Source: Thermoplasmatota archaeon (lineage in GTDB: Archaea; Thermoplasmatota; E2; JACPAO01; JAHFTW01). From it: DNA of 64,000 bases. This document shows positions 1-64,000 of this stretch, piece by piece (position 1 is the first letter of the stretch; each line of letters begins with the position of its first letter). The notes beneath the pieces are model-generated. The model was not told where the DNA came from and did not search any database. It saw nothing but the letters and a program-made list of their open reading frames with translations. The position numbers were made by a program, and so were the translations under genes. The stretch lies in contig DATLBS010000016.1 of the NCBI GenBank assembly GCA_035526765.1, forward strand, positions 8,681 to 72,680. Direction: 5' to 3'.

Positions 1-2
1 GC

Positions 3-218
3 GCGGACATCTCGGACGACCACCTCGCCTTCATCCAGGCAGGCATCCCCGCCATCGACATCGTGGACGCGGGACGACCCACCACCTTCCCTCCCCAATG
101 GGACACCACCATGGACACCGTGGACAAGCTCGACGCCGCCATGTTGGGGCTGGTGGGGGACACGCTGCTGGCGACGCTGCGCGACCCGTCGCTTCCGGGC
201 CTGCTGCAGGCCCCCTAG
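3..218 (+). CDS. C-terminal fragment of an M28-family peptidase (aminopeptidase-like); the 5' end lies outside the window
   Basis: Frame 3 reads ADISDDHLAFIQAGIPAIDIVDAG...LPGLLQAP then stop. The SDH..F..GIPA pattern is typical of M28 peptidase C-termini. Convergent with the downstream glmM-like gene. Confidence 0.55.
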   Translation, partial: ADISDDHLAFIQAGIPAIDIVDAGRPTTFPPQWDTTMDTVDKLDAAMLGLVGDTLLATLRDPSLPGLLQAP

Positions 219-238
219 ACAAGCAGCGCGCCGAGGGA

Positions 239-1624
239 TCAGGCGGTGGCGGTGAGCTCGACGGTGCGGGTGAGGATGCCCTTGAACCGGTCCACGAGGG
301 CCTGGGCCTGCGCCGCATCGCGGGCCTCGGCCTGGATGCGGTAAATGGGCTCGGTGCCGCTGGGGCGCACCAGCACCCAGCCTTCGGCAAGGTAGGCCTT
401 GACGCCGTCGCGGTCGTCGACGGACTGGATGCCCTTCTCGGCGCCGAGGGCCTCCTTGTAGCGGGCGAGGACGGCCTGCTTCTGCTCGTCGGGGACCTGG
501 ATCTTGTCCTTCACGAGGGCATAGGAGGGGATCTCGGAGAGCAGGCTCGACAGGGGGCGCCCCGTCTTGGCCAGCAGCTCCAGCACGAACGCCATCGCCA
601 TGAGGCCGTCGCGGCAGACCTGGTGGCGCGTGAACATGAGGCCGCCGTTGTCCTCGCCGCCGAAGACCGCCTTGTGCTTCAGCATCTCGCGCGCCACGAC
701 GGGGGACCCCACGACCGTCCATTCCAGCTTGCCGCCGCCCATCGTGACGGCGTCCGCGACGCAGGAGGAGCTGGACACGGCCGTGCACACGACGCTGCCG
801 GGGGGGTGCCTCTTGAGCTCCCACACGCAGCCCAACGCAAGGCTGCGGTCGCCCCACACGTAATCCCCCTTCTCATCGATGAAGATGGCGCGGTCCGCGT
901 CGCCGTCCTGCAGGATCCCCAGGTGGGCCTTGGAGCGCTTGACCTCCTCGATGCAGCGCTTCGAGTTGGCGGGGCTGGGCTCCGAGGGGCGGTCCCTGAA
1001 CGCGCCGTCGAGGACGCAGGAGAGGGGGACGACCTGGACGCCGAGGGCCGACATGAGGCGGGGGGCGGAGACGCAGCCGGCGCCGCCGCCGGGGTCCAGC
1101 ACCACCTTGAGCTTGGCGTTGCGGATGGCCTGCTTGTCCACCTGCCTCAGCACGGCCTCGATGTAGTGGTCGACGGCCCCGGTGTCGGACGTGTGGGTGC
1201 CCACCTCGGGCCAGGGGACCAGGCGGAACTTCTGGGAATAGTAGAGGGCCTCGACCGCAGCTTCCTCGTCCTGGGAGGTCTCGGTGCCGTCCGGGGCCAC
1301 GAGCTTGATGCCGTTGTATTCGGGAGGGTTGTGGCTGGCCGTGATGATGCCGCCGGCGGCGAACCTCTTGTCGCGGACGTAGAGCTGGATGCCGGGGCTG
1401 GGCAGGATGCCGATGTCGACGGTGTGGACGCCCGTGGAGTTGATGCCGGCGCAGAAGGCTGCGTTGAGGTGGGGGCCCGAGGAGCGGGCATCGCGGCCGA
1501 CGGCGACCTTGGCGCCCTTCGGGAGCCAGCTGCCCACCGCCTGGCCGAGACGGACCGCGAGGTCCGGGGTCATCGTGGTGCCGACGACGCCGCGCACGCC
1601 GTTGGTCCCGAACAGCTTGTTCAT
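239..1624 (-). CDS. glmM: phosphohexomutase of the GlmM/ManB family (phosphoglucosamine mutase/phosphomannomutase)
   Basis: Internal ATG start MNKLFGTNGVRG within ORF 239..1690. Carries the TASHNP active-site Ser motif and GGEDNGG-type motifs of alpha-D-phosphohexomutases. Confidence 0.85.
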   Translation of the reverse strand: MNKLFGTNGVRGVVGTTMTPDLAVRLGQAVGSWLPKGAKVAVGRDARSSGPHLNAAFCAGINSTGVHTVDIGILPSPGIQLYVRDKRFAAGGIITASHNPPEYNGIKLVAPDGTETSQDEEAAVEALYYSQKFRLVPWPEVGTHTSDTGAVDHYIEAVLRQVDKQAIRNAKLKVVLDPGGGAGCVSAPRLMSALGVQVVPLSCVLDGAFRDRPSEPSPANSKRCIEEVKRSKAHLGILQDGDADRAIFIDEKGDYVWGDRSLALGCVWELKRHPPGSVVCTAVSSSSCVADAVTMGGGKLEWTVVGSPVVAREMLKHKAVFGGEDNGGLMFTRHQVCRDGLMAMAFVLELLAKTGRPLSSLLSEIPSYALVKDKIQVPDEQKQAVLARYKEALGAEKGIQSVDDRDGVKAYLAEGWVLVRPSGTEPIYRIQAEARDAAQAQALVDRFKGILTRTVELTATA

Positions 1625-1845
1625 CGGGGGTCCGGAAGCCTGGACAGGGGAAAAGCCCGGCGATTGTCGGCCCGATGGCCCCCTGCTCACACGGAGCGCG
1701 CGGAGACCACGAAACGCCTCTTCCTGCAGCAGGCGCCTGGAACGGGGCTCTCCGCGACATCAGCGACATCCGCGTGGAAAGCGAAAACCACCAGGAGATG
1801 CACTGATTCCCCACGCCTTCCGCGTGAAGGGCTGATGGACCTGGG

Positions 1846-2283
1846 CTATCCGACTTCGGGGCTGCCGAAGCTGTCCGCCTTGGGCTTGGCGGTCGCCTGC
1901 GTCTGGAACTGGATCTGCGGCAGCGGGATGGGGGGCGGCAGGCGAAGCTCCTTGGCGAGACCGACGGCCTCGGGGACGGCCATGCCCATGACGGCGCTGT
2001 GGACCTGCTGCGCCATCTCGGGCGGGAGGTTGCGGGAGGCGCCCCATGCGTCCGCGGCCACACCCGCACCGGGGTCGTTGAAGGTGAGGGTCCCCTCGAT
2101 CTTGATGACTCCCAGCGGGCCGTAGCTGGTGGTGTAGCCGAACTCGACGCGCAGGCGGTCGTCCGCCTCGCGGGCGACCAGGGTCAGCGTGGAGTTGTGG
2201 TCGATGCGGATCTGCTGGTTGGGCACGGGGTCGCTGAAGCGGCGCGCCTCGATGGAGCGGAGGACGATCCCCGTGACAGGCAT
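1846..2283 (-). CDS. hypothetical protein of about 145 aa
   Basis: Internal ATG (MPVTGIVLRSIEARRF...) within ORF 1846..2433. No recognisable family. Immediately follows the glmM-like gene on the same strand. Confidence 0.4.
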   Translation of the reverse strand: MPVTGIVLRSIEARRFSDPVPNQQIRIDHNSTLTLVAREADDRLRVEFGYTTSYGPLGVIKIEGTLTFNDPGAGVAADAWGASRNLPPEMAQQVHSAVMGMAVPEAVGLAKELRLPPPIPLPQIQFQTQATAKPKADSFGSPEVG

Positions 2284-2423
2284 GGGGCGCGCGAGGGGGG
2301 GCCTTGATAAAAAGCGGGTGGCGGATTGGACAGATGCGACGCGATGCAGCCGATGCTGGAACCACAGCCTGCCCACATCTTGAGGTTCATCCCCGAGGGA
2401 GCAATGCCGCGAAGGGTTCCCCC

Positions 2424-2780
2424 ATGGCATCATCCACCCGCCTCCAGCAAGCCGACGTCCAGGTCCACGAGCACCGCACCGCCAAGGTCGTCGAGCTCGT
2501 CAGCAGCAGCAGCCGCAGCTTCCAGGAAGCCATCGAGAACGCGCTGGCCGATGCCCGCTCCACGACCCGCGGCATCACGGGCGCCCACGTCGAGAACATG
2601 CACGTCGTGTGCGACGATGGCCGCATCACGGCGTACAAGGTCAACCTGAAGGTCAGCTTCGGCGTGGAGCGCGACTCCGGGCGCGGCTCTTCCGGGAGCG
2701 ACTCGGAGTCCCGCAGCACCGGTTCGCGCGACAGCAGCTCGTCCCGCAACGGCTCGTCCCGCCGCAACGGCTCTGCCTAG
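2424..2780 (+). CDS. dodecin-family flavin-binding protein with a Ser/Arg-rich low-complexity C-terminal tail
   Basis: The core HVENMHVVCDDGRITAYKVNLKVSFGVE matches the dodecin fold signature (..V..V.E.VG.S..S...A.....A...RG...EV...H.V..G.I..Y.V.LKV.F). The tail reads SGRGSSGSDSESRSTGSRDSSSSRNGSSRRNGSA. Confidence 0.7.
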   Translation: MASSTRLQQADVQVHEHRTAKVVELVSSSSRSFQEAIENALADARSTTRGITGAHVENMHVVCDDGRITAYKVNLKVSFGVERDSGRGSSGSDSESRSTGSRDSSSSRNGSSRRNGSA

Positions 2781-2785
2781 ACGCG

Positions 2786-2850
2786 CTCCCGGCGTCTTCC
2801 GTTCCGGTCGTCCTATCCTCTTTTCCTTTTCCCTCGTTGTCCGCGTCAGG
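2786..2850 (+). terminator. pyrimidine/T-rich tract downstream of the dodecin gene (archaeal intrinsic-terminator-like)
   Basis: Runs tcctatcctcttttccttttccctcgttg stand out in a 68% GC background. Confidence 0.35.
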
Positions 2851-2949
2851 CCTTCCGGGCGCATTTTGTGGCGCCGGTTGCCAGGTCTGCCGGACCTTGC
2901 AGGAGGCTCGTTCGGTCTCCGAGCGCGGATGCTTCGAAACGGGACAGGG

Positions 2950-3225
2950 TCAGGCCGTGAGGGCGCGGGCCTGCAGGAACGTCTTGCCACGCCGGGTGAT
3001 GCGGTAGCGGTCCTCCTTGAGGTCCGCACCGGGGCTGAACACGCGGCACAGCAGGCCGTCATCCACGCATTCGTCCAGGGCGAGGCCGAACCAGGATCCG
3101 ACGTCTGCCGAGGACAGCGCCATCTCCGCTTCCAGGTCATCATAGGTAAGGCCGCCGCGCTGGCGGACCGCATGCAGGATGTTCCAGACCCCGTGCATGA
3201 GTGCGGCAAAGCGTCCCCCAGACAT
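2950..3225 (-). CDS. small putative winged-helix DNA-binding protein (91 aa)
   Basis: ORF MSGGRFAALMHGVWNILHAVRQRGGLTYDDLEAEMALSS...RYRITRRGKTFLQARA has an HTH-like layout with a wing motif (RYRITRRGK). It sits just upstream of the sensor kinase gene. Confidence 0.4.
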   Translation of the reverse strand: MSGGRFAALMHGVWNILHAVRQRGGLTYDDLEAEMALSSADVGSWFGLALDECVDDGLLCRVFSPGADLKEDRYRITRRGKTFLQARALTA

Positions 3226-5714
3226 GTGCGCTGAGGGACAAAACGTTGGGCCCCTGGTCCGCGCTGTCCAATCAAGCAGGCCTTAATCGACCCCGCCATT
3301 GCCACGCCGTGGTGACGGCCCCGGCTCCCAGGCAGGTGACCGCCACCGCGGCCGCGCGCGCCACCGTGCTGGCCTGCGCCCTCCTGACCGCGTCGCTGGC
3401 GGCGCTGGTGCTGGCGGGCTGGAGGCTGGGCTGGCCAGTCCTCACCTCGCTGGCCCCAGGGGGCCCCAGCATGATGGCCACCACGGCCTGGGCGCTCATG
3501 GCCCTCGCCGCAGGCCTCCTGGCCATCCGCAGGGGCCGCTTGCCTGCGGTGAGCCTCATGGCGGGCATCCTGGTGGCCACCTTCGGGATGGCCGTGGCCG
3601 CCGAGTACGCCCTGGGGCTGGACCTCGGCGTGGACGGCTGGGGGTGGCGCATCATGGGCAGCACGCCCCCGCCGTCGCCCCGCATCGCGCCCCTCACCGC
3701 GCTTGGCCTCATCGCCGCCGGCACCGCGACGGCGGCCATGGGGAGCGCGAAGGGACGACGCCTGGGCACGCCGCTTGCCCTGGTGGGAGGCGCCGTGGGG
3801 TTGCTGCAGCTCACCACCGACCTGTACGGCACCCGCGTCCCGGGCCGGAACACGCAGATGGCCGCGCACACCGCGCTGGCGATCCTCCTCCTTGCCATCG
3901 GGCAGCTTTCCCTGCGGCCCCACGAAGGGCGCCTGGCGGTGCTGTGGGGGCGGAGCGAGGCCTCCCGTGTCGCGCGACGGCTGCTGCCGGCGGCGCTGCT
4001 GTCGCCGCTTGCCCTGGGCCTGCCCTTCGCGCTAGCCGTCCGCTCGGGCACGCAGCAGTCCCTCTTCGCGCTCGCCCTCTTCGCGGCCTCGACGGCGGCC
4101 CTCGTGACCTCCGTCGTCTGGGTCGTCATCCTCCACCTCGAGCGCACCGGGGCCGCCCGGGATGCCCTCGTCGAGGCGGACCAGCGCAAGACCGCTCTCC
4201 TCACGGCCATCACGGAGACCACCAGCGACTCGATCTCCGTGAAGGACCTCGACAGCCGGTACGTGTACCTCAACGCCGCTGCGGGCCGGCTGCTGGGCCA
4301 TCCGGCGCAGGACCTGGTCGGGACGGACCTGTCGCAGGTCCTGGACGCGGCCACCCTGGCCCGGGTGCGGGACCAGGAGCGCGGCGTCATCGCGACCGGC
4401 CAGCCGGAGACCCGCGAGCAGGTCATCCCGGTGGACGGCGTGAAGCACCTCCTGCTGACCGAGAAGGCCCCGTACCGCGACCTGCAGGGGCGGATCGTGG
4501 GCACCATCGGGGTGTCCCGCGACATCACCGACCGCAAGAAGGCCGAGGAGGACCTGCGCCGCGCCGAGGAGCGGCTGTCCAAGGTGTTCGAGGCCACCCC
4601 GGTCGGCATCGCCCTCACGCACGCCGACGGCCGCTTCGTCGATGTCAACCCCGCCTTCCAGCAGATCACGGGGCGCACCCGCCACCAGCTCTTGTCCCCC
4701 AGCTTCACGGCGTACCAGCTGTGGGAGGACCCCGCTGACCGGGACCGCATGCTCGCGCAGGTCCGCGGCGGCGCCCTGGTGCGCGGCCACGGCGTCCGCG
4801 CCAAGCGCGCCGACGGCCAGCTGCGCGACCTCGAGGTCTCCATGGACCTTCTGGACGTGGGTGGGGAGACGCTGATCCTCACCATCGCGGCCGACGTCAC
4901 GGACCAGGCCTTGGCCGCGCGCCAGCGCGACGCCCACTCCATGGCCTTGGCGGAGCTCGACCGCCTGCAGCGCATCGAGCAGTTCCGCACCGCCTTCATC
5001 AACACCACTGCGCACGAGCTCGCCACGCCCCTCACGCCCATCCTGATCGACATGCGCCTGCTGGCCGGCCCCGAGGTGGAGTGCCTGCCTGCCCAGCAGC
5101 GGCGCGCGCTGGGCTCCCTGCTGCGCAACATCGAGCGGCTGCGGCAGACGGCGCAGGGCGTGATCGACGCCTCGCGCGTGCAGAGCGCCCAGTTGCGCCT
5201 CGACCTGCAGGACCTCGACGTCGCCACCGCCGTTCGGGACGCCGTGGCGACCCATGCCACCCCCGCGCAGCGCGCCGGCGTCCGCCTGGAGATGCAGCCC
5301 GGAGGGTCGCTGTGCGTGCGGGCGGACCCCGGGCGCCTCGCGCTCATCCTGGGCCACCTGCTGGGGAACGCGCTGAAGTTCACGCCCGCGGGGGGCCGCG
5401 TCGTGGTTGCCTGGGGGCGCCGCGATGGCTTTGCCCGGATCCGCGTGCAGGACACCGGGCCCGGGCTGGACGAGGCGCAGCAGGCGCTGCTCTGGCAACC
5501 CTATTCGCAGGTCCATGACCGCATGCAAAGCAGCGCTGTCGGCAGCGGCCTGGGGCTGTTCGTGAGCAGGAACCTCGTCGCCCTGCACGGCGGCGACGTG
5601 GGGGTCGAGAGCCCCATGCCAGGGGGCGGCAGCACCTTCTGGTTCACGCTGCCCCTGGGCAACGGGGACGCCACCGCCGGAACGGGGGGCCAGCGAGGCC
5701 TGCCCAACACCTAA
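3201..5714 (+). CDS. membrane-anchored multi-PAS sensor histidine kinase (start uncertain; a GTG near 3312 is possible)
   Basis: N-terminal TM helices, PAS repeats, a HisKA H-box (TAHELATPLTPI), and HATPase_c G-boxes (DTGPGLDE, GSGLGLFVSRNLVALHGG). No cognate response regulator lies adjacent. Confidence 0.85.
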   Translation: MRQSVPQTCALRDKTLGPWSALSNQAGLNRPRHCHAVVTAPAPRQVTATAAARATVLACALLTASLAALVLAGWRLGWPVLTSLAPGGPSMMATTAWALMALAAGLLAIRRGRLPAVSLMAGILVATFGMAVAAEYALGLDLGVDGWGWRIMGSTPPPSPRIAPLTALGLIAAGTATAAMGSAKGRRLGTPLALVGGAVGLLQLTTDLYGTRVPGRNTQMAAHTALAILLLAIGQLSLRPHEGRLAVLWGRSEASRVARRLLPAALLSPLALGLPFALAVRSGTQQSLFALALFAASTAALVTSVVWVVILHLERTGAARDALVEADQRKTALLTAITETTSDSISVKDLDSRYVYLNAAAGRLLGHPAQDLVGTDLSQVLDAATLARVRDQERGVIATGQPETREQVIPVDGVKHLLLTEKAPYRDLQGRIVGTIGVSRDITDRKKAEEDLRRAEERLSKVFEATPVGIALTHADGRFVDVNPAFQQITGRTRHQLLSPSFTAYQLWEDPADRDRMLAQVRGGALVRGHGVRAKRADGQLRDLEVSMDLLDVGGETLILTIAADVTDQALAARQRDAHSMALAELDRLQRIEQFRTAFINTTAHELATPLTPILIDMRLLAGPEVECLPAQQRRALGSLLRNIERLRQTAQGVIDASRVQSAQLRLDLQDLDVATAVRDAVATHATPAQRAGVRLEMQPGGSLCVRADPGRLALILGHLLGNALKFTPAGGRVVVAWGRRDGFARIRVQDTGPGLDEAQQALLWQPYSQVHDRMQSSAVGSGLGLFVSRNLVALHGGDVGVESPMPGGGSTFWFTLPLGNGDATAGTGGQRGLPNT

Positions 5715-5748
5715 ATGGGGGCCTCGCGTAGGGAGGTTCCCGTAGCGC

Positions 5749-7398
5749 ATGACGAAGTACATCGTCGTCACGGGCGGGGTGTTGTCGGGCCTGGGCAAAG
5801 GCATCACGACGAGCTCCATCGGGACCCTCCTCAAGGCACGCGGCGTGAGCCTGACCGCCGTCAAGATCGATCCCTACCTCAACTCGGACGCGGGCACTAT
5901 GAACCCGTTCGAGCACGGCGAGGTCTTCGTCCTCAACGACGGCGGCGAAGCGGACCTGGACCTCGGGAACTACGAGCGGTTCCTCGACATCCCCCTCACC
6001 CGCGACAACAACATCACGACCGGCAAGGTGTACAAGTCGGTCATCGACAAGGAGCGCCGAGGGGATTACCTCGGCAAGACCGTGCAGATCGTGCCCCACA
6101 TCACCAACGAGATCCGCGAATGGATCAAGCGCGTGGCCAAGAAGTCGAACGCGGACGTGTGCCTGGTCGAGGTCGGCGGCACCGTGGGCGACATCGAGTC
6201 TGCGCCCTTCCTCGAGGCCATCCGGCAACTCCACCGCGAAGTGGGCCACGAGAACCTGTTCCTCATCCACACTTCCCTGGTCCCGGTCGTCGGCGCGGTC
6301 GGGGAGCAGAAGACCAAGCCGACGCAGCACACGGTGCGCGACCTCAAGTCCATCGGTCTCCACCCCGACATGATCGTCTGCCGCAGCGCGCAGCCCCTGC
6401 ATCCCGAGATCCGCGAGAAGATCGCGAGCTTCTGCGACGTCGACGAGGCCGCCGTCATCTCCGCCCACGACGCGCGCAGCATCTACGAGGTGCCCCTCAT
6501 CCTCGAGGAGCAGGGCGTCCCCGACACCATCCTGCACCGCCTCAAGGTGAAGGCCAAGGCGCCCGACCTGGCCCCCTGGCGCGAGCTCGTGGACAAGATC
6601 GTGAACCCCAGCCACCAGGTCACGGTCGCCTTCGTGGGCAAGTACACGGACCTCAGCGACTCCTACCTCAGCATCAACGAGGCCCTGCGCCACGCCGGGG
6701 CGTCCCTTGACACGAAGGTGAAGATCGCCTACATCGAGGGCGAGGACCTCGAGTCGGACGACCGCGAGGCCTGGAAGAAGCTGAAGGAATCCGATGCCAT
6801 CCTCGTCGGTCCCGGCTTCGGCAGCCGCGGCACCGAGGGGAAGATCCGTGCCGTGCAGCACGCCCGCGAGAACGGCGTCCCCTTCCTCGGCATCTGCCTT
6901 GGCTTCCAGTTGGCCATCGTCGAGATGGCGCGCCACCTCGCCAAGCTCCCCCACGCCAATTCGACGGAGATGGACGTCAACACCGCCGACCCCGTCATCT
7001 GCATCCTGCCGGAGCAGTACGAGATCGCGGAACTGGGCGGCACGATGCGCCTGGGGTCCTACGAGTGCGTCCTTGCCATGGGCAGCCTTGCGCACGAGCT
7101 GTACGGGCGCGACCTGGTCTCCGAACGGCACCGCCACCGCTACGAGATGAACCCCGAGTACGTCGAGCGCATGGAGAAGGCGGGCGTCGTCTTCTCGGGC
7201 CGCATGCCGGACCGCCCCATCATGGAGGTCATGGAGCTGCCGCGCATCCAGCACCCGTACTTCATCGGCGGCCAGTTCCACCCCGAGTTCAACTCGCGCC
7301 CCCAGAAGCCGGGGCCGCTCTTCGTCGGCCTCATCCAGGCGGCCCTCGTCGAGAAGGGCGTCCTCAAGGCAGGCCCCGAGCCCGTCGCCGCCGCCTGA
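5749..7398 (+). CDS. pyrG: CTP synthase
   Basis: [25 protein letters not shown] at the N-terminus and a C-terminal glutamine amidotransferase domain (GICLGFQ). Full length 549 aa. Confidence 0.95.
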
Positions 7399-7486
7399 GC
7401 CATCAGCCCAATCAGAAGGGCAGGGACCCGGGACGGGGCGAGAAGTCGCAAAAGAAGAAGGAAGGGAAGAGGAGGGACGGGTCGCC

Positions 7487-8725
7487 CTAGTTGGCGTCCA
7501 TGGCGCCGCTGCGCGCCATGTCGATCCAGCGCTGCGCCACCGCGGGGGTGACGTCGGTGCCCTGGATGCGGACCTTGCGGCCACGCTCGGCGTCCTTGAC
7601 ACGGCGGGAGACCTCTTCGGCGGTCTCGGCGGCCAGCTGCTTGACGCTCAGGATGCCGGCGGCGACCAGGACCTCGGCGCTCTGGGGGCCGATGCCCTTG
7701 ACGCGGATCAGTTCGGCCATGGCCTGCCACTGCTTCACGAGCTCGGGGGTGGCGCCGATGAGGTTGCCGACCTGGTTGGCGTCGATGGCCAGGAGCTGCG
7801 GGATCGTGATGACGCCGTGCGCGTTGAGGCGGGAGGCGTACGCGGGCCCGATGCCCTCGATGGAGAGGATGTGCTGCTTCTCCTCGCCGGCCACGAACTC
7901 GACCGGCTTCTTGGGGCGGCTGGACTGCACGAGGTTGATGTTCTGGTCCTCGAGCTCGCGCTGCTTGACCAGCAGGAGCGTCTCGCGCTTCTTCAGGGAG
8001 GCCAGCTCGGAGTCGAGGGTCTGGCGCAGGGCGGCCTGCTCCATGTCGCGGCGCTCGATGCCTTCCATGGTCTCGTCGACGCGGATGTTGAGCTTCTTCT
8101 GCCCGGCTTCGAGGACGACGACCTTCTCCTGCAGCTCCTTGAGCAGGGGGGAGTTGACCTTGTCGGCCGTGCGCAGGGCGGTGATGTCCTTGGCCATCGC
8201 GCCGACGTCCGCGACCAGCTTCTCGATCGTGGTGCGGTAGGCGGGCTCGCGGCTGAGGGCCTCGGCGCGGGCCAGGGCGTCGGCGGCGTTCTTGAGGGCC
8301 TGGTTGGAGGCGCGCATGGCGCCGTCGTACATCTGGTCGCGGGCGTTGAACTCCCGCTTCATGGACTCCTTCAGGTCGGCAAGGTCGCGGCGGAGGGCGT
8401 CGCGGAACTCGCGGGAGGCCTCCTCCTCGCCGCGGCGCATGTCGGTCATGCGCTCCTGCTCGGAGGCGAAGAGGTCGCGGACCTGCCGCTCGACGTCGAA
8501 GATGACGCCGATGCGGAACAGGAACAGGACGAGGACGACGGTCACGACGAGGGTGGAGAGCAGCAGGGCACGGCTGAGGGCGCCGATCTCGAAGACGCCG
8601 AGGCCGGGCACGTTGCCGAGGCCCAGGATGAGCGCCGTGACGACGCCGAAGCCGAGGATGATCGCGAGAGCCCGGAAGAACTGGACATTGCGCTTGGCAA
8701 AGTCCCCTGCATCGTTGCCGTCCAT
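7487..8725 (-). CDS. membrane protein with a coiled coil and C-terminal tandem helix-hairpin-helix repeats (DUF4332-like)
   Basis: N-terminal TM segments and a long charged coiled coil. The C-terminus reads EGIGPAYASRLNAHGVITIPQLL ... KQWQAMAELIRVKGIGPQSAEVLVAAGI. A paralog lies at 36613..37719. Confidence 0.65.
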   Translation of the reverse strand: MDGNDAGDFAKRNVQFFRALAIILGFGVVTALILGLGNVPGLGVFEIGALSRALLLSTLVVTVVLVLFLFRIGVIFDVERQVRDLFASEQERMTDMRRGEEEASREFRDALRRDLADLKESMKREFNARDQMYDGAMRASNQALKNAADALARAEALSREPAYRTTIEKLVADVGAMAKDITALRTADKVNSPLLKELQEKVVVLEAGQKKLNIRVDETMEGIERRDMEQAALRQTLDSELASLKKRETLLLVKQRELEDQNINLVQSSRPKKPVEFVAGEEKQHILSIEGIGPAYASRLNAHGVITIPQLLAIDANQVGNLIGATPELVKQWQAMAELIRVKGIGPQSAEVLVAAGILSVKQLAAETAEEVSRRVKDAERGRKVRIQGTDVTPAVAQRWIDMARSGAMDAN

Positions 8726-8800
8726 GGAGCCTCCTAGGCAGGTCTAGGATAAGCGTTTTCCTTCTGGAAACGGCGCGCCGGGGCCGAAGGCCTTTAGTGC

Positions 8801-10099
8801 CTAGGAATCCGGGGAGTCCGCCTTCATGAACTCGCGCATCACGACGGTGGCGTAGGACCCTTTCCCCAGGGCGAAGGAGAACACGGGGTCCTCGCCCCCG
8901 TCGGCGGGCACCCAGGCGAGCTCGAGGCCGCGCACGGGCTGCAGGATGCCGCGGCGGCGCCCCTCGGAGGCCACCTCCGGCATCTCGCGCACACGGAACC
9001 CGGCCAGGTCGACCCCGTGCAGGTCAAGGACCTCCTGCTCGATCTCGCCCATCGCCCCCTCGGCCAGGGGCGCGACCAGTCCTGGAAGGACGGCCGTCAG
9101 GGTGGCGCGGCCCAGGTCCAACTCCCTTTGGACCCTGGCGCGGTTGGTGGCGGTGACAAGGTGGGTCTTGGTGCCTTCCTCGTCCATCCCCATGACGCGG
9201 TCGCCGACGTGCGCCTGGTTGAGCCCCATGCCCGCCGCGACACGGGCGGAGAGGATCTCGTTGAACAGCAGAGACTGGTGCGCGTGGACGAAGAGCTGCA
9301 GGAGGTTCACAGGGTGGGCGCAGAGGGCGTACCGCCAATCGCCGGGGCGTTTCTGGAGCCGGCGCAGCATGTCGCGTTCCGGGTCCAATTGGGCGGGGAA
9401 CTGCTCCAGCGCCTTGCCCGGGTCGCGGGTCTCCTCGTAGATGCGGCGGGCTGCCTGGGCCTCCTCGCGCTCGCCAGGCATCGGGTGTCCGACGTAGAGG
9501 CGGACGGCCTCTTCCAGGTCGCCATCGACGAGGGCCTTGCCCACGAGGTGCGTGATGGGGCGGAAGTGGCCGCCGAAGCGCTGCGTGCCGAAGAAGTTGG
9601 GCACGCCACCGTTGGCCACGATGGCATCAAGGGTTCCCTGCACCGCGGCCTTGTCGCGGCTGGACCCCCGCACGCGCAGGACGAAGCGGTTGCCCTCGTG
9701 CGCCCCCGTGAAGCTTGCCTTGCGGGTGGCATGGGCCTCCAGGACCTTGACGTCGGACATCGCAAGGGCCTGCACCTTGGCCATGGGGGCCTTGAAGGTG
9801 AACCACTGCTCCGTGACGGCGCGCTTGTCCTTCATGCCGGCGAAGGCGACGTGCTCGCGCGGGATGCCCAGCTCGCGGGCGGCCTGCATGGCGAAGCGGT
9901 TGGTCTCCCAGTTGCGCAGCTCGATGCGGGCGGCCGTGTACGCGCCGTCGGCGAGGGGTGCAGGGCCAGGTCCGAGCTCGATGACGCGGAAGTCCTCGGG
10001 CTCGGTGCGCAGCTTGCCGCCGATGCCGGGGGTGGTGGAGAGGTAGGAGCGGAGGCCGAGGGCCTGCTCGGATTCCGGAGGCACGGGGTGCTGGCCCAT
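8801..10099 (-). CDS. truD: tRNA pseudouridine(13) synthase TruD
   Basis: Full-length TruD-like sequence (GGKLRTEPEDFRVIE ... FAGMKDKRAVTEQWF). Internal ATG MGQHPV; the track ORF opens at an upstream GTG. Confidence 0.85.
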   Translation of the reverse strand: MGQHPVPPESEQALGLRSYLSTTPGIGGKLRTEPEDFRVIELGPGPAPLADGAYTAARIELRNWETNRFAMQAARELGIPREHVAFAGMKDKRAVTEQWFTFKAPMAKVQALAMSDVKVLEAHATRKASFTGAHEGNRFVLRVRGSSRDKAAVQGTLDAIVANGGVPNFFGTQRFGGHFRPITHLVGKALVDGDLEEAVRLYVGHPMPGEREEAQAARRIYEETRDPGKALEQFPAQLDPERDMLRRLQKRPGDWRYALCAHPVNLLQLFVHAHQSLLFNEILSARVAAGMGLNQAHVGDRVMGMDEEGTKTHLVTATNRARVQRELDLGRATLTAVLPGLVAPLAEGAMGEIEQEVLDLHGVDLAGFRVREMPEVASEGRRRGILQPVRGLELAWVPADGGEDPVFSFALGKGSYATVVMREFMKADSPDS

Positions 10100-10196
10100 G
10101 TTACGTCCCCCACGAACCACAGATTGCACAGAATTCACAGAACGTCGGAATCTGTGTCATCGGTGGAATCTGTGGTTCGGTCGGGCGCGTAACGCC
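10100..10196 (-). promoter_or_regulatory. array of CACAGA(A/T)T direct and inverted repeats upstream of truD
   Basis: On the coding strand: CGAACCACAGATTCC..ACACAGATTCC..TTCTGTGAATTCTGTGCAATCTGTGGTTCG. The 13-nt arms GAACCACAGATT / AATCTGTGGTTC are inverted. Confidence 0.4.
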
Positions 10197-10484
10197 TCAG
10201 TTCCGCTTCTTGAGCTGGGCCGCGAACTCAGTCTCGAATCCGTCGAACTCGGCGATGAGGTTCTTGACGGTGCGCTTGAGGACGACCTCGGGCTTGGCCT
10301 TGCCCTTCGTGCGCAGGAAGATCTTCGGGGTGGAGAGGCTCGGGTGCTCGATGATGTACTCGGCGAAGTCGACGTCCTTGTCCGCCAGGAGCGCCTGCTT
10401 GATCGGGTTGAGGAGGGTCTCGTTCTCGCCGAGGACCTCGATCTCCATCTCGGTGGCCGTGCTGGAGAGGACCTTGAGCTGCAT
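10197..10484 (-). CDS. rpoL: DNA-directed RNA polymerase subunit L (Rpo11)
   Basis: 95 aa, MQLKVLSSTATEMEIEVLGENETLLNPIKQALL...EHP, a typical RpoL/Rpb11 dimerisation fold. Confidence 0.85.
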   Translation of the reverse strand: MQLKVLSSTATEMEIEVLGENETLLNPIKQALLADKDVDFAEYIIEHPSLSTPKIFLRTKGKAKPEVVLKRTVKNLIAEFDGFETEFAAQLKKRN

Positions 10485-10504
10485 AGGGCGCGCGACTTGG
10501 GGCT

Positions 10505-10524
10505 TTTATTTAAGCATGGAGGTC
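10505..10524 (-). promoter_or_regulatory. TATA-like box for rpoL
   Basis: The AT-rich gcTTTTATTTAAGc lies about 25-30 bp upstream of the rpoL start and is unique in the GC-rich neighbourhood. Confidence 0.45.
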
Positions 10525-11076
10525 GGCGGCCTCCCTGGCCTTGCAGCCGCGGGGGTCGTTTTCCGTGCCATTCCACCCCTTCAGGCCTTGGAAGAGGATT
10601 GGAGGGCCTCCACGCGGTTTTCCGAACATGTCGGGTCTTTGGGAGCGTTTGTGACTTGGCCTATGTTTTCCGTAGTATGGTACGGCTCTCCCGCCCACCC
10701 CGGGCCGTCTCCCCGGCGGCTACCCTCCTGGAGCCCCTTTCCGCCCTTGCGGTGGACTGCAACGTGTGCCACGTCCGCGGGGTCATCGACCTTGGGCCGA
10801 TGGAGGCCGGGCGCCTCGGAACATCCTGGGAATCGTTGGGCTGCGTCTTCACGGAAGGCTGCATCGGGCACGTTTGGCCCGAGGCCCTCAATTAGGCCGG
10901 AAGTCCAGGTCGGTTCAGGCCTGCCGCTGCCGGTCGTTGGCCCGCTGGGTAGACTACGTGCCCCGTCTCGGGTCCCTTTGCCCCAGGCCTCCACTTGCGT
11001 CGTGGCTGTGGCCGGCGTTCCGGGCCTGGGGGAAGAGGGAGAGAGGGCGAGGGTGGAGGGAGGGTGAGGAGGTTCC

Positions 11077-11679
11077 TCAGGCCTGGACTTCGAGGCGGCG
11101 GGGGGCCTCGGTGGGGACCAGCTTGGGCAGCGTCACGGTCAGGACGCCGTCGGCCAGGCGCGCCTTGCACCCGGAAGGCTGGATCTCTGCAGGCAGCGGG
11201 ATGGTGCGGCCGACCGGGGTGCCCGTGGCGCGCTCGGTCTGGAGGAGGACCGGCGGGTCGACCTCGCTGCTGGGCAGGACCTGGACCAGCAGGACCCTGT
11301 CGTGGCAGACGACGTAGGCCTGCTCGGCCTGGATGCCGGGCAGCTCGATGCGGACGACGAAGCTGGTGCCGTCGTCGGCCAGGTCGTACAGCGGGGCCCG
11401 CGGCGCCTTGAACTCTGCGTTGCCGGGCAGCGGGTAGCCGATGGCGGCCGTCGGCCACGGCGCATTCCACTGGGCGGAGTAGGGGGCGTACTGCGTCTGC
11501 AGGAGCGGGTTGAAGACGACGTTCTGCGGGGCGTGGCCGAGCACGTTGTAGAGCGAGTTCTGGGCCTGCGCAAGCTCGACGCGGGCCATGTGCAAGGCTT
11601 CCGGGCTCCGGGGGTCGAGGATGCGGACGGGGGCGCTGCGGCGGATCTCGGCCTGCTTCTTGGTGGTGGTCTCCTGCAT
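11077..11679 (-). CDS. small heat shock protein (Hsp20/alpha-crystallin family)
   Basis: Internal ATG MQETTTKK. The ACD core reads FVVRIELPGIQAEQAYVVCHDRVLLVQ...GVLTVTLPK. The purine tract on plus at 11033-11075 is a pyrimidine-rich terminator on the coding strand. Confidence 0.75.
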   Translation of the reverse strand: MQETTTKKQAEIRRSAPVRILDPRSPEALHMARVELAQAQNSLYNVLGHAPQNVVFNPLLQTQYAPYSAQWNAPWPTAAIGYPLPGNAEFKAPRAPLYDLADDGTSFVVRIELPGIQAEQAYVVCHDRVLLVQVLPSSEVDPPVLLQTERATGTPVGRTIPLPAEIQPSGCKARLADGVLTVTLPKLVPTEAPRRLEVQA

Positions 11680-11864
11680 GGTGGTCACGTTGGGCGCGGG
11701 GCCCAGCAGGGCCACCGGAGCGGGGTATTCATCTTCCACCAAAACCAAACAGGTCCGTCGCACGTGCCCCAATGGAAAGCGGCGTGGCAGCCCAGCCGAG
11801 CCGAGGGAGACATCTGGAACGAGGGGGCGGAACCTGGAGCTCCGGCGGCCTCCTGCCCGGAGGT

Positions 11865-12431
11865 TCAGACCTGTCCGCTGCCGTAGTCGTTGGCCAGCTT
11901 GCGGTAGACGACCTGACCCGTCTCGGGGTCCTTCAGCTTGTTGCCCTCGCGCACGAGCTGGTTGCCGCTGGGGCCGAAGGCCTTGATGCAGCCGAGGTCC
12001 ATCTTGTCGGTGGCCAATTGGGGGCCGCCCTTCATGCCGATGACCTTGGCGCGGATGTAGTCGCCCGTCTTGTATTCCTCGTCGACGTACTTGATGTAGC
12101 GCGCGTCGATCTTCGACACGTGCAGGGTGCCCTCGAGGGGGAGGTGCACGCTGCGGCCCTCCTTGCCGCGGACGGCCATGATCTTGACGGAGGCCAGCGC
12201 CTCGGGCTTGATGTACGTCACCATGCCGACGACGACGTCGCCCTTCTCGCATTGGGCCACGTTCTTGCCCAGGGGGGTCACGCTGAGGGTCATGGTCTTG
12301 GGGTCGACTGCCTCGGTGCCGTAGAGGGCGGCCCGGATCTGGGTGCCATCGTCGTAGGTGCCGGTGCCGGGCAGCATCTCCTCGGAGTATGCCAGGGGGG
12401 TGCCAGGCTCGACGGGTCTGCGGTCGCTCAT
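11865..12431 (-). CDS. csl4: exosome complex RNA-binding subunit Csl4
   Basis: S1-like domain followed by a Zn-ribbon region (GDYIRAKVIGMKGG...CIKAFGPSGNQLV). Linked to rpoL, a conserved archaeal arrangement. Confidence 0.8.
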   Translation of the reverse strand: MSDRRPVEPGTPLAYSEEMLPGTGTYDDGTQIRAALYGTEAVDPKTMTLSVTPLGKNVAQCEKGDVVVGMVTYIKPEALASVKIMAVRGKEGRSVHLPLEGTLHVSKIDARYIKYVDEEYKTGDYIRAKVIGMKGGPQLATDKMDLGCIKAFGPSGNQLVREGNKLKDPETGQVVYRKLANDYGSGQV

Positions 12432-12583
12432 TGGCCTTGCGACACGGCCCTTGTTGAAAAACTACGCCGCCCGGCCTGACCCCAGATTTTCACAGAGTTC
12501 ACAGAGGCTGGCTTGGGTTCTGTGAAAGCTGACCCCGTTCTGTGAAATCTGTGAAATCTGTGGTTCGGTTGGGACGAAACCTT
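12432..12583 (-). promoter_or_regulatory. array of TTTCACAGA / TCTGTGAA repeats upstream of csl4
   Basis: On the coding strand: CCGAACCACAGATTTCACAGATTTCACAGAACGG...TTTCACAGAACC...CTCTGTGAACTCTGTGAAAATCTGG. Shares the CGAACCACAGATT head with the truD upstream region. Confidence 0.4.
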
Positions 12584-13261
12584 TCACCGAGTCAAGACAC
12601 GGACGCCATCGTCCCCGGCGATGTACGCCGCGTGGCACAACCCAAGGAAGAGGCCGCACGTCACGACGCCAGGGAACGTCTCGAGGGCGGCCTCCAGCCG
12701 CTCCGCGTCGACGATGCTCTCCCACTTGGAATCCAGGATCCAGTTCCCGTTGTCCGTGACGAAGGGCTTGCCGTCCTTCTGCCTGAGGGTGACCTGTCCT
12801 CCCAGGTGCTCGACGTGGGCCTGCACGGGGGCCTTGCCGAACGGCAGCACCTCGATGGGCAGGGCGAACGTGGATCCGAGGTGCTCGACCAGTTTTGCCG
12901 CGTCGGCCACCACGACCATCTTCCTCGAGACCCGGGCAACGACCTTCTCCCGGGTCAGCGCGCCGCCGCCGCCCTTGATGAGCCGGAGCTGGGGGTCCAC
13001 CTCGTCGGCGCCGTCGATGGTGAGGTCCAACACGGGGTTCTGGTCGAGGGTCGCAAGGGGGATCCCCAGCCTGCGCGCCAGTTCCTCCGAGGCCAAGGAG
13101 GTGGGGATGCCGGTGATGCGCAGCCCCCCCGCGACCTTGCGGCCAAGCGCCTCGATCGTGTAGCGGACCGTGCTGCCGGTGCCCAATCCGACCACCATCC
13201 CCTCGGTGACCAGCTCCGCGGCGGCCTCCCCCGCCTCGCGCTTGAGCGCCTCCCGGTCCAT
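12584..13261 (-). CDS. rpiA: ribose-5-phosphate isomerase A
   Basis: Internal ATG MDREALK. Carries the motifs VGLGTGST, IDGADEVD and LIKGGGGALTREK. Confidence 0.9.
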   Translation of the reverse strand: MDREALKREAGEAAAELVTEGMVVGLGTGSTVRYTIEALGRKVAGGLRITGIPTSLASEELARRLGIPLATLDQNPVLDLTIDGADEVDPQLRLIKGGGGALTREKVVARVSRKMVVVADAAKLVEHLGSTFALPIEVLPFGKAPVQAHVEHLGGQVTLRQKDGKPFVTDNGNWILDSKWESIVDAERLEAALETFPGVVTCGLFLGLCHAAYIAGDDGVRVLTR

Positions 13262-13358
13262 GCGCCCGCCAGCCCGGGGCGACGGAAAAGACGGGCCGGT
13301 CCGCGCGGCCTGTTCAAAGAATGACAAACTCTTCAAGGGGGTCGGGGATCCGCTCCGC

Positions 13359-13979
13359 ATGGCCCTGCGTGCCCTGGCCCTGGTTGCCCTCTCTGCCCTC
13401 CTGCTTGCCCCGGTCGTTTCGGCCCACCAGGCCGCGTACTCCGTGGACAACAAGTACCGCTTCTCCGTCGGGCACCTGAACGAGCCCATCACGACCTACG
13501 TCAAGACCGGGCTGGACCTGAGCCTCAGCCTCAACGACGCCGCCCGCACCGCGGTCCCCCAGCTCAACCCCGGCAACCTGACCGCCACGCTGACCGCCCC
13601 TGACGGCAGCACCCTCAGCCTCCCCCTGCAGAACCAGTTCGGCACCGTGAACCACTTCACCTTCACGGAGCCGTACGTCCTCACCCAGGGCGGCGTCTAC
13701 CGCCTCAAGGTCACTGGCAACGTGTTCGGCTCCGCCGTCGCCTTCGAGAACGTCGCGGTGGGCAGCACGACCCCAGTCCCCGCCATGTCCAACGTGACCT
13801 TCCCCGCCTCCAAGGTCGCCAGCAACCTCGAACTGCAGGACGAGGTCGCCGCCCTGAAGGCCCGCATCGCCGCCCTTGAGTCCGCCCCCAAGGCGAAGGG
13901 CGCCCCGAGCCTCGATGCCATGCCCGCCCTCGTGCTGCTGCTGGCCGCCGTGGCCGTCGCCACCCGCCGTCGCGCCTAG
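13359..13979 (+). CDS. secreted protein with a signal peptide and a C-terminal TM+RRR anchor (PGF-CTERM-like variant)
   Basis: Signal peptide MALRALALVALSALLLAPVVSAHQ. C-terminus ...APKAKGAPSLDAMPALVLLLAAVAVATRRRA. Confidence 0.65.
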   Translation: MALRALALVALSALLLAPVVSAHQAAYSVDNKYRFSVGHLNEPITTYVKTGLDLSLSLNDAARTAVPQLNPGNLTATLTAPDGSTLSLPLQNQFGTVNHFTFTEPYVLTQGGVYRLKVTGNVFGSAVAFENVAVGSTTPVPAMSNVTFPASKVASNLELQDEVAALKARIAALESAPKAKGAPSLDAMPALVLLLAAVAVATRRRA

Positions 13980-14100
13980 CCGCACCCCGAAGCGCTGGCC
14001 GCCCGCACCTGCGCCCGGTACTTGCGCGCGCGCCGCCCCATGAGCTGCCTGCGTGGCGTCCCCCCGCAAGGCCTATCGGCCGAAGCCGGCTGCGCGCCGC

Positions 14101-15630
14101 ATGGGCCGCGCGACCCTTTCCCTCTCGATCCTCCTGCTGCTGGCGCTGGCCGGGTGCTTCGGCGCCGGCACGACGCCTACGACCTCCGGGACCGGGGCCC
14201 CGGGCGCCCAGGCGGGGTACCGCCTGGACTGCGGGCTCAGCAACTGGAACGAGACCTGCCTCGTGCGCGCAAGCCCCAACGACTCGCCCAGCAAGTCCGA
14301 GATCGACGTCGCCGTGAACCCCGCGGACCCCCGCAACGTCTTCGTCGCCAGCAAGGACCTCGACCGCAAGGCCTCCACCTGCGTGTGGGCCGTGGGCCAG
14401 TACACCAAGGACGGGGGACGCACCTGGAACACGACCTACCTCGGCGGTCTCGCGGCGGAGCGCGGGCCAGCGAACCCCCTCTACGGTTGGCACTGCATCA
14501 CGGACCCCATCCTGCAGTACGAATCCGATGGCACGCTGCACTACTCCCTGCAGGCGTACGAGTACAACCCCGCGAACCTGCCGTACTTCCAGGACCCGAC
14601 GGGGCTTGCGTCGCTGCCGCCGACGATGGGGTACATGTTCCACGCCATCAGCCACGACGGCGGGGCCACCTTCCCGACGATGTTCATCCAGCACGTGGGC
14701 GATGCCGGCTTCGTCTACCACGATTACATGCGCATGGGCCGAAACCCCCGCACCGACACCGTGTTCACGATCTGGAACCAGCTCAGCCCCGGCGCCGGCT
14801 CCGTGCCCGTCGTGGTGGCCGTGAAGCATGGCCAGACGGTCGCCCAGCCCCCCTACTACTTCCCCAACCTCTCCAATGCCCAGGACGCCGAGGGGCAGGG
14901 CATCAGCCTGGGGGAGTCCGCGGTCGTGGGCGCAAGCGACGGCACCGTGTACGCTTGGCTGTCCGGCTTCAACTCGGGGGGCCGCGCCGTCCTCTCCCTC
15001 TCCAACGACGACGGGGCCACCTTCACGCAGCCGCGCCAGGTGTGGAGCTTCACGCCCATGGACGACCTCAATGGCACGGAGTTCCGCACCGGCACGAGCG
15101 TGGAGCTCGCCGTCGACACCTCGGGCGGGCCCCGGGATGGCTGCCTGCACGCCGTGTGGGGCGGCAAGGAGGCCGGCACCGTGGGACCCAGCGACATCTA
15201 CGCGCGCTCCAGCTGCGACAAGGGCGCCACGTGGAGCGAACCCGTCCTCGTGAACGCCCTCCACCGCCAGGACGGGCAGTTCATGCCGCGCGTCTCGGTG
15301 GACGGCCATGGCGCCGTGCATGCCGTCTACATGACGCGGGCGTACGACGAGGCCCACCACCACCTGTGGATCGACGCGGAGCACGCGTCCTCCACGGACG
15401 GCGGGAAGACCTGGGCGCAGCGGCGGCTCACGGGGGTCAGCTTCGACGGCGACCTGGGCGTGCACCAGGACGGTTTCCCCTTCATCGGCGACTACATCGG
15501 CATCTCGAGCGTGGGGGACCACACGTGGATGGGCTTCCCGCACACGATGACGGGCCGGGCGGAGATCGCGGTGGCGCACGTGGTGCACGACGACGACGGC
15601 TCCGGCATCGACCACGGCGCCCACGCATGA
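14101..15630 (+). CDS. lipoprotein with BNR/Asp-box repeats (sialidase/glycosidase-like beta-propeller)
   Basis: Lipobox LLLLALAGCFG. Repeated S-x-D-x-G-x-T-W/F motifs (TKDGGRTW, SHDGGATF, SNDDGATF, SCDKGATW, STDGGKTW). Confidence 0.7.
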   Translation: MGRATLSLSILLLLALAGCFGAGTTPTTSGTGAPGAQAGYRLDCGLSNWNETCLVRASPNDSPSKSEIDVAVNPADPRNVFVASKDLDRKASTCVWAVGQYTKDGGRTWNTTYLGGLAAERGPANPLYGWHCITDPILQYESDGTLHYSLQAYEYNPANLPYFQDPTGLASLPPTMGYMFHAISHDGGATFPTMFIQHVGDAGFVYHDYMRMGRNPRTDTVFTIWNQLSPGAGSVPVVVAVKHGQTVAQPPYYFPNLSNAQDAEGQGISLGESAVVGASDGTVYAWLSGFNSGGRAVLSLSNDDGATFTQPRQVWSFTPMDDLNGTEFRTGTSVELAVDTSGGPRDGCLHAVWGGKEAGTVGPSDIYARSSCDKGATWSEPVLVNALHRQDGQFMPRVSVDGHGAVHAVYMTRAYDEAHHHLWIDAEHASSTDGGKTWAQRRLTGVSFDGDLGVHQDGFPFIGDYIGISSVGDHTWMGFPHTMTGRAEIAVAHVVHDDDGSGIDHGAHA

Positions 15631-16523
15631 CCCCTCGACCCTCCTCCCCCAAGCGCCCCGCGAAGCCTGGCCGGACGGCTGGGGCACCGGCCAAGGCCGC
15701 CGGAGGCAAGGCCGGCAAGGCCGCCCAGGAATCCGTCAAGCGCACGGCCAAGGCGACCGCCAGGCCAGGCGGTGGCGCCAAGGCCGCGAGGGCGCCCCGC
15801 GCCCGCAAGGAGGGGCTGGACGAGGCGGTCATCGCGAAGCTGCTGCCGTACCTGCGCGCCCTTCGGGGCTACACGCGCCTCAAGGCGGACGGCCTCGAGA
15901 ACGTCCCGCGCGGTCCTGCCATCCTGGCCGCCAACCACACGGGCTGGCTGGGTCTCGACTACGCCCTGACCGCCCTCGTGCTGCATGACGAGGCAAAGCG
16001 CACGCCGCGCGGGATGGTGCACTCCGCCTGGTTCGGCAACCCCGTGACGGCCCGCTTCGCGCGCCAAGTGGGGCTCAGCAGGGTCTCCAAGGAATCCATG
16101 GCGCAGGACCTGGCGGACGGGCACCTCGTCATGGTGTTCCCCGAGGGCGAGAAGGGGGCGTTCCGCATCGCCAGCGACTACGAGGTGCTGGAGTTCGCGC
16201 GCGGCTTCGTGCGCGTCGCGATGGCGACCCAGTTGCCGGTCGTCCCGGTGGCCGTGCTGGGCGGGGAGGAGTCGAACCCCGTGGACCGCACCATCAAGGG
16301 TTACGAGGAGATGCTGAAGCTGCAGTTGCCCGTGCCTCGCAACATCCTGCCCAAGCCGGTGAAGTGGCGCATCCGGTTCCTGCCCCCCATCGCCTTCACG
16401 GATTACACGGCCGCCGACGCCGACGACGCGGACCGGGTGCACGCCATCGCGGAGGACGTGCGCACCCGCATCCAGCGCGAGCTGCGCAGGCTGCAGAAGG
16501 AACGCGGGCACCCGTACATCTGA
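15627..16523 (+). CDS. PlsC-family 1-acyl-sn-glycerol-3-phosphate acyltransferase-like protein with a Lys/Ala-rich N-terminal tail
   Basis: ATGA overlap with the upstream gene. NHTGWLGLD (NHxxxxD) and FPEGEKG (FPEG) acyltransferase motifs. N-terminus reads PAKPGRTAGAPAKAAGGKAGKAAQESVKRTAKATARPGGGAKAARAPRARK. Confidence 0.75.
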   Translation: MTPRPSSPKRPAKPGRTAGAPAKAAGGKAGKAAQESVKRTAKATARPGGGAKAARAPRARKEGLDEAVIAKLLPYLRALRGYTRLKADGLENVPRGPAILAANHTGWLGLDYALTALVLHDEAKRTPRGMVHSAWFGNPVTARFARQVGLSRVSKESMAQDLADGHLVMVFPEGEKGAFRIASDYEVLEFARGFVRVAMATQLPVVPVAVLGGEESNPVDRTIKGYEEMLKLQLPVPRNILPKPVKWRIRFLPPIAFTDYTAADADDADRVHAIAEDVRTRIQRELRRLQKERGHPYI

Positions 16524-16529
16524 CGCAGG

Positions 16530-16600
16530 CCACGAACGCTCCGCGCCCGATTCTGGACCAACGACAGTCCAACACGTCCTTGGACGACGGGGGCGTCGAC
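16530..16600 (-). repeat. intergenic repeat family, copy A
   Basis: The reverse complement reads CTGGTCGACGCCCCCGTCGTCCAAGGACGTGTTGGACTGTCGTTGGTCCAGAATCGGGCGCGGAGCGTTCG. It matches copies at about 32395, 40570 and 53655. Confidence 0.6.
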
Positions 16601-16786
16601 CAGAACCATGCCATTTGGTGTGTGGAGCGCACGGCCCCGCAAGGTGTTGACAGGTTGCGGCGGCGCGGCTTCGCCGCGCCCCCATGCCATCGCCAGCTGG
16701 AACAACGCGCCGCCGGCCACACACACCCATGGACGGGGACTCCTCGATTTTCGGGCGACCGATGGCTCGCAGGCGGCGACGGTGCC

Positions 16787-17695
16787 TTACTTGTGGCCCC
16801 TGAGTGCCGTGGCGACCTGGCGATGGATGGTGGGGCTCAGCAGGAACCCCCAGTGGTGCATCCACGGCACGCGGACGTTGCGGGCCCCCGGGTGGCGAAG
16901 GATGGAGTTCTCCGCCGGGATGATGACGCCGTCCACGGGGCTCCAGAAATTGGTGGCCTGCACGCCCTCCGGGACGTCCTCGCCCAGCTCCCGCAGGAAC
17001 TCCGCGCCGGGCCGCACCTGGGCGGCGATGCGCAGCACGGGCAGGACGTACGAGAAGTAGGTGCCCTGGTGCGGCGAGCCGAGGAACACGATGTGGCCCA
17101 CCCGCTGCGCGCCGCCGAGGAACTTGAGGTAGTAGCGCGCGACGATGCCCCCCGCGCTGTGGCACACGAGGTCCACCTTGCCGGGGGCGGGGGAGACGGC
17201 GTCGACCATGGCGGAGAGGTGCTGGGCCGCGATGCGGATGTCCCCCAGCAGGGAGTAGGGCAGGCTGACCTCGGCCACGGAGAAGCCCTCGTGCTCGAGG
17301 CGTCGCCGGAAGAGGTTCCAGTAGAGGTGCCGCTGGCCCAGGATGCCATGCACCAGCAGCACGGGCCGTCCGGTGCCCTGCAGGCCCGAGCCCTTGGCCC
17401 GGGCACGCACCTGCCGCTGCTTGCCGCGCTGGACCGCCTTTGCGACCCTGGCCGTGGCCTTCGCCGCCTTGGCCGTGCCCCGTGCCGTCGCCTTCGCCGC
17501 CTTGGCGCTGCCCCGGGCCGTGGCCTTGGCGGCCTTCTTGGCGGTCCGGGCTTCGCCCACGACCCCATCATGGAGGCCTCCTGTCCATGAAGGGCCCGGT
17601 CCGTTCCGCGGGCAGGCTAATAGGGGAGCTTCCCTCGCGTTGCCGCCGATGGCCGACGCCGCCAAGCCCGCGATCCTCGCCGAGACCCGCTTCAC
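16787..17695 (-). CDS. alpha/beta-hydrolase lipase (class 2, LipA/PGAP1-like) with an N-terminal AKATAR-type basic repeat tail
   Basis: Core RPVLLVHGILGQ...VDLVCHSAGGIVARYYLK closely resembles the Bacillus LipA nucleophile elbow (VDIVAHSMGG..YYIK). N-terminus reads TAKKAAKATARGSAKAAKATARGTAKAAKATARVAKAVQRGKQRQ. The start is uncertain and may overlap the divergent 17649 gene. Confidence 0.75.
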   Translation of the reverse strand: MKRVSARIAGLAASAIGGNAREAPLLACPRNGPGPSWTGGLHDGVVGEARTAKKAAKATARGSAKAAKATARGTAKAAKATARVAKAVQRGKQRQVRARAKGSGLQGTGRPVLLVHGILGQRHLYWNLFRRRLEHEGFSVAEVSLPYSLLGDIRIAAQHLSAMVDAVSPAPGKVDLVCHSAGGIVARYYLKFLGGAQRVGHIVFLGSPHQGTYFSYVLPVLRIAAQVRPGAEFLRELGEDVPEGVQATNFWSPVDGVIIPAENSILRHPGARNVRVPWMHHWGFLLSPTIHRQVATALRGHK

Positions 17696-18086
17696 GGTCC
17701 GCGAGGGGCTGGCCTACCGCGCCATGCGAACGGGCGCCATCTGGATGAACAAGCTGTTCTTCGGCGCCCTCATCCTCCTCGCCATCTGGCTCCTGTACGG
17801 CTACACGGTGGGCACGCAGTCCTGCGTCGGGGGGCTCCCGGCCGCCCCCACGAACGGCACCGTGGCGGACCACGGCACCACCCAGAAGTGCAGCATCCTC
17901 CTCACCGAGACCTCCGTCTACCTCGGCTCCATGGCGCTCCTGACGTTCGCGCTCTCGCTGGCCTTCGGCATCCTGGGGCTCGTCGTGGGCAAGCAGGTGC
18001 TGCGCATGGCCCCTGCCGACTCTGAACCCGGCGCCGGGAACGGTGGCGCGGGTGCAGGCGACCTCCCGCCGCCCCCCTCGCCCTAG
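17649..18086 (+). CDS. small membrane protein (2 TM), hypothetical
   Basis: Internal ATG MADAAKPAIL. Hydrophobic helices LFFGALILLAIWLLYGY and LGSMALLTFALSLAFGILGLVVG. Confidence 0.5.
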   Translation: MADAAKPAILAETRFTVREGLAYRAMRTGAIWMNKLFFGALILLAIWLLYGYTVGTQSCVGGLPAAPTNGTVADHGTTQKCSILLTETSVYLGSMALLTFALSLAFGILGLVVGKQVLRMAPADSEPGAGNGGAGAGDLPPPPSP

Positions 18087-18135
18087 CGTCCCTTCCAGAC
18101 CATCCTTTAAGACCGGCCCTTCTGTCCGCGGCGCC

Positions 18136-18738
18136 ATGGGTGCCATCATCGTGACCGGGATCCCAGGCGTTGGGAAGACCACGGTCATGGAGGCCGCCGC
18201 CAAGGCGCGCAGCCTCAAGGTCGCCGTGTACGGCTCCGTCATGTTCGAGGTCGCCTCGGCCAAGGGGCTCGTGCAGTCGCGCGACGAGATGCGCAAGCTC
18301 CCCGCGGACACCCAGAAGTCCATCCAGAAGGAGGCGGCCAGGCGCATCGCCGCCATGGGCGACGTCATCGTCGACACGCACTGCAGCATCAAGACGCCCA
18401 CCGGTTACCTGCCTGGCCTGCCGGCCTGGGTGCTGGCGGAACTGCAGCCCAGCGCCGTCGTCCTGGTCGAGGCGGACCCCCGGGAGATCCTTGGGCGGCG
18501 GCAGGGCGACGCCACCCGGAAGCGCGACGAGGACTCCCTCGAGGCCATCGCGGAGCACCAGGAGTACAACCGCCGCTTCGCGGCCGCCTACGCGACCCTC
18601 ACGGGCGCCACGGTGCACACCGTCCACAACAAGGATGGCGGCGTCGAGGCAGCCCTGCAGCAGATGATGCCCGTGCTGGGCGGCCCCAAGGCGGGCGCTG
18701 CTGGAGCCAAACCCAACGTCCCGGTGGGGGCCCGCTGA
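18136..18738 (+). CDS. adkA: archaeal-type adenylate kinase
   Basis: MGAIIVTGIPGVGKTTV P-loop with the archaeal AdkA layout. First gene of the adk-DUF106-cmk-cbf5 cluster. Confidence 0.85.
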   Translation: MGAIIVTGIPGVGKTTVMEAAAKARSLKVAVYGSVMFEVASAKGLVQSRDEMRKLPADTQKSIQKEAARRIAAMGDVIVDTHCSIKTPTGYLPGLPAWVLAELQPSAVVLVEADPREILGRRQGDATRKRDEDSLEAIAEHQEYNRRFAAAYATLTGATVHTVHNKDGGVEAALQQMMPVLGGPKAGAAGAKPNVPVGAR

Positions 18739-19445
18739 TGGCCAAAGACATGGCGCCGGCGCGCAAGGGCGGCTCCGGCAACCTCGTGAACATCGTGGGC
18801 CTCGTGCTGGTGTTCTTCATCCTCTTCAACGCGGACGCCCGCAACGCGATGGGCAAGTACGCGGGCTACGTGATGGACCCCCTCATCGGCTTCGGCGGCC
18901 GCTACCCCGTCCTGACCATCCTCATCGCCGGCGCCATCCTGGTGGCCGCGACCACGGTGGTGCGCCACTTCACCACGGACTGGATCGAGACCGCCCGCAC
19001 GACGGCCTACTCGCGCCACTACCAGAAGGAGATGATGGCGGCGCGAAAGGAGAACAACACCTACAAGATCAAGAAGCTCACCGAGGCGCAGCCGGAGATG
19101 ATGAAGCGCACGCAGGAGATGAACTCCAAGCAGCTCAAGACGATGCCCATCACGATGCTGGTGGCCGTCCCCCTCTTCGCGTGGGTCAGCACCTTCCTTG
19201 CCGGCCTCGACTACACGTGGTACTCCGCGCCGTGGAACCCCAGCGTCGACATGTTCGCCACCAACGGCATCCTGCCCTTCGGCGCACACGGCTCCAGCCT
19301 CTTCCAGCACTGGATCCTCCTCTACATGACGCTCAGCATCCCGCTGGGCGCCCTCATCCAGAAGACGATGAAGTACTTCGCCTGGAAGGAGCGCTGGCAG
19401 AAGCGCCACCACCCGCACCACGAGCCCGGGGCCCCCAAGGCATGA
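18738..19445 (+). CDS. DUF106 (EMC3/TMCO1/YidC-like) membrane protein
   Basis: ATGA overlap with adkA. Three-TM layout with a charged coiled-coil loop, at its conserved position between adk and cmk in archaea. Confidence 0.8.
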   Translation: MAKDMAPARKGGSGNLVNIVGLVLVFFILFNADARNAMGKYAGYVMDPLIGFGGRYPVLTILIAGAILVAATTVVRHFTTDWIETARTTAYSRHYQKEMMAARKENNTYKIKKLTEAQPEMMKRTQEMNSKQLKTMPITMLVAVPLFAWVSTFLAGLDYTWYSAPWNPSVDMFATNGILPFGAHGSSLFQHWILLYMTLSIPLGALIQKTMKYFAWKERWQKRHHPHHEPGAPKA

Positions 19446-20008
19446 GCCCCCCCACGCTCCCCCCGGCCACCACGGTCACCGTCGGGGGCCTGCCCGGCAC
19501 CGGCACCAGCACCCTGTGCAAGCTCCTCGAGAGGGAACTGGGCCTTCCCTACCACTACGCCGGCGCCCTCTTCCGCGCCGAGGCGCAGCGCCGCGGCCTG
19601 AGCCTCGCCGAGTTCGGCGCCCTCAGCCAGCGCGACCCCTCCATCGACGAGGCCCTCGACGACCGCCAGATCGGCATGCTCCGCAAGGGGGGCGTCATCC
19701 TCGAGGGCCGGCTCAGCGGCTGGCTGGCGGCGCGCCACAAACTCCCCGCCTTCAAGGTCTGGGTCACCTGCGACGACAAGGAACGCATCCGCCGCATCGT
19801 CCGCCGCGACGGCGGCGACGAGCGCGCGCAGCAGGAGGCCACCGAGCGGCGCGAGGCCTCCGAGGCGGACCGGTACCTCCGCTACTACGGCGCCGACCTC
19901 AACGACCTCAGCCGCTACGACCTCGTCCTCGACTCCACCGCGACCGCCCCGGAGGCCCTCGCTGAGGCCGTGCGGGAGGCCCTGGCGCGCCAGGTGGCCA
20001 AGGCGTGA
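19442..20008 (+). CDS. cmk: archaeal-type cytidylate kinase
   Basis: ATGA overlap with the upstream gene. GLPGTGTSTLCKLL P-loop. About 188 aa. Confidence 0.85.
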   Translation: MSPPTLPPATTVTVGGLPGTGTSTLCKLLERELGLPYHYAGALFRAEAQRRGLSLAEFGALSQRDPSIDEALDDRQIGMLRKGGVILEGRLSGWLAARHKLPAFKVWVTCDDKERIRRIVRRDGGDERAQQEATERREASEADRYLRYYGADLNDLSRYDLVLDSTATAPEALAEAVREALARQVAKA

Positions 20009-20082
20009 GCGCGGCCGCGGCACGCAAGGGCCCCGCGCGCTCCGGCGTGCTGCCGGCCGAGCGCCCCCGCAAGCGCCTCGTG

Positions 20083-21036
20083 CGCATGGCCGCGGAGACC
20101 GACGACAAGTACGGCAAGCGGCCCGAGGACCGCACGCTGCCCGAACTGATGGCCGCCGGCGTCGTGCCGCTGGACAAGCCGGCGGGGCCCACCAGCCACC
20201 AGGTGGCGGCGTGGATGAAGGGCGTGCTGGAGGTCCCCGACGTGGGCCACGGCGGCACCCTGGACCCCAACGTCACCGGTGCCCTGCCCGTCACCATCAA
20301 CGGCGCCGTGAAGGCCGTCGGCGCCCTCCTGTCCGCAGGCAAGGAGTACGTCGCCCTCATGCGGCTGCACGAGGGTCGCGGCGAGGCCGACGTGCGACGC
20401 GTCGCGGCCCAGTTCGTGGGCAAGATCAACCAGACGCCCCCCGTACGGTCCGCCGTGGCGCGCCGGCCCCGCATCCGCCGCGTCTACTACCTGGACGTGC
20501 TGGAATGCACGGAGCGCGACGTCCTCTTCCGGGTGGGCTGCCAGGCGGGCACCTACATCCGCAACCTCTGCGTCGACATGGGGCGTGCGCTGGGCACGCG
20601 GGGGCACATGCAGGAGCTGCGCCGCACCCGCACCGGCCTGTTCACGGAGGCAGACCTCGTGACCATGCACGACTGCCTGGACGCCCGCATCTTCTGGCAG
20701 CAGGACGCCACGGACGAGGCTCCCCTGCGCCGCTGTGTCAAGCCCGTGGAGGCCGTCACCGCGCACCTCAACAGCATGACGCTGCGCGACTCCGCCGTGG
20801 ACGCCGTCTGCCACGGTGCCCCCCTTGCCGTCATCGGGGTGGCCAGCCTGGACGCCGGCATCGAGGAGGGCGAACCCGTGGCACTCATGTCCCTGAAGGG
20901 CGAGCTCGTGGCCCTGGCGGAATCCAAGATGACCAGCAAGTTGGTCCTCGACTCCGAGAAGGGCATCGCCGCCACGCCCTCCCGCGTCGTGATGCGCAAG
21001 GGCACCTACCCGCGCACCTGGAAAGCCAAGGAGTAG
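20083..21036 (+). CDS. cbf5: tRNA pseudouridine synthase Cbf5 (TruB family with a PUA domain); an alternative GTG start at 20005 overlaps the cmk stop
   Basis: Contains LDKPAGPTSHQVAAWMK..GHGGTLDPNVTG (the TruB catalytic Asp motif) and a C-terminal PUA domain. No L14e gene separates cmk and cbf5 here. Confidence 0.85.
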   Translation, partial: RMAAETDDKYGKRPEDRTLPELMAAGVVPLDKPAGPTSHQVAAWMKGVLEVPDVGHGGTLDPNVTGALPVTINGAVKAVGALLSAGKEYVALMRLHEGRGEADVRRVAAQFVGKINQTPPVRSAVARRPRIRRVYYLDVLECTERDVLFRVGCQAGTYIRNLCVDMGRALGTRGHMQELRRTRTGLFTEADLVTMHDCLDARIFWQQDATDEAPLRRCVKPVEAVTAHLNSMTLRDSAVDAVCHGAPLAVIGVASLDAGIEEGEPVALMSLKGELVALAESKMTSKLVLDSEKGIAATPSRVVMRKGTYPRTWKAKE

Positions 21037-21037
21037 C

Positions 21038-21961
21038 ATGGTCACCCCCTACGCCGGTTACTGGGCCACGGCCTGGCTACTGGCCCTGCTATCGGGTGGG
21101 CTCGCGCGCCTCATGGGCCAGCGCCCCTGGCGCGCCGCGGGCCTCGGCCTCATGACGGTGCCGCTGTGGACCACGGGCATCGACATCGGACTCTCCATCG
21201 CGCCCCTCGTGCAGGGCGGCACGGTCCTGCAGGCCGCCTCCCGCCGCGCCCTGAGCGACCAGGCCATCGGCGCCATCCTCGTGAACCTTGGCTACCTGGG
21301 CGCCGGGTTCCTCGTGTACGCGACCGACGGCCGCGTGCTGTCGAAGGACCTCCGGGGCCTCGCGCGGGAACTGGCCTCCGTGGTCCCCCTCTGGCGCAAC
21401 GAGGGCGCCTCCGCCGCCGCGGGCCTCGCCGTGACGCCGCTGCTGGCCCTCGGCTTCACCCTGCTCGTGATGCTGACGCAGGGCATCCGGGTCCTCAACA
21501 ACGGCGACGACTCGCAGTACTTCACCAACATGACGCTGTACCACGCGGTCCTCATCAGCGCGGCCGCAGCCCTGGGGGAGGAGCTGCTGTTCCGCGGCCT
21601 GTTGCAGGGCCTCCTCGCGCGCGGCCTCGTGGGGCTGGGGCGTGGCGCCGCGACGACCGTGGCCATCGTCCTGCAGGCCATCGTGTTCGGCTTCGCGCAC
21701 GCCGGGTACGGCAACTTCAGCCACGTGCTCTTCCCTGCCGTGTTCGGGTTGCTGGCGGGCTTCCTCTCCTGGCGGTTCGGGCTGTGGAGCGCGATCGTGC
21801 TGCACTTCCTCGCAGACTTCTACCAGTTCGGCCTCGAGGCGGGCACGCAGGTGGCCTGGGTCTCCTGGCTGGTGCAGGCCCTGTTCCTGCTGAACATCGC
21901 GTTCAGCATTGTTTGGGTTGCGGCGATGTGGCGCCGGCGACGGGTACGTGCCGGGGAATAG
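21038..21961 (+). CDS. CPBP-family intramembrane metalloprotease (CAAX protease/Abi-like)
   Basis: Multi-TM protein with EELLFRG and FGFAHAG motifs. Confidence 0.75.
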   Translation: MVTPYAGYWATAWLLALLSGGLARLMGQRPWRAAGLGLMTVPLWTTGIDIGLSIAPLVQGGTVLQAASRRALSDQAIGAILVNLGYLGAGFLVYATDGRVLSKDLRGLARELASVVPLWRNEGASAAAGLAVTPLLALGFTLLVMLTQGIRVLNNGDDSQYFTNMTLYHAVLISAAAALGEELLFRGLLQGLLARGLVGLGRGAATTVAIVLQAIVFGFAHAGYGNFSHVLFPAVFGLLAGFLSWRFGLWSAIVLHFLADFYQFGLEAGTQVAWVSWLVQALFLLNIAFSIVWVAAMWRRRRVRAGE

Positions 21962-22026
21962 GTCCACGCCGCCGCTGCCGACCCGCGCGGAGGAAGGTCC
22001 ATCCTGAGCGCGTCCTTGCCTGACGC

Positions 22027-23013
22027 ATGCGACTGGACCCCACCCGGGCTAGCCTCCTCGCCATGCTGCTCTCTACCACGGCGCTCGTGCTTGCGTCAGG
22101 ATACGCGGGGGCCCTGGGCGCGGATGAGCACCGCATCCGTCACGCTGGCGTCATGCAGACCTCCGGCGACCAGGACCTGTTCATCAGCTACCCGGTGGAA
22201 GGGCGCCCGGGCGATATCGTACGGGTCGACGAGGATTCCCGTCCCTATCTCGCCGCGGACTTCGACCTCTACCTCGTCCCCCTTGGGCATGCCCAGGACA
22301 TCGTCGGGGGCACAGCACAGATCCTCGCCCACGCCCGCCCTGTCTCGAGGGAGGAACGCGTTGCCCAGACGATCCATTTGGAGCGCAATGGAACCACCTC
22401 CGCCATGGGCAGCGTCCGGGAAGACCCGCGGGCCTTCAGGCTGTTCCTGGGCGAAGGCCGGCCGCCGGTCCTGCAGGCCACCATCCCTCCCGGCGCAACC
22501 GGCATCGAGGTCACATGGGTCAACACGACCGCAGGAATCCCCGACGACACCATGTTCGAGGCTTCCATCACGCGCCTCGACCACTTCTGGGCCAGCTTGC
22601 TCTGGCCGTTCCTCGCAGCCGAAGCCTTGCTGGTCGTCGGGGCCATCATCACCGGCACCGTCTGGCTCCGTTCCAGTCGAGGCCAGCAAGCGCATGGCGC
22701 CGTGGGAACCCGCGGCCTCGACACGGGAGACATCGTCCACCTTGTGGAGGCCGCCGGCACCCACCTGCGCAGGCTGCGGGACACGGTCTGGATCGCAGGG
22801 GTCCTGCTGGTGGCCTGCCTCGCGATGGGGCATGACCTGCTCGTACGCTACCTCGGCGACGAGCCCCAGAGCCCGACCGCCCCAGGTGCGGTCCATCTCG
22901 CATACCTTCTTGCGGCAGCGCTGGCCTTGGGCGCGTGGTTCATCCTGGCCTACCGTTCCAATCGCGAGCTGGAGCGGTGGCGCGCACACATGCGGACTGA
23001 CGCCTTCGCGTGA
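22027..23013 (+). CDS. hypothetical secreted/membrane protein
   Basis: Signal peptide MRLDPTRASLLAMLLSTTALVLASG, and two C-terminal TM helices. No recognisable family. Confidence 0.5.
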   Translation: MRLDPTRASLLAMLLSTTALVLASGYAGALGADEHRIRHAGVMQTSGDQDLFISYPVEGRPGDIVRVDEDSRPYLAADFDLYLVPLGHAQDIVGGTAQILAHARPVSREERVAQTIHLERNGTTSAMGSVREDPRAFRLFLGEGRPPVLQATIPPGATGIEVTWVNTTAGIPDDTMFEASITRLDHFWASLLWPFLAAEALLVVGAIITGTVWLRSSRGQQAHGAVGTRGLDTGDIVHLVEAAGTHLRRLRDTVWIAGVLLVACLAMGHDLLVRYLGDEPQSPTAPGAVHLAYLLAAALALGAWFILAYRSNRELERWRAHMRTDAFA

Positions 23014-23016
23014 GGC

Positions 23017-23286
23017 ATGACGTTCCGCCCCGACCTCTACGTCCTCGCCAGGTTCCTGGAACGCCTGGCCGAGCCAAGGCCCTGGACCCGCGCATCGCTG
23101 CAGCTGGCCGTGCGGCTGAACTACACCCTCTTTGCCCGCTACCTGGACTTCCTCGCCGGGAAAGGATGGGTGCGTATCGAGGCCACAGAGACGCCAGCCA
23201 CCATCGTGCTGACGCATGCGGGACACGAGGCGTGGTCTGCGCTCAGGACCTGGCTTGCAACGTGGCTGAGCGGCTCGAAGCTGTGA
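23017..23286 (+). CDS. small winged-helix protein (89 aa), putative transcription factor
   Basis: Near-abutting the upstream gene. Reads LYVLARFLERLAEPRPWTRASLQLAVRLNYTLFARYLDFLAGKGWVRIE, an HTH plus wing. Confidence 0.5.
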   Translation: MTFRPDLYVLARFLERLAEPRPWTRASLQLAVRLNYTLFARYLDFLAGKGWVRIEATETPATIVLTHAGHEAWSALRTWLATWLSGSKL

Positions 23287-23531
23287 GTGCGAAATCAAGA
23301 CCAGACCCCAGCCCTCGATGACCGGCCTTAGCCGTGCATGGATGGCGCTCGCCAGGGTCGTCGAGAGGGGCACGCGCGGTCGACTTGCGGCCCCGCTTGG
23401 ATCTCGCTGGGCAAGCGCCGAGGGTCGTCGAGCGCGCAGCAGCGCGGTCGACGCCTGAGCGAAGCGAGGGAGACCCTCGGTGCTTGGTGGCGTTCGCGCG
23501 CGGCTGCGCCGCGCGCACCGAACGCTGCAAG

Positions 23532-23617
23532 CGCCGAGGGTGAGATTTGAACTCACGCGGGAGTTTCCCCCCACAAGCTTTCCAGGCTTGCGCCTTACCG
23601 GTCTAGACTACCTCGGC
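23532..23617 (-). tRNA. tRNA-Ser (anticodon GGA), with a long variable arm
   Basis: Minus-strand RNA GCCGAGG-UA-GUC..GGC-..CAAGC-CUGGAAA-GCUUG-[variable arm GGGGG/CUCCC]-GUGAG-UUCAAAU-CUCAC-CCUCGGC-G. Acceptor, anticodon and T arms pair well. Ends are +/-2 nt. Confidence 0.8.
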
Positions 23618-23694
23618 AAAGGAGTCGGGGCATGGCCCCCGGATGTCGCGCGCACAACGGCCTGCTATTTAACGGGAAAGGAAGTCGCAACGCC

Positions 23695-24372
23695 ATGGCG
23701 TGGCTTTGGCAGGTGATGCGGCCCTGGGCGATCCCCCTCGTGCGCGTGGCCTTCCGCATCCGCGTCGAGGGCCGCAAGCACATCCCGAAGAAGGGAGCCG
23801 CCATCCTGGCCTCCAACCACCTCTCGGCCCTGGACCACGTGGTCCTCCCGGCCGTGACGCGGCGGACCATCATCAACATTAGCAAGGCCGAGCACTTCGA
23901 CAAGCCCCTCAAGGCGTGGTTCTTCCGCCACTGGGGCGTCATCCGTCTCCTGCGCGGCAGCGGCGACCAGGCGGCCCTCGATGCGGCCCGCAAGGCCCTG
24001 CGCGCCGGCAACCTGTTCGCCATCTACCCCGAGGGGACGCGGAGCCTCGACGGCAAGCTGCACAAGGGCCACACCGGTGTGGCGCGTCTCGCCCTGGAGC
24101 TGCAGGTGCCCGTCATCCCCGTCGCCATGGTGGGCACCTTCGAGGCCAAGCCGAAGGGGGGCAAGACGAGGTACTTCACGAAGACGGCGGCCATCGTGGG
24201 GGAGCCCCTGGACTTCTCGCGGCATTGGGGCAAGCACAACGACAAGGCCGTGTGCCGCGAGGTCACGGACGAGGTCATGCGCGCCATCCAGCGCCTGTCG
24301 GGGCAGGAGTACGTGGACGAGTACCAGCACAACCCCGCCGTCCCCGGCCACGCCAGGCCCAAGGCGACCTGA
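23695..24372 (+). CDS. second PlsC-family acyltransferase-like protein
   Basis: Internal ATG MAWLWQ. NHLSALD (NHxxxxD) and YPEGTRS motifs. Paralog of 15627..16523. Confidence 0.7.
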   Translation: MAWLWQVMRPWAIPLVRVAFRIRVEGRKHIPKKGAAILASNHLSALDHVVLPAVTRRTIINISKAEHFDKPLKAWFFRHWGVIRLLRGSGDQAALDAARKALRAGNLFAIYPEGTRSLDGKLHKGHTGVARLALELQVPVIPVAMVGTFEAKPKGGKTRYFTKTAAIVGEPLDFSRHWGKHNDKAVCREVTDEVMRAIQRLSGQEYVDEYQHNPAVPGHARPKAT

Positions 24373-24719
24373 TGGGGGTCACGTTCTGGGGCCGCAAGGG
24401 GTCGCAGGAGACCCTCGACGCCATCGCCTTCCTGAAGAAGGAGCGCTACGGGGCCGACCGCGTGCTGGACCTCGACCAGACACCTCCGACGCTTGCGGAG
24501 ATGGTGCTGCTGGCCAAGGGACTGGGGGACCTAGCCGATGCGATCCATCCGCGCCACGCCGACGCAGCTCCCCCCTCCGACGGCGACCCGCTGGGCGCCT
24601 GGCTGGCCGCCGATCCGCGCAGGATGCGTGACCCGTTGCTGCTGACGCCGAAAGGGGCTCAGGCGGGATTCCGTGAGCAGAGATGGCGTGCCTTCCTTGA
24701 CATCGGGAAAGGACGATGA
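24372..24719 (+). CDS. ArsC/Spx/YffB-family thioredoxin-fold protein (arsenate-reductase-like, with Ser in place of Cys)
   Basis: MGVTFWGRKGSQETLDAIAFLKK resembles the N-terminus of the ArsC family (TxYxxxxCxxSR). Overlaps the upstream stop. Confidence 0.5.
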   Translation: MGVTFWGRKGSQETLDAIAFLKKERYGADRVLDLDQTPPTLAEMVLLAKGLGDLADAIHPRHADAAPPSDGDPLGAWLAADPRRMRDPLLLTPKGAQAGFREQRWRAFLDIGKGR

Positions 24720-24781
24720 CTTGGTGCATGTGAGCCACGGAATCTGCTGAATCCAAGTACGAATCCGGGAATCCGGCCACG

Positions 24782-25708
24782 ATGATGAGGCTCGGTGCCC
24801 ACAACTCGATCGCGGGGGGCATGCACAACGCGGTGGCGGAGTGCGTCGCCATCGGCGGGGAGGCGATGCAGGTGTTCTGCAAGAACCAGCGGCAATGGAA
24901 GGCCAAGCCCCTCATGCCCGACGAGATCAAGCAGTTCAAGGACGCCGTGGCCGCCGCCGGGATCGGGCCCGTCATGGTGCACGACTCCTACCTCATCAAC
25001 ATGAGCCACCCCGACGCCGGGAAGCGCGAGCAGAGCCGCCTTGCCTTCATGGACGAGCTGGAGCGCACGGAGGCCCTGGGCATCCAGTACCTGAACTTCC
25101 ATCCGGGCTCCCACGTGCATGATGACAAGGGCAGACGGGACGACCGTGCCCACCGCGACCAGTGCCTCGACCACCTGGCGGCGGCCATGGCGCAATGCAT
25201 CGACGAATCGAAGGGCTACAAGACGAAGCTGGTGATCGAGAACGCGGCGGGGCAGGGCACGAACATCGGCAGCACCTGGGAGGAGATCGGCCGCCTCGTC
25301 GATGCCGTGGGAAGCAAGGACCGCGTCGGCGTCACCGTGGACACCCAGCACTCCTGGGCCGCCGGCTACGACTGGAACAGGAAGTACGACGAGTGCTGGG
25401 ACCAGTTCGACTCGGCGGTCGGCATCGGGTGGCTCGTGGCGTTCCACCTCAACGACTCCAAGCAGCCCTGCGGTGCCCGCGTGGACCGCCACGACACCAT
25501 CGGCGAGGGCCTGCTGGGGCTCGAGTTCTTCCGCACCCTCGTGAACGACCGCCGCTTCGACGGCAAGGTCGGCTACCTCGAGACGCCGGAAGGCCTCGAG
25601 TCATGGAAGCGGGAGCTGGCGTTGCTGCGCTCGCTGCGCACCGATGAGGAGGCCCCCCGACGGGGAAGCTCGGCCCAGTCGCCAAGGTCCCGGCAGGCCC
25701 GTCTCTAG
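24782..25708 (+). CDS. nfo: endonuclease IV (AP endonuclease family 2)
   Basis: MRLGAHNSIAGG...QYLNFHPGSH...LVIENAAGQGTNIG...VDTQH, with TIM-barrel metal-site motifs. Confidence 0.85.
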   Translation: MMRLGAHNSIAGGMHNAVAECVAIGGEAMQVFCKNQRQWKAKPLMPDEIKQFKDAVAAAGIGPVMVHDSYLINMSHPDAGKREQSRLAFMDELERTEALGIQYLNFHPGSHVHDDKGRRDDRAHRDQCLDHLAAAMAQCIDESKGYKTKLVIENAAGQGTNIGSTWEEIGRLVDAVGSKDRVGVTVDTQHSWAAGYDWNRKYDECWDQFDSAVGIGWLVAFHLNDSKQPCGARVDRHDTIGEGLLGLEFFRTLVNDRRFDGKVGYLETPEGLESWKRELALLRSLRTDEEAPRRGSSAQSPRSRQARL

Positions 25709-25834
25709 TCGTTCCCCCACGGTGTCGTCCACCAGCCCCGCACCGCAGGCTCGCGCAAGGGCGGACGCCGGCCGCAGTGGCCGCCAAAGCTGTCCCAGAG
25801 CGCTCTAAGCACCGTCAAGGCCAAGTGAGGCTCC

Positions 25835-26236
25835 ATGGCAACGACCCGCATGGGCCGCCGCGGCGGCCGCAAGACCGTCCGATCGGCTGGCAAGCGCTCC
25901 GTCCGCAAGGTGGCGCGCTCGACCCGCAAGGCGACCCGCAAGGTCGCGCGCACCGCGAAGAAGGCGACACGCAAGGTCGCCCGCAAGACGACGAAGGGCC
26001 ACCGGAAGGTCGCCCGCAAGACGACGAAGGCCAACCGCAAGGTGGCGCGCAAGGGCGCCCGCCGCACCCTGTCGCGCGGCTCCCGGCCATCACGCCGCAT
26101 GAACGAGCCCCGCCGCGAGATGCTCCAGTTCCAGGAGGTCCCCATGGACTCCTCCTACGGATCCGGCTCTTACACGCCGCGCGCGGAGCCTAAGAAGGAG
26201 CACAAGGGCTTCCTTGGCTTCCTCGGCTTCCGCTAG
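25835..26236 (+). CDS. highly basic repeat protein (RKVAR repeats of about 11 aa), histone-H1/AlgP-like low-complexity protein
   Basis: Repeats KATRKVARTAK / KATRKVARKTT / KGHRKVARKTT / KANRKVARKGA. Non-repeat tail ...EPKKEHKGFLGFLGFR. GAGG sits 7 nt upstream of the ATG and a T-rich terminator follows at 26240-26270. The opposite-strand ORF is its mirror artifact. Confidence 0.55.
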   Translation: MATTRMGRRGGRKTVRSAGKRSVRKVARSTRKATRKVARTAKKATRKVARKTTKGHRKVARKTTKANRKVARKGARRTLSRGSRPSRRMNEPRREMLQFQEVPMDSSYGSGSYTPRAEPKKEHKGFLGFLGFR

Positions 26237-26239
26237 GCC

Positions 26240-26270
26240 GCCGGCGACGCTTCTCCTTCCCTTTTTCCCC
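26240..26270 (+). terminator. T/C-rich tract after the basic repeat protein gene
   Basis: cttctccttccctttttcccctattctttggg. Confidence 0.35.
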
Positions 26271-26893
26271 TATTCTTTGGGCTTGGTGCTGAGCTCGGCG
26301 AAGGCCATCTTGCCGCTGAGGCGGTTGACCTTGGCCCACACGGTCTGGCCGACCTGGCCGCCGGGCACGATGAAGAAGTAGCCTTCGTACGCACCCTTGC
26401 CCTCGCCGCGCTGGCCGGGCTGCGTGAGGCGGATCTCGTAGACGCCGCCCTCCTTGACGGCGGCCTCCTGGCGGCGCGCCTTGCGGGCCTTGATGGGGGT
26501 GTGCGCGCCGCAGGCCTCGCAGCGCAGGATGGTGACGCGGGCGTCCTTCTCCAGGTGGGTGTCGGGGGCGCCGCACTCGACGCAGCGCACGTAGGTCTCG
26601 ACGTAGTCCTCCAGGACGCCTTTGATCTTCGACTCCGACACCTTGCCGGTGAACACGAGGCGGTCGCCGTCGATGCCGCCGGCGGTGCCGATCTGGGAGA
26701 GCAGGAACTTCGCCATGTGGTCCGGCTCGCGGCGCGTCGCGGCGATCATCTCCTTGAAGTTGCGCAGCAGCGTCATGCGGCCCTCGGGGATGATCTCGGG
26801 GCGGGGGAGGCTCCAGCGGTCCTTGTTGCCCACGTTCTCCGGCAGCGTCGAGCGCGCCTTCTTCAGGAGAGCGAGGTAGTCGTTCTGGTCCAT
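26270..26893 (-). CDS. translation initiation factor aIF2 beta subunit fused to a C-terminal TRAM domain
   Basis: aIF2-beta core (MDQNDYLALLKKARSTLPENV...CVECGAPDTHL...CEACGAHTPI Zn ribbon) of about 135 aa. Followed by GGVYEIRLTQPGQRGEGKGAYEGYFFIVPGGQVGQTVWAKVNRLSGKMAFAEL, which matches the TRAM beta-barrel pattern. Confidence 0.75.
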   Translation of the reverse strand: MDQNDYLALLKKARSTLPENVGNKDRWSLPRPEIIPEGRMTLLRNFKEMIAATRREPDHMAKFLLSQIGTAGGIDGDRLVFTGKVSESKIKGVLEDYVETYVRCVECGAPDTHLEKDARVTILRCEACGAHTPIKARKARRQEAAVKEGGVYEIRLTQPGQRGEGKGAYEGYFFIVPGGQVGQTVWAKVNRLSGKMAFAELSTKPKE

Positions 26894-26917
26894 GCGGCGG
26901 CCAGGAAGGCGCGGGCT

Positions 26918-28393
26918 TTAAGGTGCAGGGTCCGCGTGGGGTGTGGCGTCCATCCCGGCCACGATCGTGAAGGCGCTGCCCCTGCCGTCGTTCCAAGCCG
27001 CGAACAGGGTGCCATCGACGCTGGCCAATGAGGCCGTCGGGAAGGTCTCGAAGGCCAGTGTGGTCCAGGCCTTGGCGAACTTCGAGTTCCTCGCGGCATA
27101 GTCTGGCGCCTCCTGCAGCAGATGCGCGGGCCCGGTCTCAAGGCCGGGTCCGAGCCGGAAAGCGACCGCGCAGTAGTCGACCTGGGGATGCCCGTCGGGG
27201 GCCATGGCGTTGCAGCGAACGTCCGCCAGCACCGTGAAACCGGTCGCATCCGCGGTGACTGCCAGCGGGTCGTCGCCCCACGAGCCGCGGTCCGCGCTGC
27301 TGGTGCCTTGGTCCAGCTCCCGCAGGAGTGCCACCTTGTCCCAGGCCGTGCCCTGCCTGGTCCAGTTGCGGCCGCCGTCGGTGGATTCTAGGAGCCGCAG
27401 GTCGGTGCAGCCGCCGCCATAACCGATCGCAGCCCCGATGGCGAGGACGTGGGGGCCATCGGAGGCCAGCGTGAAGAAGGTGCAATCCGTCAGGATCGAA
27501 CCGATCGGCTCGGGCCCGTCGCTGCCGAGCTCCAGAATGGTCATGGCGACGGGGACGGTGTTGGCGAAGCTTTCGCCTGAGCCCCGGCCGCAGGCGATGT
27601 GCAGCCGGCCTTCCCATTCCTGGACGTTGGAGGGGTACCAACAGGCGTGGTCCGCCGCCTGCCGCCAAGGATGGCCTGGCCCAAGGTGCCCCTCCGGGTC
27701 TTGCCGTTCGAAGGTCACGCCGGCCAGCAAACGCGACTCAAGGACCAGCCAGGCGACGGCAAGCGTCCCGTCGCGCGCCATCCCAGCACGCAGGTTGAAG
27801 ATGTCGTCCGCCTCCGCGATGGCTTCGGGCGCGGACCAGGCAACGCCGTCGGGGCTGGTCGCGTGCAGCACCCATTCGTATCCCCTCGCCATGGAGGGCA
27901 CTTCGAGGCCCAGGATGCTTCCGGCGGGCGCGCTGGTGGCGAGGAAGGCCAGATAGACGAGGTGGAAGGGGCCGGTGTCCGCGCGCAGGATGGCCGGGAA
28001 ACCGAAGTTGACCACGCCGGGATTGGTCGGGGGCAGCCAGGTGGGAAGCACGGTTGCGGCTCCCATGGTGCCATCGGGTCGCAGCTCGGCAAGGGTGATG
28101 GCCGCAAGGTTCCCGGGCGCCTCCAGCGGGGCGGCGGCATCCCGGGCCACCCGCGCGACGAGGGTCTTTCCCCCACTGTGGTGGACCGCCACGTCGCCGT
28201 CCATGGATTGGGGGGCTGCCATGGGGGAGTAGCAGGCCTGTGTCGGCGATTGGCGGGAGCCCGGAGGGCACGCGAAGGACCAGGCCGGTGGCACGATGGC
28301 CTCCCCGGGTGCGCCGGCGGGCGGCAGGGCCCCTGGGGGGTGCGCGCAGCCTGCCAGCAAGAGCGCCAGCAACACGGGGGTCCAGGTGCGCAC
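26918..28393 (-). CDS. lipoprotein with BNR/Asp-box-like repeats (second copy of this class), GTG start
   Basis: Start VRTWTPVLLALLLAGCAHPP (lipobox LAGC). Contains STDGGRNWT. The upstream part of track ORF 26918..28954 overlaps serS and is rejected. Confidence 0.6.
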   Translation of the reverse strand: MRTWTPVLLALLLAGCAHPPGALPPAGAPGEAIVPPAWSFACPPGSRQSPTQACYSPMAAPQSMDGDVAVHHSGGKTLVARVARDAAAPLEAPGNLAAITLAELRPDGTMGAATVLPTWLPPTNPGVVNFGFPAILRADTGPFHLVYLAFLATSAPAGSILGLEVPSMARGYEWVLHATSPDGVAWSAPEAIAEADDIFNLRAGMARDGTLAVAWLVLESRLLAGVTFERQDPEGHLGPGHPWRQAADHACWYPSNVQEWEGRLHIACGRGSGESFANTVPVAMTILELGSDGPEPIGSILTDCTFFTLASDGPHVLAIGAAIGYGGGCTDLRLLESTDGGRNWTRQGTAWDKVALLRELDQGTSSADRGSWGDDPLAVTADATGFTVLADVRCNAMAPDGHPQVDYCAVAFRLGPGLETGPAHLLQEAPDYAARNSKFAKAWTTLAFETFPTASLASVDGTLFAAWNDGRGSAFTIVAGMDATPHADPAP

Positions 28394-28443
28394 GCGTCCG
28401 CACGGCCTTCCGGGTTTAGAAGCCGTTTCGCACACTCGTTGGC

Positions 28444-29760
28444 CTATGCCGGCGCTGGGCGCATGTGGGTCTTGCCTGCCATGTAGGGGCGCAGGGCCTC
28501 GGGGATGGTGACGGAGCCGTCCTCGTCCTGGAAGTTCTCCAGGATGGCCACAAGGGTGCGCTGGACGGCGATGGCGGTCGAGTTGAGGGTGTGCACGAAC
28601 TCGGTGGGGTCGCCGGGGTTCTTGCGGCTGCGGGTGTTGTAGCGGCGCGCCTGGAAGTCGGTGCAGTTCGAGCAGGAGACCACTTCGCGGTAGGCGCCCT
28701 GCACGGGCATCCAGGCCTCGATGTCGTACTTCTTGGCGGCGATGCTGCCGAGGTCGCCGGTGCAGATGTTGACGACGCGGTACGGGATCTTGAGGGCCTT
28801 GAACAGCTCCTCCGCGTTGGCGATGAGCTCTTCGTGGATGCGCCAGGAGTCCTCGGGGCGGCAGTACACGAACTGCTCGACCTTCGAGAACTGGTGCACC
28901 CGGAAGATGCCCTTCGTGTCCTTGCCATGCGCGCCCGCCTCCTTGCGGAAACAAGGCGAGACGCCAGCGTACCTGAGGGGAAGCTGGGAGTCGGACAGGA
29001 GTTCCCCCATGTGCATGGCGGCGATGGGGTGCTCGGAGGTCGCGATGAGGTAGAGGTCGGGCTGCTTGCCCTTGCCGTCGTCGCCGGCCCCCTCGCCCTG
29101 CACCTTGTAGATGACGGACTCGAAGTCCGCCAGGTCCACGGCGCCCTCGACGGCCTCGCGGCGCAGCATGTAGGGAGGGTCGATGGCGGTGAAGCCCTTG
29201 GCGGCCAGCGCGTGCAGCGCGAAGAACTCAAGCGCGCGCCCCAGCAGCACGAGGTCGCCTTTCATGTAGGCGAAGCGGGCGCCGGCGGCGCGGGCGGCGC
29301 GCTCGAGGTCCGCGAGGTCAAGGCTCTCGAGCAGGTCGACGTGGCTCCTGGCGGGGAAGGCGTGCCGTGGGGTGCCCCCCCAGGCGCGCACCTGCTGGTT
29401 CTCGGAATCGTCCTTGCCGACGGGCACCGAGGGGTGCATGAGGTTGGGGATGGAGCGCAACAACGCGTCGCGCTGTCTCTCCGCCGCAGGCACGTCCGAT
29501 TCCAGGCGCTTGAGCTCCTCGCCCACGGCGGCCATGCGCTCGAGGACCGGCTTGGCGTCGCCGCCGGCCTTCTTGGCCTCGGCGATCATCTTGCCGGACT
29601 TGTTGCGCTCGGCGCGCAGCTCCTCCATCCGCTTGAGGCCGTCCCGCCAAACCTGGTCGAGGCGGCGCACCTCGTCCACGACGCCGGCGTCGCGCCCGCG
29701 TTTGGCAAGGTCGGCGCGCACCACGTCTGGTGTCTCCCGGAGCAGCCGGATGTCGAGCAT
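28444..29760 (-). CDS. serS: seryl-tRNA synthetase
   Basis: N-terminal coiled coil and class II aaRS motifs (FRKEAGAHGKDTKGIFRVHQF, TLNSTAIAVQRTL). Confidence 0.9.
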   Translation of the reverse strand: MLDIRLLRETPDVVRADLAKRGRDAGVVDEVRRLDQVWRDGLKRMEELRAERNKSGKMIAEAKKAGGDAKPVLERMAAVGEELKRLESDVPAAERQRDALLRSIPNLMHPSVPVGKDDSENQQVRAWGGTPRHAFPARSHVDLLESLDLADLERAARAAGARFAYMKGDLVLLGRALEFFALHALAAKGFTAIDPPYMLRREAVEGAVDLADFESVIYKVQGEGAGDDGKGKQPDLYLIATSEHPIAAMHMGELLSDSQLPLRYAGVSPCFRKEAGAHGKDTKGIFRVHQFSKVEQFVYCRPEDSWRIHEELIANAEELFKALKIPYRVVNICTGDLGSIAAKKYDIEAWMPVQGAYREVVSCSNCTDFQARRYNTRSRKNPGDPTEFVHTLNSTAIAVQRTLVAILENFQDEDGSVTIPEALRPYMAGKTHMRPAPA

Positions 29761-29803
29761 CTACGCGGCGCACCCTGGGACGGTCCTTGACCCCTTCGGC
29801 GGC

Positions 29804-30442
29804 TCACTCGGCCGCGGAATGGCGCTCATGCCGCGCGTACATCCAGAGGATGAGCCCGGCCAGGAGAGGGACGAAGACGAGGAACGCCAGGGACGCCAGC
29901 AGGGGCCGGGCGGGCCCCAGGGCCAGGGGGAACATGTAGGCGGCGCTCACGAACGCGAGGGCCAGCAGGGCGATGCCGAGGCCCTCCAGCAGGAAGAGGG
30001 TGGTGCGGCGGCGCTCCATGGCGGCGCTGGGGACCTTTGGCTTGCGCAGGAACGTCGAGTAGGGGCTGCAGACGGTGCAGGTGCCTTCCGGGATGCGCCA
30101 GGGGGGAAGGAGGCGCTGGCAGCGGAAGCAGGTCGTCGGGCCCGTGGGCGGGAGGATGGGGTTCTGGCCCGGGTTGAGGGGGCGGGGCTGCTCCTCCGCG
30201 AGGTGGCGGGGGGGCGGCGACACGGCCGGCTGCAGCGCGGACCAGGCGATGGTGGCCACCAGTCCCACGCCCAGGAGGGTGTAGATGAGCCAGAACAGGA
30301 AACCGAGGGAGCGGAAGGCCTCGTAGAGGAAGAAGTCCTTCGCGAAGTAGCCAAGGAGGGCGACCGTGAACCACACGACGCCGACCACGATGGCGACGAT
30401 GCGGCGCGCCATGCGGGGGGGTGCCGCAGCCGGGACTGCCAT
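29804..30442 (-). CDS. membrane protein with a Cys4 zinc-ribbon-like loop, hypothetical
   Basis: 4 TM helices. CFRCQ...CTVCSPY lies between TM2 and TM3. Confidence 0.5.
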   Translation of the reverse strand: MAVPAAAPPRMARRIVAIVVGVVWFTVALLGYFAKDFFLYEAFRSLGFLFWLIYTLLGVGLVATIAWSALQPAVSPPPRHLAEEQPRPLNPGQNPILPPTGPTTCFRCQRLLPPWRIPEGTCTVCSPYSTFLRKPKVPSAAMERRRTTLFLLEGLGIALLALAFVSAAYMFPLALGPARPLLASLAFLVFVPLLAGLILWMYARHERHSAAE

Positions 30443-30696
30443 GCGGTCCCACGGGGCGGTTGGGCCTTAACGGCTCTCTTTCGGTCCCGACCCGCCCGGC
30501 CGCGCCGCGCGCAGGCACTCCAGCACGTCGTCGGCGGAGCGGAGCAGGCCTCCGGCACCGAGGGCGGACAGGCGGACGACCAGGTGGCTTCCGTGCGCGT
30601 CGATGGGCGCCATCGCGGGGTCGTCGACGCGCAGGGCCGCGGCCATCACGCGCGCCTCCTCCGGAGTGCCGCAGTCGATGCGCATCTCGCAGCGGA

Positions 30697-32235
30697 TCAT
30701 GGCCCCGCCCCGAGGAATCCCTGTCGCGCCAGGTCCGCGTCGAGGGCGGCCAGGAACGGTTCGACGGAGCCCTCCTGGACGACCGCGCCCGCCGCGACGG
30801 GGTGGCCGCCGCCCTCCGCGCCCACGGCACGCGCGGCGGCAAGGCAAGCGGCGCCGAGGTCCAGCCCGGCGGCGACCTGGGCGTGGGTGCCGCGCGTGGA
30901 GACCTGCACGAGGCCATCGGGGCGCCGGGCCAGCATGCACAGGGGCAGCCGGGGCTCGACGACGTGGACCATGCCGATGCCAGCCACCATGCCTGTGTGG
31001 TCCGGGTTGGCGGTCCACGCGACCTGCACGGCGTTGCGGGCCTGCGTGCCCTCCTCGCGCAGGGCGGCAAGGCCCGCCTGCAGGGCCGCCTTGTAGGAGG
31101 TGAAGAGGGCCTGGGCCTCGGAGGCGGCGGCGGGGTCGCCCATGAGGTAGGCCAGCGCGGTGGCGGCGGCGCCTCCGCGGCCGCAGGCATCGACGGTGCG
31201 GAAGACCTGCCGGAGGCTCCTGCCCAGGCGGGCGTTGAAGTCCATGGGCGCAAGGAGCACGTCGTGCGGGGGCGGCGTGGATCCTGCAGCGAGGTGGGCC
31301 GCCACGAGGGCGGACACGAGGCGGGTGCGGCCTTCCTCGTCCAGCTCGTCGACTTCGGCGTCCGGGTCGACGCCGGCCGCAAGCAGGAAGGCGCGGGCCT
31401 GCTCGGGCGTCTGGGCGCCGGGCACGGGAGGCCCTGCGTGCCGGATGGCTTGGGCGAGGTCGAGGCCGAACAGGGGCGGCATGGGCACCACGCGGAGGTG
31501 GCCGGCCGCGCGGCAGCGGTCCAGCAGCTCGCGGTTCCAGCCCTGCCAGCCGCCCATGTGCTGCCAGTCGCCGACTGCCCCGGAGAGGGCGATGGGGCCC
31601 CAGGCCAGGGCGGGCTCGCCGCAGAGCGCAAGGGCGAGCGCGGCGGCGGAGGTGGCGGCGGAGGCATCGCGGGAGCCGTCGAGCCCTTCGGCGCGCGGGT
31701 TCAGGAGGGTGACCGTCGGGTGGGGGGCATCGGGGGGGAGGTTGTGGTGGTCGACCACTAGGACGGGGCGCTGCGGTGCGGCAAGCTCGCTGAAGAGGGC
31801 CAGGTGGCTGGTGCCCTTGTCGAGGAGGATGAGGCCGTCCCATGGCTCCCCGAAGAGGGTGCGGTAATGCGACTCGGTCTTGTCGCGGGAGGCCCGGATG
31901 GTGAAGCGGTGTCCCGTGCGGAGGAGGGCCTGGGCGGCGACGGCGGCGGCGCACAGGCCGTCGGCATCATTGTCGCAGGCGAGGAACCAGTGGGTGCCGC
32001 GGGGCATGCCGCGAATGACGGCGGCGGCGCGGGCGGCAGCGGCCTGGAACCTCGCGGTGCTCACGTCCTCCCTGAAGTCAGGGGGCGCATGAGGGCTTCG
32101 GCCCCGACGGAACGAACGCCGGGTCGGATTTTCCAGGCGAGGCCAATGGGGATGGACGCCAGGCGTCGACCATCGGTCCGTCGTAAAACCGCAACCAGTA
32201 AACACCCCTGTGGCGCCGACGCCGTCGTCCAGCAT
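30697..32235 (-). CDS. DHH/DHHA1 phosphoesterase (archaeal RecJ/Cdc45-like nuclease)
   Basis: Internal ATG (MLDDGV..). FLACDNDADGLCAA, VVDHHNLPPD (DHH), and a C-terminal DHHA1 region with GGGH. Confidence 0.7.
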   Translation of the reverse strand: MLDDGVGATGVFTGCGFTTDRWSTPGVHPHWPRLENPTRRSFRRGRSPHAPPDFREDVSTARFQAAAARAAAVIRGMPRGTHWFLACDNDADGLCAAAVAAQALLRTGHRFTIRASRDKTESHYRTLFGEPWDGLILLDKGTSHLALFSELAAPQRPVLVVDHHNLPPDAPHPTVTLLNPRAEGLDGSRDASAATSAAALALALCGEPALAWGPIALSGAVGDWQHMGGWQGWNRELLDRCRAAGHLRVVPMPPLFGLDLAQAIRHAGPPVPGAQTPEQARAFLLAAGVDPDAEVDELDEEGRTRLVSALVAAHLAAGSTPPPHDVLLAPMDFNARLGRSLRQVFRTVDACGRGGAAATALAYLMGDPAAASEAQALFTSYKAALQAGLAALREEGTQARNAVQVAWTANPDHTGMVAGIGMVHVVEPRLPLCMLARRPDGLVQVSTRGTHAQVAAGLDLGAACLAAARAVGAEGGGHPVAAGAVVQEGSVEPFLAALDADLARQGFLGAGP

Positions 32236-32394
32236 GACGAGTTGGTATCGCGAGCGATGGAATGGGGCGCGCCGAGGCGCGCCCGCCGCACCGCGGGACT
32301 CGCGGAACCACCTTTGTGGCCCATATTCCGCGCGCTCCGCGGTCTTCGCGGTAGTCGGGGTCGTGCGCTCCGCGCACCAAAGAACAACTTTTCT

Positions 32395-32500
32395 GGGGCT
32401 GGACGCCCCCACCGTCACATGGTGTTGGGCGGTCAATGATCCAGAATTGAACGCGGAGCGCCCGACAATCAAGAATCGAGCGTCGAGCGGCCGACAACCG
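32395..32500 (+). repeat. intergenic repeat family, copy B
   Basis: CTGGGGCTGGACGCCCCCACCGTCACATGGTGTTGGGCGGTCAATGATCCAGAATTGAACGCGGAGCGCCCGACAATCAAGAATCGAGCG... Confidence 0.6.
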
Positions 32501-32604
32501 GGAACCTGGACTACCTACTACCCAACAACACGCTGGCGTTAGTGGCAACGACCAACCAGAACGGGAGAAGGAAGGGAAAAGGGATGCAGGCGGACCTGCG
32601 CCGA

Positions 32605-32640
32605 CATTAGTCGACCAGCAGCCGCGCGCCGCCGCGATGG
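32605..32640 (-). repeat. perfect 29-30 bp duplicate of the rps15 3' end (last 9 codons then TAA), about 100 bp downstream of the gene
   Basis: agtcgaccagcagccgcgcgccgccgcga occurs at about 32609 and again at the true gene end at about 32711. Confidence 0.6.
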
Positions 32641-32707
32641 ACAGCCCGGGCTGCGCCCAGGCCTTGCACTCGCGCCGACGCGGGGGGCGTCCGCTCCTTC
32701 GCTGCGC

Positions 32708-33139
32708 TCAGTCGACCAGCAGCCGCGCGCCGCCGCGAGTGTAGTTCCAGTCCGCAGGCAGTTCGCCGCGGGACTGGTAGTACTTGGCAAGGCCGCGGAT
32801 GCGGGACTCCATGAGCTCGAGGCCGCGCATGTTGTGCAGGTCGCGCGTGTTGGCCTGGAGGTGCTCCTGCAGGTGGATGGAGCGCTGCACGAGGTTCTGC
32901 AGGTCCTGGGGGAGCTTGCCGGAGACGCCGGCGTCCTTCATGATCTGGGCGATCTTCTTGCCCGTCAGCTCGTGGACGGACGGGATGCCGTACGAGTCGC
33001 GCAGGATGAGGCCGATCATGGCGGGCTGCTTGCCTTCCTTGGCAAGCTCGACGACCTTGGACTCCGCCTCGCGGGGGAGCATGGGCACCCAGGAGGGCGC
33101 GGCGTCGCGGACGGGCTTGGAGCTGGCGTGGCGGGACAT
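32708..33139 (-). CDS. rps15: ribosomal protein uS15 (S13e-type)
   Basis: Internal ATG MSRHASSKPV. The C-terminal domain reads LQEHLQANTRDLHNMRGLELMESRIRGLAKYY. Confidence 0.85.
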   Translation of the reverse strand: MSRHASSKPVRDAAPSWVPMLPREAESKVVELAKEGKQPAMIGLILRDSYGIPSVHELTGKKIAQIMKDAGVSGKLPQDLQNLVQRSIHLQEHLQANTRDLHNMRGLELMESRIRGLAKYYQSRGELPADWNYTRGGARLLVD

Positions 33140-33272
33140 GGGATTCCTTGAACCTTGGACGTGCACGGTGGCGTCAGTGACGAGCGCCAGGATGCCTGTC
33201 CAGGTCGCTCCACAGGCAGGCCCTATTTAGCCCCGGCGGCTGCCCTTGCCTCGCCCTGGTTGCGCCTGCCAG

Positions 33273-33755
33273 CTACTCATCGGGCGGCGATGGTTTCGGG
33301 CGCAACGCCAGGCCTGCCCGCGCCGCAACGGGGGGGTTGCGCCGGAGGAACGCCAGGATGCTGCGCACGAGGCTGGCGTACCCGGAGGCCGTCGAGGGCT
33401 TCATGAAGTAGCCCGTGGCCTGCGCCAGCAGCGCCTCCCGCTCGTCGTCCGGGTCCTCCGAGGCGGTCAGCACCACGACGGGCCAGCCGTCGAAGTGGCG
33501 GCTCTGGCGGATGCGGTCCACCAGTTCGATGCCGGAGGCGCCCGGCAGGCCGACGTCGATGAGGGCGAAGTCCGGCCAGTCCGCGGAGGACTGGTGCTTC
33601 ATGCGGTCCAGCACACCCCACGCGCGCTCCGCGTCGCCGTACACCTCGAGGCGCGCCGGCACGCCTGCGGCCTCGAACGCATGGGCCAGCAGGCGCTGGT
33701 GCACGACGCTGTCCTCCACCACGAGCACCAGGAGTTCGACCATGCGCTGGCCCAC
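33273..33755 (-). CDS. stand-alone response regulator receiver (CheY-like) protein
   Basis: LVLVVEDSVVHQRLL...ALIDVGLPGASG...VVVLTASED...YFMKP. No output domain. Confidence 0.7.
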   Translation of the reverse strand: MGQRMVELLVLVVEDSVVHQRLLAHAFEAAGVPARLEVYGDAERAWGVLDRMKHQSSADWPDFALIDVGLPGASGIELVDRIRQSRHFDGWPVVVLTASEDPDDEREALLAQATGYFMKPSTASGYASLVRSILAFLRRNPPVAARAGLALRPKPSPPDE

Positions 33756-33829
33756 CGCCGCGTGGCCTTATAGGCCCTGCCGAGGGGGCCGCCGTCTCGG
33801 CTTAAGGGGGACCGCGCGTCGCCCCTGGT

Positions 33830-34774
33830 GTGGCAGGCAGGAGCGACGCCCCAGGGTGGGTGGGCCTCGTCCTGGGCGTGGGCCTGGTCTGGGGCCTCAC
33901 GTACGCCCTTTACCCTGTGGGATTGCGGTCCGTGGGCCCCCTGTGGCTGGCGGCGCTGCGCTTCGACACGTTCTGCGCGGGCGCCTTCGTGGCGTGCTGG
34001 GCCGTCGATGGTGGGGTGCGCATCCCCGCGACGTGGCGCGACGCCGCCGCCATCGCCACGTATGCCGGCCTCAACATCGTCCTGCACAACCTCGCCACGA
34101 TCGGCGGGTCCGCGCACGTCCCCGTGGCCGTCCTGGGCATCCTCGCGGGGCTCACGCCGCTCTTGACCGCCGCCCTGTCGCCGCTGGTGCTGCCGCAGGC
34201 CCGGCCATCCCTGCGCCTCGTCGCAGGGCTCCTGGCCGGCTTCGGCGGCGTCGCCGTCCTGACCCTCGCGCGCCCCGGCCCCCTCGACGTCACGGTGTCC
34301 GCATGGACCTTCGTCGTGTTCCTCGGCTTCCTTGCCTGGGCCCTCGGCTCCGTGCTGGTCAAGGCCGCGGCCTCCCCCATGCCCTCCCTGTCGGTCGGGT
34401 TCTGGGCGGCCCTCGTGGCCGTGGCCATCCTGCAGCCGCTGGCCCTAGGGTTGGAGCCGGCGCCGCGTGTTTCGCTCCCCTTGGCAGGCGTCGTCCTCTT
34501 CATCGCGCTCGTGGGCGGCATCGGCGGGTTCCTGGGCTGGATGCGCCTCGTGCGCGGCTTCGGCCCCGCGCACGCAAGCCTCGCGAGCCTCGTGTCGCCG
34601 GCGGTCGCGAGCGTCGCGGCCGCGGCGCTGCTGGGCCAGCCGCTCGGTTGGGCGCACCTCGTGGCCTACGTCCTGGTGGGCCTAGGATTGGTGGCGGCCG
34701 TCCGCGAACTGGCGCACGGCGCGGTCCGCAAGGAGCCTGCGCCTGCACCGGGCGAGGCCGTTGAGATGACCTAG
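33830..34774 (+). CDS. EamA/DMT-superfamily transporter
   Basis: Ten predicted TM helices in two EamA-like halves. Confidence 0.7.
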   Translation: MAGRSDAPGWVGLVLGVGLVWGLTYALYPVGLRSVGPLWLAALRFDTFCAGAFVACWAVDGGVRIPATWRDAAAIATYAGLNIVLHNLATIGGSAHVPVAVLGILAGLTPLLTAALSPLVLPQARPSLRLVAGLLAGFGGVAVLTLARPGPLDVTVSAWTFVVFLGFLAWALGSVLVKAAASPMPSLSVGFWAALVAVAILQPLALGLEPAPRVSLPLAGVVLFIALVGGIGGFLGWMRLVRGFGPAHASLASLVSPAVASVAAAALLGQPLGWAHLVAYVLVGLGLVAAVRELAHGAVRKEPAPAPGEAVEMT

Positions 34775-34962
34775 GTCAGCCCGATGGGCAGGCAGGTCGG
34801 CATCTGCTGGCTGAAGTGGAAGCAGAACAAGGAACCGTTCCAGCAGGGCTGTGTCACGGCGCTGCAGGTGTGGACCAGGGGGTCCGGCTGGGCGGCCGCA
34901 GTGCCGGAGAATCCGACGAAGGCGATGGTGAGGACGAGGCAGGTCAGCAGCAGGGCACGCAT
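34771..34962 (-). CDS. candidate small secreted Cys-rich peptide (63 aa)
   Basis: MRALLLTCLVLTIAFVGFSGTAAA | QPDPLVHTCSAVTQPCWNGSLFCFHFSQQMPTCLPIGLT. A signal peptide precedes a 4-Cys mature region. Lies downstream of and co-oriented with the PAS-UbiA gene. Confidence 0.35.
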   Translation of the reverse strand: MRALLLTCLVLTIAFVGFSGTAAAQPDPLVHTCSAVTQPCWNGSLFCFHFSQQMPTCLPIGLT

Positions 34963-35027
34963 GGTGGGACCGCCCAGGCATTTTCCGTCGCGGATTTCAG
35001 CCTTGGCCCATGCACCCGTCCTGCGGG

Positions 35028-36404
35028 CTACGCGAGCCAGACCAGGCCCGCGGCCAGGAGGCAGCCGGCGAAGAAGTGCGCCGCGATGGTGCTGGCGCAG
35101 CCCTTGATGAGGGCGCGGTCGCCGTAGTGCCGGACCGCCATGTAGCCAGCGAAGCCCGCGATGGGAAGGGCCAGCAGCGCCAGGAGGGCCCCGCGGGGCA
35201 GCAGGTGGGTCACCGTGACCTCGACGACGACCGCGGCGAAGGCGGCCGCCACGATGGCGACGTAGCCCCAGCGCGCGTTCTTCGTGCCCAGGGTGGCGAC
35301 GAGGTGGTTCTTGCCGGTGGCCCGGTCGCTGGGGGCGTCGGGGAACTCGTTGATCCACAGGATGGCGAGGGTCAGCAGCCCGATGGGGATGCCCAGCAGG
35401 AAGGAGTCCCAGCCGACGTGGCCCGAGATGCCGTAGACGGCGCCCGCGGTCATGAGGGGCCCGAAGTTGAGGAAGGAGCTGAGCTCGCCCAGGCCGCGGC
35501 GGGCGGCCAGTCGGACCGGCGGCGCCGTGTAGAAGAACCCCATGAGGGCGCCGGCGGCACCGAAGGCGAGGACCAGGGGGCGGCCGAGGACGACGAGGAC
35601 GCCGGCGATGGCCAGCGCGGCGACGATGGCGGCGGTGCCCACCAGGAAGGTGCCCTTCGGGGTGATGAGCCCGAGCTCGATGGCGCGCGAGCCTCCGGTG
35701 AACGGCAGGAAGTAGTCGTTGTTGGCCTCGTCCGTGCCCGACTTGACGTCGAAGTAGTCGTTGAAGACGTTGGCCGCGAGGTGCAGCGCGATGCCGCCCA
35801 GCATGACGAGGGTGAACAGCAGCCAGGGGAACGGGTCCGGGGTGTAGCCCTTCCATGCGGCGAAGGCGGCCGCGACCAGGATGGGCACGAGGGTGGCGGT
35901 CAGGAAGGGCAGGCGCCCGATGACGACGCCCTTGAAGATGCGGGTGCCCAGGGTGGTCTTGGGCATGATGGTGGCCGGGTCGACGCCGGGCAGTTCGGTG
36001 GTGTAGCCGCAGTAGCCCGTCTGGACGCCCGAGGCCTTGCCGCCCTTGTAGGTGGGCGTGATGCGGGCGTGCGCGGCGAACCGCGTGCCGTCCTTGCGGA
36101 CGAAGACGGTGTCGCCCTCGAAGGCGCCCTTCGTGCGGGCCTCCTTGAGCCAGCGCGGGACGTGGCCCAGGACGACCTCGCCAGGGCTGAACAGGCTCAC
36201 GCGCTTCTTCCCAACGACCTCCTCGGCCGTGTACTGGAAGATCTGGTGGGCGCCGTCGTTGAAGGTCTCGATGCGGCCCTCCATGTCGCAGGTGATGACG
36301 GAGACGGGGGCCTTGGCGGCCGGCTTGGCGGTCTCGATGGAGACCTGGGGGGCGGGCGCCTTGCGGGCTGGCCTTGCGGCACGGGTGGGGGTGGCCTTCG
36401 GCAT
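35028..36404 (-). CDS. N-terminal PAS domain fused to a UbiA-superfamily prenyltransferase (MenA-like, 1,4-dihydroxy-2-naphthoate polyprenyltransferase-type motif)
   Basis: Internal ATG MPKATPT. PAS segment VITCDMEGRIETFNDGAHQIFQYTAEEVVGKKRVSLFSP...FVRKDGTRFAAHARITP. Then 8-9 TM helices with NVFNDYFDVKSGTDEANN (NDxxDxxxxxD, as in MenA NDYGDAVKGSD). Confidence 0.7.
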   Translation of the reverse strand: MPKATPTRAARPARKAPAPQVSIETAKPAAKAPVSVITCDMEGRIETFNDGAHQIFQYTAEEVVGKKRVSLFSPGEVVLGHVPRWLKEARTKGAFEGDTVFVRKDGTRFAAHARITPTYKGGKASGVQTGYCGYTTELPGVDPATIMPKTTLGTRIFKGVVIGRLPFLTATLVPILVAAAFAAWKGYTPDPFPWLLFTLVMLGGIALHLAANVFNDYFDVKSGTDEANNDYFLPFTGGSRAIELGLITPKGTFLVGTAAIVAALAIAGVLVVLGRPLVLAFGAAGALMGFFYTAPPVRLAARRGLGELSSFLNFGPLMTAGAVYGISGHVGWDSFLLGIPIGLLTLAILWINEFPDAPSDRATGKNHLVATLGTKNARWGYVAIVAAAFAAVVVEVTVTHLLPRGALLALLALPIAGFAGYMAVRHYGDRALIKGCASTIAAHFFAGCLLAAGLVWLA

Positions 36405-36612
36405 GCTCTCAGGTCCCTTGGACAGGAGGGGACACATAAGCGCCACCGTTGGAAACAACTTGCCGGGAGTTGTAAGGGACTCGCGACGTCCGCCCACCCA
36501 CGGCCCCGAATGGAGAACGGAACCCGAAACCTGCAGGCAAGGGGACAGAGCTCACTCTGGTATCTGTGTCCTCGGGGGCTGGGCAGGAGTGTTGGGGAGG
36601 CGGTTGGATGGG

Positions 36613-37719
36613 CTACTGCGCCGGTTCCTTGAGGCGGACGCGCTTCATGCCCTCGGCCGCCTTCTTCCAGCCCTCGACGCGGGCCTCGGTGATCTTGATG
36701 CCGACCACCGTGGTCTCGAGCGAGTCGAGGTAGTCGTTGACCTGCTGCGTGACGGTGGAGGCGGCGCGGCGCTTGAGGGCCGCGATGCCGTCGATGCCGC
36801 TGCGGGCCAGGGCCTCCGCGTACTGGGGGCCGATCCCCTTCACCTTGACCAGCTCGGCCATGGCCTGCCACTGCTGGACGGTCTTGATGGGCACGCCGAC
36901 CTTGCTGGCCAGCTTGGCCGCGTCCTCGAAACACAGGCGCGCTGTCGTGTGGATGCCGGCCGCGCGCAGCTTGTCGCCGTAGATGGCGCCAATCCCCTCG
37001 ATGTCCTCGACAGGGTGGACGTCGCCCGGGTAGTCGTAGTACGCCCGCTCCGTGGGCACCGCGACGCGGGCAGGCCGGGCCACGCGTTCCTGCAGCTGCT
37101 GCACGAACTGGCGACCGTCGGCGGCCTTCCCCGTGGCGGGCACGCTGCCGTCCCGCTTCCGGGAAGACGGGAAAAGCTTGGAGCGGTAGGGTTCGGGCAC
37201 GTCGTCCGGGCCCAGCTGGGGGCGCGCCGGCACCGCCTGCTGGCCCTGCAGGGGCAGCTGCGCCGCGCCGTCGGGGCCGGCCAGGAGGGTGCGCATCTTG
37301 AGGGTCGTGCCGCCCGCGTCGACGCGGATGTAGTCGTTCGTGTAGACGGCCCGCTCCACGGGCCGGGGGTACGTGTAGGCCACCGTGTCCTGGCGCTCGG
37401 TGGGCTGCCAGGAACGGTACGCGGTGGTCACCGTGGGGATGTCGTACACGACGACGTCGGGGCCCATGCGGGGCGTGGGCTTGGCAAGGTGGGCGTGCTG
37501 GGTGGCGCGCATCTCCTCGGTGACCTCGAGGGCCTGGAACTCGATGGCCTGGGCATCCGCGGCGGGATCCGTCGCCCATTGCGCGGGCTGCGCCCCGGCC
37601 TGCATGGCGCCGGCGCGACGGCGGCGGCCCGACTGGGCAAGGACCAGGACCAGCAGGAACACGACGAGGACGCCCAGGGCGACCAAGGAAGCGACAAGGG
37701 TGGGGTCCAGGGCGGCCAT
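36613..37719 (-). CDS. paralogous membrane protein with tandem helix-hairpin-helix repeats (DUF4332-like)
   Basis: Internal ATG MAALDPTLVASLVALGVLVVFLLVLVLA (TM). C-terminus reads IEGIGAIYGDKLRAAGIHTTARLC...QQWQAMAELVKVKGIGPQYAEALARSGI, near-identical in motif to 7487..8725. Confidence 0.65.
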   Translation of the reverse strand: MAALDPTLVASLVALGVLVVFLLVLVLAQSGRRRRAGAMQAGAQPAQWATDPAADAQAIEFQALEVTEEMRATQHAHLAKPTPRMGPDVVVYDIPTVTTAYRSWQPTERQDTVAYTYPRPVERAVYTNDYIRVDAGGTTLKMRTLLAGPDGAAQLPLQGQQAVPARPQLGPDDVPEPYRSKLFPSSRKRDGSVPATGKAADGRQFVQQLQERVARPARVAVPTERAYYDYPGDVHPVEDIEGIGAIYGDKLRAAGIHTTARLCFEDAAKLASKVGVPIKTVQQWQAMAELVKVKGIGPQYAEALARSGIDGIAALKRRAASTVTQQVNDYLDSLETTVVGIKITEARVEGWKKAAEGMKRVRLKEPAQ

Positions 37720-37745
37720 ATCAGGAGTTCCAAGGAGGGGCCGGT

Positions 37746-38414
37746 TTATGGTTTTGCTGCTTCGCTCAGGTGGCGAAAGAGCGCCACGGCGGCCTTGCCG
37801 CGGTGGCTGAGGCGGCCCTTGGCGGCCTCGTCCATCTCCGCGAACGTGGCCGCGTGGCCCTCGGGCACGAAGACGGGGTCGAAGCCGAAGCCCGAGGTGC
37901 CTGCGGGCCGCTCCGCGATGCGGCCCCGGCAGGTCCCCTCGAAGTGGTGGAGGGCTCCCGCGGCGTCCACGTAGCACAGGTCGGCCTGGAAGGCGGCGGA
38001 GCGCATCTCCAGCTCGACGTCGCGCAGCAGGCGCAGGAGCCCGGCGACGCCGACCGTCTCCAGGGCATGGCGGCTGTAGACTCCCGGGAAGCCCCGCAGG
38101 GCCGCGACGAAGAGCCCGGAGTCCTCCAGCATGAAGGGGGCCTGCAGCCCCTGCGCCAGCAGTTGCCTGGCGCCGGCCTCCGTCACGTCGCGCAGGGTGG
38201 CGGCCTGCGGCTCCTGGTATCCCCGCGCGTCGCCGACGACCTCGATGCCCAGGGGCGACAGCATGGCGGACATCTCGGACAGCTTGCCCGGGTTGCCGGT
38301 GACGAAGGTGAGCCGGCGGGGCGCGGGTGCCTGCCCGGGCGGTGTGGACGCGGCGGCGGGATGGGTCGGCCGGCGGACCGGGGCATGGGTGGGCGGCAGG
38401 TCGACGCGCGGCAT
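37746..38414 (-). CDS. non-canonical purine NTP pyrophosphatase (Ham1/RdgB/ITPase family); N-terminus uncertain
   Basis: LTFVTGNPGKLSE...FGFDPVFVPEGHAATFAEM...SHRGKA signature. Confidence 0.8.
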   Translation of the reverse strand: MPRVDLPPTHAPVRRPTHPAAASTPPGQAPAPRRLTFVTGNPGKLSEMSAMLSPLGIEVVGDARGYQEPQAATLRDVTEAGARQLLAQGLQAPFMLEDSGLFVAALRGFPGVYSRHALETVGVAGLLRLLRDVELEMRSAAFQADLCYVDAAGALHHFEGTCRGRIAERPAGTSGFGFDPVFVPEGHAATFAEMDEAAKGRLSHRGKAAVALFRHLSEAAKP

Positions 38415-39055
38415 CAGTGGTACCTGCCACGGCCGCGGATGTCATCAAGCCGCTGCAGGACCGCCGGGGCGCACCGGGCCGTGGCGCGGTACCCTTCCAA
38501 CAGGGCGGCAAAAAGGGTCGCGTGGCGGGCATCGGTGGCGGCCAGGGCCTCCTCCACGAGGTGCAGGTCGACGCCGCGCGGCTCCGGCTCCTCGCCGAAG
38601 GCGCCGAGGCCGAAGTCGATGAGGACGAGGGAATCCACGGACCCGGGCTCCGGCACGAGCACGTTGCTGGTGGTGAGGTCGCCGTGCGTCAGGCCGGCAT
38701 CGTGCAGGGTGCCCGCCAGGCGTCCGAGCCGTGCGAGGCGGGCGTGCGCCGTCGCGTCGTCGTCCGCCTCCAGGACGCTGCGCAGCGTCGGCCCTGGGAT
38801 GCGCTCGAGCACGAGGGTGCTGGTGGCGCGGTCGGCGTCGTAGAGGATGGGCACGGCGACGCCGGCGCGCCGCGCCGCCAGCAGCAGGGCGGCCTCGTCG
38901 CGCGTGCGCTCGCCGCGCAGCCGGTCGTCGAGTCGCGGGTGGCGGTAAGGCTTGGGGAGCCTTTGCTTGGCGACGCAGTCGCGGCCCAGCCATGCAACGG
39001 GCACCACGGTGGCCTCCGCGCCGAGCCGGGGGGCCACGCCCACGCTCACCGCCAC
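38414..39055 (-). CDS. bud32: Bud32-family atypical protein kinase (KEOPS subunit), with a GTG start overlapping the kae1 stop
   Basis: Kinase motifs GDLTTSNVLV and LIDFGLG. Starts in a different frame inside the last codons of kae1. Confidence 0.7.
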   Translation of the reverse strand: MAVSVGVAPRLGAEATVVPVAWLGRDCVAKQRLPKPYRHPRLDDRLRGERTRDEAALLLAARRAGVAVPILYDADRATSTLVLERIPGPTLRSVLEADDDATAHARLARLGRLAGTLHDAGLTHGDLTTSNVLVPEPGSVDSLVLIDFGLGAFGEEPEPRGVDLHLVEEALAATDARHATLFAALLEGYRATARCAPAVLQRLDDIRGRGRYH

Positions 39056-40068
39056 GTCACCTCGACCTCGTCGGTCCGCTGGTAGGGCCGGACCTGGCTC
39101 TGCTCCAGCGGGGTGGGGTCGCCCGCGCGCAGCTTGAGGTGGCCCAGCCAGGCGATCATGGCGCCGTTGTCCACCAGCACGTCGCGCGGCGGGCAGTGCA
39201 GCGAGGCCCCGCGCGCCTCGCACATGCCGCGTGCCATGGCCTGCAGGCGCGCGTTGCAGGCGACGCCGCCGCCCAGCACCAGCTCGGTGCGGCCCGTGTG
39301 CGCCAGCGCGCGCTCGGCGGTCTCCACGAGGGCCCCGAAGGCATGCTCCTGGAAGGCGAAGCTGGCCTCCGCCAGGGGGACTCCCTCCTCGACGAGGCGC
39401 TGCGCGGCGGTTGCGAGGCCCGCGAAGCTCATGTCCATGCCCTTGACGGTGTAGGGCAGGGGGTGCCAGCTCCCGGAGGCGCCTGCCGCCCATTGCTCGA
39501 CCTGCGGTCCGCCGGGGAAGGGGACCCCGTTCTCGCGCGCGAACTTGTCGAGGGCGTTGCCGAGGCCGATGTCGAGGGTCTCGCCGAAGACGCGGTAGCG
39601 GCCACGGGCGAAGGCCAGCACCTGCGTGTTGGCGCCCGAGGCGTAGAGCAGCATCGGGTCATGGGCGCCTGTCATCCCCCGGCCCACTTCGAGGTGCGCG
39701 ACGCAGTGGTTGACGCCGGCCAGGGACTTGCCGTGCCGCAGCGCGAGGGCGCGCGCCATGGTGGCGGCGACCCGCAGGCACGGACCGAGGCCGGGGCCTT
39801 GGCTGAAGGCGACGCCATCGAGGTCGGCGGGCGACAGTCCCGCCCGGTCGAGCGCCCTGTGGAGGAGGGCGGGGGCGGCCTCGGCGTGCTGGTGGGCCGC
39901 CTCGCGGGGATGGATGCCTGCGGCGGGGCCGCCCGGCCGGGTCGGCGGCTGCGTGGCGGGGCGGGCCATGGCGCGCTCGTTGGCCAGGACGTGGCAGCGA
40001 CCGTCCCGTTCCTCGACGATGCCGACGCCCAGGGTGTGGGCGGTCCCCTCGATCCCCAGGACTGGCAT
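39046..40068 (-). CDS. kae1: tRNA N6-adenosine threonylcarbamoyltransferase Kae1 (KEOPS)
   Basis: MPVLGIEGTAHTLGVGIV...HCVAHLEVG...GGGVACNARL. ASKHA fold with metal-binding His pair. Confidence 0.85.
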   Translation of the reverse strand: MPVLGIEGTAHTLGVGIVEERDGRCHVLANERAMARPATQPPTRPGGPAAGIHPREAAHQHAEAAPALLHRALDRAGLSPADLDGVAFSQGPGLGPCLRVAATMARALALRHGKSLAGVNHCVAHLEVGRGMTGAHDPMLLYASGANTQVLAFARGRYRVFGETLDIGLGNALDKFARENGVPFPGGPQVEQWAAGASGSWHPLPYTVKGMDMSFAGLATAAQRLVEEGVPLAEASFAFQEHAFGALVETAERALAHTGRTELVLGGGVACNARLQAMARGMCEARGASLHCPPRDVLVDNGAMIAWLGHLKLRAGDPTPLEQSQVRPYQRTDEVEVTWR

Positions 40069-40138
40069 CGCGGGGCGACCCTGGGCACGCGTGTTAAGGC
40101 TGCGGCTGGCGCGTCGTGGGAGGTCAAGCGGCAGCGGG

Positions 40139-40504
40139 CTACAGGTTCGCCGGGACGTCCTTGGCGGCGCCCTTCTTGGCGGCTTCCTGGATCTTCTTGC
40201 TGCGCATCTTGGCGTCGTAGCCGGTGGCGCCCTCGAGGAACTCGTTCCAGCGGCGCTGCGTGTCCTGCGCGACCTGCAGGGCTTCCTTGTCGCCGGCTGC
40301 GACCTTCACGGCGAAGCCCTTGTCGGTGACGGTGTCGACCTGGAACTCCTTCTTGCCTTCGTAGCGGACCTTGATCTGGGGCATGCTGCCGTAGGCGCCG
40401 CACAGCCAGTCGCCCTCCTTCTTGTGCGAATCGAAGCAGGCGTCGAAGATGTCCGGGAGGCTGACCTTGGCGGCGTGGCCCGGCTTGACGGGGTAGGACT
40501 GCAT
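40139..40504 (-). CDS. hypothetical small protein (about 121 aa) with a Lys/Ala-rich C-terminus
   Basis: Internal ATG MQSYPVKPG. Ends ...KKIQEAAKKGAAKDVPANL. No family recognised. Confidence 0.45.
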   Translation of the reverse strand: MQSYPVKPGHAAKVSLPDIFDACFDSHKKEGDWLCGAYGSMPQIKVRYEGKKEFQVDTVTDKGFAVKVAAGDKEALQVAQDTQRRWNEFLEGATGYDAKMRSKKIQEAAKKGAAKDVPANL

Positions 40505-40569
40505 CGGCCATGGCACTTGCGGTACCGCCTTGAGCCTTGCGAGGGGGGCAAGGGCGCCGTGGGGATGCA

Positions 40570-40660
40570 AGCCTTGTGTGCGCGTAGGGTCGATGGCCGA
40601 GCGCTCCACGTTCGGTCCTGGATCATTTGACAGGCCAACACCCTGTGTGGTGGGGGAGGT
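40570..40660 (-). repeat. intergenic repeat family, copy C
   Basis: Reverse complement reads CGTGCTAGACCTCCCCCACCACACAGGGTGTTGGCCTGTCAAATGATCCAGGACCGAACGTGGAGCGCTCGGCCATCGACCC. Confidence 0.55.
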
Positions 40661-40925
40661 CTAGCACGAAGGTTGCCTTGTGGTGCGCGCAGCGCACTGC
40701 CACGCAACCGCCGCGACACCCCCTCGCGGGCGCGGCTGCGCGCGCCCCTATTCCATCGCTTGCTCGAACGACGCGCCGCCGCCACCCACCCGTCCACCTT
40801 GAGCTCGGGTCTTCACGGCGACCGATGGCTCGTCAGCTTGATTGCAGGCAGATCAACAAGGAGCGACTTCGTGCCGCTACGGATGCAGAAGCGAGCCAAA
40901 ATCAGCGTCCAGGTCCTTGGTGCGC

Positions 40926-41612
40926 CTATTCGAGGTGCCGCAGCAATCCCTGCGGGGACGCCACGACAAGGTCCGCGGAGGGATGGGACGGCGCCGTCGG
41001 GTCCACCCACACGGTCCGCATCCCCAGTGCGTGTGCTGGCTCGATGTCGAAGTCGAGGGAGTCCCCGACCATCAAGGCCTCCTCGGGCCGCACGCCAAGC
41101 TTGTCCAGCACGTGCAGGAACGCCTGTGGCGAGGGCTTCCAGTGGCCGATCTCGCCGGAGATGCCCACGTAGTCCACCAGCGGCCCGAGGCGGAACTGCT
41201 CGACCTTGGGCCGCTGCACGTGGCCCGGCCCGTTGGTCAGCAGCGCCACGCGCGCGCCAAGCTGGCGCGAGGCGGCGATGGCCTCGGTGGCCCCGGGCAG
41301 AAGGCGCAGGTGCTGCACGACGTGGAGCCGGAAGTGCTCCCCCAGCGTCTCCCCCAGCAGGGTGCCCTGCGTGCCCAGGCGCTGGCTCAGCAGCCCGAGG
41401 CGCTCGCCGATGTACCACCACCGGCCGGTGGCGCGGAACGAGGCCATGTTGAGCGCCATCACCTGCGCGTACTCGGACCGCACGCGCGGCTCGGGGATGC
41501 CCGCGGCCGCGAAGTGGTCGCGCGCGAGGTCGCCGATGGCGGCGTGCTCCGCCTGCCGCCAATTGATCAGAGTGTCGTCCAGGTCGAACAGGACCGCCTT
41601 GGTGTCCCGCAT
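40926..41612 (-). CDS. HAD-superfamily hydrolase (phosphatase)
   Basis: Internal ATG MRDTKAVLFDLDDTLI (DxD motif I). ...LLTNGP..., K (HWKPSPQ) and GDSLDFDIEPAHALGM (motif IV). Confidence 0.75.
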   Translation of the reverse strand: MRDTKAVLFDLDDTLINWRQAEHAAIGDLARDHFAAAGIPEPRVRSEYAQVMALNMASFRATGRWWYIGERLGLLSQRLGTQGTLLGETLGEHFRLHVVQHLRLLPGATEAIAASRQLGARVALLTNGPGHVQRPKVEQFRLGPLVDYVGISGEIGHWKPSPQAFLHVLDKLGVRPEEALMVGDSLDFDIEPAHALGMRTVWVDPTAPSHPSADLVVASPQGLLRHLE

Positions 41613-41766
41613 CCAGCCCGCGGCACCGAGGGGGGCAGGAGGCTCGCGGGGCACGGCCTCGGATGCGGGACCGGGCCACTTGAAGGCGCCGATGAGGGGA
41701 TTTGTCCCTGGACGATTCAAGGGATGCACGACGCTTCTCAAATAGGAAGAGATCGGACGGGGAGGT

Positions 41767-41982
41767 ATGTTCCGGACCCTGGTGTGGCCCGCCCTCGCCT
41801 TCCTCACGGGCGTGGGGGCCCTGAAGGCGGCGATCCCTCTCGAAAGCCTGGCGCTGATGGCCGTGGGCCTTGCCCTCAGCTCCTTCGGGCTGCTGCGCCT
41901 CATGCTGCGCGACGTGGAGCCGCGCTCGCGCCCGGCCTTCACGCCGATGGCCACCGCGGTCCGCGTCGCCGACGACGACTAG
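41767..41982 (+). CDS. small 2-TM membrane protein (71 aa), hypothetical
   Basis: A strong GGGGAGGT lies 4 nt upstream of the ATG, and an AT-rich patch (ctcaaatagg) upstream. Hydrophobic helices. Confidence 0.45.
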   Translation: MFRTLVWPALAFLTGVGALKAAIPLESLALMAVGLALSSFGLLRLMLRDVEPRSRPAFTPMATAVRVADDD

Positions 41983-42106
41983 GCGACCCCAGCCGGAAGG
42001 CTAGGCGACCCCAGCCGGCAGCGCACCCTTGCAGCGGCGGCCGCAAGGCGGCAGGACGGGGCGAACGCTGGCAATCCTTTCCCCGATGGCAGGCGCGCGG
42101 CGGCGG

Positions 42107-43519
42107 CTAGACCTGGATGGGCACGGGGACGAAGGTGAGGATGAAGACGGCCAGCACGATGGCGGCCAGCACGAGGCGCTTGCGGTCCAGCTGCGTGCGG
42201 TCGTTGAGGGGCGGCGCATGCTGGATGCCCGTCATGAGCAGGAAGAAGGCCATCAGCATCCACGAGTTGAAGAGGAAGGCCAGCACCATGAGGCCCCCCA
42301 CGGCGGCCCACGCCACGTACTTCATGCGCTCTCCCAGCACGGCGCGCGCCACGTGGCCGCCGTCCAGCTGCCCGGCGGGCAGGAGGTTGATGCCGGTGAC
42401 CAGGAGCCCGACCCAGCCGGCCAGGAACGTGGGATGGGTGAGGTAGCCCTCGTTGTGGAACGCCTTGTCGAGGAGCTGCACGAGGAGGGGGTCGCCCAGC
42501 CGGAGCAGCCCGTCGTCCCACTCGAGATCCAGGTCGACGGAGCGGGTGCCCTCGGGCAGGGCGATGGTGCGGCGTTCCCCCGTGCCAGGCCGGAGGCTGC
42601 GGGTGCTGGTGTCCGTCACGGTGGTGCCGTCCGCCTTGTGGAGGGTCGCGGTGGCCGTGTATTCCCATGCCTCGGTGGCCTCGGGGGGTGCCGTGACGTT
42701 GAAGGTGACGAATCCCGCGGTGGCGTTGGCGGCCAGGTGGGCGTGCCCGGATTCCGTGGCCATCGTGAAGGGCGCGTCGGCGGAGAGGATGGGGTGGCCC
42801 ACGTCCGGCAGCGGCTGCGCGCCCGCCCCCGTGAGGAAGGCGCCCAGCAGGATGACGGGCAGGGTCACGAGGAAGCCGACGAGCGGGCCGGCGGCGCCCA
42901 CGTCGAAGAGCGCCTTGCGGTCCGGCATCGGGTCGCGCATCGAGATGAAGGCCCCCAGCGTGCCGAAGGGCACGAGGATGGGTGGGGCCGGGATGAAGAA
43001 CGGGAGGCTGGCCCGCAGCCCGTGCCGGCGGGCGACGACGTAGTGGGCCAGCTCGTGCAGCCCGAGGATGAGCATGAGGGGGAGGGCGAACGTGAGCGCC
43101 CCCCAGGCGAGGTCGCTGGCGTCCCACAGCACGGACCAGTCGAGGTCGCGGCCGCCGGACCTGTAGCCGTGCCACGTGATGGCGCCGGACACCACGGTGG
43201 TGGCAAGGGTGGCGAGGAGCAGCCCGACGTGGAGGCCGGTGCGGTGCTGCGCCGCGGGCGGCCGGCTGGCGACGAAGAGGATGTCCTCGCCGGACTCGCG
43301 GCGCACGAACACCAGCATCTCGGGGTCCGCGGCCTGGATCTCGGCGCGGGCCGCGGCGAAGCGGGCATCGAACTCCTGCGCGGGGAACATGAGGTAGAAC
43401 AGGTGGGCCGCGACGGTGCTCCGGACCTTCTCCTCGCGGGCGTCGTAGACGCGGAAGTGGCGCTGCACGATGCGGCGCAGCGCCGCCTGGTCGAGCCCGC
43501 CGGGCGCCGCCTGGTCCAC
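42107..43519 (-). CDS. site-2 protease, M50-family zinc metallopeptidase (start possibly a downstream ATG)
   Basis: HELAHY (HExxH) within a TM helix, plus an LLPAGQLDGGHV (LDG) motif. Has an inserted extracytoplasmic domain. Confidence 0.8.
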   Translation of the reverse strand: MDQAAPGGLDQAALRRIVQRHFRVYDAREEKVRSTVAAHLFYLMFPAQEFDARFAAARAEIQAADPEMLVFVRRESGEDILFVASRPPAAQHRTGLHVGLLLATLATTVVSGAITWHGYRSGGRDLDWSVLWDASDLAWGALTFALPLMLILGLHELAHYVVARRHGLRASLPFFIPAPPILVPFGTLGAFISMRDPMPDRKALFDVGAAGPLVGFLVTLPVILLGAFLTGAGAQPLPDVGHPILSADAPFTMATESGHAHLAANATAGFVTFNVTAPPEATEAWEYTATATLHKADGTTVTDTSTRSLRPGTGERRTIALPEGTRSVDLDLEWDDGLLRLGDPLLVQLLDKAFHNEGYLTHPTFLAGWVGLLVTGINLLPAGQLDGGHVARAVLGERMKYVAWAAVGGLMVLAFLFNSWMLMAFFLLMTGIQHAPPLNDRTQLDRKRLVLAAIVLAVFILTFVPVPIQV

Positions 43520-43582
43520 GCCGCCGCCACCGGGACCTGCGGCTTAAAGGAAGAGGAACCGGGACGAGGGGCGCGCCGGCCG

Positions 43583-44803
43583 TCAGGCAAGCGTGTCGAG
43601 GGTGCGCGCTGCGGAGGCGCCGACGCGCTCACGGTCCGCCTTGGGGGTGAACACCCAGGCCCGCCAGTGGTCCATGCGGGCCTCCTCCAGGACCTTGACG
43701 AGGCGGCTGGCCACCGGCAGGGGCACGAGGTCGCCGTCGCGCTGGCGGACCTGCAGCCGCATCTCGCGGAACTTGGGCGGGTGGGGCACGTCCAGCAGCA
43801 CCAGGCCCTCGTCGACGCCCGCGTCCTGGGCGATCTCGGCAGCAAGGCGCCGGCGTTCGCGGGGCCGGTCGCTGAGGCGCAGCAGGGCCGCCGTGTTGGG
43901 CTGGTCGGGGCGGCCCTCGTAGGCGCGCTTGAACAGGCGGCGGTCCTCCAGGCGGGCGACCAGGGCCGCGGGCCCTCCGCCGCCGGCGCGCAGCCGCTGC
44001 AGCAGGCCGTCGTCGGTCTCGCGCTCCAGCTCGTGCAGCCGGACGCCGGTGGCCTCGATGTGGCCGCGCACCGCGGCCTGCAGCATCGATTCGCTGCTGC
44101 GCACCGTGTGGTGCAGGTACACGGCAGGGTACATCAGGAACCGCGTGGTGAGGATGGCCTCGGCCGCGATGAGGCCGGACTCGTCCAGCACGACGGCGGG
44201 GCCGTCGGGGGAGTCGCCCGCGCGCAGGACCTCGATGAGGCGGTCCGCGTCCACGGCCGTGCGCACGCCGGTGTAGTGGGCGTCACGCAGGAGGTAGTCG
44301 AGGCGGTCGGCATCGAGGCTGCCGCTCACGATGGGGGCCAGGGGTCCCTTGCCGCCGATGCACTCCGCGACGGCCAGGGGGTCGAGTCCTGCCTGCCTGA
44401 GGGGATCCGCCAGCGGGCCCCACCCGACGAGGTCCATGCTGGCCTGCTCGTGGCGGCGGCCCTCCTCCTTCACGAGTTCCTCGAAGGCGTGGCTGAACGG
44501 GCCGTGGCCGACGTCGTGCAGGAGGGCGGCGGCGCGCACCGTGTTGGCCTCCCATTCCCCCAGGCCCAGTGCCTTGGCGAAGCGGCCCGCGAGGTGGTGG
44601 GCGCCAAGGCTGTGCTCGAAGCGCCGGTGGTGCGCACCCGGGTAGACGAGGTGGGCGGTGCCCAGCTGGTGGATGCGGCGCAGGCGCTGCACGACGGCCG
44701 AGTCGACCAGCGGCAGGGCCCAGTCGTCGATGCGGATCGAGCCGTGGATGGGGTCGCGCACCGTGATGGGCAACGGCGGGGCCAAGGCCCCGCCCGTCAT
44801 CAA
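43583..44803 (-). CDS. HD-domain phosphohydrolase (dGTPase/COG1078-like)
   Basis: RFEHSLGAHHLAGRFA...AALLHDVGHGPFSH. ATGA overlap with the upstream membrane protein gene. Confidence 0.75.
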   Translation of the reverse strand: MMTGGALAPPLPITVRDPIHGSIRIDDWALPLVDSAVVQRLRRIHQLGTAHLVYPGAHHRRFEHSLGAHHLAGRFAKALGLGEWEANTVRAAALLHDVGHGPFSHAFEELVKEEGRRHEQASMDLVGWGPLADPLRQAGLDPLAVAECIGGKGPLAPIVSGSLDADRLDYLLRDAHYTGVRTAVDADRLIEVLRAGDSPDGPAVVLDESGLIAAEAILTTRFLMYPAVYLHHTVRSSESMLQAAVRGHIEATGVRLHELERETDDGLLQRLRAGGGGPAALVARLEDRRLFKRAYEGRPDQPNTAALLRLSDRPRERRRLAAEIAQDAGVDEGLVLLDVPHPPKFREMRLQVRQRDGDLVPLPVASRLVKVLEEARMDHWRAWVFTPKADRERVGASAARTLDTLA

Positions 44804-46488
44804 GCAATGGGCCGCGCGCTGGCCTGGGCGTAGCCCAGCGGGCCGCGCGGGCGGAACCATTCCGGGCGCAGCAGGCGGCTCACCATGACGGCGGCGGCCA
44901 GCGCGGCCGCCAGCGCGATGCCGTGCATGACGGCCTGGACGGCGCCGTCCTGCGAGGCAAGCGCCGTCCCCACGGCCACCAGCTGGCCGTGCGTGCTGGA
45001 CTGCGTCCACACGGAGAGCGGCAGCTCGAGCAGGGCGATGGCGACGACGCAGAGCCCGGTGCAGGCGGCCAGCGGCCAGGCCACGCGCGCGCCCTGCAGC
45101 TGGCCGGCGGCGCGCGCAAGGCGCGCGATGGCGACCCCTGCGAGGGCTGCGCCCAGCAGGCGCCAGAGAGCCAGGACCCCGGGGCTGCCGTTGAACTGGA
45201 TGAGGGCGGCATCGGTGGGGTCGTAGTGGGCGGAGAAGGAGTTGCCCAGGCACCACGTGGCCCAAGCGGTGACCAGGAGGAGGGCGGCGCCGGTGCGGGG
45301 GGAGCGCAGCGCCTGCGCGGCCAGGGCGACGGGGGCGCAGGCCAGCATCCAGCCCCAGACGGGGCCGTCAAGTAGCACGGTGGCCAGGCCCGCCAGGGCG
45401 AGGCTGGCGGCGAGGGCCGCCCCGTGGAGGGTGATCCAGAGTGGGGCCGGTGGCGTGCCATGCACGGGGGGCCCGGAGAACAGGCGGACGCCGTCGCGGT
45501 GGATGCGCCAGGCGGGCAGGAGGGGGACGAGGGCCAGGAGGAGGAACTGCAGGTGGGCGCGCAGGTCGGAGCCGAAGGTCTGCCCGGTCTGCAGCAGCGG
45601 CTGCTCGATGCGGTGGAACAGGGTGGCCACGAGGCAGGTGGCCGCCAGGGCGCCGGCCAGCCACGCCTCGACGCGTCCCGCCCCGGTCCAGGCCTCCTCG
45701 CAGAGGGGGCCGGTGCGGGGTTCGCGCAGGAAGCGGATGACCTGCCATGCCTTCGTGGCGCCGGTGACGAGGAGGCCCAGCAGGATGAGGGCGACGAGGG
45801 GGAGGGCCACGCGGTACGGGTCGCCGGCGGGTCCGCCGGGGGTGCCCGTGACGAGCCGGAGCGCGCCCCAGGTGGCCAGGCCGAGGAAGGGGGTGGCCAG
45901 AAGGAGGACCCCGGCCTGGCGGTGGAGGAGTTCGGTGGGGTCGGGGACGGGGGCATCGTCCCAGGGTGCGGGGTCGGCGGGGGCCACGAGGCGCTGCAGG
46001 CCCCAGAGGAGGGCGAGGACGGTGGCGAGCAGGAGGCCGAAGACGGGCAGCAGGGCGGAGGGAAGGGCGGGGCTGTTGGAGGCCAGCAGGTTGTTGGCGA
46101 AGCTGCCGCCGCGGGATCCCTGCGCGGCGAGGAGGAGGACGGTGGGGAAGGCGGTCTGCACGAGGTTCACGAGCACATAGGTCCCCAGGAACAGCACCAA
46201 GAGCGTGCCGCCGCGCTCGAGCCACGCCTGCACGCGCGGGACCCGCCGCATGGTGATGGGGGCGGCCAGGGCGGCGGCCGCGATGGCGATGCCGAGGCCG
46301 ACGAGGACCCCGGTCAGGAGGACGGGGGCGCCGGTGGCGAGGTTCTGGTTGACCTCGGTCTGCGACTGCGTGTCCGGGGCGAGGAAGCCCTCCTCCTGCA
46401 GCTGGGCACCCAGCGCGAGGCCCGCGAGGGCCACGGCGGCGCCGGCGGCCACGACCAGGACGCGGCGTGGCACCTGCATGCCGGCCAA
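44800..46488 (-). CDS. large polytopic membrane protein (more than 12 TM), hypothetical
   Basis: 562 aa of repeated hydrophobic helices. Co-transcribed with the HD-domain protein. Confidence 0.55.
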   Translation of the reverse strand: MAGMQVPRRVLVVAAGAAVALAGLALGAQLQEEGFLAPDTQSQTEVNQNLATGAPVLLTGVLVGLGIAIAAAALAAPITMRRVPRVQAWLERGGTLLVLFLGTYVLVNLVQTAFPTVLLLAAQGSRGGSFANNLLASNSPALPSALLPVFGLLLATVLALLWGLQRLVAPADPAPWDDAPVPDPTELLHRQAGVLLLATPFLGLATWGALRLVTGTPGGPAGDPYRVALPLVALILLGLLVTGATKAWQVIRFLREPRTGPLCEEAWTGAGRVEAWLAGALAATCLVATLFHRIEQPLLQTGQTFGSDLRAHLQFLLLALVPLLPAWRIHRDGVRLFSGPPVHGTPPAPLWITLHGAALAASLALAGLATVLLDGPVWGWMLACAPVALAAQALRSPRTGAALLLVTAWATWCLGNSFSAHYDPTDAALIQFNGSPGVLALWRLLGAALAGVAIARLARAAGQLQGARVAWPLAACTGLCVVAIALLELPLSVWTQSSTHGQLVAVGTALASQDGAVQAVMHGIALAAALAAAVMVSRLLRPEWFRPRGPLGYAQASARPIA

Positions 46489-46559
46489 ATCGGGGGACGG
46501 GGCCTTAACGGTTCAGGTGGGGATGGGGGGACGGCAGGTCGGCGAGGCCCCGCCGCCGA

Positions 46560-46700
46560 AGCTAGCCACGGAACGCACGGAACTTCGCGGAAACTGAAAA
46601 CCACCTTCTCTGCAGGCTTCCGTGGGTTCCGTGGCCATCTTCCGTGGGCCCTTGGGTCTTCCGTGGGTGCCGTGGCCAGAAAGGGGAGTGCCTCGCGCGT
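46560..46700 (-). promoter_or_regulatory. array of CCACGGAA direct repeats with inverted TTCCGTG copies, upstream of the membrane-protein/HD operon
   Basis: On the coding strand: GGCCACGGCACCCACGGAAGACCCAAGGGCCCACGGAAGATGGCCACGGAACCCACGGAAGCC...GTTTCCGCGAAGTTCCGTGCGTTCCGTGGC. Confidence 0.4.
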
Positions 46701-46731
46701 TCCGCGACCGCGTGAAGGCCGGGCCACCAAC

Positions 46732-47592
46732 CTAGGCAACACTGATGCTGGAGGCCGAGGGGGCCTGCTGCCCGGACCCGCCCACCATCTCCATCTCGAA
46801 GCTCGAGCCCATCGTGACGCGCATGCCGTCGCGGGCCGCGACGGTGGGGACGCCGGTCCGCTCCGTGATGCGCTGCGCCCATACGCCCGGGTCGCCCTCC
46901 TTCAGGGTCTTGTAGCCGAAGTGGGTGAGCAGCAGGAGGCGGGGGCGGATCTGGTCGGCCAGGCGCTCCACGTCGTCCGTGCACATGTGGTGGGGGATGC
47001 GGTCGTTGCCGCCGCGGGTCATCTGGCATACCACCATGCGGGAGCCCGCGTGCAGGTCCGCCAGTCCGTCGAAGTAGGTGCCGTCGGGGATGTAGCTGAA
47101 CTGGCCGTTGGTGAGCTTGAGGCGGTAGCCGACCGTGTCCGGATCCGAGTGGTCCTGCCGCGTCGCCGCGACCTCGTACATGCCCTCGAGGGTCAGGGTG
47201 CTACCGGCCTTGACCTCGTGCAGTTCCTTCACCATCTGCGAGTGGTACTTCGTGATGACGGGGCCGATGGGCTCCCCCTGGGCTCCCGTGGTGCCACGCA
47301 GCACGGAGCGGGGGGCGACGAGGGTTCCCTTGCGGTCCAGGCCGCCCCGCGTGATGCCCTCCAGCAGGATGGCGGCATCGGTCCAGTGGTCGGGGTGCGC
47401 GTGCGTGACCAGGACGGCGTCCGTCTTGGTGGGGTCCAGCCCGTAGCGGTGCATGTGCACCAGCGCCCCCGGCCCTGGATCGAGGTTAGCCCGCAGGCCC
47501 CTGTCCCTGAGGTACATGCCGCCCGTCTGGCGGAGCTGGCTGATGGTGGTGAACCGGCCTCCGCCGGTCCCCAGGAATGTCAGCTCGGTCAA
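46732..47592 (-). CDS. metallo-beta-lactamase-fold hydrolase
   Basis: MTELTFLGTGGG...VLVTHAHPDHW (HxHxDH). Confidence 0.75.
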   Translation of the reverse strand: MTELTFLGTGGGRFTTISQLRQTGGMYLRDRGLRANLDPGPGALVHMHRYGLDPTKTDAVLVTHAHPDHWTDAAILLEGITRGGLDRKGTLVAPRSVLRGTTGAQGEPIGPVITKYHSQMVKELHEVKAGSTLTLEGMYEVAATRQDHSDPDTVGYRLKLTNGQFSYIPDGTYFDGLADLHAGSRMVVCQMTRGGNDRIPHHMCTDDVERLADQIRPRLLLLTHFGYKTLKEGDPGVWAQRITERTGVPTVAARDGMRVTMGSSFEMEMVGGSGQQAPSASSISVA

Positions 47593-47727
47593 CCCAATTC
47601 ACGGACGCAACAGCCCCGTCCATGCTTTTCATGGTTCCGCCGCTCCGAGGTGCCCCGTGCGGCGCCGGCGCGAGACAGGCCCAGGCGGACGACAAAGCTT
47701 ATCGGAGGACCCCCGGGATTGGCGGGC

Positions 47728-48534
47728 GTGAAGCTCCTGGCGCTTGGGTTGTCCATGGCCATGCTGCTCCTGCCGGCGGCGCAGGCCACCGCGGAGGACC
47801 TCGTGGCGGCGTCGGCCTTGTGCGCCGGCCCCCCCTGCGGGTACATCACGCCCATCGTGGACATGGAGTTCGCGGCCAAGCAGAAGTGCCCCGGCTCGCC
47901 TGGCAGCATCGACCTCTCCAAGTGCACGCCAGTGCCCGCCAGGGACCAGTCCGTCGAGGCCAAGGGCACGTTCCGCTATTACTGGAAGGAGTCCGAGGAC
48001 CTCACGTACCCGCCGGATGCGCAGCAGCCGGTGGTCGTCACCTTCTCCGGCGTCTCCACGAACCCGAAGTGGCTCACCTTCAAGGTGGAGCCGGCCAGCA
48101 TCACCATCGACGCCGTGGCGCTCATGGACCCCCGCAACCTCGTCGTGGACCAGAGCAACCCGGCCAGCCCCGTCGTGTACTACGAGTACAAGCAGGACAT
48201 CACGGTCACCTTCACCCACTCGGGCGACCCCGACGCCGCCGCCCTGCAGAAGGTCGCCGCGAAGAAGGGGCTCGTGGAGCTGTTCCTCAAGGCGAAGTCC
48301 AGCGCCAGTGGGACCTACTTCAAGGAGGGCTTTGGCGTGGAGTCCTTCCGCTTCGACGGCCGCTCCGTGGCAGACCCAAGTGTGGTCACGCGCACGATGA
48401 CGCAGGTGGACAACGGGGTCACCCGCACCGTCACCGTGACGGAGCGGCCCACGCAGGCGGCCCCTGCCGGTCTCCTCGCGCCGATGGCCGGGCTGGCCCT
48501 GGCCCTCCTGGCCATGCGCCGCCGAACCACCTAA
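47728..48534 (+). CDS. secreted protein with a signal peptide and a C-terminal TM+RRR anchor (PGF-CTERM-like variant), GTG start
   Basis: VKLLALGLSMAMLLLPAAQA | TAEDL. C-terminus ...PTQAAPAGLLAPMAGLALALLAMRRRTT. Same C-terminal architecture as 13359..13979. Confidence 0.6.
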   Translation: MKLLALGLSMAMLLLPAAQATAEDLVAASALCAGPPCGYITPIVDMEFAAKQKCPGSPGSIDLSKCTPVPARDQSVEAKGTFRYYWKESEDLTYPPDAQQPVVVTFSGVSTNPKWLTFKVEPASITIDAVALMDPRNLVVDQSNPASPVVYYEYKQDITVTFTHSGDPDAAALQKVAAKKGLVELFLKAKSSASGTYFKEGFGVESFRFDGRSVADPSVVTRTMTQVDNGVTRTVTVTERPTQAAPAGLLAPMAGLALALLAMRRRTT

Positions 48535-49499
48535 GGCCGCTCCCGCGGGGTGCCAGGCTCCACCACGATGTGCCGACCCAGGAGGTCGCTGCGCTTGAGG
48601 CCCACGATGGGCGCGGACCCGACGACGAGGCGCCCAGCCCGCGGCGCCTCCCGGTAGAACACGTGGTTGCCCTTGGCGCCCAGCCACGTGCCGACGTGCA
48701 CGCCATGCGTGGGCGCGCGCCGGGGGATGCCGGGCAATGGCTGGCGCACGGGATGGTCCTCGATGCGGTGAAGGGCCCGCTCGACAGCGTAGCTGGACTC
48801 GAGGCGCAGCCGCAGCTCGTCCGCGCGGCGCTCCACGATGTCCCACGGCACGGGGCGCGCCAGCATGGGGAGGACCTCGCGGTGGCTGCGGTTCTCGGGG
48901 ACGCGGTACAGCAGCGAGACCGCGCGCTCCGTCTGGCGGGCCGTGGGGCGGTCGAGGCCGCGCTGGATGGTGAAGTACGCGTCGGCGCCCTGCTCGCGCA
49001 ACCGCCGCTCCACCCGCCAGGCCTGCGTCATGCCGACCTTGGGGAGCGTGCCGTAGAAGGCGGCGTAGACGAGGTGCTCGACCCCCTTGAACGAGGACAC
49101 GCAGGTGCACGCCGAGGGGTCCAGCTGGCAGCGCGGCTCGAAGACGCACTCCGGCGACTCCAGCCCGCAGCACGAGGCGCACTGGGCGTCCTGGGTCACC
49201 ATCCTGGCCTGGGGGCATGGCTTGTGGGTGCCCTGCTCGATCCTGCCGACGCAGGTGCGCATGCCCTCGATGCGCCACGCGAAGCTGCCCCGCAGCGGCA
49301 CCGCGGTGAGCCCTTCGGGCAAGGGACCCTCGGCGGGGTCGGGGGGCGCCGCCGTTTCAGCGACGGCCAGCAGGACGGCCGCAGGCTCTGCGCAGGGAAG
49401 GGGAGGGCCCGCGGCGAGGGACTGTCCGGCCCCGCCGTCCAGCGCGGCACGAGACGGGGGCGATGGGTGCTCGACCTGGCCGACGATGTGCAGGCGCAT
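48531..49499 (-). CDS. hypothetical Cys-rich protein
   Basis: Internal ATG MRLHIVGQ. Cys cluster CVGRIEQGTHKPCPQ...CASCCGLESPECVFEPRCQLDPSACTC. Sits in an operon with cca. Confidence 0.45.
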   Translation of the reverse strand: MRLHIVGQVEHPSPPSRAALDGGAGQSLAAGPPLPCAEPAAVLLAVAETAAPPDPAEGPLPEGLTAVPLRGSFAWRIEGMRTCVGRIEQGTHKPCPQARMVTQDAQCASCCGLESPECVFEPRCQLDPSACTCVSSFKGVEHLVYAAFYGTLPKVGMTQAWRVERRLREQGADAYFTIQRGLDRPTARQTERAVSLLYRVPENRSHREVLPMLARPVPWDIVERRADELRLRLESSYAVERALHRIEDHPVRQPLPGIPRRAPTHGVHVGTWLGAKGNHVFYREAPRAGRLVVGSAPIVGLKRSDLLGRHIVVEPGTPRERP

Positions 49500-49501
49500 C
49501 C

Positions 49502-50932
49502 TCACCGTTCCCAGGGCCGCCGCGCCAGCACCAGGTCGGCGACCACCGGCGCCCACTCGTCGGGGACGCTGGCAGGGTCGTCGAGCAGGCGGGAACCCGG
49601 CATGGCGTCCTGCACGTGGCGGCCCAGGGGCAGCCCGGGCAGGTGCGCGGCAAGCCAGGTCGGCGCCGTGCGGTGCCGCACCAGGAGCTCCACCGCGAGC
49701 CTCCCATCCGCGCCCTTGCGGACAGGGCCCGCCGCATCGGGGTGGGTGCTCCACTTGGCGCGGAACCGCTCCACGTTGGGCGCACCCGAATCGGGGGGGC
49801 CGGCATGGACCCGCGTCGGGGGCAGCTCGGCTCCGGAGGCCAGCCACTGCAGCAGGACCTGCTCCTCCCTTGCGTCGGCGGTGGCGGTGGCGCGCCGGAC
49901 CGGGAAGCCTGCAGCCTCCAGGGCCGACTCCACGGTGCGGGCGGCCTTCTGGAACTGCGGGAACACGATGTCGAGGCGGTCCGTCCGGGGGCGCAGCAGC
50001 AGTCCCATCCAGCCTTCGTTCCGTTGCGCAAGGGCGGCGTGGAGGGCGGTGGAGGGCTCGGCGCGCGCGGGGGACGGGTCGAAGAAGCGGGCGTGCGGCG
50101 CGGCGCGGTAGGCGCGGGCGGCATCGAGGGCCTGCGCCAGCGTCGGCTCCTGGACGGCGGCGGCGCAGTTGCGGGCGGGGTCCACGGGGTCGACGACGAC
50201 GAGGCAGGCGACGTCATCGCTGACCTCGTCCGCGCCAAGGGCGATGCGGCGCGGGCGGGCGTCGGCGGCCAGCCAGTCGACGAGGCCCGCGAAGGAGCCG
50301 AAGCGGGCGACGAGGACCTCGACGAGGTAGCCGGAGAAGCCGCCGAGCGCGGTCTGGGCGCCGTAGGCTCCGATGCCCTTCATCCATTTCTTGGCCAGGC
50401 GCACCTCCCCCTCCCGGCCCCCCAGGGCGGCGCGCACCCATGCGGTGTGGAAGGGCGTGCGGTCGACGGCGCTCATCCTGGCGGTGGCGCTTGCGACGCG
50501 GTAGGCGGGGACCAGGTCCACCTGCAGGCCCCGGAACGTGCCGATGAGGTAGGGGTGCTGGGCGTAGCGCTTGTGCGAGCCCGACAGGACACGGGGGCCG
50601 ATGGCGAGGGACACCTGCTCGAGGCGTTCCTGCGGCACGGCGGGGTCGAGGAGGAGGAAGCAGTCCAGGTCTGCTCCGCCGCGCAGCCAGGTGCCCTTCG
50701 CCACGGAGCCCTGCACGCTGGCCTGCCCGGGCACTCCCTCCCTCTGCAGTTCGGCGTCGAGGCGGGCAGCGAGATCGGCGGCCACGCCCTGCAGGGCCTG
50801 CTGCTCCGCCTGTGTGGGGGTGATTCGGTCGAGGACCTGCCGCTCCAGGACGCTCAGGGGCGGGGCCGGGGCGGGACCAGTGGAGCCAGTGGGGCCAGTG
50901 GGGCCGCGGTTCGGAGGGGCCGCCTTCATCAT
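49502..50932 (-). CDS. cca: archaeal class I CCA-adding enzyme (tRNA nucleotidyltransferase)
   Basis: Start MMKAAPP. GSVAKGTWLRGGADLDCFLLL (the Pol-beta NTase GS..G.....D.D motif). About 476 aa. Confidence 0.8.
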   Translation of the reverse strand: MMKAAPPNRGPTGPTGSTGPAPAPPLSVLERQVLDRITPTQAEQQALQGVAADLAARLDAELQREGVPGQASVQGSVAKGTWLRGGADLDCFLLLDPAVPQERLEQVSLAIGPRVLSGSHKRYAQHPYLIGTFRGLQVDLVPAYRVASATARMSAVDRTPFHTAWVRAALGGREGEVRLAKKWMKGIGAYGAQTALGGFSGYLVEVLVARFGSFAGLVDWLAADARPRRIALGADEVSDDVACLVVVDPVDPARNCAAAVQEPTLAQALDAARAYRAAPHARFFDPSPARAEPSTALHAALAQRNEGWMGLLLRPRTDRLDIVFPQFQKAARTVESALEAAGFPVRRATATADAREEQVLLQWLASGAELPPTRVHAGPPDSGAPNVERFRAKWSTHPDAAGPVRKGADGRLAVELLVRHRTAPTWLAAHLPGLPLGRHVQDAMPGSRLLDDPASVPDEWAPVVADLVLARRPWER

Positions 50933-51774
50933 GCCGCACCGCCGAGGGAGAGCTGCGCCTGCGCTGGCCCGGCGGGGCGGTCCGCCATGAGGTGCTCCGC
51001 GCCGGTGGCCTTCACCAGCACCTTGCGCATCAGTTCCTCGGCGGCGGCGCTGCCCAGCAGGGGGTCGTCGCCGGGCAGGGCGTACAGGGGGTCGCGCGGG
51101 GGCACGTCGATGCGGGGGCTTGCCCGTCGGCTGAAGAGGTCGCGGTAGCCGCGGCGGACCGCGTCGCCCACGACGACCTTGTCGAGCCCGGCGGGGACCT
51201 GCGCGAAGCCCGCGTGCTGCAGCTCGGCCTGGAAGACTGGGCGTCCCAGCAGGGTCTGCAGGACGGCCAGGGCCAGGCGGGCGCGCTCCGCCTCGGGACG
51301 CGGGGAGTCCTCGAGGGCACGGTGGACGCGCTGGTGGAGGCTCCAGTGGGCCTCGGGGTTGGCCAGCTTGTATTCCTTGCTGGGCGGGCGGTCGAGCTCG
51401 CGCAGGGTGCCGGCCTCCGCCATCGCCTGCAGGTAGCCAGCCACGGTGAGGCGGTGGATGGGGGCGCGGCGGCCATCGGAGAGGGCGCGCGCGATGCCGG
51501 AGATGGAGTCGTGGTCGTGCTCGCGCAGGTGCTCCACGATGCGGTCGCGCAGGGTGGCCTCGCGCGAGAGCCGGCGAGGGGGCGCGGCCGCGGGCTCGCC
51601 GCGCGCGGACGGCAGGCCCTGGGCGGCGCGGGGCCCTGGCGCTGGGTCGTCGCCGCCTTCTTGACGCGGTGCGGCGGTGACGGCCGGGGGGGACGTTGGG
51701 GAGGCTTGCGGCCCCGGCGTGGGAGACTCCTGGTCCTTCGCGCCCTCCCGCTCCCCCGGCACGCACCTGGTCAC
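50929..51774 (-). CDS. hypothetical protein with a Pro-rich N-terminus and a winged-helix-like segment
   Basis: ATLRDRIVEHLREHDHDSISGIARALSD.... Its stop overlaps the cca start. Confidence 0.4.
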   Translation of the reverse strand: MTRCVPGEREGAKDQESPTPGPQASPTSPPAVTAAPRQEGGDDPAPGPRAAQGLPSARGEPAAAPPRRLSREATLRDRIVEHLREHDHDSISGIARALSDGRRAPIHRLTVAGYLQAMAEAGTLRELDRPPSKEYKLANPEAHWSLHQRVHRALEDSPRPEAERARLALAVLQTLLGRPVFQAELQHAGFAQVPAGLDKVVVGDAVRRGYRDLFSRRASPRIDVPPRDPLYALPGDDPLLGSAAAEELMRKVLVKATGAEHLMADRPAGPAQAQLSLGGAA

Positions 51775-51804
51775 AAAGCTGATGACAATAAGGGTGCCGG
51801 GGCC

Positions 51805-52737
51805 TTAGGTGAAACGGCGAAGGGGGCCGGTGGGGCCGAAGAGGTAGCGGAAGGGGGAGCCCATGACGTGCTGGAAGCGTTTGAACGCGGTCGCGAACTC
51901 GCCGCGGAACTCGTCGGCCATCGTGGCGCCGAGGAGGCCGACGAGGAGGCCCCCCGGGATGTCGGTGATCCAGTGGATGCCGAGGTAGAGGATGCTGAAG
52001 GCGAACAGGGCCGTGTTGGCGATGAGGAACCAGAGGAAGCCGCGGTGCTCCCAGTCCCGCAGGGTGTAGCCGCGCCGCTTCATGGCCCACCAGGCCACGC
52101 ACACGAGCCCGAAGGGGATCGCGATGTGCAGGCTGGGGAAGGCGTTGTCGAGGGGGTCGTGGGCGAGGAAGAAGCTGTGCCAGCCTGGGCCGGCATTGTA
52201 GAGGAGGCTGCGGACGCCGGGCACGTAGCGGCTGGTCACCTGGACGTTGAAGAAGATGTAGAACGGCACCGCCAGGAGGTAGATGATGGAGTACGTGAGG
52301 GCCGCGAGGTCGGCCAGCTCCTTGTCGTCGCGGTACGCCCACAGCATGACCGCGAAGTAGGTCAGGAAGACGTAGACCCAAAGGTAGTGGACGTTCAGGA
52401 CGGCCGTGAGCGCGGGGGTCTCCAGCGCGTGCTGGATGTGGTAGACGGCGGGGCCCTCCATCTTCCAGATGAGCCAGGTCTTGTCCCCGAAGACGCCGCG
52501 CACCCGGTCGTTGAGGCTGTCCACCCAGCCCTTCTCGACGACGATGACGGCGAACAGCAGGAAGTTCCACGTGTAGTCCGTGGCCAGGCGCACCATGTTC
52601 GACCAGATGCTGCCCGCCCAGCGCCGCCGCTCGAACCACCAGATGGCCAGCGGCGTCGTGGCCAGCACCGACCAGATGGTCACCGTCCCGAGCGAGACCG
52701 CCACGGCCGCCGAGGCTTCCCTCCTGTAGATAAACAA
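51805..52737 (-). CDS. PAP2-superfamily membrane phosphatase/phosphotransferase (Aur1/sphingomyelin-synthase-like)
   Basis: 6 TM helices. FPSLHIAIPF (PSGH-like) and LGIHWITDIPGG (the H...D motif). Confidence 0.6.
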   Translation of the reverse strand: MFIYRREASAAVAVSLGTVTIWSVLATTPLAIWWFERRRWAGSIWSNMVRLATDYTWNFLLFAVIVVEKGWVDSLNDRVRGVFGDKTWLIWKMEGPAVYHIQHALETPALTAVLNVHYLWVYVFLTYFAVMLWAYRDDKELADLAALTYSIIYLLAVPFYIFFNVQVTSRYVPGVRSLLYNAGPGWHSFFLAHDPLDNAFPSLHIAIPFGLVCVAWWAMKRRGYTLRDWEHRGFLWFLIANTALFAFSILYLGIHWITDIPGGLLVGLLGATMADEFRGEFATAFKRFQHVMGSPFRYLFGPTGPLRRFT

Positions 52738-52834
52738 ACTCGTCTCCTGATAAGGGGCTTATAGCCCTCTTTTGAGGCGCTCATAGACCCTTAAATACTT
52801 CATTTTCTTGGCGAGAGTGCCCGGAAGGACCCTC

Positions 52835-53383
52835 ATGGCTGTCATCCACATCCAGAACGTCGTCGCCAGCACCTCCATCGGCGAGGAGCTCGACCTGAAC
52901 GCCATCAGCGCCACGTTCAGCAATGCCGAGTACGAGCCCGAGCAGTTCCCCGGCCTCGTCTTCCGCGTGCCCGAGCCGAAGACGGCAGCGCTCATCTTCC
53001 GCAGTGGCAAGGTCGTCTGCACCGGCGCCAAGTCCATCGAGGAGGTCCACACGGCCGTCGGCATCGTGTGCGACCAGCTGCGCGCCAACGGGTTCGAGAC
53101 CATCGACGACCCCGAGATCACGATCCAGAACATCGTCGCCACCAGCGACCTGGGCGCCGAGCTGAACCTCAACGCCATCGCGATCGGCCTCGGCCTGGAG
53201 AACGTCGAGTACGAGCCCGAGCAGTTCCCCGGCCTCGTCTACCGCCTCACCGACCCCAAGGTGGTCGTCCTCATCTTCGGCTCCGGCAAGCTTGTGTGCA
53301 CGGGCGCCCGCAAGAAGGAAGACGCCGAAGAGGCAGTGGACAAGATCACGGCCGAGCTCAGCTCCCTGGGCCTGCTGTTCTAG
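52835..53383 (+). CDS. tbp: TATA-box binding protein
   Basis: Two direct repeats: [37 protein letters not shown]... and [39 protein letters not shown].... Confidence 0.9.
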
Positions 53384-53559
53384 ACACTCTCCTCGACGGG
53401 ACCGCAGGGTCCGCAGGCTCACCCGAGCGTGAAGCATTCCAACGGAGCATTCCTTCCCCCCACCCATCGGTCGCCGTGAAGACCCGATGGGTGCCATGGG
53501 TATGTGGGGGCGGCGGCGGGTTCCTGCATGCGATGGAAGGGGCGCGCGAAGCGCGCCCC

Positions 53560-53650
53560 GCCGAACCTGCGGAACGCACCCGACTTCACGGAAACCGAAC
53601 TCACGAAGGATTCCGCGGGCTTCCGTGGGTTCCGTGGCAAAATTGAGCGG
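53560..53650 (+). promoter_or_regulatory. array of CACGGAA/CACGAAG direct repeats and TTCCGTGG inverted repeats upstream of the secreted-protein island
   Basis: GCGGAACGCACCCGACTTCACGGAAACCGAACTCACGAAGGATTCCGCGGGCTTCCGTGGGTTCCGTGGC. Confidence 0.4.
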
Positions 53651-53654
53651 CTTG

Positions 53655-53760
53655 TCCTGGTGCTGGACGCCCCCGCCGCCACCAGGTGTTGGACTGCCAA
53701 CGATCCAGAATGGAACGCGGAGCGTCCGACCCTCAAGAACGCCGTGGAGCCCGGGAGTCC
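53655..53760 (+). repeat. intergenic repeat family, copy D
   Basis: CTGGTGCTGGACGCCCCCGCCGCCACCAGGTGTTGGACTGCCAACGATCCAGAATGGAACGCGGAGCGTCCGACCCTCAAGAACGCCGTG... Confidence 0.6.
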
Positions 53761-53893
53761 GACGCAGGACCAGAAGCAAGCCATCGACAGCCAATGAACG
53801 GTCCTCGGTGCCCTGGAGACCCTGAGGCCTTGCGATGCACGCTCCGGAACGGTTTCGCTCTCCTTATCCATCGGAGAGGAGTCGGCAGCCCCC

Positions 53894-54739
53894 ATGCGCC
53901 GCCTCCTTGCCCTCGGCCTCCTCCTCGTCTTCGCCCTCCCCGCGCAAGCGGCCTCTGCCCCCGTCGCCCCGGTCGTCCCCGTCCTCGCCGAGGTCCAGGC
54001 CGCCGACACCGACCTCAACCTGCCCATCCAAGGCTTCAACGCCTTCGTGGGGTACTACGATGCCAACGTCAACGGCCGCTTCGACGGCGTGGCTCCCGAC
54101 GAGCCCGCCTACCTGGACCTGGACGCCTCCCGCAGCGCCACGTACGCTGACCTGCGGCTGTCGCCCTTCGGAGGCCTGCCCGCGGGTGTCCCCGTCCAGG
54201 TCGGGGACATCGACGTGGGGCGCGCCCTGCTGACCCCCGTCAACGCGTGGTTCATGCGCGCCCCCGATGGCGCCTGGGTGCTGGACATGGACGGCAGCAT
54301 GACGCTCTCGGTCGCCGACATCACGTTCCCCTCTGGCGTCCCGACGAAGGTGGCCGCTGGCGCCGCGGGCCTCGGCACGAAGGTGGTGCGCGTGGAGGGG
54401 TCGCAGCCGGGCACCGTCTCCGCTGCCCGCCGGGACCATGGCCTCGCTGACCCTGTCTACATCGAGATGGATGCCTCCACCAGCGGCATTGGCCGAGTGA
54501 CCCTGGGCGACCTGCGCATCACGCCGCAGCCTTCCTTCACCGACCAGCGCCTTGCCGGCACCCCCGACCCTGTGGTGGACACCGCGGCGGGCGAGGCGCA
54601 GGGCTCCTCCGGCCCTTCCGCGTGGCGCGCCCTCGACTGGCTGGTGGTCGGCCTCGTCGTGCTGAACCTCGTGGGGCTCATCGCGATCACCCGCCGCCTG
54701 AACCAGCTCAAGCTGCCGCCCAAGAACCCCTTCAAGTGA
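53894..54739 (+). CDS. secreted protein with a signal peptide and a C-terminal TM anchor, hypothetical
   Basis: MRRLLALGLLLVFALPAQA | ASAP.... C-terminus ...WLVVGLVVLNLVGLIAITRRLNQLKLPPKNPFK. Confidence 0.55.
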   Translation: MRRLLALGLLLVFALPAQAASAPVAPVVPVLAEVQAADTDLNLPIQGFNAFVGYYDANVNGRFDGVAPDEPAYLDLDASRSATYADLRLSPFGGLPAGVPVQVGDIDVGRALLTPVNAWFMRAPDGAWVLDMDGSMTLSVADITFPSGVPTKVAAGAAGLGTKVVRVEGSQPGTVSAARRDHGLADPVYIEMDASTSGIGRVTLGDLRITPQPSFTDQRLAGTPDPVVDTAAGEAQGSSGPSAWRALDWLVVGLVVLNLVGLIAITRRLNQLKLPPKNPFK

Positions 54740-54942
54740 ACGCTGCGGCCATCGGCCGGGCAAGACGGTCCGGCCACCGCGACCACGCCGCCTAGCCGGG
54801 GAGCGGCGCCAAGGAGCCGTCACGGGGCAGCCGGCGACGCTCGATCCAGCTCCACGCCGCCAGGAGGCGGGCCCGCAGCGATGGGAGAGCGCAGAGCCAG
54901 CGACGTCCAGGGGGGAAGGAGCAGGAGGGGGTCGGGCACGGC

Positions 54943-56685
54943 TCAGGCCTCGGTGAAGGCGGGGCTGGTCGCCGTGGCTCCCGTCGTGGACGTGGCGCGG
55001 AACACCAGGTGGGTCCCCGCGGGCACGGACATGCTCTTGGCGTAGGTCCCCCACGAGTCCTTCGGGAGCGCGGTCCAGGCGCCGCCGTCTAGGCGGACCT
55101 CGACCTTGGCGATGGCCTGGCCGGAGGAGACCGCGGTCTCGACCCACCAGTGGTTGGTGAGGGTCTTGGGCGTGAACGTCGCCGCGAACGTCGCCGGCGA
55201 TGGGGCCGTCGAGGTGGTGGACGTCGGCGTCGGGCTCGACGTGGCCGTGCCCGTGGACACGAGCCAGGCCATGGGCGGAGACATGGCGGTGCGGCCGTCC
55301 ACGTCCTTGGCGGTGGCGAGGACCGTGGAGCCCTTGGGGGCGCTGAAACTGGCCGCCCACGTGCCCCACGACGTCTTCGCAAGCGCGTGTGGCGACCCGC
55401 CGTTGACGGTGGCGGACACGCTGGCCACGGTGGCGCTGGCCGTCACCTTGAGGTCCACCCACCACGCGTTGGAGCCCGATGCGGGCGCGAACGTGGCCGT
55501 GAAGGCCGCGGCGGGGGCCGGGGCCGGGGCGGACCCGTACGCCAGGGCGCGGTCGGCGCGCACCAGGCCGGCGCCGGAAGCGGTGTCGCGGCCGGCAGGG
55601 CCGACGTCCTGCGCGGTCGCCTCGAGGGCCTGCCGCACCTGCACGTTCGTGTAGGTGGGGTGCGCGTTCCACACGAGGGCCGCGGCGCCGGAGACGTGCG
55701 GGGCGCTAAGCGAGGTGCCGCCGCCGTAGAGGTAGGCGTTGTTGGCGCCGTGCCCCGTCGTGTAGATGTTCGAGCCGGGTGCAGCGAGGTCGACCTGCAG
55801 GCCCTTGCTGGTCGTGCTGCAAGTGGCCAAGGCCTGGTCGATGCAGCCCACGGCGATGACGTTGCTGTAAGCGGCGGGGTACAGGACGCAGTCCGCGCAT
55901 CCGCCGTTGCCGGCCGCGGCCACCAGGAGAAGGCCCTTGCCCCACGCGTAGTCGACGGCGCTCTGCACGGCGGAGCTCGGGGTGGGGCCCCCCACCGACA
56001 TGGAGACGATGCGGGCGCCGTTGTCGGCGCACCAGCGGATGCCCATCGCGATGTCGGAGTCGTAGCCCTGGCCCTGCGAATCCAGGACCTTGACCTCCTT
56101 GAGGGGGGCGTTCGCGATGCCGGCGACCCCGAGGCCGTTGTTGATCGTCGCGACCGCGACGCCGGCGGTGCGGGTGCCATGGCCGCCGTCGTCCCAGGGG
56201 TCGCTGTCGAAGTTGACGAGGTCGGTGCCGCCCACGTAGCGGGCCTTCAGGTCCTCATGCGTGTAGCGGACACCGGTGTCCAGCATGCAGACCGTGGCCG
56301 CAGGGCCGCCAAGCGAGGTGCTCCAGGCGGCGGGCGCGCCGATGGCCTGGGGCGCGTACTGCTTGCCGAAGCCGGGGTCGGTCGGCGTGAGCCCGAGGGC
56401 GTGCGAGACCCCATCCGCCTCGATGGAGCGGACGCCGCTGCGCCCGTGTACGTGTTCCTTGAACGCCTTGCCGTGCGGGGCCTGCACGACGGCGAAGCCC
56501 AGGGCCTCGTCGATGGCGAGGACATCAGCGCCCTCGTAGTCGCCGTGCGGCTGGAGGCCGGGAGGCATCCGGTCGAAGTGGACGACGAGGCGCTGGGGCG
56601 GGTCGTCGGCTGCGGGGGCGGCGGCCGCGACGCCGGTGCCCAGGAGGGCGGCGACGAGGATGCAGGTGGTCAGGAGGATCTTCAT
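54943..56685 (-). CDS. secreted subtilisin-like serine protease (S8) with two C-terminal WWVE-type beta-sandwich modules
   Basis: Signal peptide MKILLTTCILVAALLGTGVAAAAP. Catalytic triad context D (MLDTGV), H (HGTRTAG), S (GTSLSAPH). Two roughly 90-aa repeats: FTATFAPASGSNAWWVDLKV...VNGGSPHAL...WGTWAASF and FAATFTPKTLTNHWWVETAV...LDGGAWTAL..WGTYAKSM. Confidence 0.85.
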   Translation of the reverse strand: MKILLTTCILVAALLGTGVAAAAPAADDPPQRLVVHFDRMPPGLQPHGDYEGADVLAIDEALGFAVVQAPHGKAFKEHVHGRSGVRSIEADGVSHALGLTPTDPGFGKQYAPQAIGAPAAWSTSLGGPAATVCMLDTGVRYTHEDLKARYVGGTDLVNFDSDPWDDGGHGTRTAGVAVATINNGLGVAGIANAPLKEVKVLDSQGQGYDSDIAMGIRWCADNGARIVSMSVGGPTPSSAVQSAVDYAWGKGLLLVAAAGNGGCADCVLYPAAYSNVIAVGCIDQALATCSTTSKGLQVDLAAPGSNIYTTGHGANNAYLYGGGTSLSAPHVSGAAALVWNAHPTYTNVQVRQALEATAQDVGPAGRDTASGAGLVRADRALAYGSAPAPAPAAAFTATFAPASGSNAWWVDLKVTASATVASVSATVNGGSPHALAKTSWGTWAASFSAPKGSTVLATAKDVDGRTAMSPPMAWLVSTGTATSSPTPTSTTSTAPSPATFAATFTPKTLTNHWWVETAVSSGQAIAKVEVRLDGGAWTALPKDSWGTYAKSMSVPAGTHLVFRATSTTGATATSPAFTEA

Positions 56686-56739
56686 GAGGGTCACGTGGGC
56701 GGTCTTGGGCGGGCCGGAGGCGCTCCGGAGCGGGCGCGG

Positions 56740-56879
56740 GGGCGCCAAGGGGGTAGGCGAAGTCGGAGAGGAAGGGGAAGAGGGCGGAGAGGCGGAGAGG
56801 AGGGAGGATAGGCGAAAGGAGGGGGGCTGGAGGAAGAGGACGGAAGGAGATGGAGGAGGGGAGAAGATGTGCGGCGCGC
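56740..56879 (-). terminator. long pyrimidine-rich tract on the minus strand downstream of the glycoside hydrolase gene
   Basis: Plus strand reads gagaggaaggggaagagggcggagaggcggagaggagggaggataggcgaaaggaggggggctggaggaagagg. Its complement is C/T-rich. Confidence 0.35.
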
Positions 56880-58517
56880 CTACGTCCAGGTGTAGGTCGT
56901 GCTGGTGGCGGTCTGGCCCGTGCTGGCGGTGGCCACGAAGACCACCTTGCTGTTGTTGGGCGCGTTCAGGCTCTTGGCGTACGTGCCCCAGGAGTCCTTC
57001 GGCAGGTCCACGAGGGACCCGCCGTTGATGCGGACCTGGACCTTCGTGACGGCCTTGTTGGCCGTGACGCCGGTCTCGACCCACCAGTCGTTGCCCAGCG
57101 ACTTGGGCGAGAACGAGGCCGTGAAGGCCGTCGTCGTGCTGCTGGCGGAGGTGCTGGTGGCGGGGGCCGCGGTGCCCGTGCTGGTGGCGGTGGTGCCGGA
57201 GGTGCCGGTCACGGTCGCGTACGAGACCATCCAGGCCACCTTGGGCGACACGGCCGCATGGCCGGTCGTGTCCTTGGCCGTGAAGACGACCATGGACCCC
57301 TTGGGGGCGCTGAAGCTGGCCGCGTACGTGCCGTACGAGGTCTTGCCCAGGGCGTGTGCGCTGCCGCCGTTGACGGTGGCGGAGACCCCCGAGAGGGCGT
57401 GGTTGCCGGTGACCTTGGCCTCGACCCACCAGGCGTTGGCGCTGGAGGTCGGGGTGAACGACGCCGTGAAGACGGTCGCGGAGGTCGTCGTGGACGTCGT
57501 GGCGGGCGGCGAGGTCGTCGTGCTGGAGGCACGCTCGGCCTTCACGCCGGCGATCCACACCAGCGCGGCGGGCTTCTGGATGCCAGTGGTCTTGCTGGCC
57601 AGGCCCCAGTAGCGCTCCGCCATGCCGTAGTAGTTGGCGAGGTCCATCGTGGGCGAGTCGTACCAGGAGCGGTAGATCATCGCCTGCACGCCGAGGGCCT
57701 TCAGGTCCTGCATGTGGCTGAAGAACTTCGCGAGGGCGTCCTTCTGCATCGTGAGGTACGTGGGCTCCGGGTAGCTCGAGAGCGCGATGTCGGTGAGGAC
57801 GATCGGCTTGTTGAACAGCGTCTTGAGCTTCTGGACGCCGGCCAGCGTGCTGTCGTACAGGTTGCTGTAGGCGGTGCCCGTCTCGTGGGTGGAGCCACGC
57901 ATCCCCTGCAGGCCGGTGAAGTCGCTCTTGGCGGCGATGCGGTCGAAGTTGTGCCAGTTCTCGCTGCCCCAGTTGCCGAAGGCCAGGACGACCTTCGCGT
58001 TGGGGTACCGGGAGTGGATGTAGTCGGCCATGTCGGCCATGTAGCCGTCGAACGGCTCGTAGGTCGAGATGCCACCCTTGTTGAACTCCGACTCCAGGAA
58101 CACCATGACGGGCTTGCCGCCCATCTTGGAGTTCATGTGGTCCGTCATCTGCTGCGCCAGCTGCTTCCAGTGGGCGCGGTCCTTCTGTGCGTTGTGGAGG
58201 CTGCTCCAGCAGCCGTTCTCGACGCAGGAGGGGGTGATGTCGTCGCCCCAGTAGTAGAAGTGGATCGCGGGCGTGACGCCGGCGTTGTTCATGTTGGTGA
58301 GCTGGGTGTCCGCGGAGCCCCAGCCGGAGCTGAGGGTCCAGGGGCCGATCCAGAAGGTGCCGTAGTCGGCCTTGACGCCGGCCGAGGCCTGGGCCGCCAT
58401 CGAGGACGACTCCATGCCGAAGGCCATGCGCCCGGGGGTGGTTGTTGCGGACGCTGCCAGGGGCAGGGCCCCCAGCAGCAGCCCGAGGCTCATCAGTCCG
58501 ATCAGGGTGCGTTTCAT
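56880..58517 (-). CDS. secreted glycoside hydrolase (TIM-barrel, clan GH-A-like) with two C-terminal WWVE-type modules
   Basis: Signal peptide MKRTLIGLMSLGLLLGALPLAASA. VMVFLESEFN and AFGNWGSENW resemble the acid/base and nucleophile regions of GH5/GH26-type enzymes. A Thr/Ser linker leads to FTASFTPTSSANAWWVEAKV... and FTASFSPKSLGNDWWVETGV.... Confidence 0.7.
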   Translation of the reverse strand: MKRTLIGLMSLGLLLGALPLAASATTTPGRMAFGMESSSMAAQASAGVKADYGTFWIGPWTLSSGWGSADTQLTNMNNAGVTPAIHFYYWGDDITPSCVENGCWSSLHNAQKDRAHWKQLAQQMTDHMNSKMGGKPVMVFLESEFNKGGISTYEPFDGYMADMADYIHSRYPNAKVVLAFGNWGSENWHNFDRIAAKSDFTGLQGMRGSTHETGTAYSNLYDSTLAGVQKLKTLFNKPIVLTDIALSSYPEPTYLTMQKDALAKFFSHMQDLKALGVQAMIYRSWYDSPTMDLANYYGMAERYWGLASKTTGIQKPAALVWIAGVKAERASSTTTSPPATTSTTTSATVFTASFTPTSSANAWWVEAKVTGNHALSGVSATVNGGSAHALGKTSYGTYAASFSAPKGSMVVFTAKDTTGHAAVSPKVAWMVSYATVTGTSGTTATSTGTAAPATSTSASSTTTAFTASFSPKSLGNDWWVETGVTANKAVTKVQVRINGGSLVDLPKDSWGTYAKSLNAPNNSKVVFVATASTGQTATSTTYTWT

Positions 58518-58886
58518 GGTCAGGTTCCGGGGCGCGTTTCCCGATGCAGAAGCACCAAGGTTGTCCGCGCCCGACCTGCCTTCCTCCCCCCCGTCCGACT
58601 TAATCGACCATCGTAGCCCTTATTGGGGACAACGGACCCGCGGGAATTCCCATATCAGTGTTCCCCCTCGCCGCGCCTGCCTCCCTTCTTATATAGCGCC
58701 CAGGGACGGAGCGCTGGTGTCCATCCCAGCGGGTCTGCATCTCCCGGAACGCCCCCCGCAGCAAGCCCACAGACGCTGAAGCCACGCACCCTTTTCCGGT
58801 CCAGACCAGCCGGAGCCCCCGGGGTGCCGCACTGACATCTGCGGGCCCTGCCCACCCCTGAAGCCTCAAGTAGTCCGTGGACGAAG

Positions 58887-59699
58887 GTGGAGTGGTCCCC
58901 ATCCGGGGGCACGGAGCTGGTCCACATCAAAGACAAGGTCCTCATCGTCGACGACGAACCCGATGTCCTGGAGAGCACGGCCCTCCTCGTGGAGGCCCTG
59001 GGCTACCAGGCCATCCGCCTGTCGGACCCCGCCGAGATCCTCGAGACCGTCGAGCAGGAGCAGCCCGGCATCCTGCTGCAGGACCTCAAGATGCCCGGCC
59101 TCAACGTGGCCGGCCTTGTCGCCGCCCTACGGCTGAACCCCCTCACAGCGGAGGTCCCATTGGTCTTCTTCAGCGCCGGCGGCGACCTGCCAACGACCGC
59201 GGCCCGCTATGACGCGTGGGGCTACCTCGCCAAGCCCTTCGGGAAGGAGGAGCTCGCCCGCCTGCTCAACCAGGTCCTCGGGGCTCCCGCCAAGCGCACC
59301 GGACCCTGGCAGGGCCGCGACATGCAGCGCGAGGTCCGCAGCGTCTTCCACGACTACTGGAACCTGCTGGCCGCCCTCAGCAACTACATCCTCATCCTCG
59401 ACCGCGCCAAGGGCCTGAGCGCCGAGGCCCAGAAGTCGGTGCGCGGACTCGACGAGATCATCCTCAAGCTCGAGTCGAAGACCGACCGCCTCAGCGCCTA
59501 CATCATGGCCCTCGTCGGCAGCATCGAGCCCGTCCCCGTCGCCCAGACGGCGACGCAGGCCCGCGGCGGCCGCTCCGGCGGCTCCGAGGGCGGCGACACC
59601 GGCCGCGCGTCCGGCCCCGGCCGCTCCGGCGGCACGGGCGGCAGCGGCTCGGGCCGTGTGTCCGGGCCTGGCAAGGACGACAACACGCCCACGGCGTGA
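58887..59699 (+). CDS. response regulator receiver protein with an uncharacterised C-terminal region and a Gly/Ser/Arg-rich tail (non-ATG start per track)
   Basis: KVLIVDDEPDVLE...ILLQDLKMPGLNG...LVFFSAGGD...GYLAKPF. C-terminal tail RGGRSGGSEGGDTGRASGPGRSGGTGGSGSG. Confidence 0.7.
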   Translation: MEWSPSGGTELVHIKDKVLIVDDEPDVLESTALLVEALGYQAIRLSDPAEILETVEQEQPGILLQDLKMPGLNVAGLVAALRLNPLTAEVPLVFFSAGGDLPTTAARYDAWGYLAKPFGKEELARLLNQVLGAPAKRTGPWQGRDMQREVRSVFHDYWNLLAALSNYILILDRAKGLSAEAQKSVRGLDEIILKLESKTDRLSAYIMALVGSIEPVPVAQTATQARGGRSGGSEGGDTGRASGPGRSGGTGGSGSGRVSGPGKDDNTPTA

Positions 59700-59745
59700 C
59701 ACACCTCCTTCCTTCCCTCTCTCCTTCCTTCTCCCGTTCCCTTTT
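59700..59745 (+). terminator. pyrimidine-rich tract after the response regulator gene
   Basis: cacctccttccttccctctctccttccttctcccgttcccttttctgtgg. Confidence 0.4.
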
Positions 59746-60349
59746 CTGTGGCCTCAAGTCGCCAAATCCTTCTCGTCGTCACGGCCATGTTCACGGACCG
59801 GTGACCGATCTGTACTGCACCCTTCGCCTCGGTGCCATGGCTTCCGGCACGGCCATCAGGTACGCGACGTCCCGAACGACGAACCACCGTTCCAGCTAGG
59901 ACGCCCTGTTGCCACTGCGATGTGCCGGAACAAGGGCCGGCCAAGCCACCGAGTGACCCTTTGGGACGCGGCAGCACTGCGGTTGCCAAGAAGGAGACGC
60001 AGCGGCAACCCTTGATGGCCGATGCCAGGGCTGGATTCCAAGACCTGCGCAACGCGCTGGAACCCGCTGGTCCAAGTTCATAGAGGGCGATGCCAGGCAC
60101 GTCCACGGATGCTTGATGCGGACTGGGGGCTGGCAGGTGGCGAAGCGGAGCCCTGATTCCTCGCGGATGCCGCGGAACACGCGGAGATCCCCATCTCCTG
60201 GGGCGAAGGTTCCCCATCGAGAGGTCTCCGTTCTCCGCGCCCGCCGCGTGCAAGGTCGACAGGCGCGCCTGCGCCGCCCGCTGGCAATGCACAAGAGGTG
60301 ATGGCCGGGGGGGGGGGGCGGGGCCCCAGGCAACGGGTCCATCGCAGCG

Positions 60350-60410
60350 ATGGAACGCAAAAAAGGACGCGAAGAAGGAAGGGGGGAAGGGAGGAGGGAT
60401 GCTCGCTGGC
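60350..60410 (-). terminator. pyrimidine-rich tract (minus strand) after the FG-GAP gene; inverted counterpart of the 59700 tract
   Basis: Plus strand reads cgcaaaaaaggacgcgaagaaggaaggggggaagggaggaggg, so the complement is T/C-rich. Confidence 0.4.
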
Positions 60411-62570
60411 CTACGGCCAGGTCGTCGTGCCCGAGGTCGCGACGGAGCCCGTCGTCGAGGTGGCCCGGAACTGGACCTGCGCGCCATGGTCCACGTGCAT
60501 GGACTTGGCCCACGTGCCCCAGTCGGTCTTGGCGAGGGCGATCCAGCTGCCGCCGTTGACGCGGGCATCGACGGAGCCCACCGGCTCGCCGTTGGAGGTC
60601 ACTGTGACCTCGACCCACCACTCGTTGATGTTCTTCGACACCGTGAAGGTGGGCGAGAAGCCCGAGGGCGGGCTCGTCGTCGTGCCGCTGGTGGTGGTCG
60701 ACGTCGTGGTCGTCGTGCTGCTGGTGGTGGTGGTCGTGCCGCCGCCCGGGCAGGTGACCAGGGTCGCGTCCGTGTTGGAGGGCGGGATCCACTGCCTGCA
60801 CGAGCTCAGGTCCGCGCTGCCGGCGGTGCCGGTGGCGCGCATCTGGACGATGGTGCCCTGCGTGATGTGGTACGAGGCGGCCCAGCCTCCCCAGGACTGC
60901 TTGGTCAGGGGCTGGAACGGTCCCCAGGCCCCGTTGTAGAGGCGGACCTCGACCTTGGCCAGGGGCTCGCCGTTGGTGGCCACGTTGGCCTGCACCCACC
61001 ACTCGTTGCCGCGGAAGGCCGTGAAGGTGGCGTCGAAGGCACCGGAGGGCGGGGGCGGGGGCGGGGGCGGCGGCGGAGGCGGGGGCGGCGGGGGCGTGCC
61101 CTGGCCACCGGTCAGCGTGGGGTAGGGCAGGTGCGGGTACACGGAGTTGTAGGCCACGTGCGTGTCGAAGACCAGGACGCCGCCGCCGCTGACGGTGGAG
61201 TCGCCGGCGCCGACCTCGACGACCCACTGCATGGTGCCGGTGCCCCAGAGGTCCGCGAGGATGGGGGCGCGGCTGACCTTCCAGTGCGTGGTCGGCACGA
61301 AGGCCTCCTTGGCGCCGGTGCGGGAGTCGAGGTACCAGATGCCGTCGCCGCCGGTGCCGGGGCCGTTGGCAAGGACTTCCTGGACGCCGTCGCCGTCGAC
61401 GTCGCCGAGGGTGAGGTCCTTGTTGCTCCAGTACGTGTTCAGGCTCTGCTTCCAGACCAGGTTGCCCTGGCCGTCGTAGCGGTAGAAGTTGCCAGGCCCG
61501 GTGACGTCCCAGTCGTACTGGGGGTCGATGCCGCCCTTGTGGCCGATCGTGTTCCAGTCGGCCCAGTAGATCTCGTTGCGGCCGTCGTGGTCGGCGTCCA
61601 CGATGACGGGGTGCGTGTAGGTCAGCGGATTGCCGCCGTTGACGTCCTGCTTGGCCCAGAGCACGGAGCCGCCCGTGCTGAAGGCGATCAGCAGCGCGTG
61701 GTCGTTCTCGAAGTTCGTGGTGTCGTGCGAGTCGCGGGCGCCGACGATGAAGTCGAGGCCGCCGGAGCCATCGATCTGGCCGATGGCGCCGCCGACGGGC
61801 ATGGCGCCCGACCGGAGGTTGTAGTGAGCGGTGACCGAGTAGCTCCAGCGGGTGGCGCCGGTGCGGCCGTTGAGCTGTGTGACGACGCCGCCGTCGGAGT
61901 TGAACATGACCTCGGGGTAGCCGTCACCGTCCATGTCGCCGGGCACCATCTCGGTGTTGCCGCCACCGATGCACTTCTTCCAGTACAGGCTGCCGTCCTG
62001 GCGCAGGGCGTAGAGGCCGGACTCCTCGGTGCTGCCAAGGATCTCGTAGCGGCCGTCGCGGTCGAGGTCGACCAGGACGGGCTTGGAGTCGGAGCCGGGG
62101 TTGGAGTAGCAGTCGCTGAGGCGGCGCTCCCATTCCTTGACGAAGGAGAAGTGGCCGGTGGTGCTGCCTCCGGGGTTGAAGCGGTACGAGGTGACGTAGG
62201 CGGCCGAGTTCTGGAGGACGATGCGGACGGTGCCGGCGGAGTCGAACACCGCGGCCTCGGGTCCGTTGAAGGTGCGGGCGCCCCAGCTGGAGGGGAACGT
62301 CGTCTTGAGCTCCGCCAGGATGGCGCCCGTCTTGGAGTCGAAGACGTACGCGTACTGGTTGTCGTTCTGGGCGATGATCTCCTTCCGGCCGTCGCCGTTG
62401 AAGTCGAAGACCTTGGGGGGGTTGCCGTCGAAGTTGCGGAACGGCACGGTGGGGTGCGCCGTGTTGGTCCAGATCGTGAGGGATTGGGTGGTTGCGGCCT
62501 CGGCGCCTCCCAGCATGGCGACGAACACCAGCGGGAGCACGAAGAGGGCGGTTGCTGCAAGCGCCTTCAT
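60411..62570 (-). CDS. secreted FG-GAP/VCBS-repeat beta-propeller protein with a poly-Pro linker and two C-terminal WWVE-type modules
   Basis: Signal peptide MKALAATALFVLPLVFVAMLGGAEA. Repeated FG-GAP Ca-binding loops (FDFNGDGRKEII, VDLDRDGRYEIL, GDMDGDGYPEVM, VDADHDGRNEIY, GDVDGDGVQEVL). P16 linker, then FDATFTAFRGNEWWVQANV... and FSPTFTVSKNINEWWVEVTV.... Confidence 0.8.
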   Translation of the reverse strand: MKALAATALFVLPLVFVAMLGGAEAATTQSLTIWTNTAHPTVPFRNFDGNPPKVFDFNGDGRKEIIAQNDNQYAYVFDSKTGAILAELKTTFPSSWGARTFNGPEAAVFDSAGTVRIVLQNSAAYVTSYRFNPGGSTTGHFSFVKEWERRLSDCYSNPGSDSKPVLVDLDRDGRYEILGSTEESGLYALRQDGSLYWKKCIGGGNTEMVPGDMDGDGYPEVMFNSDGGVVTQLNGRTGATRWSYSVTAHYNLRSGAMPVGGAIGQIDGSGGLDFIVGARDSHDTTNFENDHALLIAFSTGGSVLWAKQDVNGGNPLTYTHPVIVDADHDGRNEIYWADWNTIGHKGGIDPQYDWDVTGPGNFYRYDGQGNLVWKQSLNTYWSNKDLTLGDVDGDGVQEVLANGPGTGGDGIWYLDSRTGAKEAFVPTTHWKVSRAPILADLWGTGTMQWVVEVGAGDSTVSGGGVLVFDTHVAYNSVYPHLPYPTLTGGQGTPPPPPPPPPPPPPPPPSGAFDATFTAFRGNEWWVQANVATNGEPLAKVEVRLYNGAWGPFQPLTKQSWGGWAASYHITQGTIVQMRATGTAGSADLSSCRQWIPPSNTDATLVTCPGGGTTTTTSSTTTTTSTTTSGTTTSPPSGFSPTFTVSKNINEWWVEVTVTSNGEPVGSVDARVNGGSWIALAKTDWGTWAKSMHVDHGAQVQFRATSTTGSVATSGTTTWP

Positions 62571-62924
62571 GGCCGATGGCTCCGTCCCCACGTGCATAAG
62601 GCCGCAGGGACACGTTGGCGGTCCAACAGAAGGGGCCGCACATCTACGGAGGCGCCCGGCCATCGATGCCGGGGTTTGCCGGACAGTCGCGAGCCAGAGC
62701 CTGACCGCATCGCCACGCAACAAGGAACCGCGTGTGGCACGGCCGGCCCGTGGCGCCAGGCCACTCGCCCGGCAGGCCCCGGAAAGCCAGGCCCTGGGCC
62801 CTGAGGCCAGTTGTCGTACGCCTCTCGCGGCCGTCGCCGCGCCTCCGGGAATCCGCCTTGCGTCAGGCCCAGGAGGCCGGCTCGCCGCAGGTTGGACCGG
62901 AAAAGGGGAAGGTGGCGAGGCGCC

Positions 62925-64000
62925 TCAGTGGGCCCGCAGGGCGGAGGCCGAGCCCGGCCATGGCGCATCGTAGGCGGCATCCAGGTCGAACACGAGGAGG
63001 GCCCCCTTGCGGGAGCCGTCCAGGGGCTCGACGGGGAAGACCAACTGCATCTTGCCGTCATGCCGCAGCTCGTGCAGCACGGGCCCGCGGCTCATCTTCC
63101 AGTCCTCCAGGGGCAGGAACGCCTCGGCGGAGCCGGTGGCGGCGGAGAGCCGCCAGATGCCGTCGTAGCCGCCGCCGGGGCCGTTGGCGAGGATGGAGTA
63201 GGAGCCGTCGCCGTCCAGGTCCACGACCGCGATGTCCCGGTTGCTCCACCAGGCGTCGATCTCGCGCACCCAGACGTCGTTGCCGGCGTCGTCGAGGCGG
63301 AAGGCGTGCGCCGGGCCCAGCCGCTCCCAGTTGCCGGGGCGGTGGCCGATCGTGTTCCAGTCCATCCCGAAGATGTCCATGCGGCCGTCGCCGTCCACGT
63401 CGACGACCGCCAGCTGGGTGTAGCTCAGCGGGTTCGCCCACTGGGGCTGGCGCATCCACACCAGCTCGCCCTGGCCGCCCGCGCCGCCATGGATGGCGAA
63501 GACCGCCATGTGGTCGTTGGCGAAGGTATCCGGTTGCCCCGGTGGCGCGTACCGCGCCACGTAGAGGATCTCCTTCTGGCCCTGGCCGTCGAGGTCCGCC
63601 ACGGTGACCTGGGTGGGGATGGCGGCCGGCGTGATCCCGGCGGAGCGCGAGTCGTACGTCCACCGGGTCGCGCCAGTCTTGGCATCGAGCACGGCGACGA
63701 CGCCGTTGTCGCCGGCCACGATGGCCTCGGCATGCCCGTCGCCGTCCAGGTCGGCCACGGCGGGGGCCCCGTTGCCTCCTGTCCAGCACTGCTTCCACTG
63801 CGTGGCGCCGTCGGCGCGCAGGCCGAAGGAGCCGCCGTCCTCCGTCTGCACGATGATGAGCTTCTCGCCGCCGCCGACGTCGGCGATGGAGGCCTTGGCG
63901 TCCATGCCGGGGCTGCGCACGCATTCCGTCATGCGGCGCTCGAAGGTCTTCGTGAACTCGAAGTGGTCCTCCGTGCTCTTGGCGGCGTCGTAGCGCCACG
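62925..64000 (-). CDS. paralogous FG-GAP-repeat protein; the 5' part extends beyond the window end and it lacks the C-terminal modules
   Basis: The frame stays open to the window edge (…HFEFTKTFERRMTECVRSPG…) and parallels the HFSFVKEWERRLSDCYSNPG region of 60411..62570. Contains ADLDGDGHAEAIV, VDVDGDGRMDIF and VDLDGDGSYSIL. Confidence 0.7.
   Translation of the reverse strand, partial: WRYDAAKSTEDHFEFTKTFERRMTECVRSPGMDAKASIADVGGGEKLIIVQTEDGGSFGLRADGATQWKQCWTGGNGAPAVADLDGDGHAEAIVAGDNGVVAVLDAKTGATRWTYDSRSAGITPAAIPTQVTVADLDGQGQKEILYVARYAPPGQPDTFANDHMAVFAIHGGAGGQGELVWMRQPQWANPLSYTQLAVVDVDGDGRMDIFGMDWNTIGHRPGNWERLGPAHAFRLDDAGNDVWVREIDAWWSNRDIAVVDLDGDGSYSILANGPGGGYDGIWRLSAATGSAEAFLPLEDWKMSRGPVLHELRHDGKMQLVFPVEPLDGSRKGALLVFDLDAAYDAPWPGSASALRAH

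Follow-up and report, generated by a model that had tools for sequence, protein, structure and literature searches.

Genes at the locus

The window, the whole 64-kb stretch of DNA that was analyzed, contains two ORFs annotated as PF01553 acyltransferases and one annotated as a lipase-like hydrolase. PlsC1 (positions 15627..16523, plus strand), 298 aa long, is a divergent member of the PF01553 acyltransferases; its ATG shares bases with the stop codon of the gene upstream (ATGA overlap). Lip (16787..17560, minus strand), a minimal LipA/MAS1-type alpha/beta serine hydrolase without a lid, is convergent with PlsC1, as a preliminary description of this DNA had reported; the gap between the two genes is 263 bp. 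The longest Lip ORF extends to 17695 and encodes 302 aa, and a GTG at 17560 gives 257 aa, which is the length of the NCBI version (P0121); the start is probably at 17560, because a conserved divergent gene begins near 17640.

This divergently transcribed gene, TM17 (17640..18086, plus strand), encodes a small membrane protein of ~148 aa (top hydrophobic segment MALLTFALSLAFGILGLVV) that had no Pfam or NCBIfam match and usually accompanies the PlsC1-Lip pair. On the other side of PlsC1, sec269 (13359..13979, plus strand) encodes an exported protein. Its sequence and hydropathy show a signal-like segment at the N terminus, then a short coiled-coil-like stretch, and at the C terminus a hydrophobic anchor followed by RRRA; a Pfam search gave no meaningful match. 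Inserted between sec269 and PlsC1 in the window is an ORF annotated as a BNR/sialidase-like beta-propeller protein (14053..15630, plus strand; 525 aa), with a lipobox-like signal peptide (LLLLALAGC) and weak BNR and BNR_2 matches that fell under their cutoffs.

PlsC2 (23695..24372, plus strand; 225 aa) belongs to the canonical-type PF01553 lysophospholipid-acyltransferase family and is 100% identical over 225 aa to an NCBI protein (P0241). Its ORF has possible starts at 23632 and 23695, and the latter was adopted because a tRNA-Ser (GGA) gene (Rfam RF00005, 58.4 bits; ARAGORN) occupies 23531..23617 on the minus strand just upstream. A 115-aa ORF (24372..24719, plus strand) overlaps the PlsC2 stop by 1 nt and matched no family, including in an NCBIfam search; its homologues (tblastn, 52 to 54% identity) lie directly 3' of PlsC2 in two relatives (L082 and L083), in which synteny of PlsC2 with housekeeping genes is also kept.

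A PAP2-superfamily integral membrane phosphatase/phosphotransferase (51805..52737, minus strand; 310 aa) is encoded 35 kb away, unlinked to the acyltransferase genes. The family assignment in the preliminary description stands (PF01569, 38.7 bits; PAP2_3, 31.5 bits), but the suggested part in acyl-lipid metabolism does not: the best NCBIfam match, to undecaprenyl-diphosphate phosphatase, was weak (28 bits versus a cutoff of 229), and the neighboring genes (TBP, CCA-adding enzyme, and one further ORF) are not lipid genes.

Families, motifs, and predicted folds

Membership in the PlsC family, previously proposed for both acyltransferases, was borne out by matches to PF01553 (PlsC1, E = 4.5e-19, 69 bits, cutoff 23; PlsC2, E = 2.5e-29, 102 bits). 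Both had also been described as carrying NHxxxxD and (F/Y)PEG motifs. This is accurate for PlsC2 (NHLSALD, H42-x4-D47, and YPEGTRSLDG, invariant in 24 homologues) and for the FPEG of PlsC1, but motif I of PlsC1 is NHTGWLGLD (H104...D111), an H-x6-D arrangement with the Asp seven residues past the His. In an alignment of 31 homologues, this spacing was invariant, in the form NHTGWLGxD, as were H104, D111, FPEGE.GAF, and ARGF; the position of the canonical Asp in Thermotoga maritima PlsC (TmPlsC) is Gly in PlsC1. Further PlsC1 motifs are FPEGEKGAF and PVVPVAVLGGEESNP.

PlsC1 and PlsC2 resemble bacterial PlsC/LPLAT (AGPAT) enzymes in the PF01553 domain, the (F/Y)PEG motif, and a retained hydrophobic PVxPV strand. 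PlsC1 differs from these enzymes in having H-x6-D for H-x4-D, FPEGEKGAF for PEGTRS, and a weak secondary Pfam match to DAGAT (5e-4). Scores against TIGR00530 were under the cutoff of 103 bits for both PlsC1 (30.7 bits) and PlsC2 (78.3 bits). The only sequence match in the PDB was TmPlsC (5KYM), at 1.8e-5 for the PlsC1 family profile and 3.8e-15 for PlsC2, with alignments that start at residue ~63 of 5KYM and leave the TmPlsC N-terminal region, presumably a two-helix membrane anchor, unaligned. The AF2 model of PlsC1 (mean pLDDT, 78.9; core, >90) likewise had 5KYM as its top Foldseek match (E = 2.3e-7), followed by PatA and squash GPAT. The N-terminal ~60 aa of PlsC1 form a disordered basic tail rich in Lys, Ala, Arg, and Pro, and hydropathy scans of PlsC1 and PlsC2 revealed no TM segment or signal peptide. 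Assignment of PlsC1 as a canonical PlsC is ruled out by the motif spacing, the TIGR00530 score, and the level of the PDB match; its distinct subfamily (NH[ST]G-x4-D, FPEGEKG) is widespread as well among apparent high-GC bacteria. Because the canonical H-x4-D is missing, activity and acceptor are not transferable from PlsC to PlsC1.

Lip consists of a basic, Ala/Lys-rich N-terminal helix followed by a core of ~195 aa. The oxyanion HG (residues 116 and 117 in the 302-aa numbering) and the triad of Ser180 (in CHSAGG), Asp255, and His281 were invariant among 31 homologues. The earlier identification of a LipA-like lipase with a VDLVCHSAGG elbow was confirmed, with the family profile matching 6NKC (3e-22), 5H6B (2.6e-19), and Bacillus subtilis LipA (1I6W; 4e-18). 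Foldseek with the AF2 model (mean pLDDT, 81.5) retrieved 5H6G (E = 3.5e-14; TM 0.56/0.67), followed by MAJ1, CALB, LipA, and PPT2. Lip shares with family I.4 lipases (LipA, 1I6W), Streptomyces MAS1 (5H6B; 31% identity by Foldseek), and MAJ1 (7V3K) a lid-less alpha/beta core of ~190 aa, the x-H-S-x-G-G nucleophile elbow, the Ser-Asp-His triad, and the HG oxyanion motif. Unlike these lipases, it has a basic helical N-terminal extension in place of a secretion signal, and its elbow reads CHSAGG, not AHSMGG. The Lipase_2 match was partial and marginal (21.1 bits versus a cutoff of 20.3; profile positions 2 to 99 of 219). PGAP1 (32.6 bits) and Palm_thioest (29.7 bits) matched to a similar degree, and a DUF7379 score was narrowly under cutoff (31.9 versus 33 bits). 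Since thioesterase/deacylase families (Palm_thioest, PGAP1, and PPT2) also match, Lip is perhaps something other than a glycerolipid lipase. Lip showed neither a signal peptide nor a lipobox nor a TM segment (top 19-residue hydropathy, 0.97). Judged by family, conserved catalytic residues, and predicted folds, PlsC1, PlsC2, and Lip are credible acyl-ester enzymes.

PlsC1-Lip adjacency among relatives

In 10 of the 13 relatives that were informative, Lip was located 3' of PlsC1 on the opposite strand, no more than 2.5 kb away, either adjoining PlsC1 (L003, L009, L010, L011, L012, L014, L015, and L086) or one gene away (L087 and L088). No hydrolase was found near the PlsC1 homologue in the other 3 of the 13 (L001, L002, and L004) or near two more distant archaeal homologues (L084 and L085; ~45% identity). 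The outer flanks vary by locus, including Trp, Arg, and His/aro operons and SRP19/S8e, with Adk-Cbf5 in the window, and the pair persists across at least six distinct rearrangements of both outer flanks. Contigs of ≥5 kb carried 61 PlsC1 homologues, and at least 23 of these, a lower bound, were on a contig equal in length to one bearing a Lip homologue among the matches listed.

Other genes of the block recur as well. TM17 homologues (tblastn, 50 to 72% identity) adjoin Lip in six relatives (L010, L011, L012, L015, L086, and L087) and lie within ~3 kb of it in three (L009, L014, and L088). Homologues of sec269 (tblastn) are directly 5' of PlsC1 in L001, L086, L087, and L088 and near PlsC1 in inverted orientation in L011, and beta-propeller homologues (57 to 59% identity) are near PlsC1 in L011 and L086. 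The conserved block contained no transporter or acyl-CoA ligase gene in the relatives' loci inspected. Plant PES/ELT phytyl ester synthases, a possible analogy, also combine an ester hydrolase with a PF01553-clan acyltransferase but are fusions, unlike the separate, convergent PlsC1 and Lip; no such fusion was found, the long N-terminal extensions of bacterial-type relatives being without a hydrolase domain.

Archaeal inheritance of the acyltransferase and hydrolase genes

The core machinery of the window is archaeal, as previously stated: surrounding genes encode Rpo11-like, Csl4, TruD, Cbf5, archaeal Adk, eIF2-beta, Kae1/Bud32, TBP, and CCA-adding enzyme homologues, and archaeal housekeeping genes lie within 1 to 2 kb of PlsC1/Lip on both sides. 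GC content was 0.66 to 0.75 across the window, and GC3 was 0.96 in PlsC1, PlsC2, and Lip. Each of these three had >100 Thermoplasmatota homologues at 50 to 90% identity. Among the best 120 matches listed for each (~49 to 100% identity), named sources were Thermoplasmatota/Thermoplasmata, save a few labeled "bacterium" or "Halobacteriales"; one contig labeled "bacterium" (L086) carries archaeal-type SRP19 and S8e. The closest named bacterial relatives of PlsC1 reached 33 to 39% identity. PlsC1 has diverged to much the same extent as nearby housekeeping genes: identity to the L001 homologue was 62% for PlsC1 versus 68% for RpiA. These genes recur, in matching neighborhoods, across many independent Thermoplasmatota MAGs. 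The clade is high in GC, and its relatives derive mostly from soil and sediment metagenomes. PlsC1, PlsC2, and Lip are inherited vertically in the Thermoplasmatota lineage; where acquisition or retention had been suggested, retention holds and recent acquisition does not.

Possible functions

The reading favored here, tentatively and with a likelihood somewhat short of even, is that PlsC1 and Lip constitute a two-enzyme module for acyl-ester turnover, inherited vertically and conserved in position within one Thermoplasmatota clade. PlsC1 would be a soluble or peripherally membrane-bound acyltransferase that takes fatty acyl groups from an activated donor, in an archaeon most likely acyl-CoA, and attaches them to a hydroxyl group on a glycerolipid-like acceptor, and Lip would be a cytoplasmic serine hydrolase that strips such acyl groups. 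If they work on one substrate pool, the two may sustain an acylation/deacylation cycle, through either Lands-cycle-like remodeling or the buildup and mobilization of acylglycerol-type neutral lipids. Lands-cycle remodeling (phospholipase or lipase plus LPLAT) similarly places an ester hydrolase alongside a PF01553-clan acyltransferase. PlsC1, PlsC2, and Lip all carry net positive charge and are without TM segments or signal peptides, in keeping with a cytoplasmic or peripheral location. PlsC2 is a separate canonical H-x4-D enzyme that resembles the soluble PlsM/PlsC type and lies in a conserved housekeeping neighborhood; it is a better candidate than PlsC1 for a lysophosphatidate-type or glycerol-phosphate acyltransferase; its C-terminal sequence presumably resembles that of PlsM.

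It is possible, though unlikely, that the adjacency reflects inherited synteny only and that the functions are unrelated, with PlsC1 using, for example, a non-glycerolipid acceptor and Lip being a general esterase, thioesterase, or protein deacylase. Since the block also holds TM17 and sec269, neither of which has an obvious lipid role, synteny passed down without functional coupling could account for the adjacency. PlsC1 and Lip are convergent, without cotranscription, and Lip is absent near PlsC1 in five relatives (L001, L002, L004, L084, and L085); both observations speak against a module. The thioesterase and deacylase matches of Lip are consistent with unrelated functions, as is the use of PF01553 enzymes for ornithine lipids and bacterial ether lipids (PMC11948995). 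Persistence of the pair through the flank rearrangements and the complementary chemistries of ester formation and ester hydrolysis argue against synteny alone.

Synthesis of bacterial-type diacyl phospholipids or of a mixed membrane, an idea already put forward for Marine Group II (PMC6962369), is quite unlikely. PlsC1 and/or PlsC2 would act as true LPAATs yielding phosphatidic acid, PAP2 would dephosphorylate it, and Lip would carry out remodeling. PlsC2 has every canonical LPLAT motif and TmPlsC as its only PDB match. Mycobacterial PlsM (Rv2182c; 247 aa, H41-x4-D46, no TM segment) acylates both G3P and LPA, so PlsB/PlsY would not be strictly required; compared by description, PlsC2 is like PlsM in size, motif position, and TM absence, and both have TmPlsC as their nearest structure (PMC10593935). 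However, neither acyltransferase reaches the TIGR00530 cutoff, PlsC1 is without H-x4-D, and the PAP2 gene is unlinked and generic. A check for companion genes, confined to the 64-kb window, found no plsX/plsY/plsB, fab, beta-oxidation, acyl-CoA synthetase, or G1P gene, and a role in membrane phospholipid synthesis was judged unlikely for archaeal PlsC homologues by Coleman et al. (PMC6431249).

Scavenging, in which Lip would degrade exogenous ester lipids of bacterial or eukaryotic origin, with the acyltransferases reusing the freed fatty acids, had been among the initial suggestions and is very unlikely. The closest solved Lip relatives (Bacillus LipA, Streptomyces MAS1, and Janibacter MAJ1) are secreted, and lipid breakdown has been proposed for Marine Group II/III relatives (PMC6962369), but extracellular action of Lip itself is improbable because it lacks a signal peptide, a lipobox, and TM segments. 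The Lip N terminus is instead a basic helix, and the conserved block offers no transporter or acyl-CoA ligase gene. A chimeric contig that includes bacterial DNA, or transfer from bacteria in the very recent past, which the predominantly bacterial or eukaryotic distribution of PF01553 and LipA-type lipases and the few "bacterium" labels might suggest, is effectively refuted by the uniform GC content and GC3, the archaeal neighbors (with the PlsC1 start overlapping the upstream stop), the recurring neighborhoods, the distance of named bacterial relatives, and the archaeal-type genes on L086.

Relation to known archaeal acyl-lipid genes

PlsC homologues in Marine Group II/III Thermoplasmatota, DPANN, and Asgard MAGs have been judged horizontal acquisitions of uncertain function (PMC6431249; PMC6962369). 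As in the present case, the homologues described by Villanueva et al. (2017) and Coleman et al. (2019) are PF01553 genes in uncultured archaea, including Thermoplasmatota; they were read as ancient bacterial acquisitions. Unlike those cases, the lineage of the window is high-GC and apparently terrestrial, has two paralogous PF01553 families, and has its H-x6-D family positionally coupled to a lipase-like hydrolase. Archaea make fatty acids, with pathway homologues in Thermoplasmatota (bioRxiv 10.1101/2024.07.05.601840), and haloarchaea produce wax esters (PMC11948995); both points favor the plausibility of acyl donors for the proposed module. The observations of the preliminary description are confirmed in part and its interpretation supported in part. 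No mention of an archaeal PlsC homologue paired with a lipase-like hydrolase was found in the literature searched. PlsC-type genes in archaea are already known, and the phenomenon itself is no novelty; the one new point is that PlsC1-Lip adjacency is retained across many relatives with differing outer flanks.

Archaeal setting and residency of the acyltransferase and hydrolase genes

GC content ranged from 66 to 75% along the entire 64-kb window, and by codon-position analysis approximately 57 genes had GC3 values above 0.9. GC3 was 0.96 in the genes for the H-x6-D acyltransferase (PlsC1), the canonical H-x4-D acyltransferase (PlsC2), and the LipA-like serine hydrolase (Lip), and neighboring genes were alike in this respect. 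The gene content was unmistakably archaeal, which bears out the preliminary description on the core machinery, and included genes for an Rpo11-like subunit, Csl4, TruD, RpiA, an archaeal adenylate kinase, an EMC3/DUF106 protein, Cmk, and Cbf5, as well as endonuclease IV, eIF2-beta, SerRS, S15, Kae1, a Bud32-like kinase, CCA-adding enzyme, and TBP.

Homologues were sought among 5.8 billion proteins, and the 120 best hits were considered per query (PlsC1, Lip, and PlsC2). Look-ups of the exact PlsC1 and PlsC2 sequences of the window gave no record. These best hits shared roughly 49 to 100% identity with their queries, and where source names were given among them, they were Thermoplasmatota or Thermoplasmata, with a few labeled “bacterium” or “Halobacteriales.” One locus labeled “bacterium” (L086) has archaeal-type SRP19 and S8e genes. 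The divergence of PlsC1 was similar to that of adjacent housekeeping genes (in relative L001, 68% identity for RpiA versus 62% for PlsC1). A contig chimeric with bacterial DNA, or a recent horizontal transfer, was rejected on the basis of uniform composition, overlapping gene ends, archaeal neighbors, and synteny conserved in relatives. The PlsC-like genes are clearly long-resident in this Thermoplasmatota lineage and not contaminating.

No plsX, plsY, plsB, fab, fadD, G1PDH, or GGGPS genes were found within the 64-kb window. The sole prenyltransferase, a UbiA-family gene (35028-36497, minus strand), was considered as an archaeal lipid synthase (DGGGPS) and rejected; because its best matches were MenA type (DHNA polyprenyltransferase) and all below cut-off, it lends no support to ether-lipid synthesis. 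It carries a PAS domain at the N terminus, and such joining of a sensor domain to a membrane prenyltransferase is unusual. Two paralogues (7487-8725 and 36613-37719, both minus strand) have C-terminal DUF4332 and helix-hairpin-helix domains and N-terminal halves without assignment. Low-complexity tails that are basic, rich in Ala, Lys, and Arg, and built with short repeats occur on several proteins of the window (encoded at 15627-15800, 17411-17560, and 25835-26236). The repeats are AKAAKATARG in Lip, KAxK in PlsC1, and RKVARKTTK in a 133-amino-acid (aa) open reading frame (ORF) at 25835-26236. Tail length differs between homologues, and the tails seem to be a trait of the lineage that is not specific to lipid genes.

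An H-x6-D acyltransferase and its subfamily

PlsC1 (15627-16523, plus strand; 298 aa) matched the acyltransferase family PF01553 with 69 bits (E = 4.5e-19; cut-off, 23). Both acyltransferases of the window had been described as carrying NHxxxxD and (F/Y)PEG motifs. The first of these is present in PlsC2 (NHLSALD) and not in PlsC1, in which motif I reads NHTGWLGLD, with the Asp seven residues past the His; the pattern NHTGWLG.D was invariant across 31 homologues. The second is found in both, as YPEGTRS in PlsC2 and as FPEGEKG in PlsC1, which keeps PEG without the Thr-Arg (FPEGEKGAF in place of PEGTRS). In a hidden Markov model alignment, the canonical Asp position of Thermotoga maritima PlsC (TmPlsC; PDB 5KYM) was occupied by Gly in PlsC1, and a six-residue gap was needed at motif I when the PlsC1 profile was aligned to that of the PlsC2 family. 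PlsC1 fell below the curated threshold for LPAAT (TIGR00530, 30.7 bits versus a cut-off of 102.95) and had a weak secondary match to DAGAT in Pfam. The predicted model superposed on 5KYM (E = 2.3e-7; TM scores, 0.48/0.58), with further fold matches to 5F2Z (2.6e-5) and 1IUQ (7.4e-5). PlsC1 is predicted to have a TmPlsC-like alpha/beta core that superposes on solved PlsC, GPAT, and PatA structures. Since motif I is altered, substrate knowledge is not transferable from PlsC to PlsC1. Rfam gave no hit at a 98-nt “tRNA-Leu(CAG)” that ARAGORN called inside the gene (16256-16353, minus strand), and this call is probably spurious, the coding sequence being GC rich.

An exhaustive search with the PlsC1 profile retrieved 6667 clusters at E ≤ 1e-3, 1541 at E ≤ 1e-10, and 223 at E ≤ 1e-30, which places PlsC1 in a large subfamily. 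Non-archaeal members of the subfamily have NH[AS]G-x4-D and FPEGxKG in common, and the nearest named bacterial relatives were Solirubrobacteraceae, with 33 to 39% identity. Any bacterial acquisition of the PlsC1 type is therefore old. Many non-archaeal members bear N-terminal extensions of 100 to 400 aa without known domains (such as database protein P0402, 600 aa; others, 330 to 690 aa). Ten long homologues were scanned for a hydrolase-acyltransferase fusion among these distant relatives (a Rosetta-stone test), and no hydrolase domain was found in the extensions. One long H-x6-D homologue was fused to an NAD-dependent epimerase/dehydratase domain; mycobacterial Rv0502 adjoins an epimerase gene.

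A LipA-like hydrolase without a signal peptide

Lip is encoded on the minus strand (16787-17695), and its start is most likely at 17560 (257 aa, as in the NCBI annotation), because a conserved divergent gene begins near 17640. Pfam searches placed it among alpha/beta hydrolases, with matches to PGAP1 (32.6 bits), Palm_thioest (29.7 bits), and DUF7379 (31.9 bits, just under the cut-off of 33); a match to Lipase_2 (21.1 bits; cut-off, 20.3) covered only profile positions 2 to 99 of 219. In the numbering of a 302-aa product, H116-G117 (the oxyanion HG), S180 in CHSAGG, D255, and H281 were invariant in 31 homologues, and the catalytic residues aligned to LipA catalytic regions. Compared with PDB, the Lip-family profile matched the LipA-type minimal lipases 6NKC (3e-22) and 1I6W (4e-18) as well as Streptomyces MAS1 (5H6B, 2.6e-19), with LipA structures at 1e-18 to 3e-22. 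The AlphaFold2 (AF2) model (pLDDT, 81.5) superposed best on MAS1, MAJ1, CALB, LipA, and PPT2. The earlier assignment as a LipA-like lipase thus gains support from the invariant triad and HG, the LipA-type profile matches, and the predicted fold, with the caveat that thioesterases and deacylases also resemble Lip.

The signal peptide expected of a secreted family I.4 LipA-like lipase was not detected in Lip, which has no N-terminal hydrophobic segment; its top 19-residue Kyte-Doolittle value (0.97) lies within the core, and the N terminus is modeled as a basic helix.

Conservation of the acyltransferase-hydrolase block

To count as informative, a relative had to share at least 50% identity with PlsC1 and to extend far enough downstream (n = 13). 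In 10 of these, a Lip homologue (50 to 86% identity) lay just downstream on the opposite strand. The two genes were directly convergent at loci L003, L009, L010, L011, L012, L014, L015, and L086, with overlapping gene ends in L003, L011, and L086. At L087 (5131-6582, minus strand) and L088 (5052-6518, minus strand), an unassigned gene for a protein of 483 to 488 aa sits between them on the Lip strand; it had no detectable similarity to the beta-propeller (BNR) protein encoded in the window upstream of PlsC1. At least six different outer contexts surrounded the pair. In L009, DNA polymerase D and Fpg lie on one flank, with the Trp operon on the second. L010 has the Arg operon together with HisI and aro genes, L011 has Lon, BNR, and the His/aro genes, L086 has SRP19 and S8e, and the window has Adk-Cmk-Cbf5. 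The adjacency of PlsC1 and Lip is kept across relatives despite rearranged flanks. Among 61 PlsC1 homologues on contigs of at least 5 kb, at least 23 matched a listed Lip homologue in contig size, which is a lower bound.

Lip was absent near PlsC1 in L001, L002, L004, and the distant archaeal loci L084 and L085 (approximately 45% identity), where no Lip remnants were found at E ≤ 1, and no Lip-like gene was found beside bacterial-type PlsC1 relatives (L005 to L008 and L016 to L081). No RNA or terminator features were found in the 263-bp spacer between PlsC1 and Lip.

Further genes accompany the pair. TM17 (17640-18086, plus strand), whose small membrane-protein product matched nothing in Pfam or NCBIfam, is divergent beside Lip in most relatives (50 to 72% identity) and could be a third block member. 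Upstream of PlsC1, sec269 (13359-13979, plus strand) encodes an exported protein without a family match. This protein combines a signal peptide with a short coiled-coil-like segment and, at the C terminus, a hydrophobic anchor that ends in RRRA and resembles a sorting-signal tail; its homologues lie directly upstream of PlsC1 in the same orientation in L001 (5387-5863), L086, L087, and L088. Between sec269 and PlsC1 in the window is the gene for the BNR/sialidase-like beta-propeller protein (14053-15630, plus strand), which has a lipobox-type signal peptide (LLLLALAGCFG) and whose stop codon overlaps the PlsC1 start (ATGA). BNR homologues (57 to 59% identity) occur near PlsC1 in L011 and L086, in other positions and orientations. 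Because the block holds genes without a lipid signature, the linkage of PlsC1 and Lip may be passive; their convergent orientation also excludes cotranscription.

A separate canonical acyltransferase and a PAP2 gene

PlsC2 (23695-24372, plus strand) matched PF01553 with 102 bits (E = 2.5e-29; cut-off, 23), and its motifs NHLSALD and YPEGTRSxDG were invariant in 24 homologues. Its start is placed at 23695 because tRNA-Ser(GGA) occupies 23531-23617. Scores against TIGR00530 (78.3 bits versus 102.95) and PRK15018 (18.8 versus 501) were both below cut-off. Database proteins P0241 and P0121, both from one 121-kb NCBI contig labeled “Candidatus Thermoplasmatota archaeon,” are 100% identical to PlsC2 and Lip of the window, respectively. 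The start of a 115-aa ORF without a family match (24372-24719, plus strand) overlaps the PlsC2 stop by 1 base, and homologues of this ORF (52 to 54% identity) also lie directly 3' of PlsC2 in L082 and L083; by eye, it resembles ArsC/Spx-like thioredoxin-fold proteins. In L083 the neighborhood is kept further, with the 115-aa ORF followed by endonuclease IV and then eIF2-beta, and with Adk and DUF106 nearby. PlsC2 appears to be a separate canonical acyltransferase, distinct from the PlsC1-Lip pair. It runs parallel to mycobacterial PlsM in size, H42-x4-D47 position, and absence of transmembrane segments; PlsM acylates G3P as well as LPA (PMC10593935).

In L082 (GCA_034667725.1, JAXDQS010000003.1), a fatty-acid-desaturase-family gene (PF00487; 1-753) precedes the PlsC2 orthologue by approximately 6 kb, and the same relative has a PlsC1-Lip pair (L011). 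The desaturase gene hints at more acyl- or lipid-modifying capacity in the clade.

The PAP2 gene (51805-52737, minus strand) matched PF01569 with 38.7 bits (cut-off, 27.2), and its product has visible PSLH and HWITD motifs. The family match agrees with the reported PAP2 lipid phosphatase, and nothing suggests a phosphatidate phosphatase role. The protein also matches PAP2_3 (PF14378), a family that covers lipid phosphotransferases too, and “lipid phosphatase” may describe the protein too narrowly. Membership of this gene in an acyl system was rejected, as it is 35 kb distant, its best matches are generic, and its neighbors are unrelated.

Possible function and significance

The catalytic residues are retained in both PlsC1 and Lip. 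Neither a signal peptide nor a transmembrane segment is present in PlsC1, PlsC2, or Lip; all three are net basic and bear basic N-terminal tails that are disordered or helical, and they should therefore be cytoplasmic or membrane peripheral. PlsC1 would join an activated fatty acyl group to a hydroxyl of lipid type in an ester bond, Lip would hydrolyze such acyl esters, and the two could together form an acylation/deacylation module for remodeling or for the build-up and mobilization of neutral acyl lipids. That archaea have acyl donors is plausible: Sulfolobus acidocaldarius has been shown to synthesize fatty acids de novo, Haloferax volcanii has been demonstrated to contain them, and homologues of the pathway are present in Thermoplasmatota (bioRxiv 10.1101/2024.07.05.601840). 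Wax esters are made by haloarchaea (PMC11948995).

A more specific proposal, to which we give little credence, is that the PlsC1-Lip(-TM17) block may be a dedicated system for the reversible attachment of fatty acids, in ester linkage, to an isoprenoid ether lipid of the archaeon or to an envelope component that is lipid linked. Acceptors may include the free sn-position of monoalkyl glycerol phosphate, a head-group hydroxyl, or the anchor of the exported proteins encoded upstream. If the substrates prove to be ordinary acylglycerols or acyl-CoA, the pair would belong to routine metabolism. A link to archaeal lipoprotein lipidation found no support; the known enzymes, AliA and AliB, are unrelated membrane proteins, and the archaeol that they attach is thioether linked.

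The general idea of acyl-ester enzymes in an archaeon, as first put forward for this contig, is sound; it is not new, and its supporting details were only partly right. PlsC and PlsY homologues have been published in archaeal metagenome-assembled genomes of Marine Group II/III Thermoplasmatota, DPANN, and Asgard lineages (PMC6431249, PMC6962369, PMC13400652), where they were taken to have been acquired horizontally from bacteria. To Coleman et al., a part in the synthesis of membrane phospholipids seemed unlikely for archaeal PlsC homologues (PMC6431249), and chimeric membranes have been discussed by others as a possible outcome (PMC6962369, PMC13400652). The distinction between H-x6-D and H-x4-D paralogues, the predicted cytoplasmic nature of the LipA-like hydrolase, and the conserved PlsC1-Lip(-TM17) block in a high-GC Thermoplasmatota clade go beyond the literature searched.

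These results add a further Thermoplasmatota lineage to those known to carry PlsC-like genes and tell apart two acyltransferase types, canonical H-x4-D and H-x6-D, that are merged under one annotation name. The conserved acyltransferase-hydrolase pair is a testable handle, as both proteins are small and of predicted solubility; their expression and assay should be straightforward. Whether fatty-acyl ester lipids are made by any archaeon bears on the “lipid divide” and the origin of eukaryotic membranes, and this locus does not settle it. Were the block to act on archaeal ether lipids or envelope components as proposed, terrestrial Thermoplasmatota would have hybrid ether/ester lipids, and the H-x6-D subfamily would define a class of acyltransferases whose acceptor specificity is new.

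Follow-up and report, generated by a model that had tools for sequence, protein, structure and literature searches.

Four similar stretches of intergenic DNA in the genome of a Thermoplasmatota archaeon (assembly GCA_035526765.1) raise the question of whether they belong to a repeat that has spread as mobile DNA or to a module that is kept in place by a cellular function. The stretch analyzed here (the window; 64,000 nt of contig DATLBS010000016.1, positions 8,681 to 72,680) has a GC content of 70.4% and is archaeal, belonging to Thermoplasmatota. It encodes TBP, an archaeal-type S15, DUF5611, Kae1/Bud32, Cbf5, RpoL, exosome subunits, and aIF2-beta; all of its annotated genes are housekeeping genes, and the closest named homologs of its proteins are found in Thermoplasmatota MAGs.

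Copies of the repeat and their architecture

The window contains four full copies of the repeat, all of them intergenic, which a full-length profile recovers with E values of 1e-55 to 1e-59 (nhmmer). They are located at positions 16524-16767 on the minus strand (c1; 244 nt, E = 5.9e-59), 32168-32480 on the plus strand (c2; 313 nt, E = 1.5e-55), 40585-40830 on the minus strand (c3; 246 nt, E = 5.1e-56), and 53462-53745 on the plus strand (c4; 284 nt, E = 6.5e-56). A preliminary description of this DNA had reported four copies at the same places and on the same strands, and a profile built from the segment described there recovers all of them (E = 1e-30 to 1e-37), with no other match in the window below E = 0.09. 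The size of the repeat, which had been given as 90-110 bp, has to be corrected: the unit comprises 245-310 bp (244-313 nt across copies), about three times the earlier estimate, which had captured only the 3′ module of an element whose conserved 5′ module precedes it in all four copies. A possible fifth copy at 36500-36560 could not be upheld, because aligning it locally to the consensus gives a score of 16-18 at best, compared with a mean of 17.8 for random segments of the window; the region is matched neither by the nhmmer profiles nor by the covariance model.

Each copy consists of a module A, a variable linker of 0-80 nt, and a module B of about 105 nt. Module A begins with CCATCGGTC at its 5′ end and carries GCGATGGAAT (GCGATGG) at its 3′ end, followed by a strong GC hairpin (GGGGCGCG-GAA-CGCGCCCC and variants). 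In c2, where module A was found at 32170-32288 (plus strand), this hairpin is located at 32264-32284 on the same strand (GGGGCGCGCC-GAG-GCGCGCCC), and both sides of its stem change between copies (helix 5).

An extra palindrome in the linker is present only in c2 and c4, where arrays with a period of 9 nt comprise two or three CRCGGAA motifs followed by three TTCCGYG motifs. In c2 (32290-32352, plus strand), motifs of the CGCGGAA type precede those of the TTCCGCG type (inverted repeats I1 and I5); in c4 (53558-53638, plus strand), three CACGGAA motifs precede three TTCCGYG motifs (period 9 in TRF), and the palindrome overlaps the start of module B. The c4 palindrome is 74% identical (self-blast) to a free-standing palindrome at 46553-46635 on the minus strand, which contains the same CACGGAA/TTCCGTG arrays without being a copy of the element.

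Module B is an imperfect palindrome of about 105 bp that is closed by an inverted repeat of 12-15 bp (GTGCGCTCCGCG...CGCGGAGCGC). The covariance model (R1) places it at 16531-16636 in c1 (minus strand; 94.8 bits, E = 5e-22), corresponding to the segment described previously at 16530-16600, at 32359-32466 in c2 (plus strand; 117 bits), at 40596-40701 in c3 (minus strand; 91.1 bits), and at 53621-53730 in c4 (plus strand; 90.1 bits). In c2, the inverted repeats on either side of the module are 15 nt long (GTCGTGCGCTCCGCG at 32360-32374 and CGCGGAGCGCCCGAC at 32452-32466) and 93% complementary. Against shuffled sequences, significance is reached by the closing inverted repeats of c2 (p < 0.001), c3 (p = 0.04), and the copy of a related genome, L144 (p = 0.004), but not by those of c1 and c4, which have decayed. 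A degenerate second copy of the 3′ end of module B (about 25-30 nt; GGAGCGyCCGAC...AAGAA) follows in c2 (32468-32501) and c4 (around 53740-53775), which renders the true 3′ boundary of the element uncertain.

Pairwise identities among the copies are 62-67%, and the copies are about equidistant from one another. Invariant columns are not scattered but clumped (runs test, p ~0.001) into the blocks CCATCG, GCGATGG, GGGGCGCG, GTGCGCTCC, GGTGTTGG, TCCAG, and CGCGGAGCG. The similarity of the copies forms a mosaic, with c4 matching c3 in the 5′ portion of module A and c2 in the 3′ portion of module B; c1, in turn, clusters with the L144 copy. Given their low identity, the copies are old and show no sign of recent activity.

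Genomic context

The neighborhood differs from copy to copy. Copy c1 takes up nearly all of the spacer that separates the stop codons of two convergent genes, encoding a PlsC-like acyltransferase (plus strand, ending at 16523) and an alpha/beta-hydrolase (minus strand, ending at 16787), and c2 is antisense to both of its neighbors, the DHH gene (minus strand, starting near 32065) and the S15 gene (minus strand, ending at 32708). The other two copies lie between co-oriented genes: c3 between those of a HAD hydrolase (minus strand, ending at 40926) and DUF5611 (minus strand, ATG at 40504), and c4 between those of TBP (plus strand, ending at 53383) and a secreted protein of 281 amino acids (plus strand, starting at 53894). 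The orientation relative to the neighboring genes is thus inconsistent across the four copies, which rules out a consistent role in 5′- or 3′-untranslated regions. Neither a 5′-UTR element or riboswitch nor a 3′-UTR element or terminator fits, because c1 and c2 have no co-oriented gene downstream and c2 has none upstream.

Module A of c2 had been hidden because it lies within a spurious N-terminal extension of the DHH gene. The longest open reading frame of this DHH/DHHA1 (RecJ-like) gene (32065-32325, minus strand) runs 260 nt farther upstream, across module A; a start at the GTG near 32065, which is preceded by GGAGG, is more plausible than one at 32325. Neither the window nor the related loci (about 104 kb) contain a transposase, an integrase, or an autonomous partner of the element.

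Distribution among related genomes

The related loci were fetched via the neighboring proteins and comprise about 104 kb from 13 contigs of related genomes, whose shared genes have nucleotide identities of 77-90%. Twelve of the contigs (about 101 kb) contain no copy that is detected by nhmmer, where about six would be expected at the density of the window; nine of them also lack matches to the covariance model.

At the c1 site, the convergent PlsC/hydrolase spacer measures 263 nt in the window but only 48 nt in L149 and L150; the two genes even overlap in L147 and L148, and the spacer in L145 and L146 consists of 150-159 nt of unrelated sequence with other palindromes. At the c3 site, the spacer between the HAD and DUF5611 genes comprises 421 nt in the window vs. 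41-42 nt in L019 and L142, and 505 nt of unrelated sequence in L143. The extra DNA at this site (about 380 nt) exceeds the size of the element, so that the comparison with the empty site yields no exact boundary. At the c4 site, the relatives L016-L018 lose all similarity directly after the TBP stop codon. Synteny breaks in this 3′ flank of the TBP gene (from 53384 onward in the window, 10574 in L016, and 1978 in L017), and in three related lineages a wholly different sequence and a different next gene follow directly on the stop codon.

The only other copy found is that of L144 (Logan SRR16915476; PlsC, 92% at the amino acid level), the closest relative at the c1 locus, where it occupies the same PlsC/hydrolase spacer (nhmmer, E = 2e-28). 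It is on the opposite strand compared with c1, with both flanking genes collinear. The two copies agree in their indels and, at 72% identity, in the variable 5′ part of module A, which suggests orthology followed by an inversion. When only ungapped columns are considered, however, this pair is not more similar than the others, and two independent insertions into the same spacer would explain the data equally well.

Scans for a core pattern (GTGTTGG-N10-13-TCCAG-N7-CGNGGAGCG; in the case of IMG/VR, without the last two bases) gave 5 matches in GTDB representative genomes, 10 in JGI metagenomes, and 2 in IMG/VR, none of which has extended similarity to the repeat by nhmmer. The collections of plasmids and phages contain no blastn match. 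A pattern derived from module A proved too loose for IMG/VR, where it gave at least 120 chance matches and no real one.

Origin of the repeat

The element is intergenic and noncoding, occurs in both orientations, is modular and mosaic, rich in palindromes, and restricted to one lineage, and the orthologous spacers of relatives are short or empty. For these reasons, we interpret it as a lineage-specific, non-autonomous, and probably mobile mosaic palindromic repeat of the MITE/BIME/BOX kind, an interpretation to which we give about an even chance. The repeat would have spread through the intergenic DNA of its Thermoplasmatota host lineage as non-autonomous mobile DNA, copied by a transposase or recombinase that acts in trans on the conserved blocks. 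This putative enzyme may recognize CCATCGG, GCGATGG together with the GC hairpin, and the inverted repeat GCGCTCCGCG/CGCGGAGCGC, and its need for these blocks would have preserved them while the rest of the sequence drifted to near saturation. Hairpins in read-through transcripts, the pushing apart of genes that were once adjacent, and any other effects on neighboring genes would be incidental.

A MITE-like element had been one of three candidates in the preliminary description, next to a family of small noncoding RNAs and a protein-binding (terminator- or insulator-like) site, and among these the evidence leans toward it. Like MITEs, the element is small (under ~500 bp), noncoding, and intergenic, is present in multiple copies and in either orientation, and forms stable hairpins; its presence differs between related genomes, with filled sites in the window and short or empty orthologous sites in relatives at c1 and c3 (boundaries inexact), and module B is bounded by inverted repeats of 12-15 bp. 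Unlike in MITEs, outer terminal inverted repeats are not significant for the whole unit of 245-310 bp (p = 0.05-0.5 for its ends vs. shuffled sequences), nor is a target-site duplication, a cognate insertion sequence is absent from the window and the related loci, and the copies (62-67% identity) are far more diverged than those of typical recently active MITE families. The check for target-site duplications that had been proposed yields candidates in the form of 7-nt direct repeats flanking c1 (GCCTGCG), c2 (GCGTCGA), and c3 (GCCATCG), each with p ~0.08-0.12, but none at c4 and L144; the combined p value is ~0.13 and thus not significant.

The clumped conservation could result from the requirements of an enzyme, but it could also result from selection in place on a cellular function, as both fit the pattern. 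The possibility of selection in place keeps alive the alternatives of a small RNA, a protein-binding cassette, and an invertible switch. More generally, one lineage may have acquired a functional, orientation-independent module, either a new structured RNA of about 250-300 nt or a dyad-symmetric binding or insulator cassette, whose blocks are under purifying selection at each locus; we regard this possibility as rather doubtful. The cassette would then have been flipped in place at the PlsC/hydrolase spacer, and selection would have acted across a species split.

Alternative explanations

A structured small RNA or cis-acting RNA of about 250-300 nt, encoded on the strand that the preliminary description had taken as sense, is a rather unlikely alternative to a mobile repeat. 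The conserved blocks would form the helices CCAUCG:CGAUGG, the GC hairpin, and GCUCCGC:GCGGAGC. They are indeed mutually complementary, with CCATCG pairing with CGATGG and module B being closed by GCGCTCCGCG/CGCGGAGCGC, and 88% of the cells are paired compared with 84.6% in shuffled sequences, which together with the clumped conservation and compensatory changes at the apex of the GC hairpin would be in agreement with an RNA. The covariation analysis that had been suggested was carried out on five sequences and detects two-sided changes at six pairs, mostly in the GC hairpin and the linker, in a structure that is derived from the same five sequences.

The folding energies do not single out a strand. 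The z-scores of single copies are as low as -2.9 and -3.1 in the sense direction, but the antisense strand folds equally well (z-scores of -2.7 and -2.3), and the energies of the consensus folds are -38.99 (sense) and -38.42 (antisense) kcal/mol. In the closing stem of module B, five G-U cells on the sense strand stand against one A-C cell, an excess that is not significant (~p = 0.1). Short YTTAAR/TATAA boxes are seen upstream of genes in the window, whereas visual inspection revealed no box of this type within the element or up to 45 nt before it, and no run of five or more T that would form an oligo-T terminator. Conserved C/D-box or H/ACA signatures are lacking, and these two classes of RNA were rejected because their defining boxes are absent from the sequence. 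In a search against Rfam 15, only one tRNA in the window reached the gathering score, and only chance-level matches at E <= 10 were obtained around c2 and c4. That the element is missing from orthologous spacers and from the ~101 kb of related genomes, and that it is inverted at the sole locus that is shared, likewise argues against an RNA. The earlier proposal of a family of small noncoding RNAs therefore remains a candidate that has found no specific support, with no Rfam match, no promoter box, similar folds on both strands, and no counterpart in relatives.

The lack of a strand preference would fit a cassette that acts at the level of DNA, independently of its orientation, and is bound by a transcription factor or by a nucleoid-associated or insulator-like protein at dyad-symmetric half-sites (TCCGCG/CGCGGA, which are found also in the linker palindromes). 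Such a cassette would tolerate the inversion at the c1/L144 locus and would agree with the strict conservation of short blocks amid saturated sequence and with the inverted TTCCGYG/CRCGGAA arrays in c2, c4, the free-standing palindrome at 46553-46635, and spacers of the relatives. However, the genes next to the copies have no common function or regulon, the same spacers with the same genes lack the element in relatives, a length of 250-300 bp is large for a binding site, and no candidate binding protein was identified. On balance, we consider a binding cassette improbable.

The opposite orientations of the repeat in the collinear PlsC/hydrolase spacers of the window and L144 would also be expected of an inverton, in which a recombinase acting on flanking inverted repeats flips the segment and thereby changes transcription across the spacer. 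The L144 copy is flanked by 15-nt inverted repeats (87% complementary), and the indels and the 5′ part of module A (72%) that it has in common with c1 suggest orthology rather than independent insertion. Yet the inverted repeats that flank c2, c3, and c4 do not reach significance, there is neither a visible promoter inside the element nor a recombinase gene nearby, the orientations are compared between species and not within a population, and two independent insertions fit the data equally well. An invertible switch is very unlikely.

An origin of the copies as diverged fragments of a protein-coding gene family or as small open reading frames is effectively refuted, because c3 has stop codons in six of six frames, variable columns are distributed over the three codon positions without a period of three (45/52/42), and the lengths of 33 of the 41 gap runs are not multiples of three, which bears out the earlier statement that indels break any reading frame; the long open frames that cross some copies are found everywhere in DNA of 70% GC, and a stop codon in the copy of L144 interrupts the frame of the weakly similar peptide RSAFxSGSL, which the reverse strand of three copies could encode.

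Comparison with known repeat families

Mosaic palindromic repeats are known from bacteria, where they include the BOX elements of pneumococci. Like these and like REP/BIME elements (PMC2817692), the repeat consists of conserved modules with a variable middle part that can hold extra palindromes; it is GC-rich, forms hairpins, is located between genes, and does not need a target-site duplication. Unlike them, it has no REP unit of 20-40 nt headed by GTAG and no RAYT-type transposase in view, its host is an archaeon, and there is no sequence similarity. REP sequences are defined as imperfect palindromes of 20-40 nt with a conserved head that alternate in orientation and exceed 100 copies per genome, whereas the present element is made up of two different modules and contains no repeated short unit of the REP kind.

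Palindrome-associated transposable elements (PATEs) derived from IS200/IS605 occur in archaea and cyanobacteria. They lack terminal inverted repeats and target-site duplications, neither of which is significant for the whole unit here, and they resemble the element in carrying GC hairpins near the ends. In contrast to PATEs, the two hairpins of the element differ in sequence, no gene for TnpA or TnpB is in view, and its 5′ end is not preceded by a conserved tetra- or pentanucleotide (the 5′ flanks are GAG, CGA, GAG, CAC, and GAC). An assignment to the IS200/IS605 PATEs was therefore rejected, as the flanking target motif is absent.

Two further classes were considered and rejected. Integron attC sites are imperfect palindromes with a core site at each end (R″ and R′; RYYYAAC ... 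GTTRRRY) and follow gene cassettes in one orientation; GTTGGAC/GTTGGGC fits R′ in three copies, but there is neither a matching R″ nor a cassette array, and the orientations are mixed. The template and variable repeats of DGRs do not apply because adenine-specific changes are absent.

The family is new, but the kind of object to which it belongs, small dispersed palindromic repeats, is already known; on the present evidence, we regard it as a modest find, ordinary in kind though from an unusual host. Catalogs of small dispersed repeats are poor for archaea and almost nonexistent for uncultured Thermoplasmatota. The profile and the covariance model provide a marker for genome rearrangements, assembly breaks, and strain typing in this lineage, and the family could serve as a starting point in the search for the enzyme that mobilizes it. 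Should selection in place on the conserved blocks be demonstrated, the repeat would represent a new archaeal regulatory RNA or DNA element.

Other palindromes and repeats

The intergenic DNA of the lineage is full of palindromes in which two or three tandem 9-nt motifs are followed by the same motif in inverted orientation. They are located at 10100-10193, 12489-12580, 19452-19480, 24740-24776, and 46553-46635 of the window and at 10847-10996 in L145, 1817-1975 in L146, and 2516-3020 in L143. The motifs vary by locus and include CACAGAAT, CACGGAA, GGGATTYCG, and TTCAGTGGG. Two arrays of CACAGAAT (10100-10193 and 12489-12580) form 45-nt inverted repeats (87% complementary) around 2.4 kb that contain the genes for RpoL and an exosome subunit.

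The terminal codons of the S15 gene are present twice, in a perfect direct repeat of 29 nt (32609-32637 and 32710-32738). Both copies adjoin a stop codon of their own, TGA at the real end of the gene and TAA at the orphan copy 100 nt downstream, an arrangement that resembles a scar left by integration or duplication at the 3′ end of the gene. The intervening 72 nt include GCGATGGA and a hairpin, reminiscent of module A.

In L019, a segment of 1.6 kb (5600-7240) between the genes for an M50 peptidase and the HAD protein carries two uncharacterized open reading frames (429 and 70 amino acids); at the corresponding position, the window comprises only about 195 nt (41914-42109). A tRNA-Leu(CAG) of 98 nt that ARAGORN predicted at 16256-16353 (minus strand) is probably a false positive, because it is antisense in the conserved coding region of the PlsC-like protein and is not called as a tRNA by Rfam.

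The region from 54943 to 63998 harbors a cluster of large paralogous open reading frames with internal repeats (55021-55520 vs. 56958-57487 and 61218-61631 vs. 63036-63434), whose low-complexity stretches of the Thr/Pro type suggest that they encode secreted or surface proteins.

Follow-up and report, generated by a model that had tools for sequence, protein, structure and literature searches.

The gene analysed here encodes a PAS domain joined to a UbiA-fold membrane prenyltransferase. Judged by its homologues, this fusion is a large, coherent and widespread conserved family and not a peculiarity of one genome. The reading we prefer, at a probability of roughly 45%, is that the protein may be a MenA-like, quinone-type prenyltransferase under allosteric control, exerted through TM1 by a ligand-binding PAS domain. 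The enzyme would be a MenA-like (1,4-dihydroxy-2-naphthoate-type) intramembrane aromatic prenyltransferase, most likely placing a long polyprenyl chain on the naphthoquinone head group of a respiratory quinone during its synthesis. The PAS domain would be permanently tethered in the cytoplasm, on the side of the membrane where the active site lies, with a short helix leading to TM1. Its input would be either the binding of a small ligand, hydrophobic or aromatic in nature, or a redox change, and the signal would pass to the helix ahead of TM1 and TM1 itself and/or to the mobile cytoplasmic cap loops. Prenyl transfer would be switched on or off, and the size of the quinone pool would be set post-translationally.

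The 458-residue product was 100% identical to HUR61759.1 (NCBI, Ca. Thermoplasmatota). Its AlphaFold2 (AF2) model was of high confidence (pLDDT 90, pTM 0.85) and comprised a full PAS fold with all five strands, a single amphipathic helix and nine TM helices, in agreement with the eight to nine TM helices of a UbiA fold claimed from the sequence alone. In the predicted topology the N-terminus lies in the cytoplasm, and the two Asp motifs sit where TM2 and TM6 reach the cytoplasmic face. The N-terminus of most homologues aligned just ahead of the PAS domain. Within the linker, DSSP assigned a short helix at residues 143–146 and a pre-TM1 helix at 152–163; the alignment of unfused relatives began near this linker, at profile positions ~125–135. 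Features are listed in Table 1.

Table 1. Coordinates of the fusion gene, its predicted parts and the neighbouring small ORF (positions in the analysed stretch of DNA)
Feature	Residues	Position	Strand	Basis or remarks
PAS-UbiA (MenA-like) fusion, complete CDS	458 aa + stop	35028..36404	(-)	ORF list, NCBI match
N-terminal tail, Lys/Ala/Pro-rich, predicted disordered, lineage-specific	1-33	36306..36404	(-)	pLDDT 50-64
PAS domain, five beta strands and four helices	34-137	35994..36305	(-)	Pfam/NCBIfam, AF2 DSSP, pLDDT 92-98
Linker joining PAS I-beta strand to TM1	138-164	35913..35993	(-)	AF2 DSSP, pLDDT 92-98
UbiA-fold membrane prenyltransferase, nine TM helices, with stop codon	165-458	35028..35912	(-)	Pfam UbiA, NCBIfam MenA, UBIAD1 8djk, hhalign
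First Asp-rich motif, N212-x2-N215-D216-x2-D219-x3-G223-x-D225, predicted prenyl-diphosphate/Mg2+ site, cytoplasmic TM2 end	212-225	35730..35771	(-)	Invariant in 64 family members
GGSR motif, G237-G238-S239-R240, closing a 6-residue insertion in loop HL2-3, subfamily marker	237-240	35685..35696	(-)	Invariant in family and unfused relatives
Second Asp-rich motif, N352-x3-D356-x3-D360-x3-G364-K365, loop HL6-7	352-365	35310..35351	(-)	Invariant columns
ORF with signal-peptide-like N-terminus and 5 Cys	63 aa	34771..34962	(-)	In-frame GC3 0.92

The N-terminal region was recognised as a PAS domain by Pfam PAS_9 (E 4e-10, 40.3 bits against a cutoff of 27), Pfam PAS (23.6 against 22.6 bits) and the NCBIfam sensory_box model TIGR00229 (31.5 against 22.9), as the sequence-only reading had anticipated. 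DSSP of the AF2 model gave the order E35-40, E44-48, H50-56, H60-63, H69-72, H75-92, E95-102, E108-120, E127-137, which is the sheet-plus-helices PAS topology (strands A, B, G, H and I; helices C–F). By fold, Foldseek matched the domain to 3lyx, NifL, Aer, FixL and LOV proteins with target-normalised TM-scores of 0.68–0.82.

The combination of the two domains was found throughout the family. All of the best 120 homologues were colinear PAS+UbiA proteins, 54–100% identical and 410–465 aa long except for one partial entry of 329 aa. A relative was encoded by 197 GTDB species genomes, with carriers in Anaerolineae, Myxococcota and Thermoplasmatota, including MGII/MGIII, and the family formed about 24–30 clusters at 50% identity. 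The architecture had been called uncommon; this holds for its frequency, ~0.1% of GTDB species representatives, and does not hold for its breadth. In a neighbour-joining tree of UbiA domains, which had long branches and carried no support values, PAS-bearing sequences occupied a few neighbouring clades together with scattered cases. The wider subfamily was more varied. No N-terminal domain was present in 92 of 134 representatives of close relatives, a marine Euryarchaeota variant placed an EF-hand pair ahead of the PAS domain, and sister enzymes carried other N-terminal domains (PNPOx-like) at the PAS position. The unfused or otherwise fused enzymes with the GGSR motif (for example P0152, P0156, and the PNPOx-like+MenA-like protein of Nitrososphaerales, P0151/HEY4699032.1) reached 220–270 bits when their UbiA part was scored with the family profile, and shared the PF(S/T)GGSR motif. 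Unlike the fusion protein they lacked PAS, and some had an FMN-binding-split-barrel-like or unknown N-terminal domain in its place.

Mean pairwise identity in the PAS-UbiA family was 0.71 for the PAS domain and 0.61 for the membrane domain, and ~28 PAS positions were invariant across archaea and bacteria. By this measure, constraint is stronger on the PAS domain than on the enzyme domain. Such constraint bears on the strongest rival explanation, which we consider rather unlikely: that the enzyme is the same MenA-like prenyltransferase, and the PAS domain a constitutive structural module for dimerisation, for docking of a partner enzyme, or for capture and presentation of a soluble aromatic substrate. 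That the PAS domain is better conserved than sensor PAS domains usually are, and better than the catalytic domain, agrees with a structural role, as would the confident, fixed arrangement of the domains in the predicted model (pTM 0.85) and a PAS domain with no cofactor signature. The unrelated ligand-binding fold that takes the PAS position in sister enzymes, a PNPOx-like split barrel, fits substrate handling. However, most close relatives manage without any N-terminal domain, the EF-hand+PAS variant resembles stacked regulatory inputs, and PAS domains are overwhelmingly regulatory. We count the EF-hand+PAS and PNPOx-like variants, which may reflect a modular regulatory logic, in favour of a sensor.

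The membrane domain scored 102.3 bits against Pfam UbiA (PF01040; cutoff 34.2, E 3.4e-29), and Foldseek matched it to UBIAD1, AfUbiA, ApUbiA and DGGGPS. The best-scoring NCBIfam models for the catalytic part were those for MenA. E. coli MenA (b3930; TIGR00751/PRK06080) has the same nine-TM UbiA fold, and hhalign aligned it at a probability of 98.6%, with both Asp-rich motifs, the YT..P...GLGE loop and the N...D...D...GK..L motif in register residue for residue, at 26% identity. In that alignment NDYFDVKSGTD (N215-D225) faced NDYGDAVKGSD, and the second motif, NEFPDAPSDRATGK (N352-K365), faced NNLRDINSDRENGK. Residues N215, D216, D219, D225, D356 and D360 of these motifs were invariant in the family. 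The MenA-type spacing ascribed to the first motif was identical to that of E. coli MenA (N-D-x-x-D-x-x-x-G-x-D). The ensuing G-P-x-R loop differed: in the fusion protein it held a 6-residue insertion and GGSR, aligned to GPLR, and the insertion and the PF(S/T)GGSR motif are hallmarks of the subfamily. The PAS domain, the linker helix, the insertion and GGSR in HL2-3 are features of the fusion protein that E. coli MenA lacks. All MenA equivalog cutoffs were missed (TIGR00751, 81.6 against 102.15; NF004751, 122.5 against 264; TIGR02235, 118 against 225), and because of this we limit the MenA assignment, as against other UbiA clades, to the subfamily level. The MenA identity proposed earlier is partly supported in this sense: the catalytic part appears MenA-like, with MenA models scoring best, and falls short of the equivalog.

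The nearest solved structure was UBIAD1, the animal menaquinone-4 synthase (PDB 8djk/8djm), with a profile E of 4.6e-18, a target-normalised Foldseek TM-score of 0.79 and 21% identity to the fusion protein. UBIAD1, a member of the MenA clade, also has a regulatory role, sensing GGPP and binding HMG-CoA reductase, as described in two reports (PMC7069719, PMC8641950). It differs from the fusion protein in having no fused sensor; its regulation runs through its own catalytic domain and a partner protein.

Eighty genome loci of homologues were inspected for context. No men or mqn genes occurred within the 64-kb window (the whole stretch of DNA analysed), nor in most related loci, so that the fusion gene also differs from E. 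coli MenA in having no men-gene context. No conserved operon partner was found over the 80 loci, and no neighbour family was common to more than 14 of them. The top neighbour 'clusters' over these loci proved to be shadow ORFs inside the PAS-UbiA gene. A long-chain-type polyprenyl synthase (E-L-I-H-T-A-S-L-L-H-D-D) adjoined the gene in about 11 of the 80 loci, frequently in the order polyprenyl_synt-MarR-PAS-UbiA. Since no PNPOx/CREG-like split-barrel gene lay near PAS-UbiA in any of the 80 loci, a split-barrel neighbour in MGII is probably incidental.

These results also bear on the nature of the acceptor. It is unlikely, in our judgement, that the GGSR subfamily is not a menaquinone enzyme at all and instead prenylates another acceptor (an aromatic or quinol compound, a pigment or a lipid head group), with the PAS domain controlling or presenting that substrate. 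The missed equivalog cutoffs, the absence of men/mqn linkage in the window and in most related loci, and the placement of the insertion and GGSR in HL2-3, a cap loop that shapes the acceptor site, would be in keeping with such a change of substrate. Yet MenA models were clearly the top matches, several unfused members of the same subfamily passed the TIGR00751 menA cutoff, Nitrososphaerales members carry a MenA annotation, and the adjoining polyprenyl synthases belong to the long-chain type that makes quinone tails.

Signatures of known PAS cofactors were then compared with the domain. The best PAS sequence matches were Aer, NifL and MmoS (PDB 8dik, 2gj3 and 3ewk; all FAD-binding) and 3lyx (ligand unknown), which were also among the best by fold and shared with it a G-K-x element, the F-alpha Trp (W85) and an R-K-D-G turn. 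FAD binding was not supported, because these matches were weak (E 0.004–0.014). The FAD-contact residues were also replaced, only the F-alpha Trp being shared: in HMMER alignments the Aer RHPD element aligned with F72-S73-P74-G75, and the flavin Asn of NifL and LOV proteins was the invariant F101. No heme signature of the FixL/EcDOS type, with an invariant F-alpha proximal His, was found. H81 was nearly invariant in the core family; divergent members have N, P, S, E or V at this position, and for this reason it was rejected as a heme ligand. The candidate ligand residues C39, C132, H81 and W85 as a group were not kept in the most divergent family members. Control of the enzyme by a blue-light (LOV) or heme/O2-sensing PAS domain is highly improbable. 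The fold does resemble the LOV, FixL and EcDOS PAS domains (Foldseek), and by manual alignment H81, in F-alpha, falls close to where FixL has its proximal histidine, but H81 is substituted in many family members, the flavin-binding Asn is lost, and the E-alpha segment lacks the adduct Cys, reading KKRVSLFS (within G-K-K-R-V-S-L-F-S) where LOV domains have GRNCRFLQ (signature GxNCRFLQ, with a flavin Asn/Gln). Light-dependent control, which the sequence-only reading had raised alongside redox and ligand control, is accordingly not supported, and for heme or FAD, the cofactors that it proposed checking for in the PAS pocket, no signature was found.

The gene model itself was secure. An ORF ran from a GTG at 36497 (35028..36497 on the minus strand). 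GC3 was uniformly 0.97 within the fusion gene and only 0.65 in the in-frame 5′ extension 36405–36497, which makes ATG 36404, the start taken in the sequence-only reading, the likely one. No stop codon or frameshift was found inside the gene, so it is not two genes split by a missed stop; with the PAS models above cutoff as well, neither of the refuting conditions named in the sequence-only reading was borne out. Nothing was found in favour of an artefact, in which errors of sequencing or assembly would have merged neighbouring PAS and MenA genes or the PAS-like stretch would have arisen by chance, and it can be set aside, given the continuous frame with GC3 of 0.97 throughout, the PAS scores over cutoff, the confident two-domain AF2 model, and the same architecture in all of the best 120 homologues and in 80/80 inspected loci from independent assemblies. 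The small Cys-rich ORF reported downstream on the same strand does exist, and its coding-like GC3 makes a genuine small gene probable. It had no Pfam or NCBIfam match, and no significant tblastn match was found beside PAS-UbiA homologues in related loci. On these comparisons it is not a conserved partner of PAS-UbiA, and no functional link is supported.

For the allosteric reading, then, we count the two folds and their confident model, linker included, the N-in topology, the intact motifs, the MenA affinity, the conservation of the PAS domain, the TM1/TM9 portal, the modular N-terminal domains and the polyprenyl synthase linkage. Against it we count the missed equivalog cutoffs, the lack of men/mqn linkage in the window and in most related loci, the lack of a PAS cofactor signature, and candidate ligand residues that the most divergent members lack. 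What we infer in this model is which substrate is used, whether a PAS ligand exists and what it is, and by what route the allosteric signal travels. The portal enters the model because, in UbiA-fold enzymes, the lateral opening for exit of the lipid product is bordered by TM1 and TM9 (PMC11047366).

Precedents for control of this pathway lie elsewhere. MenD of M. tuberculosis and S. aureus is subject to allosteric feedback inhibition by DHNA (PMC9835592). Like the proposed PAS control, this feedback limits the redox-active quinone pool; unlike it, it acts at another pathway step, on a soluble enzyme whose allosteric site lies in the catalytic protein, with no fused sensor. We found no other post-translational control of menaquinone synthesis described. 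In ArcB, quinone-dependent oxidation of cysteines in a cytoplasmic, membrane-adjacent PAS domain makes that domain responsive to the quinone pool. The core PAS-UbiA family likewise has two conserved PAS cysteines, C39 and C132, though ArcB is a histidine kinase and the PAS-UbiA cysteines are missing in divergent members; a redox switch built on this pair was downgraded for that reason. A search of the literature found no report of a UbiA-superfamily membrane prenyltransferase with a sensor domain, nothing relevant on PAS+UbiA or PAS+MenA fusions, and nothing usable on carriers among papers on Thermoplasmatota or MGII quinone pathways.

If the PAS domain were only structural, the outcome would be a modest annotation refinement, and the protein would best be named 'PAS domain-containing MenA-like prenyltransferase' and not MenA. 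Should the PAS domain act as a switch, the family would offer a tractable model for a soluble sensor gating an intramembrane enzyme, an unrecognised control point of respiratory quinone pools, and a natural template for ligand-controlled prenyltransferases. A bolder proposal, which we put forward tentatively, is that a covalently attached sensor may gate this enzyme, which would make it the first such case in the UbiA superfamily. Here the PAS domain would read a quinone-, DHNA- or redox-related signal and open or close the TM1/TM9 portal or the cap, with EF-hand+PAS and PNPOx-like domains as interchangeable input modules. Such gating would act directly and post-translationally on respiratory quinone pools across the abundant uncultured lineages that the family spans: marine group II/III archaea, other Thermoplasmatota, Anaerolineae and Myxococcota.

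The fusion is encoded by one minus-strand open reading frame (36497 to 35028 in the ORF listing). Its product from the ATG at 36404, a protein of 458 aa used here for all residue numbering, is a 100% match to NCBI HUR61759.1, recorded as 'UbiA family prenyltransferase [Candidatus Thermoplasmatota archaeon]'. This ATG is the likely translation start, since GC3 drops to 0.65 in the in-frame stretch upstream, compared with 0.97 within the gene. In Pfam, residues ~33–123 scored above the cutoffs for PAS_9 (40.3 vs 27 bits) and PAS (23.6 vs 22.6), and the C-terminal 290 residues above that for UbiA (102 vs 34 bits); the NCBIfam 'sensory_box' PAS model also exceeded its own cutoff. The sequence-only reading of a PAS domain and a UbiA-type prenyltransferase in one gene, with the motif NDYFDVKSGTD (N215–D225), was therefore confirmed. 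Its reservation that the PAS region might escape PAS HMMs, or that two genes or a frameshift might underlie the model, fails, the latter because the colinear order occurred in 120/120 best homologues and 80/80 genome loci inspected. A gene-model artefact is thereby excluded.

An AlphaFold2 model made from a 64-sequence family alignment is confident (mean pLDDT 90, pTM 0.85). From the PAS I strand the chain leads straight into TM1 by way of a linker and a helix that are themselves modelled with confidence. The only internal low-confidence segments are loops HL2-3 (about 221–240) and HL4-5 (about 291–310), where the conserved loop motifs fall when E. coli MenA is aligned. The model shows the N-terminus, hence the PAS domain, on the cytoplasmic side, and the two Asp-rich motifs where TM2 and TM6 end on that side, so that PAS domain and active site share a membrane face.

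Features of the PAS-UbiA protein, of the window and of related loci
Feature	Position	Strand	Description
Disordered tail	first 33 residues		AlphaFold2 model
Complete PAS fold	residues 35–137		five strands, C–F helices; AlphaFold2 model
Short helix	residues 143–146		AlphaFold2 model
Pre-TM1 helix	residues 152–163		AlphaFold2 model
Nine transmembrane helices	UbiA part		AlphaFold2 model
Motif alignment			E. coli MenA NDYGDAVKGSD; PAS-UbiA family NDYFDVKSGTD
Motif alignment			E. coli MenA YTVGN-RPYGYIGLGD; PAS-UbiA family YTAPPVRLAARRGLGE
Motif alignment			E. coli MenA NNLRDINSDRENGKNTLVV; PAS-UbiA family NEFPDAPSDRATGKNHLVA
Second Asp-rich motif	N352–K365
Small Cys-rich ORF	34771..34962	(-)	63 aa, MRALLLTCLVLTIAFVGFSGTAAAQPDPLVHTCSAVTQPCWNGSLFCFHFSQQMPTCLPIGLT; signal-peptide-like start
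EamA transporter	33830..34774	(+)	convergent
Response regulator	33273..33755	(-)	single domain, REC only
DUF4332 paralogues	36613..37731; 7487..8743	(-)	C-terminal DUF4332 + helix-hairpin-helix domain
Histidine kinase	3201..5714	(+)	PAS-PAS-HisKA-HATPase
Second REC-domain protein	58836..59699	(+)
FG-GAP/beta-propeller repeat proteins	60411..63998	(-)	two, large, neighbouring; window end
Long ORFs, good GC3, no Pfam match	e.g. 44800–46512, 56880–58619, 53798–54739		several
EF-hand+PAS+UbiA gene	10001–11626 of L092/L093
MarR-family gene directly upstream of PAS-UbiA	L005/L031 266–3316, L023, L028, L049, L052, L062, L076, L082, L083, L085, L090		Myxococcota and a few others

The best family matches of the protein were MenA models, above those of the chlorophyll synthase, heme o synthase, UbiA and DGGGP-synthase types, and all MenA equivalog cutoffs were missed (e.g. 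TIGR00751, 81.6 vs 102.15). A profile-profile comparison with E. coli MenA, covering TM2 to the C-terminus, gave a probability of 98.6% at 26% identity. Relative to that enzyme, the family has six extra residues in loop HL2-3, closed by an invariant GGSR in place of GPLR. Among solved structures the nearest is that of the animal MenA-clade enzyme UBIAD1 (profile E 4.6e-18, Foldseek target-normalised TM-score 0.79). When 1.84 billion representatives were searched exhaustively with a profile, the matches were about two dozen clusters (at 50% identity) of full-length fusions and, below them, hundreds of unfused enzymes of ~300 aa that match the UbiA part only (220–270 bits). These unfused relatives have the PF(S/T)GGSR motif in common with the fusions, and several pass the TIGR00751 menA cutoff. 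The catalytic domain is therefore placed in a 'GGSR' subfamily of its own, on the margin of MenA. Prenylation of DHNA or naphthoquinol is the most probable predicted chemistry; a different acceptor for the subfamily as a whole is a less likely rival. We class the protein as a predicted MenA-clade-like prenyltransferase and do not count it among the MenA equivalogs, since the tests of the curated cutoffs and of pathway context both came out negative.

The window is one of archaeal housekeeping genes (TBP, RNA polymerase subunit L, Cbf5, TruD, CTP synthase, SerRS, aIF2-beta, S15, Kae1/Bud32), and no men or mqn genes were found within its 64 kb. In Thermoplasmatota the upstream order Kae1, Bud32, Ham1, DUF4332/HHH protein, PAS-UbiA is kept, and the downstream side differs. 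The DUF4332 protein adjacent in the window (36613..37731) is the kept upstream neighbour in L001, L008, L009 and L010. A homologue of the REC-only protein directly follows PAS-UbiA in L010 and sits about 5 kb beyond it in L008, the closest relative locus, where a PAS histidine kinase is encoded two genes downstream of PAS-UbiA; in the window the Cys-rich ORF and the EamA gene intervene. No family of neighbouring genes recurred in more than 14 of the 80 loci. The only informative linkage was to a trans-polyprenyl synthase, adjoining PAS-UbiA in about 11/80 loci, with the order polyprenyl_synt-MarR-PAS-UbiA in Myxococcota. These synthases have small residues at -4/-5 before the first DDxxD (E-L-I-H-T-A-S-L-L-H-D-D), the pattern of the long-chain, quinone-tail type. 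Such a synthase is near in the MarR loci, in several just upstream of MarR, and this arrangement looks like a small operon.

The small Cys-rich ORF, which the sequence-only reading had set beside the fusion, is present and has coding-type GC3 (0.92). This suggests that it is translated and probably yields a genuine secreted or membrane peptide specific to the lineage. It shares 4 nt with the 3' end of the EamA gene. Pfam and NCBIfam gave no family match for it, a search of related loci gave no homologue, and no evidence ties it to the prenyltransferase. Among relatives whose sequence continues downstream, the two closest have other genes after PAS-UbiA, one a glyoxalase-family gene and the second a response regulator gene.

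Foldseek matched the PAS fold to 3lyx, NifL, Aer, EcDOS, FixL and LOV. The best solved sequence relatives were the FAD-PAS sensors Aer, NifL and MmoS, and 3lyx, all weak (E 0.004–0.014). None of the known FAD, LOV or heme determinants looked for was found. The Aer R-H-P-D motif is replaced by F72-S73-P74-G75, the flavin-contacting Asn of NifL/LOV by invariant F101, and the LOV cysteine position falls within K-K-R-V-S-L-F-S, which has no Cys. H81, the sole candidate heme ligand, is substituted in many divergent members. Light or heme sensing is thus largely excluded. C39 (A strand) and C132 (I strand) are kept in the core family and not in distant members. Across the 64-sequence family of archaea and bacteria, mean pairwise identity was 0.71 for the PAS domain, 0.61 for the membrane domain and 0.49 for the linker, with about 28 invariant PAS positions. 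Such conservation is striking and, for a sensor PAS domain, unusual; it points to constraint on the pocket, to a fixed interface between PAS domain and enzyme, or to both.

Scanning one genome per GTDB species with a sequence pattern revealed relatives in 197 genomes. The best 80 all had the full two-domain span, were nearly all from MAGs, and came mainly from Anaerolineae and other Chloroflexota, from Myxococcota and from Thermoplasmatota (a MGIII Poseidoniales MAG among them), with a few from Gammaproteobacteria. Archaeal and bacterial members are still 51–59% identical, which suggests transfer between Archaea and Bacteria. Other GGSR enzymes bear different domains at the PAS-equivalent position: a PNPOx-like FMN-binding split-barrel ('general stress protein 26'; P0151, P0159, P0216; ~505–516 aa; one cluster named from a Nitrososphaerales archaeon, HEY4699032.1), or domains of 130–190 aa with no assigned identity (P0167, P0146, P0220, P0239). 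In marine Euryarchaeota (Tara Oceans; P0123/P0290, 541–551 aa, 57 cluster members) an EF-hand pair precedes PAS and UbiA. Their loci have EamA and CYTH upstream and, downstream, a convergent CREG/PNPOx-like split-barrel+DUF2470 gene, flavodoxin and a methyltransferase; no split-barrel neighbour occurred in the 80 GTDB loci. In a rough, low-confidence neighbour-joining tree, PAS-bearing sequences fell in a few adjoining clades plus scattered cases, and the other extensions were dispersed among unfused enzymes.

We infer that the PAS domain gates prenyl transfer. On ligand binding or a redox shift it would change state, and the change would pass through the pre-TM1 helix, much as the LOV J-alpha helix transmits signals, to TM1 and/or the cap loops. 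Candidate signals would be the pathway's own aromatic intermediate, the quinone/quinol product or cellular redox state. In UbiA-fold enzymes TM1 and TM9 border a lateral portal, thought to be the exit of the prenylated product, and its opening by substrate binding has been proposed (PMC11047366). MenD is feedback-controlled by DHNA (PMC9835592), so a control of this kind makes biological sense for the pathway. The regulatory role is hypothetical, and the PAS domain may be a constitutive structural or substrate-presenting module. The repeated gain of ligand-binding domains, and of an EF-hand stacked on PAS, has the look of modular regulatory input. Databases name these proteins 'UbiA family prenyltransferase' or '1,4-dihydroxy-2-naphthoate octaprenyltransferase', and no mention of a PAS-UbiA/MenA fusion was found in the literature searched. 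Both the architecture and the degree to which it is conserved are solid findings, and they would somewhat surprise a specialist in quinone biosynthesis.
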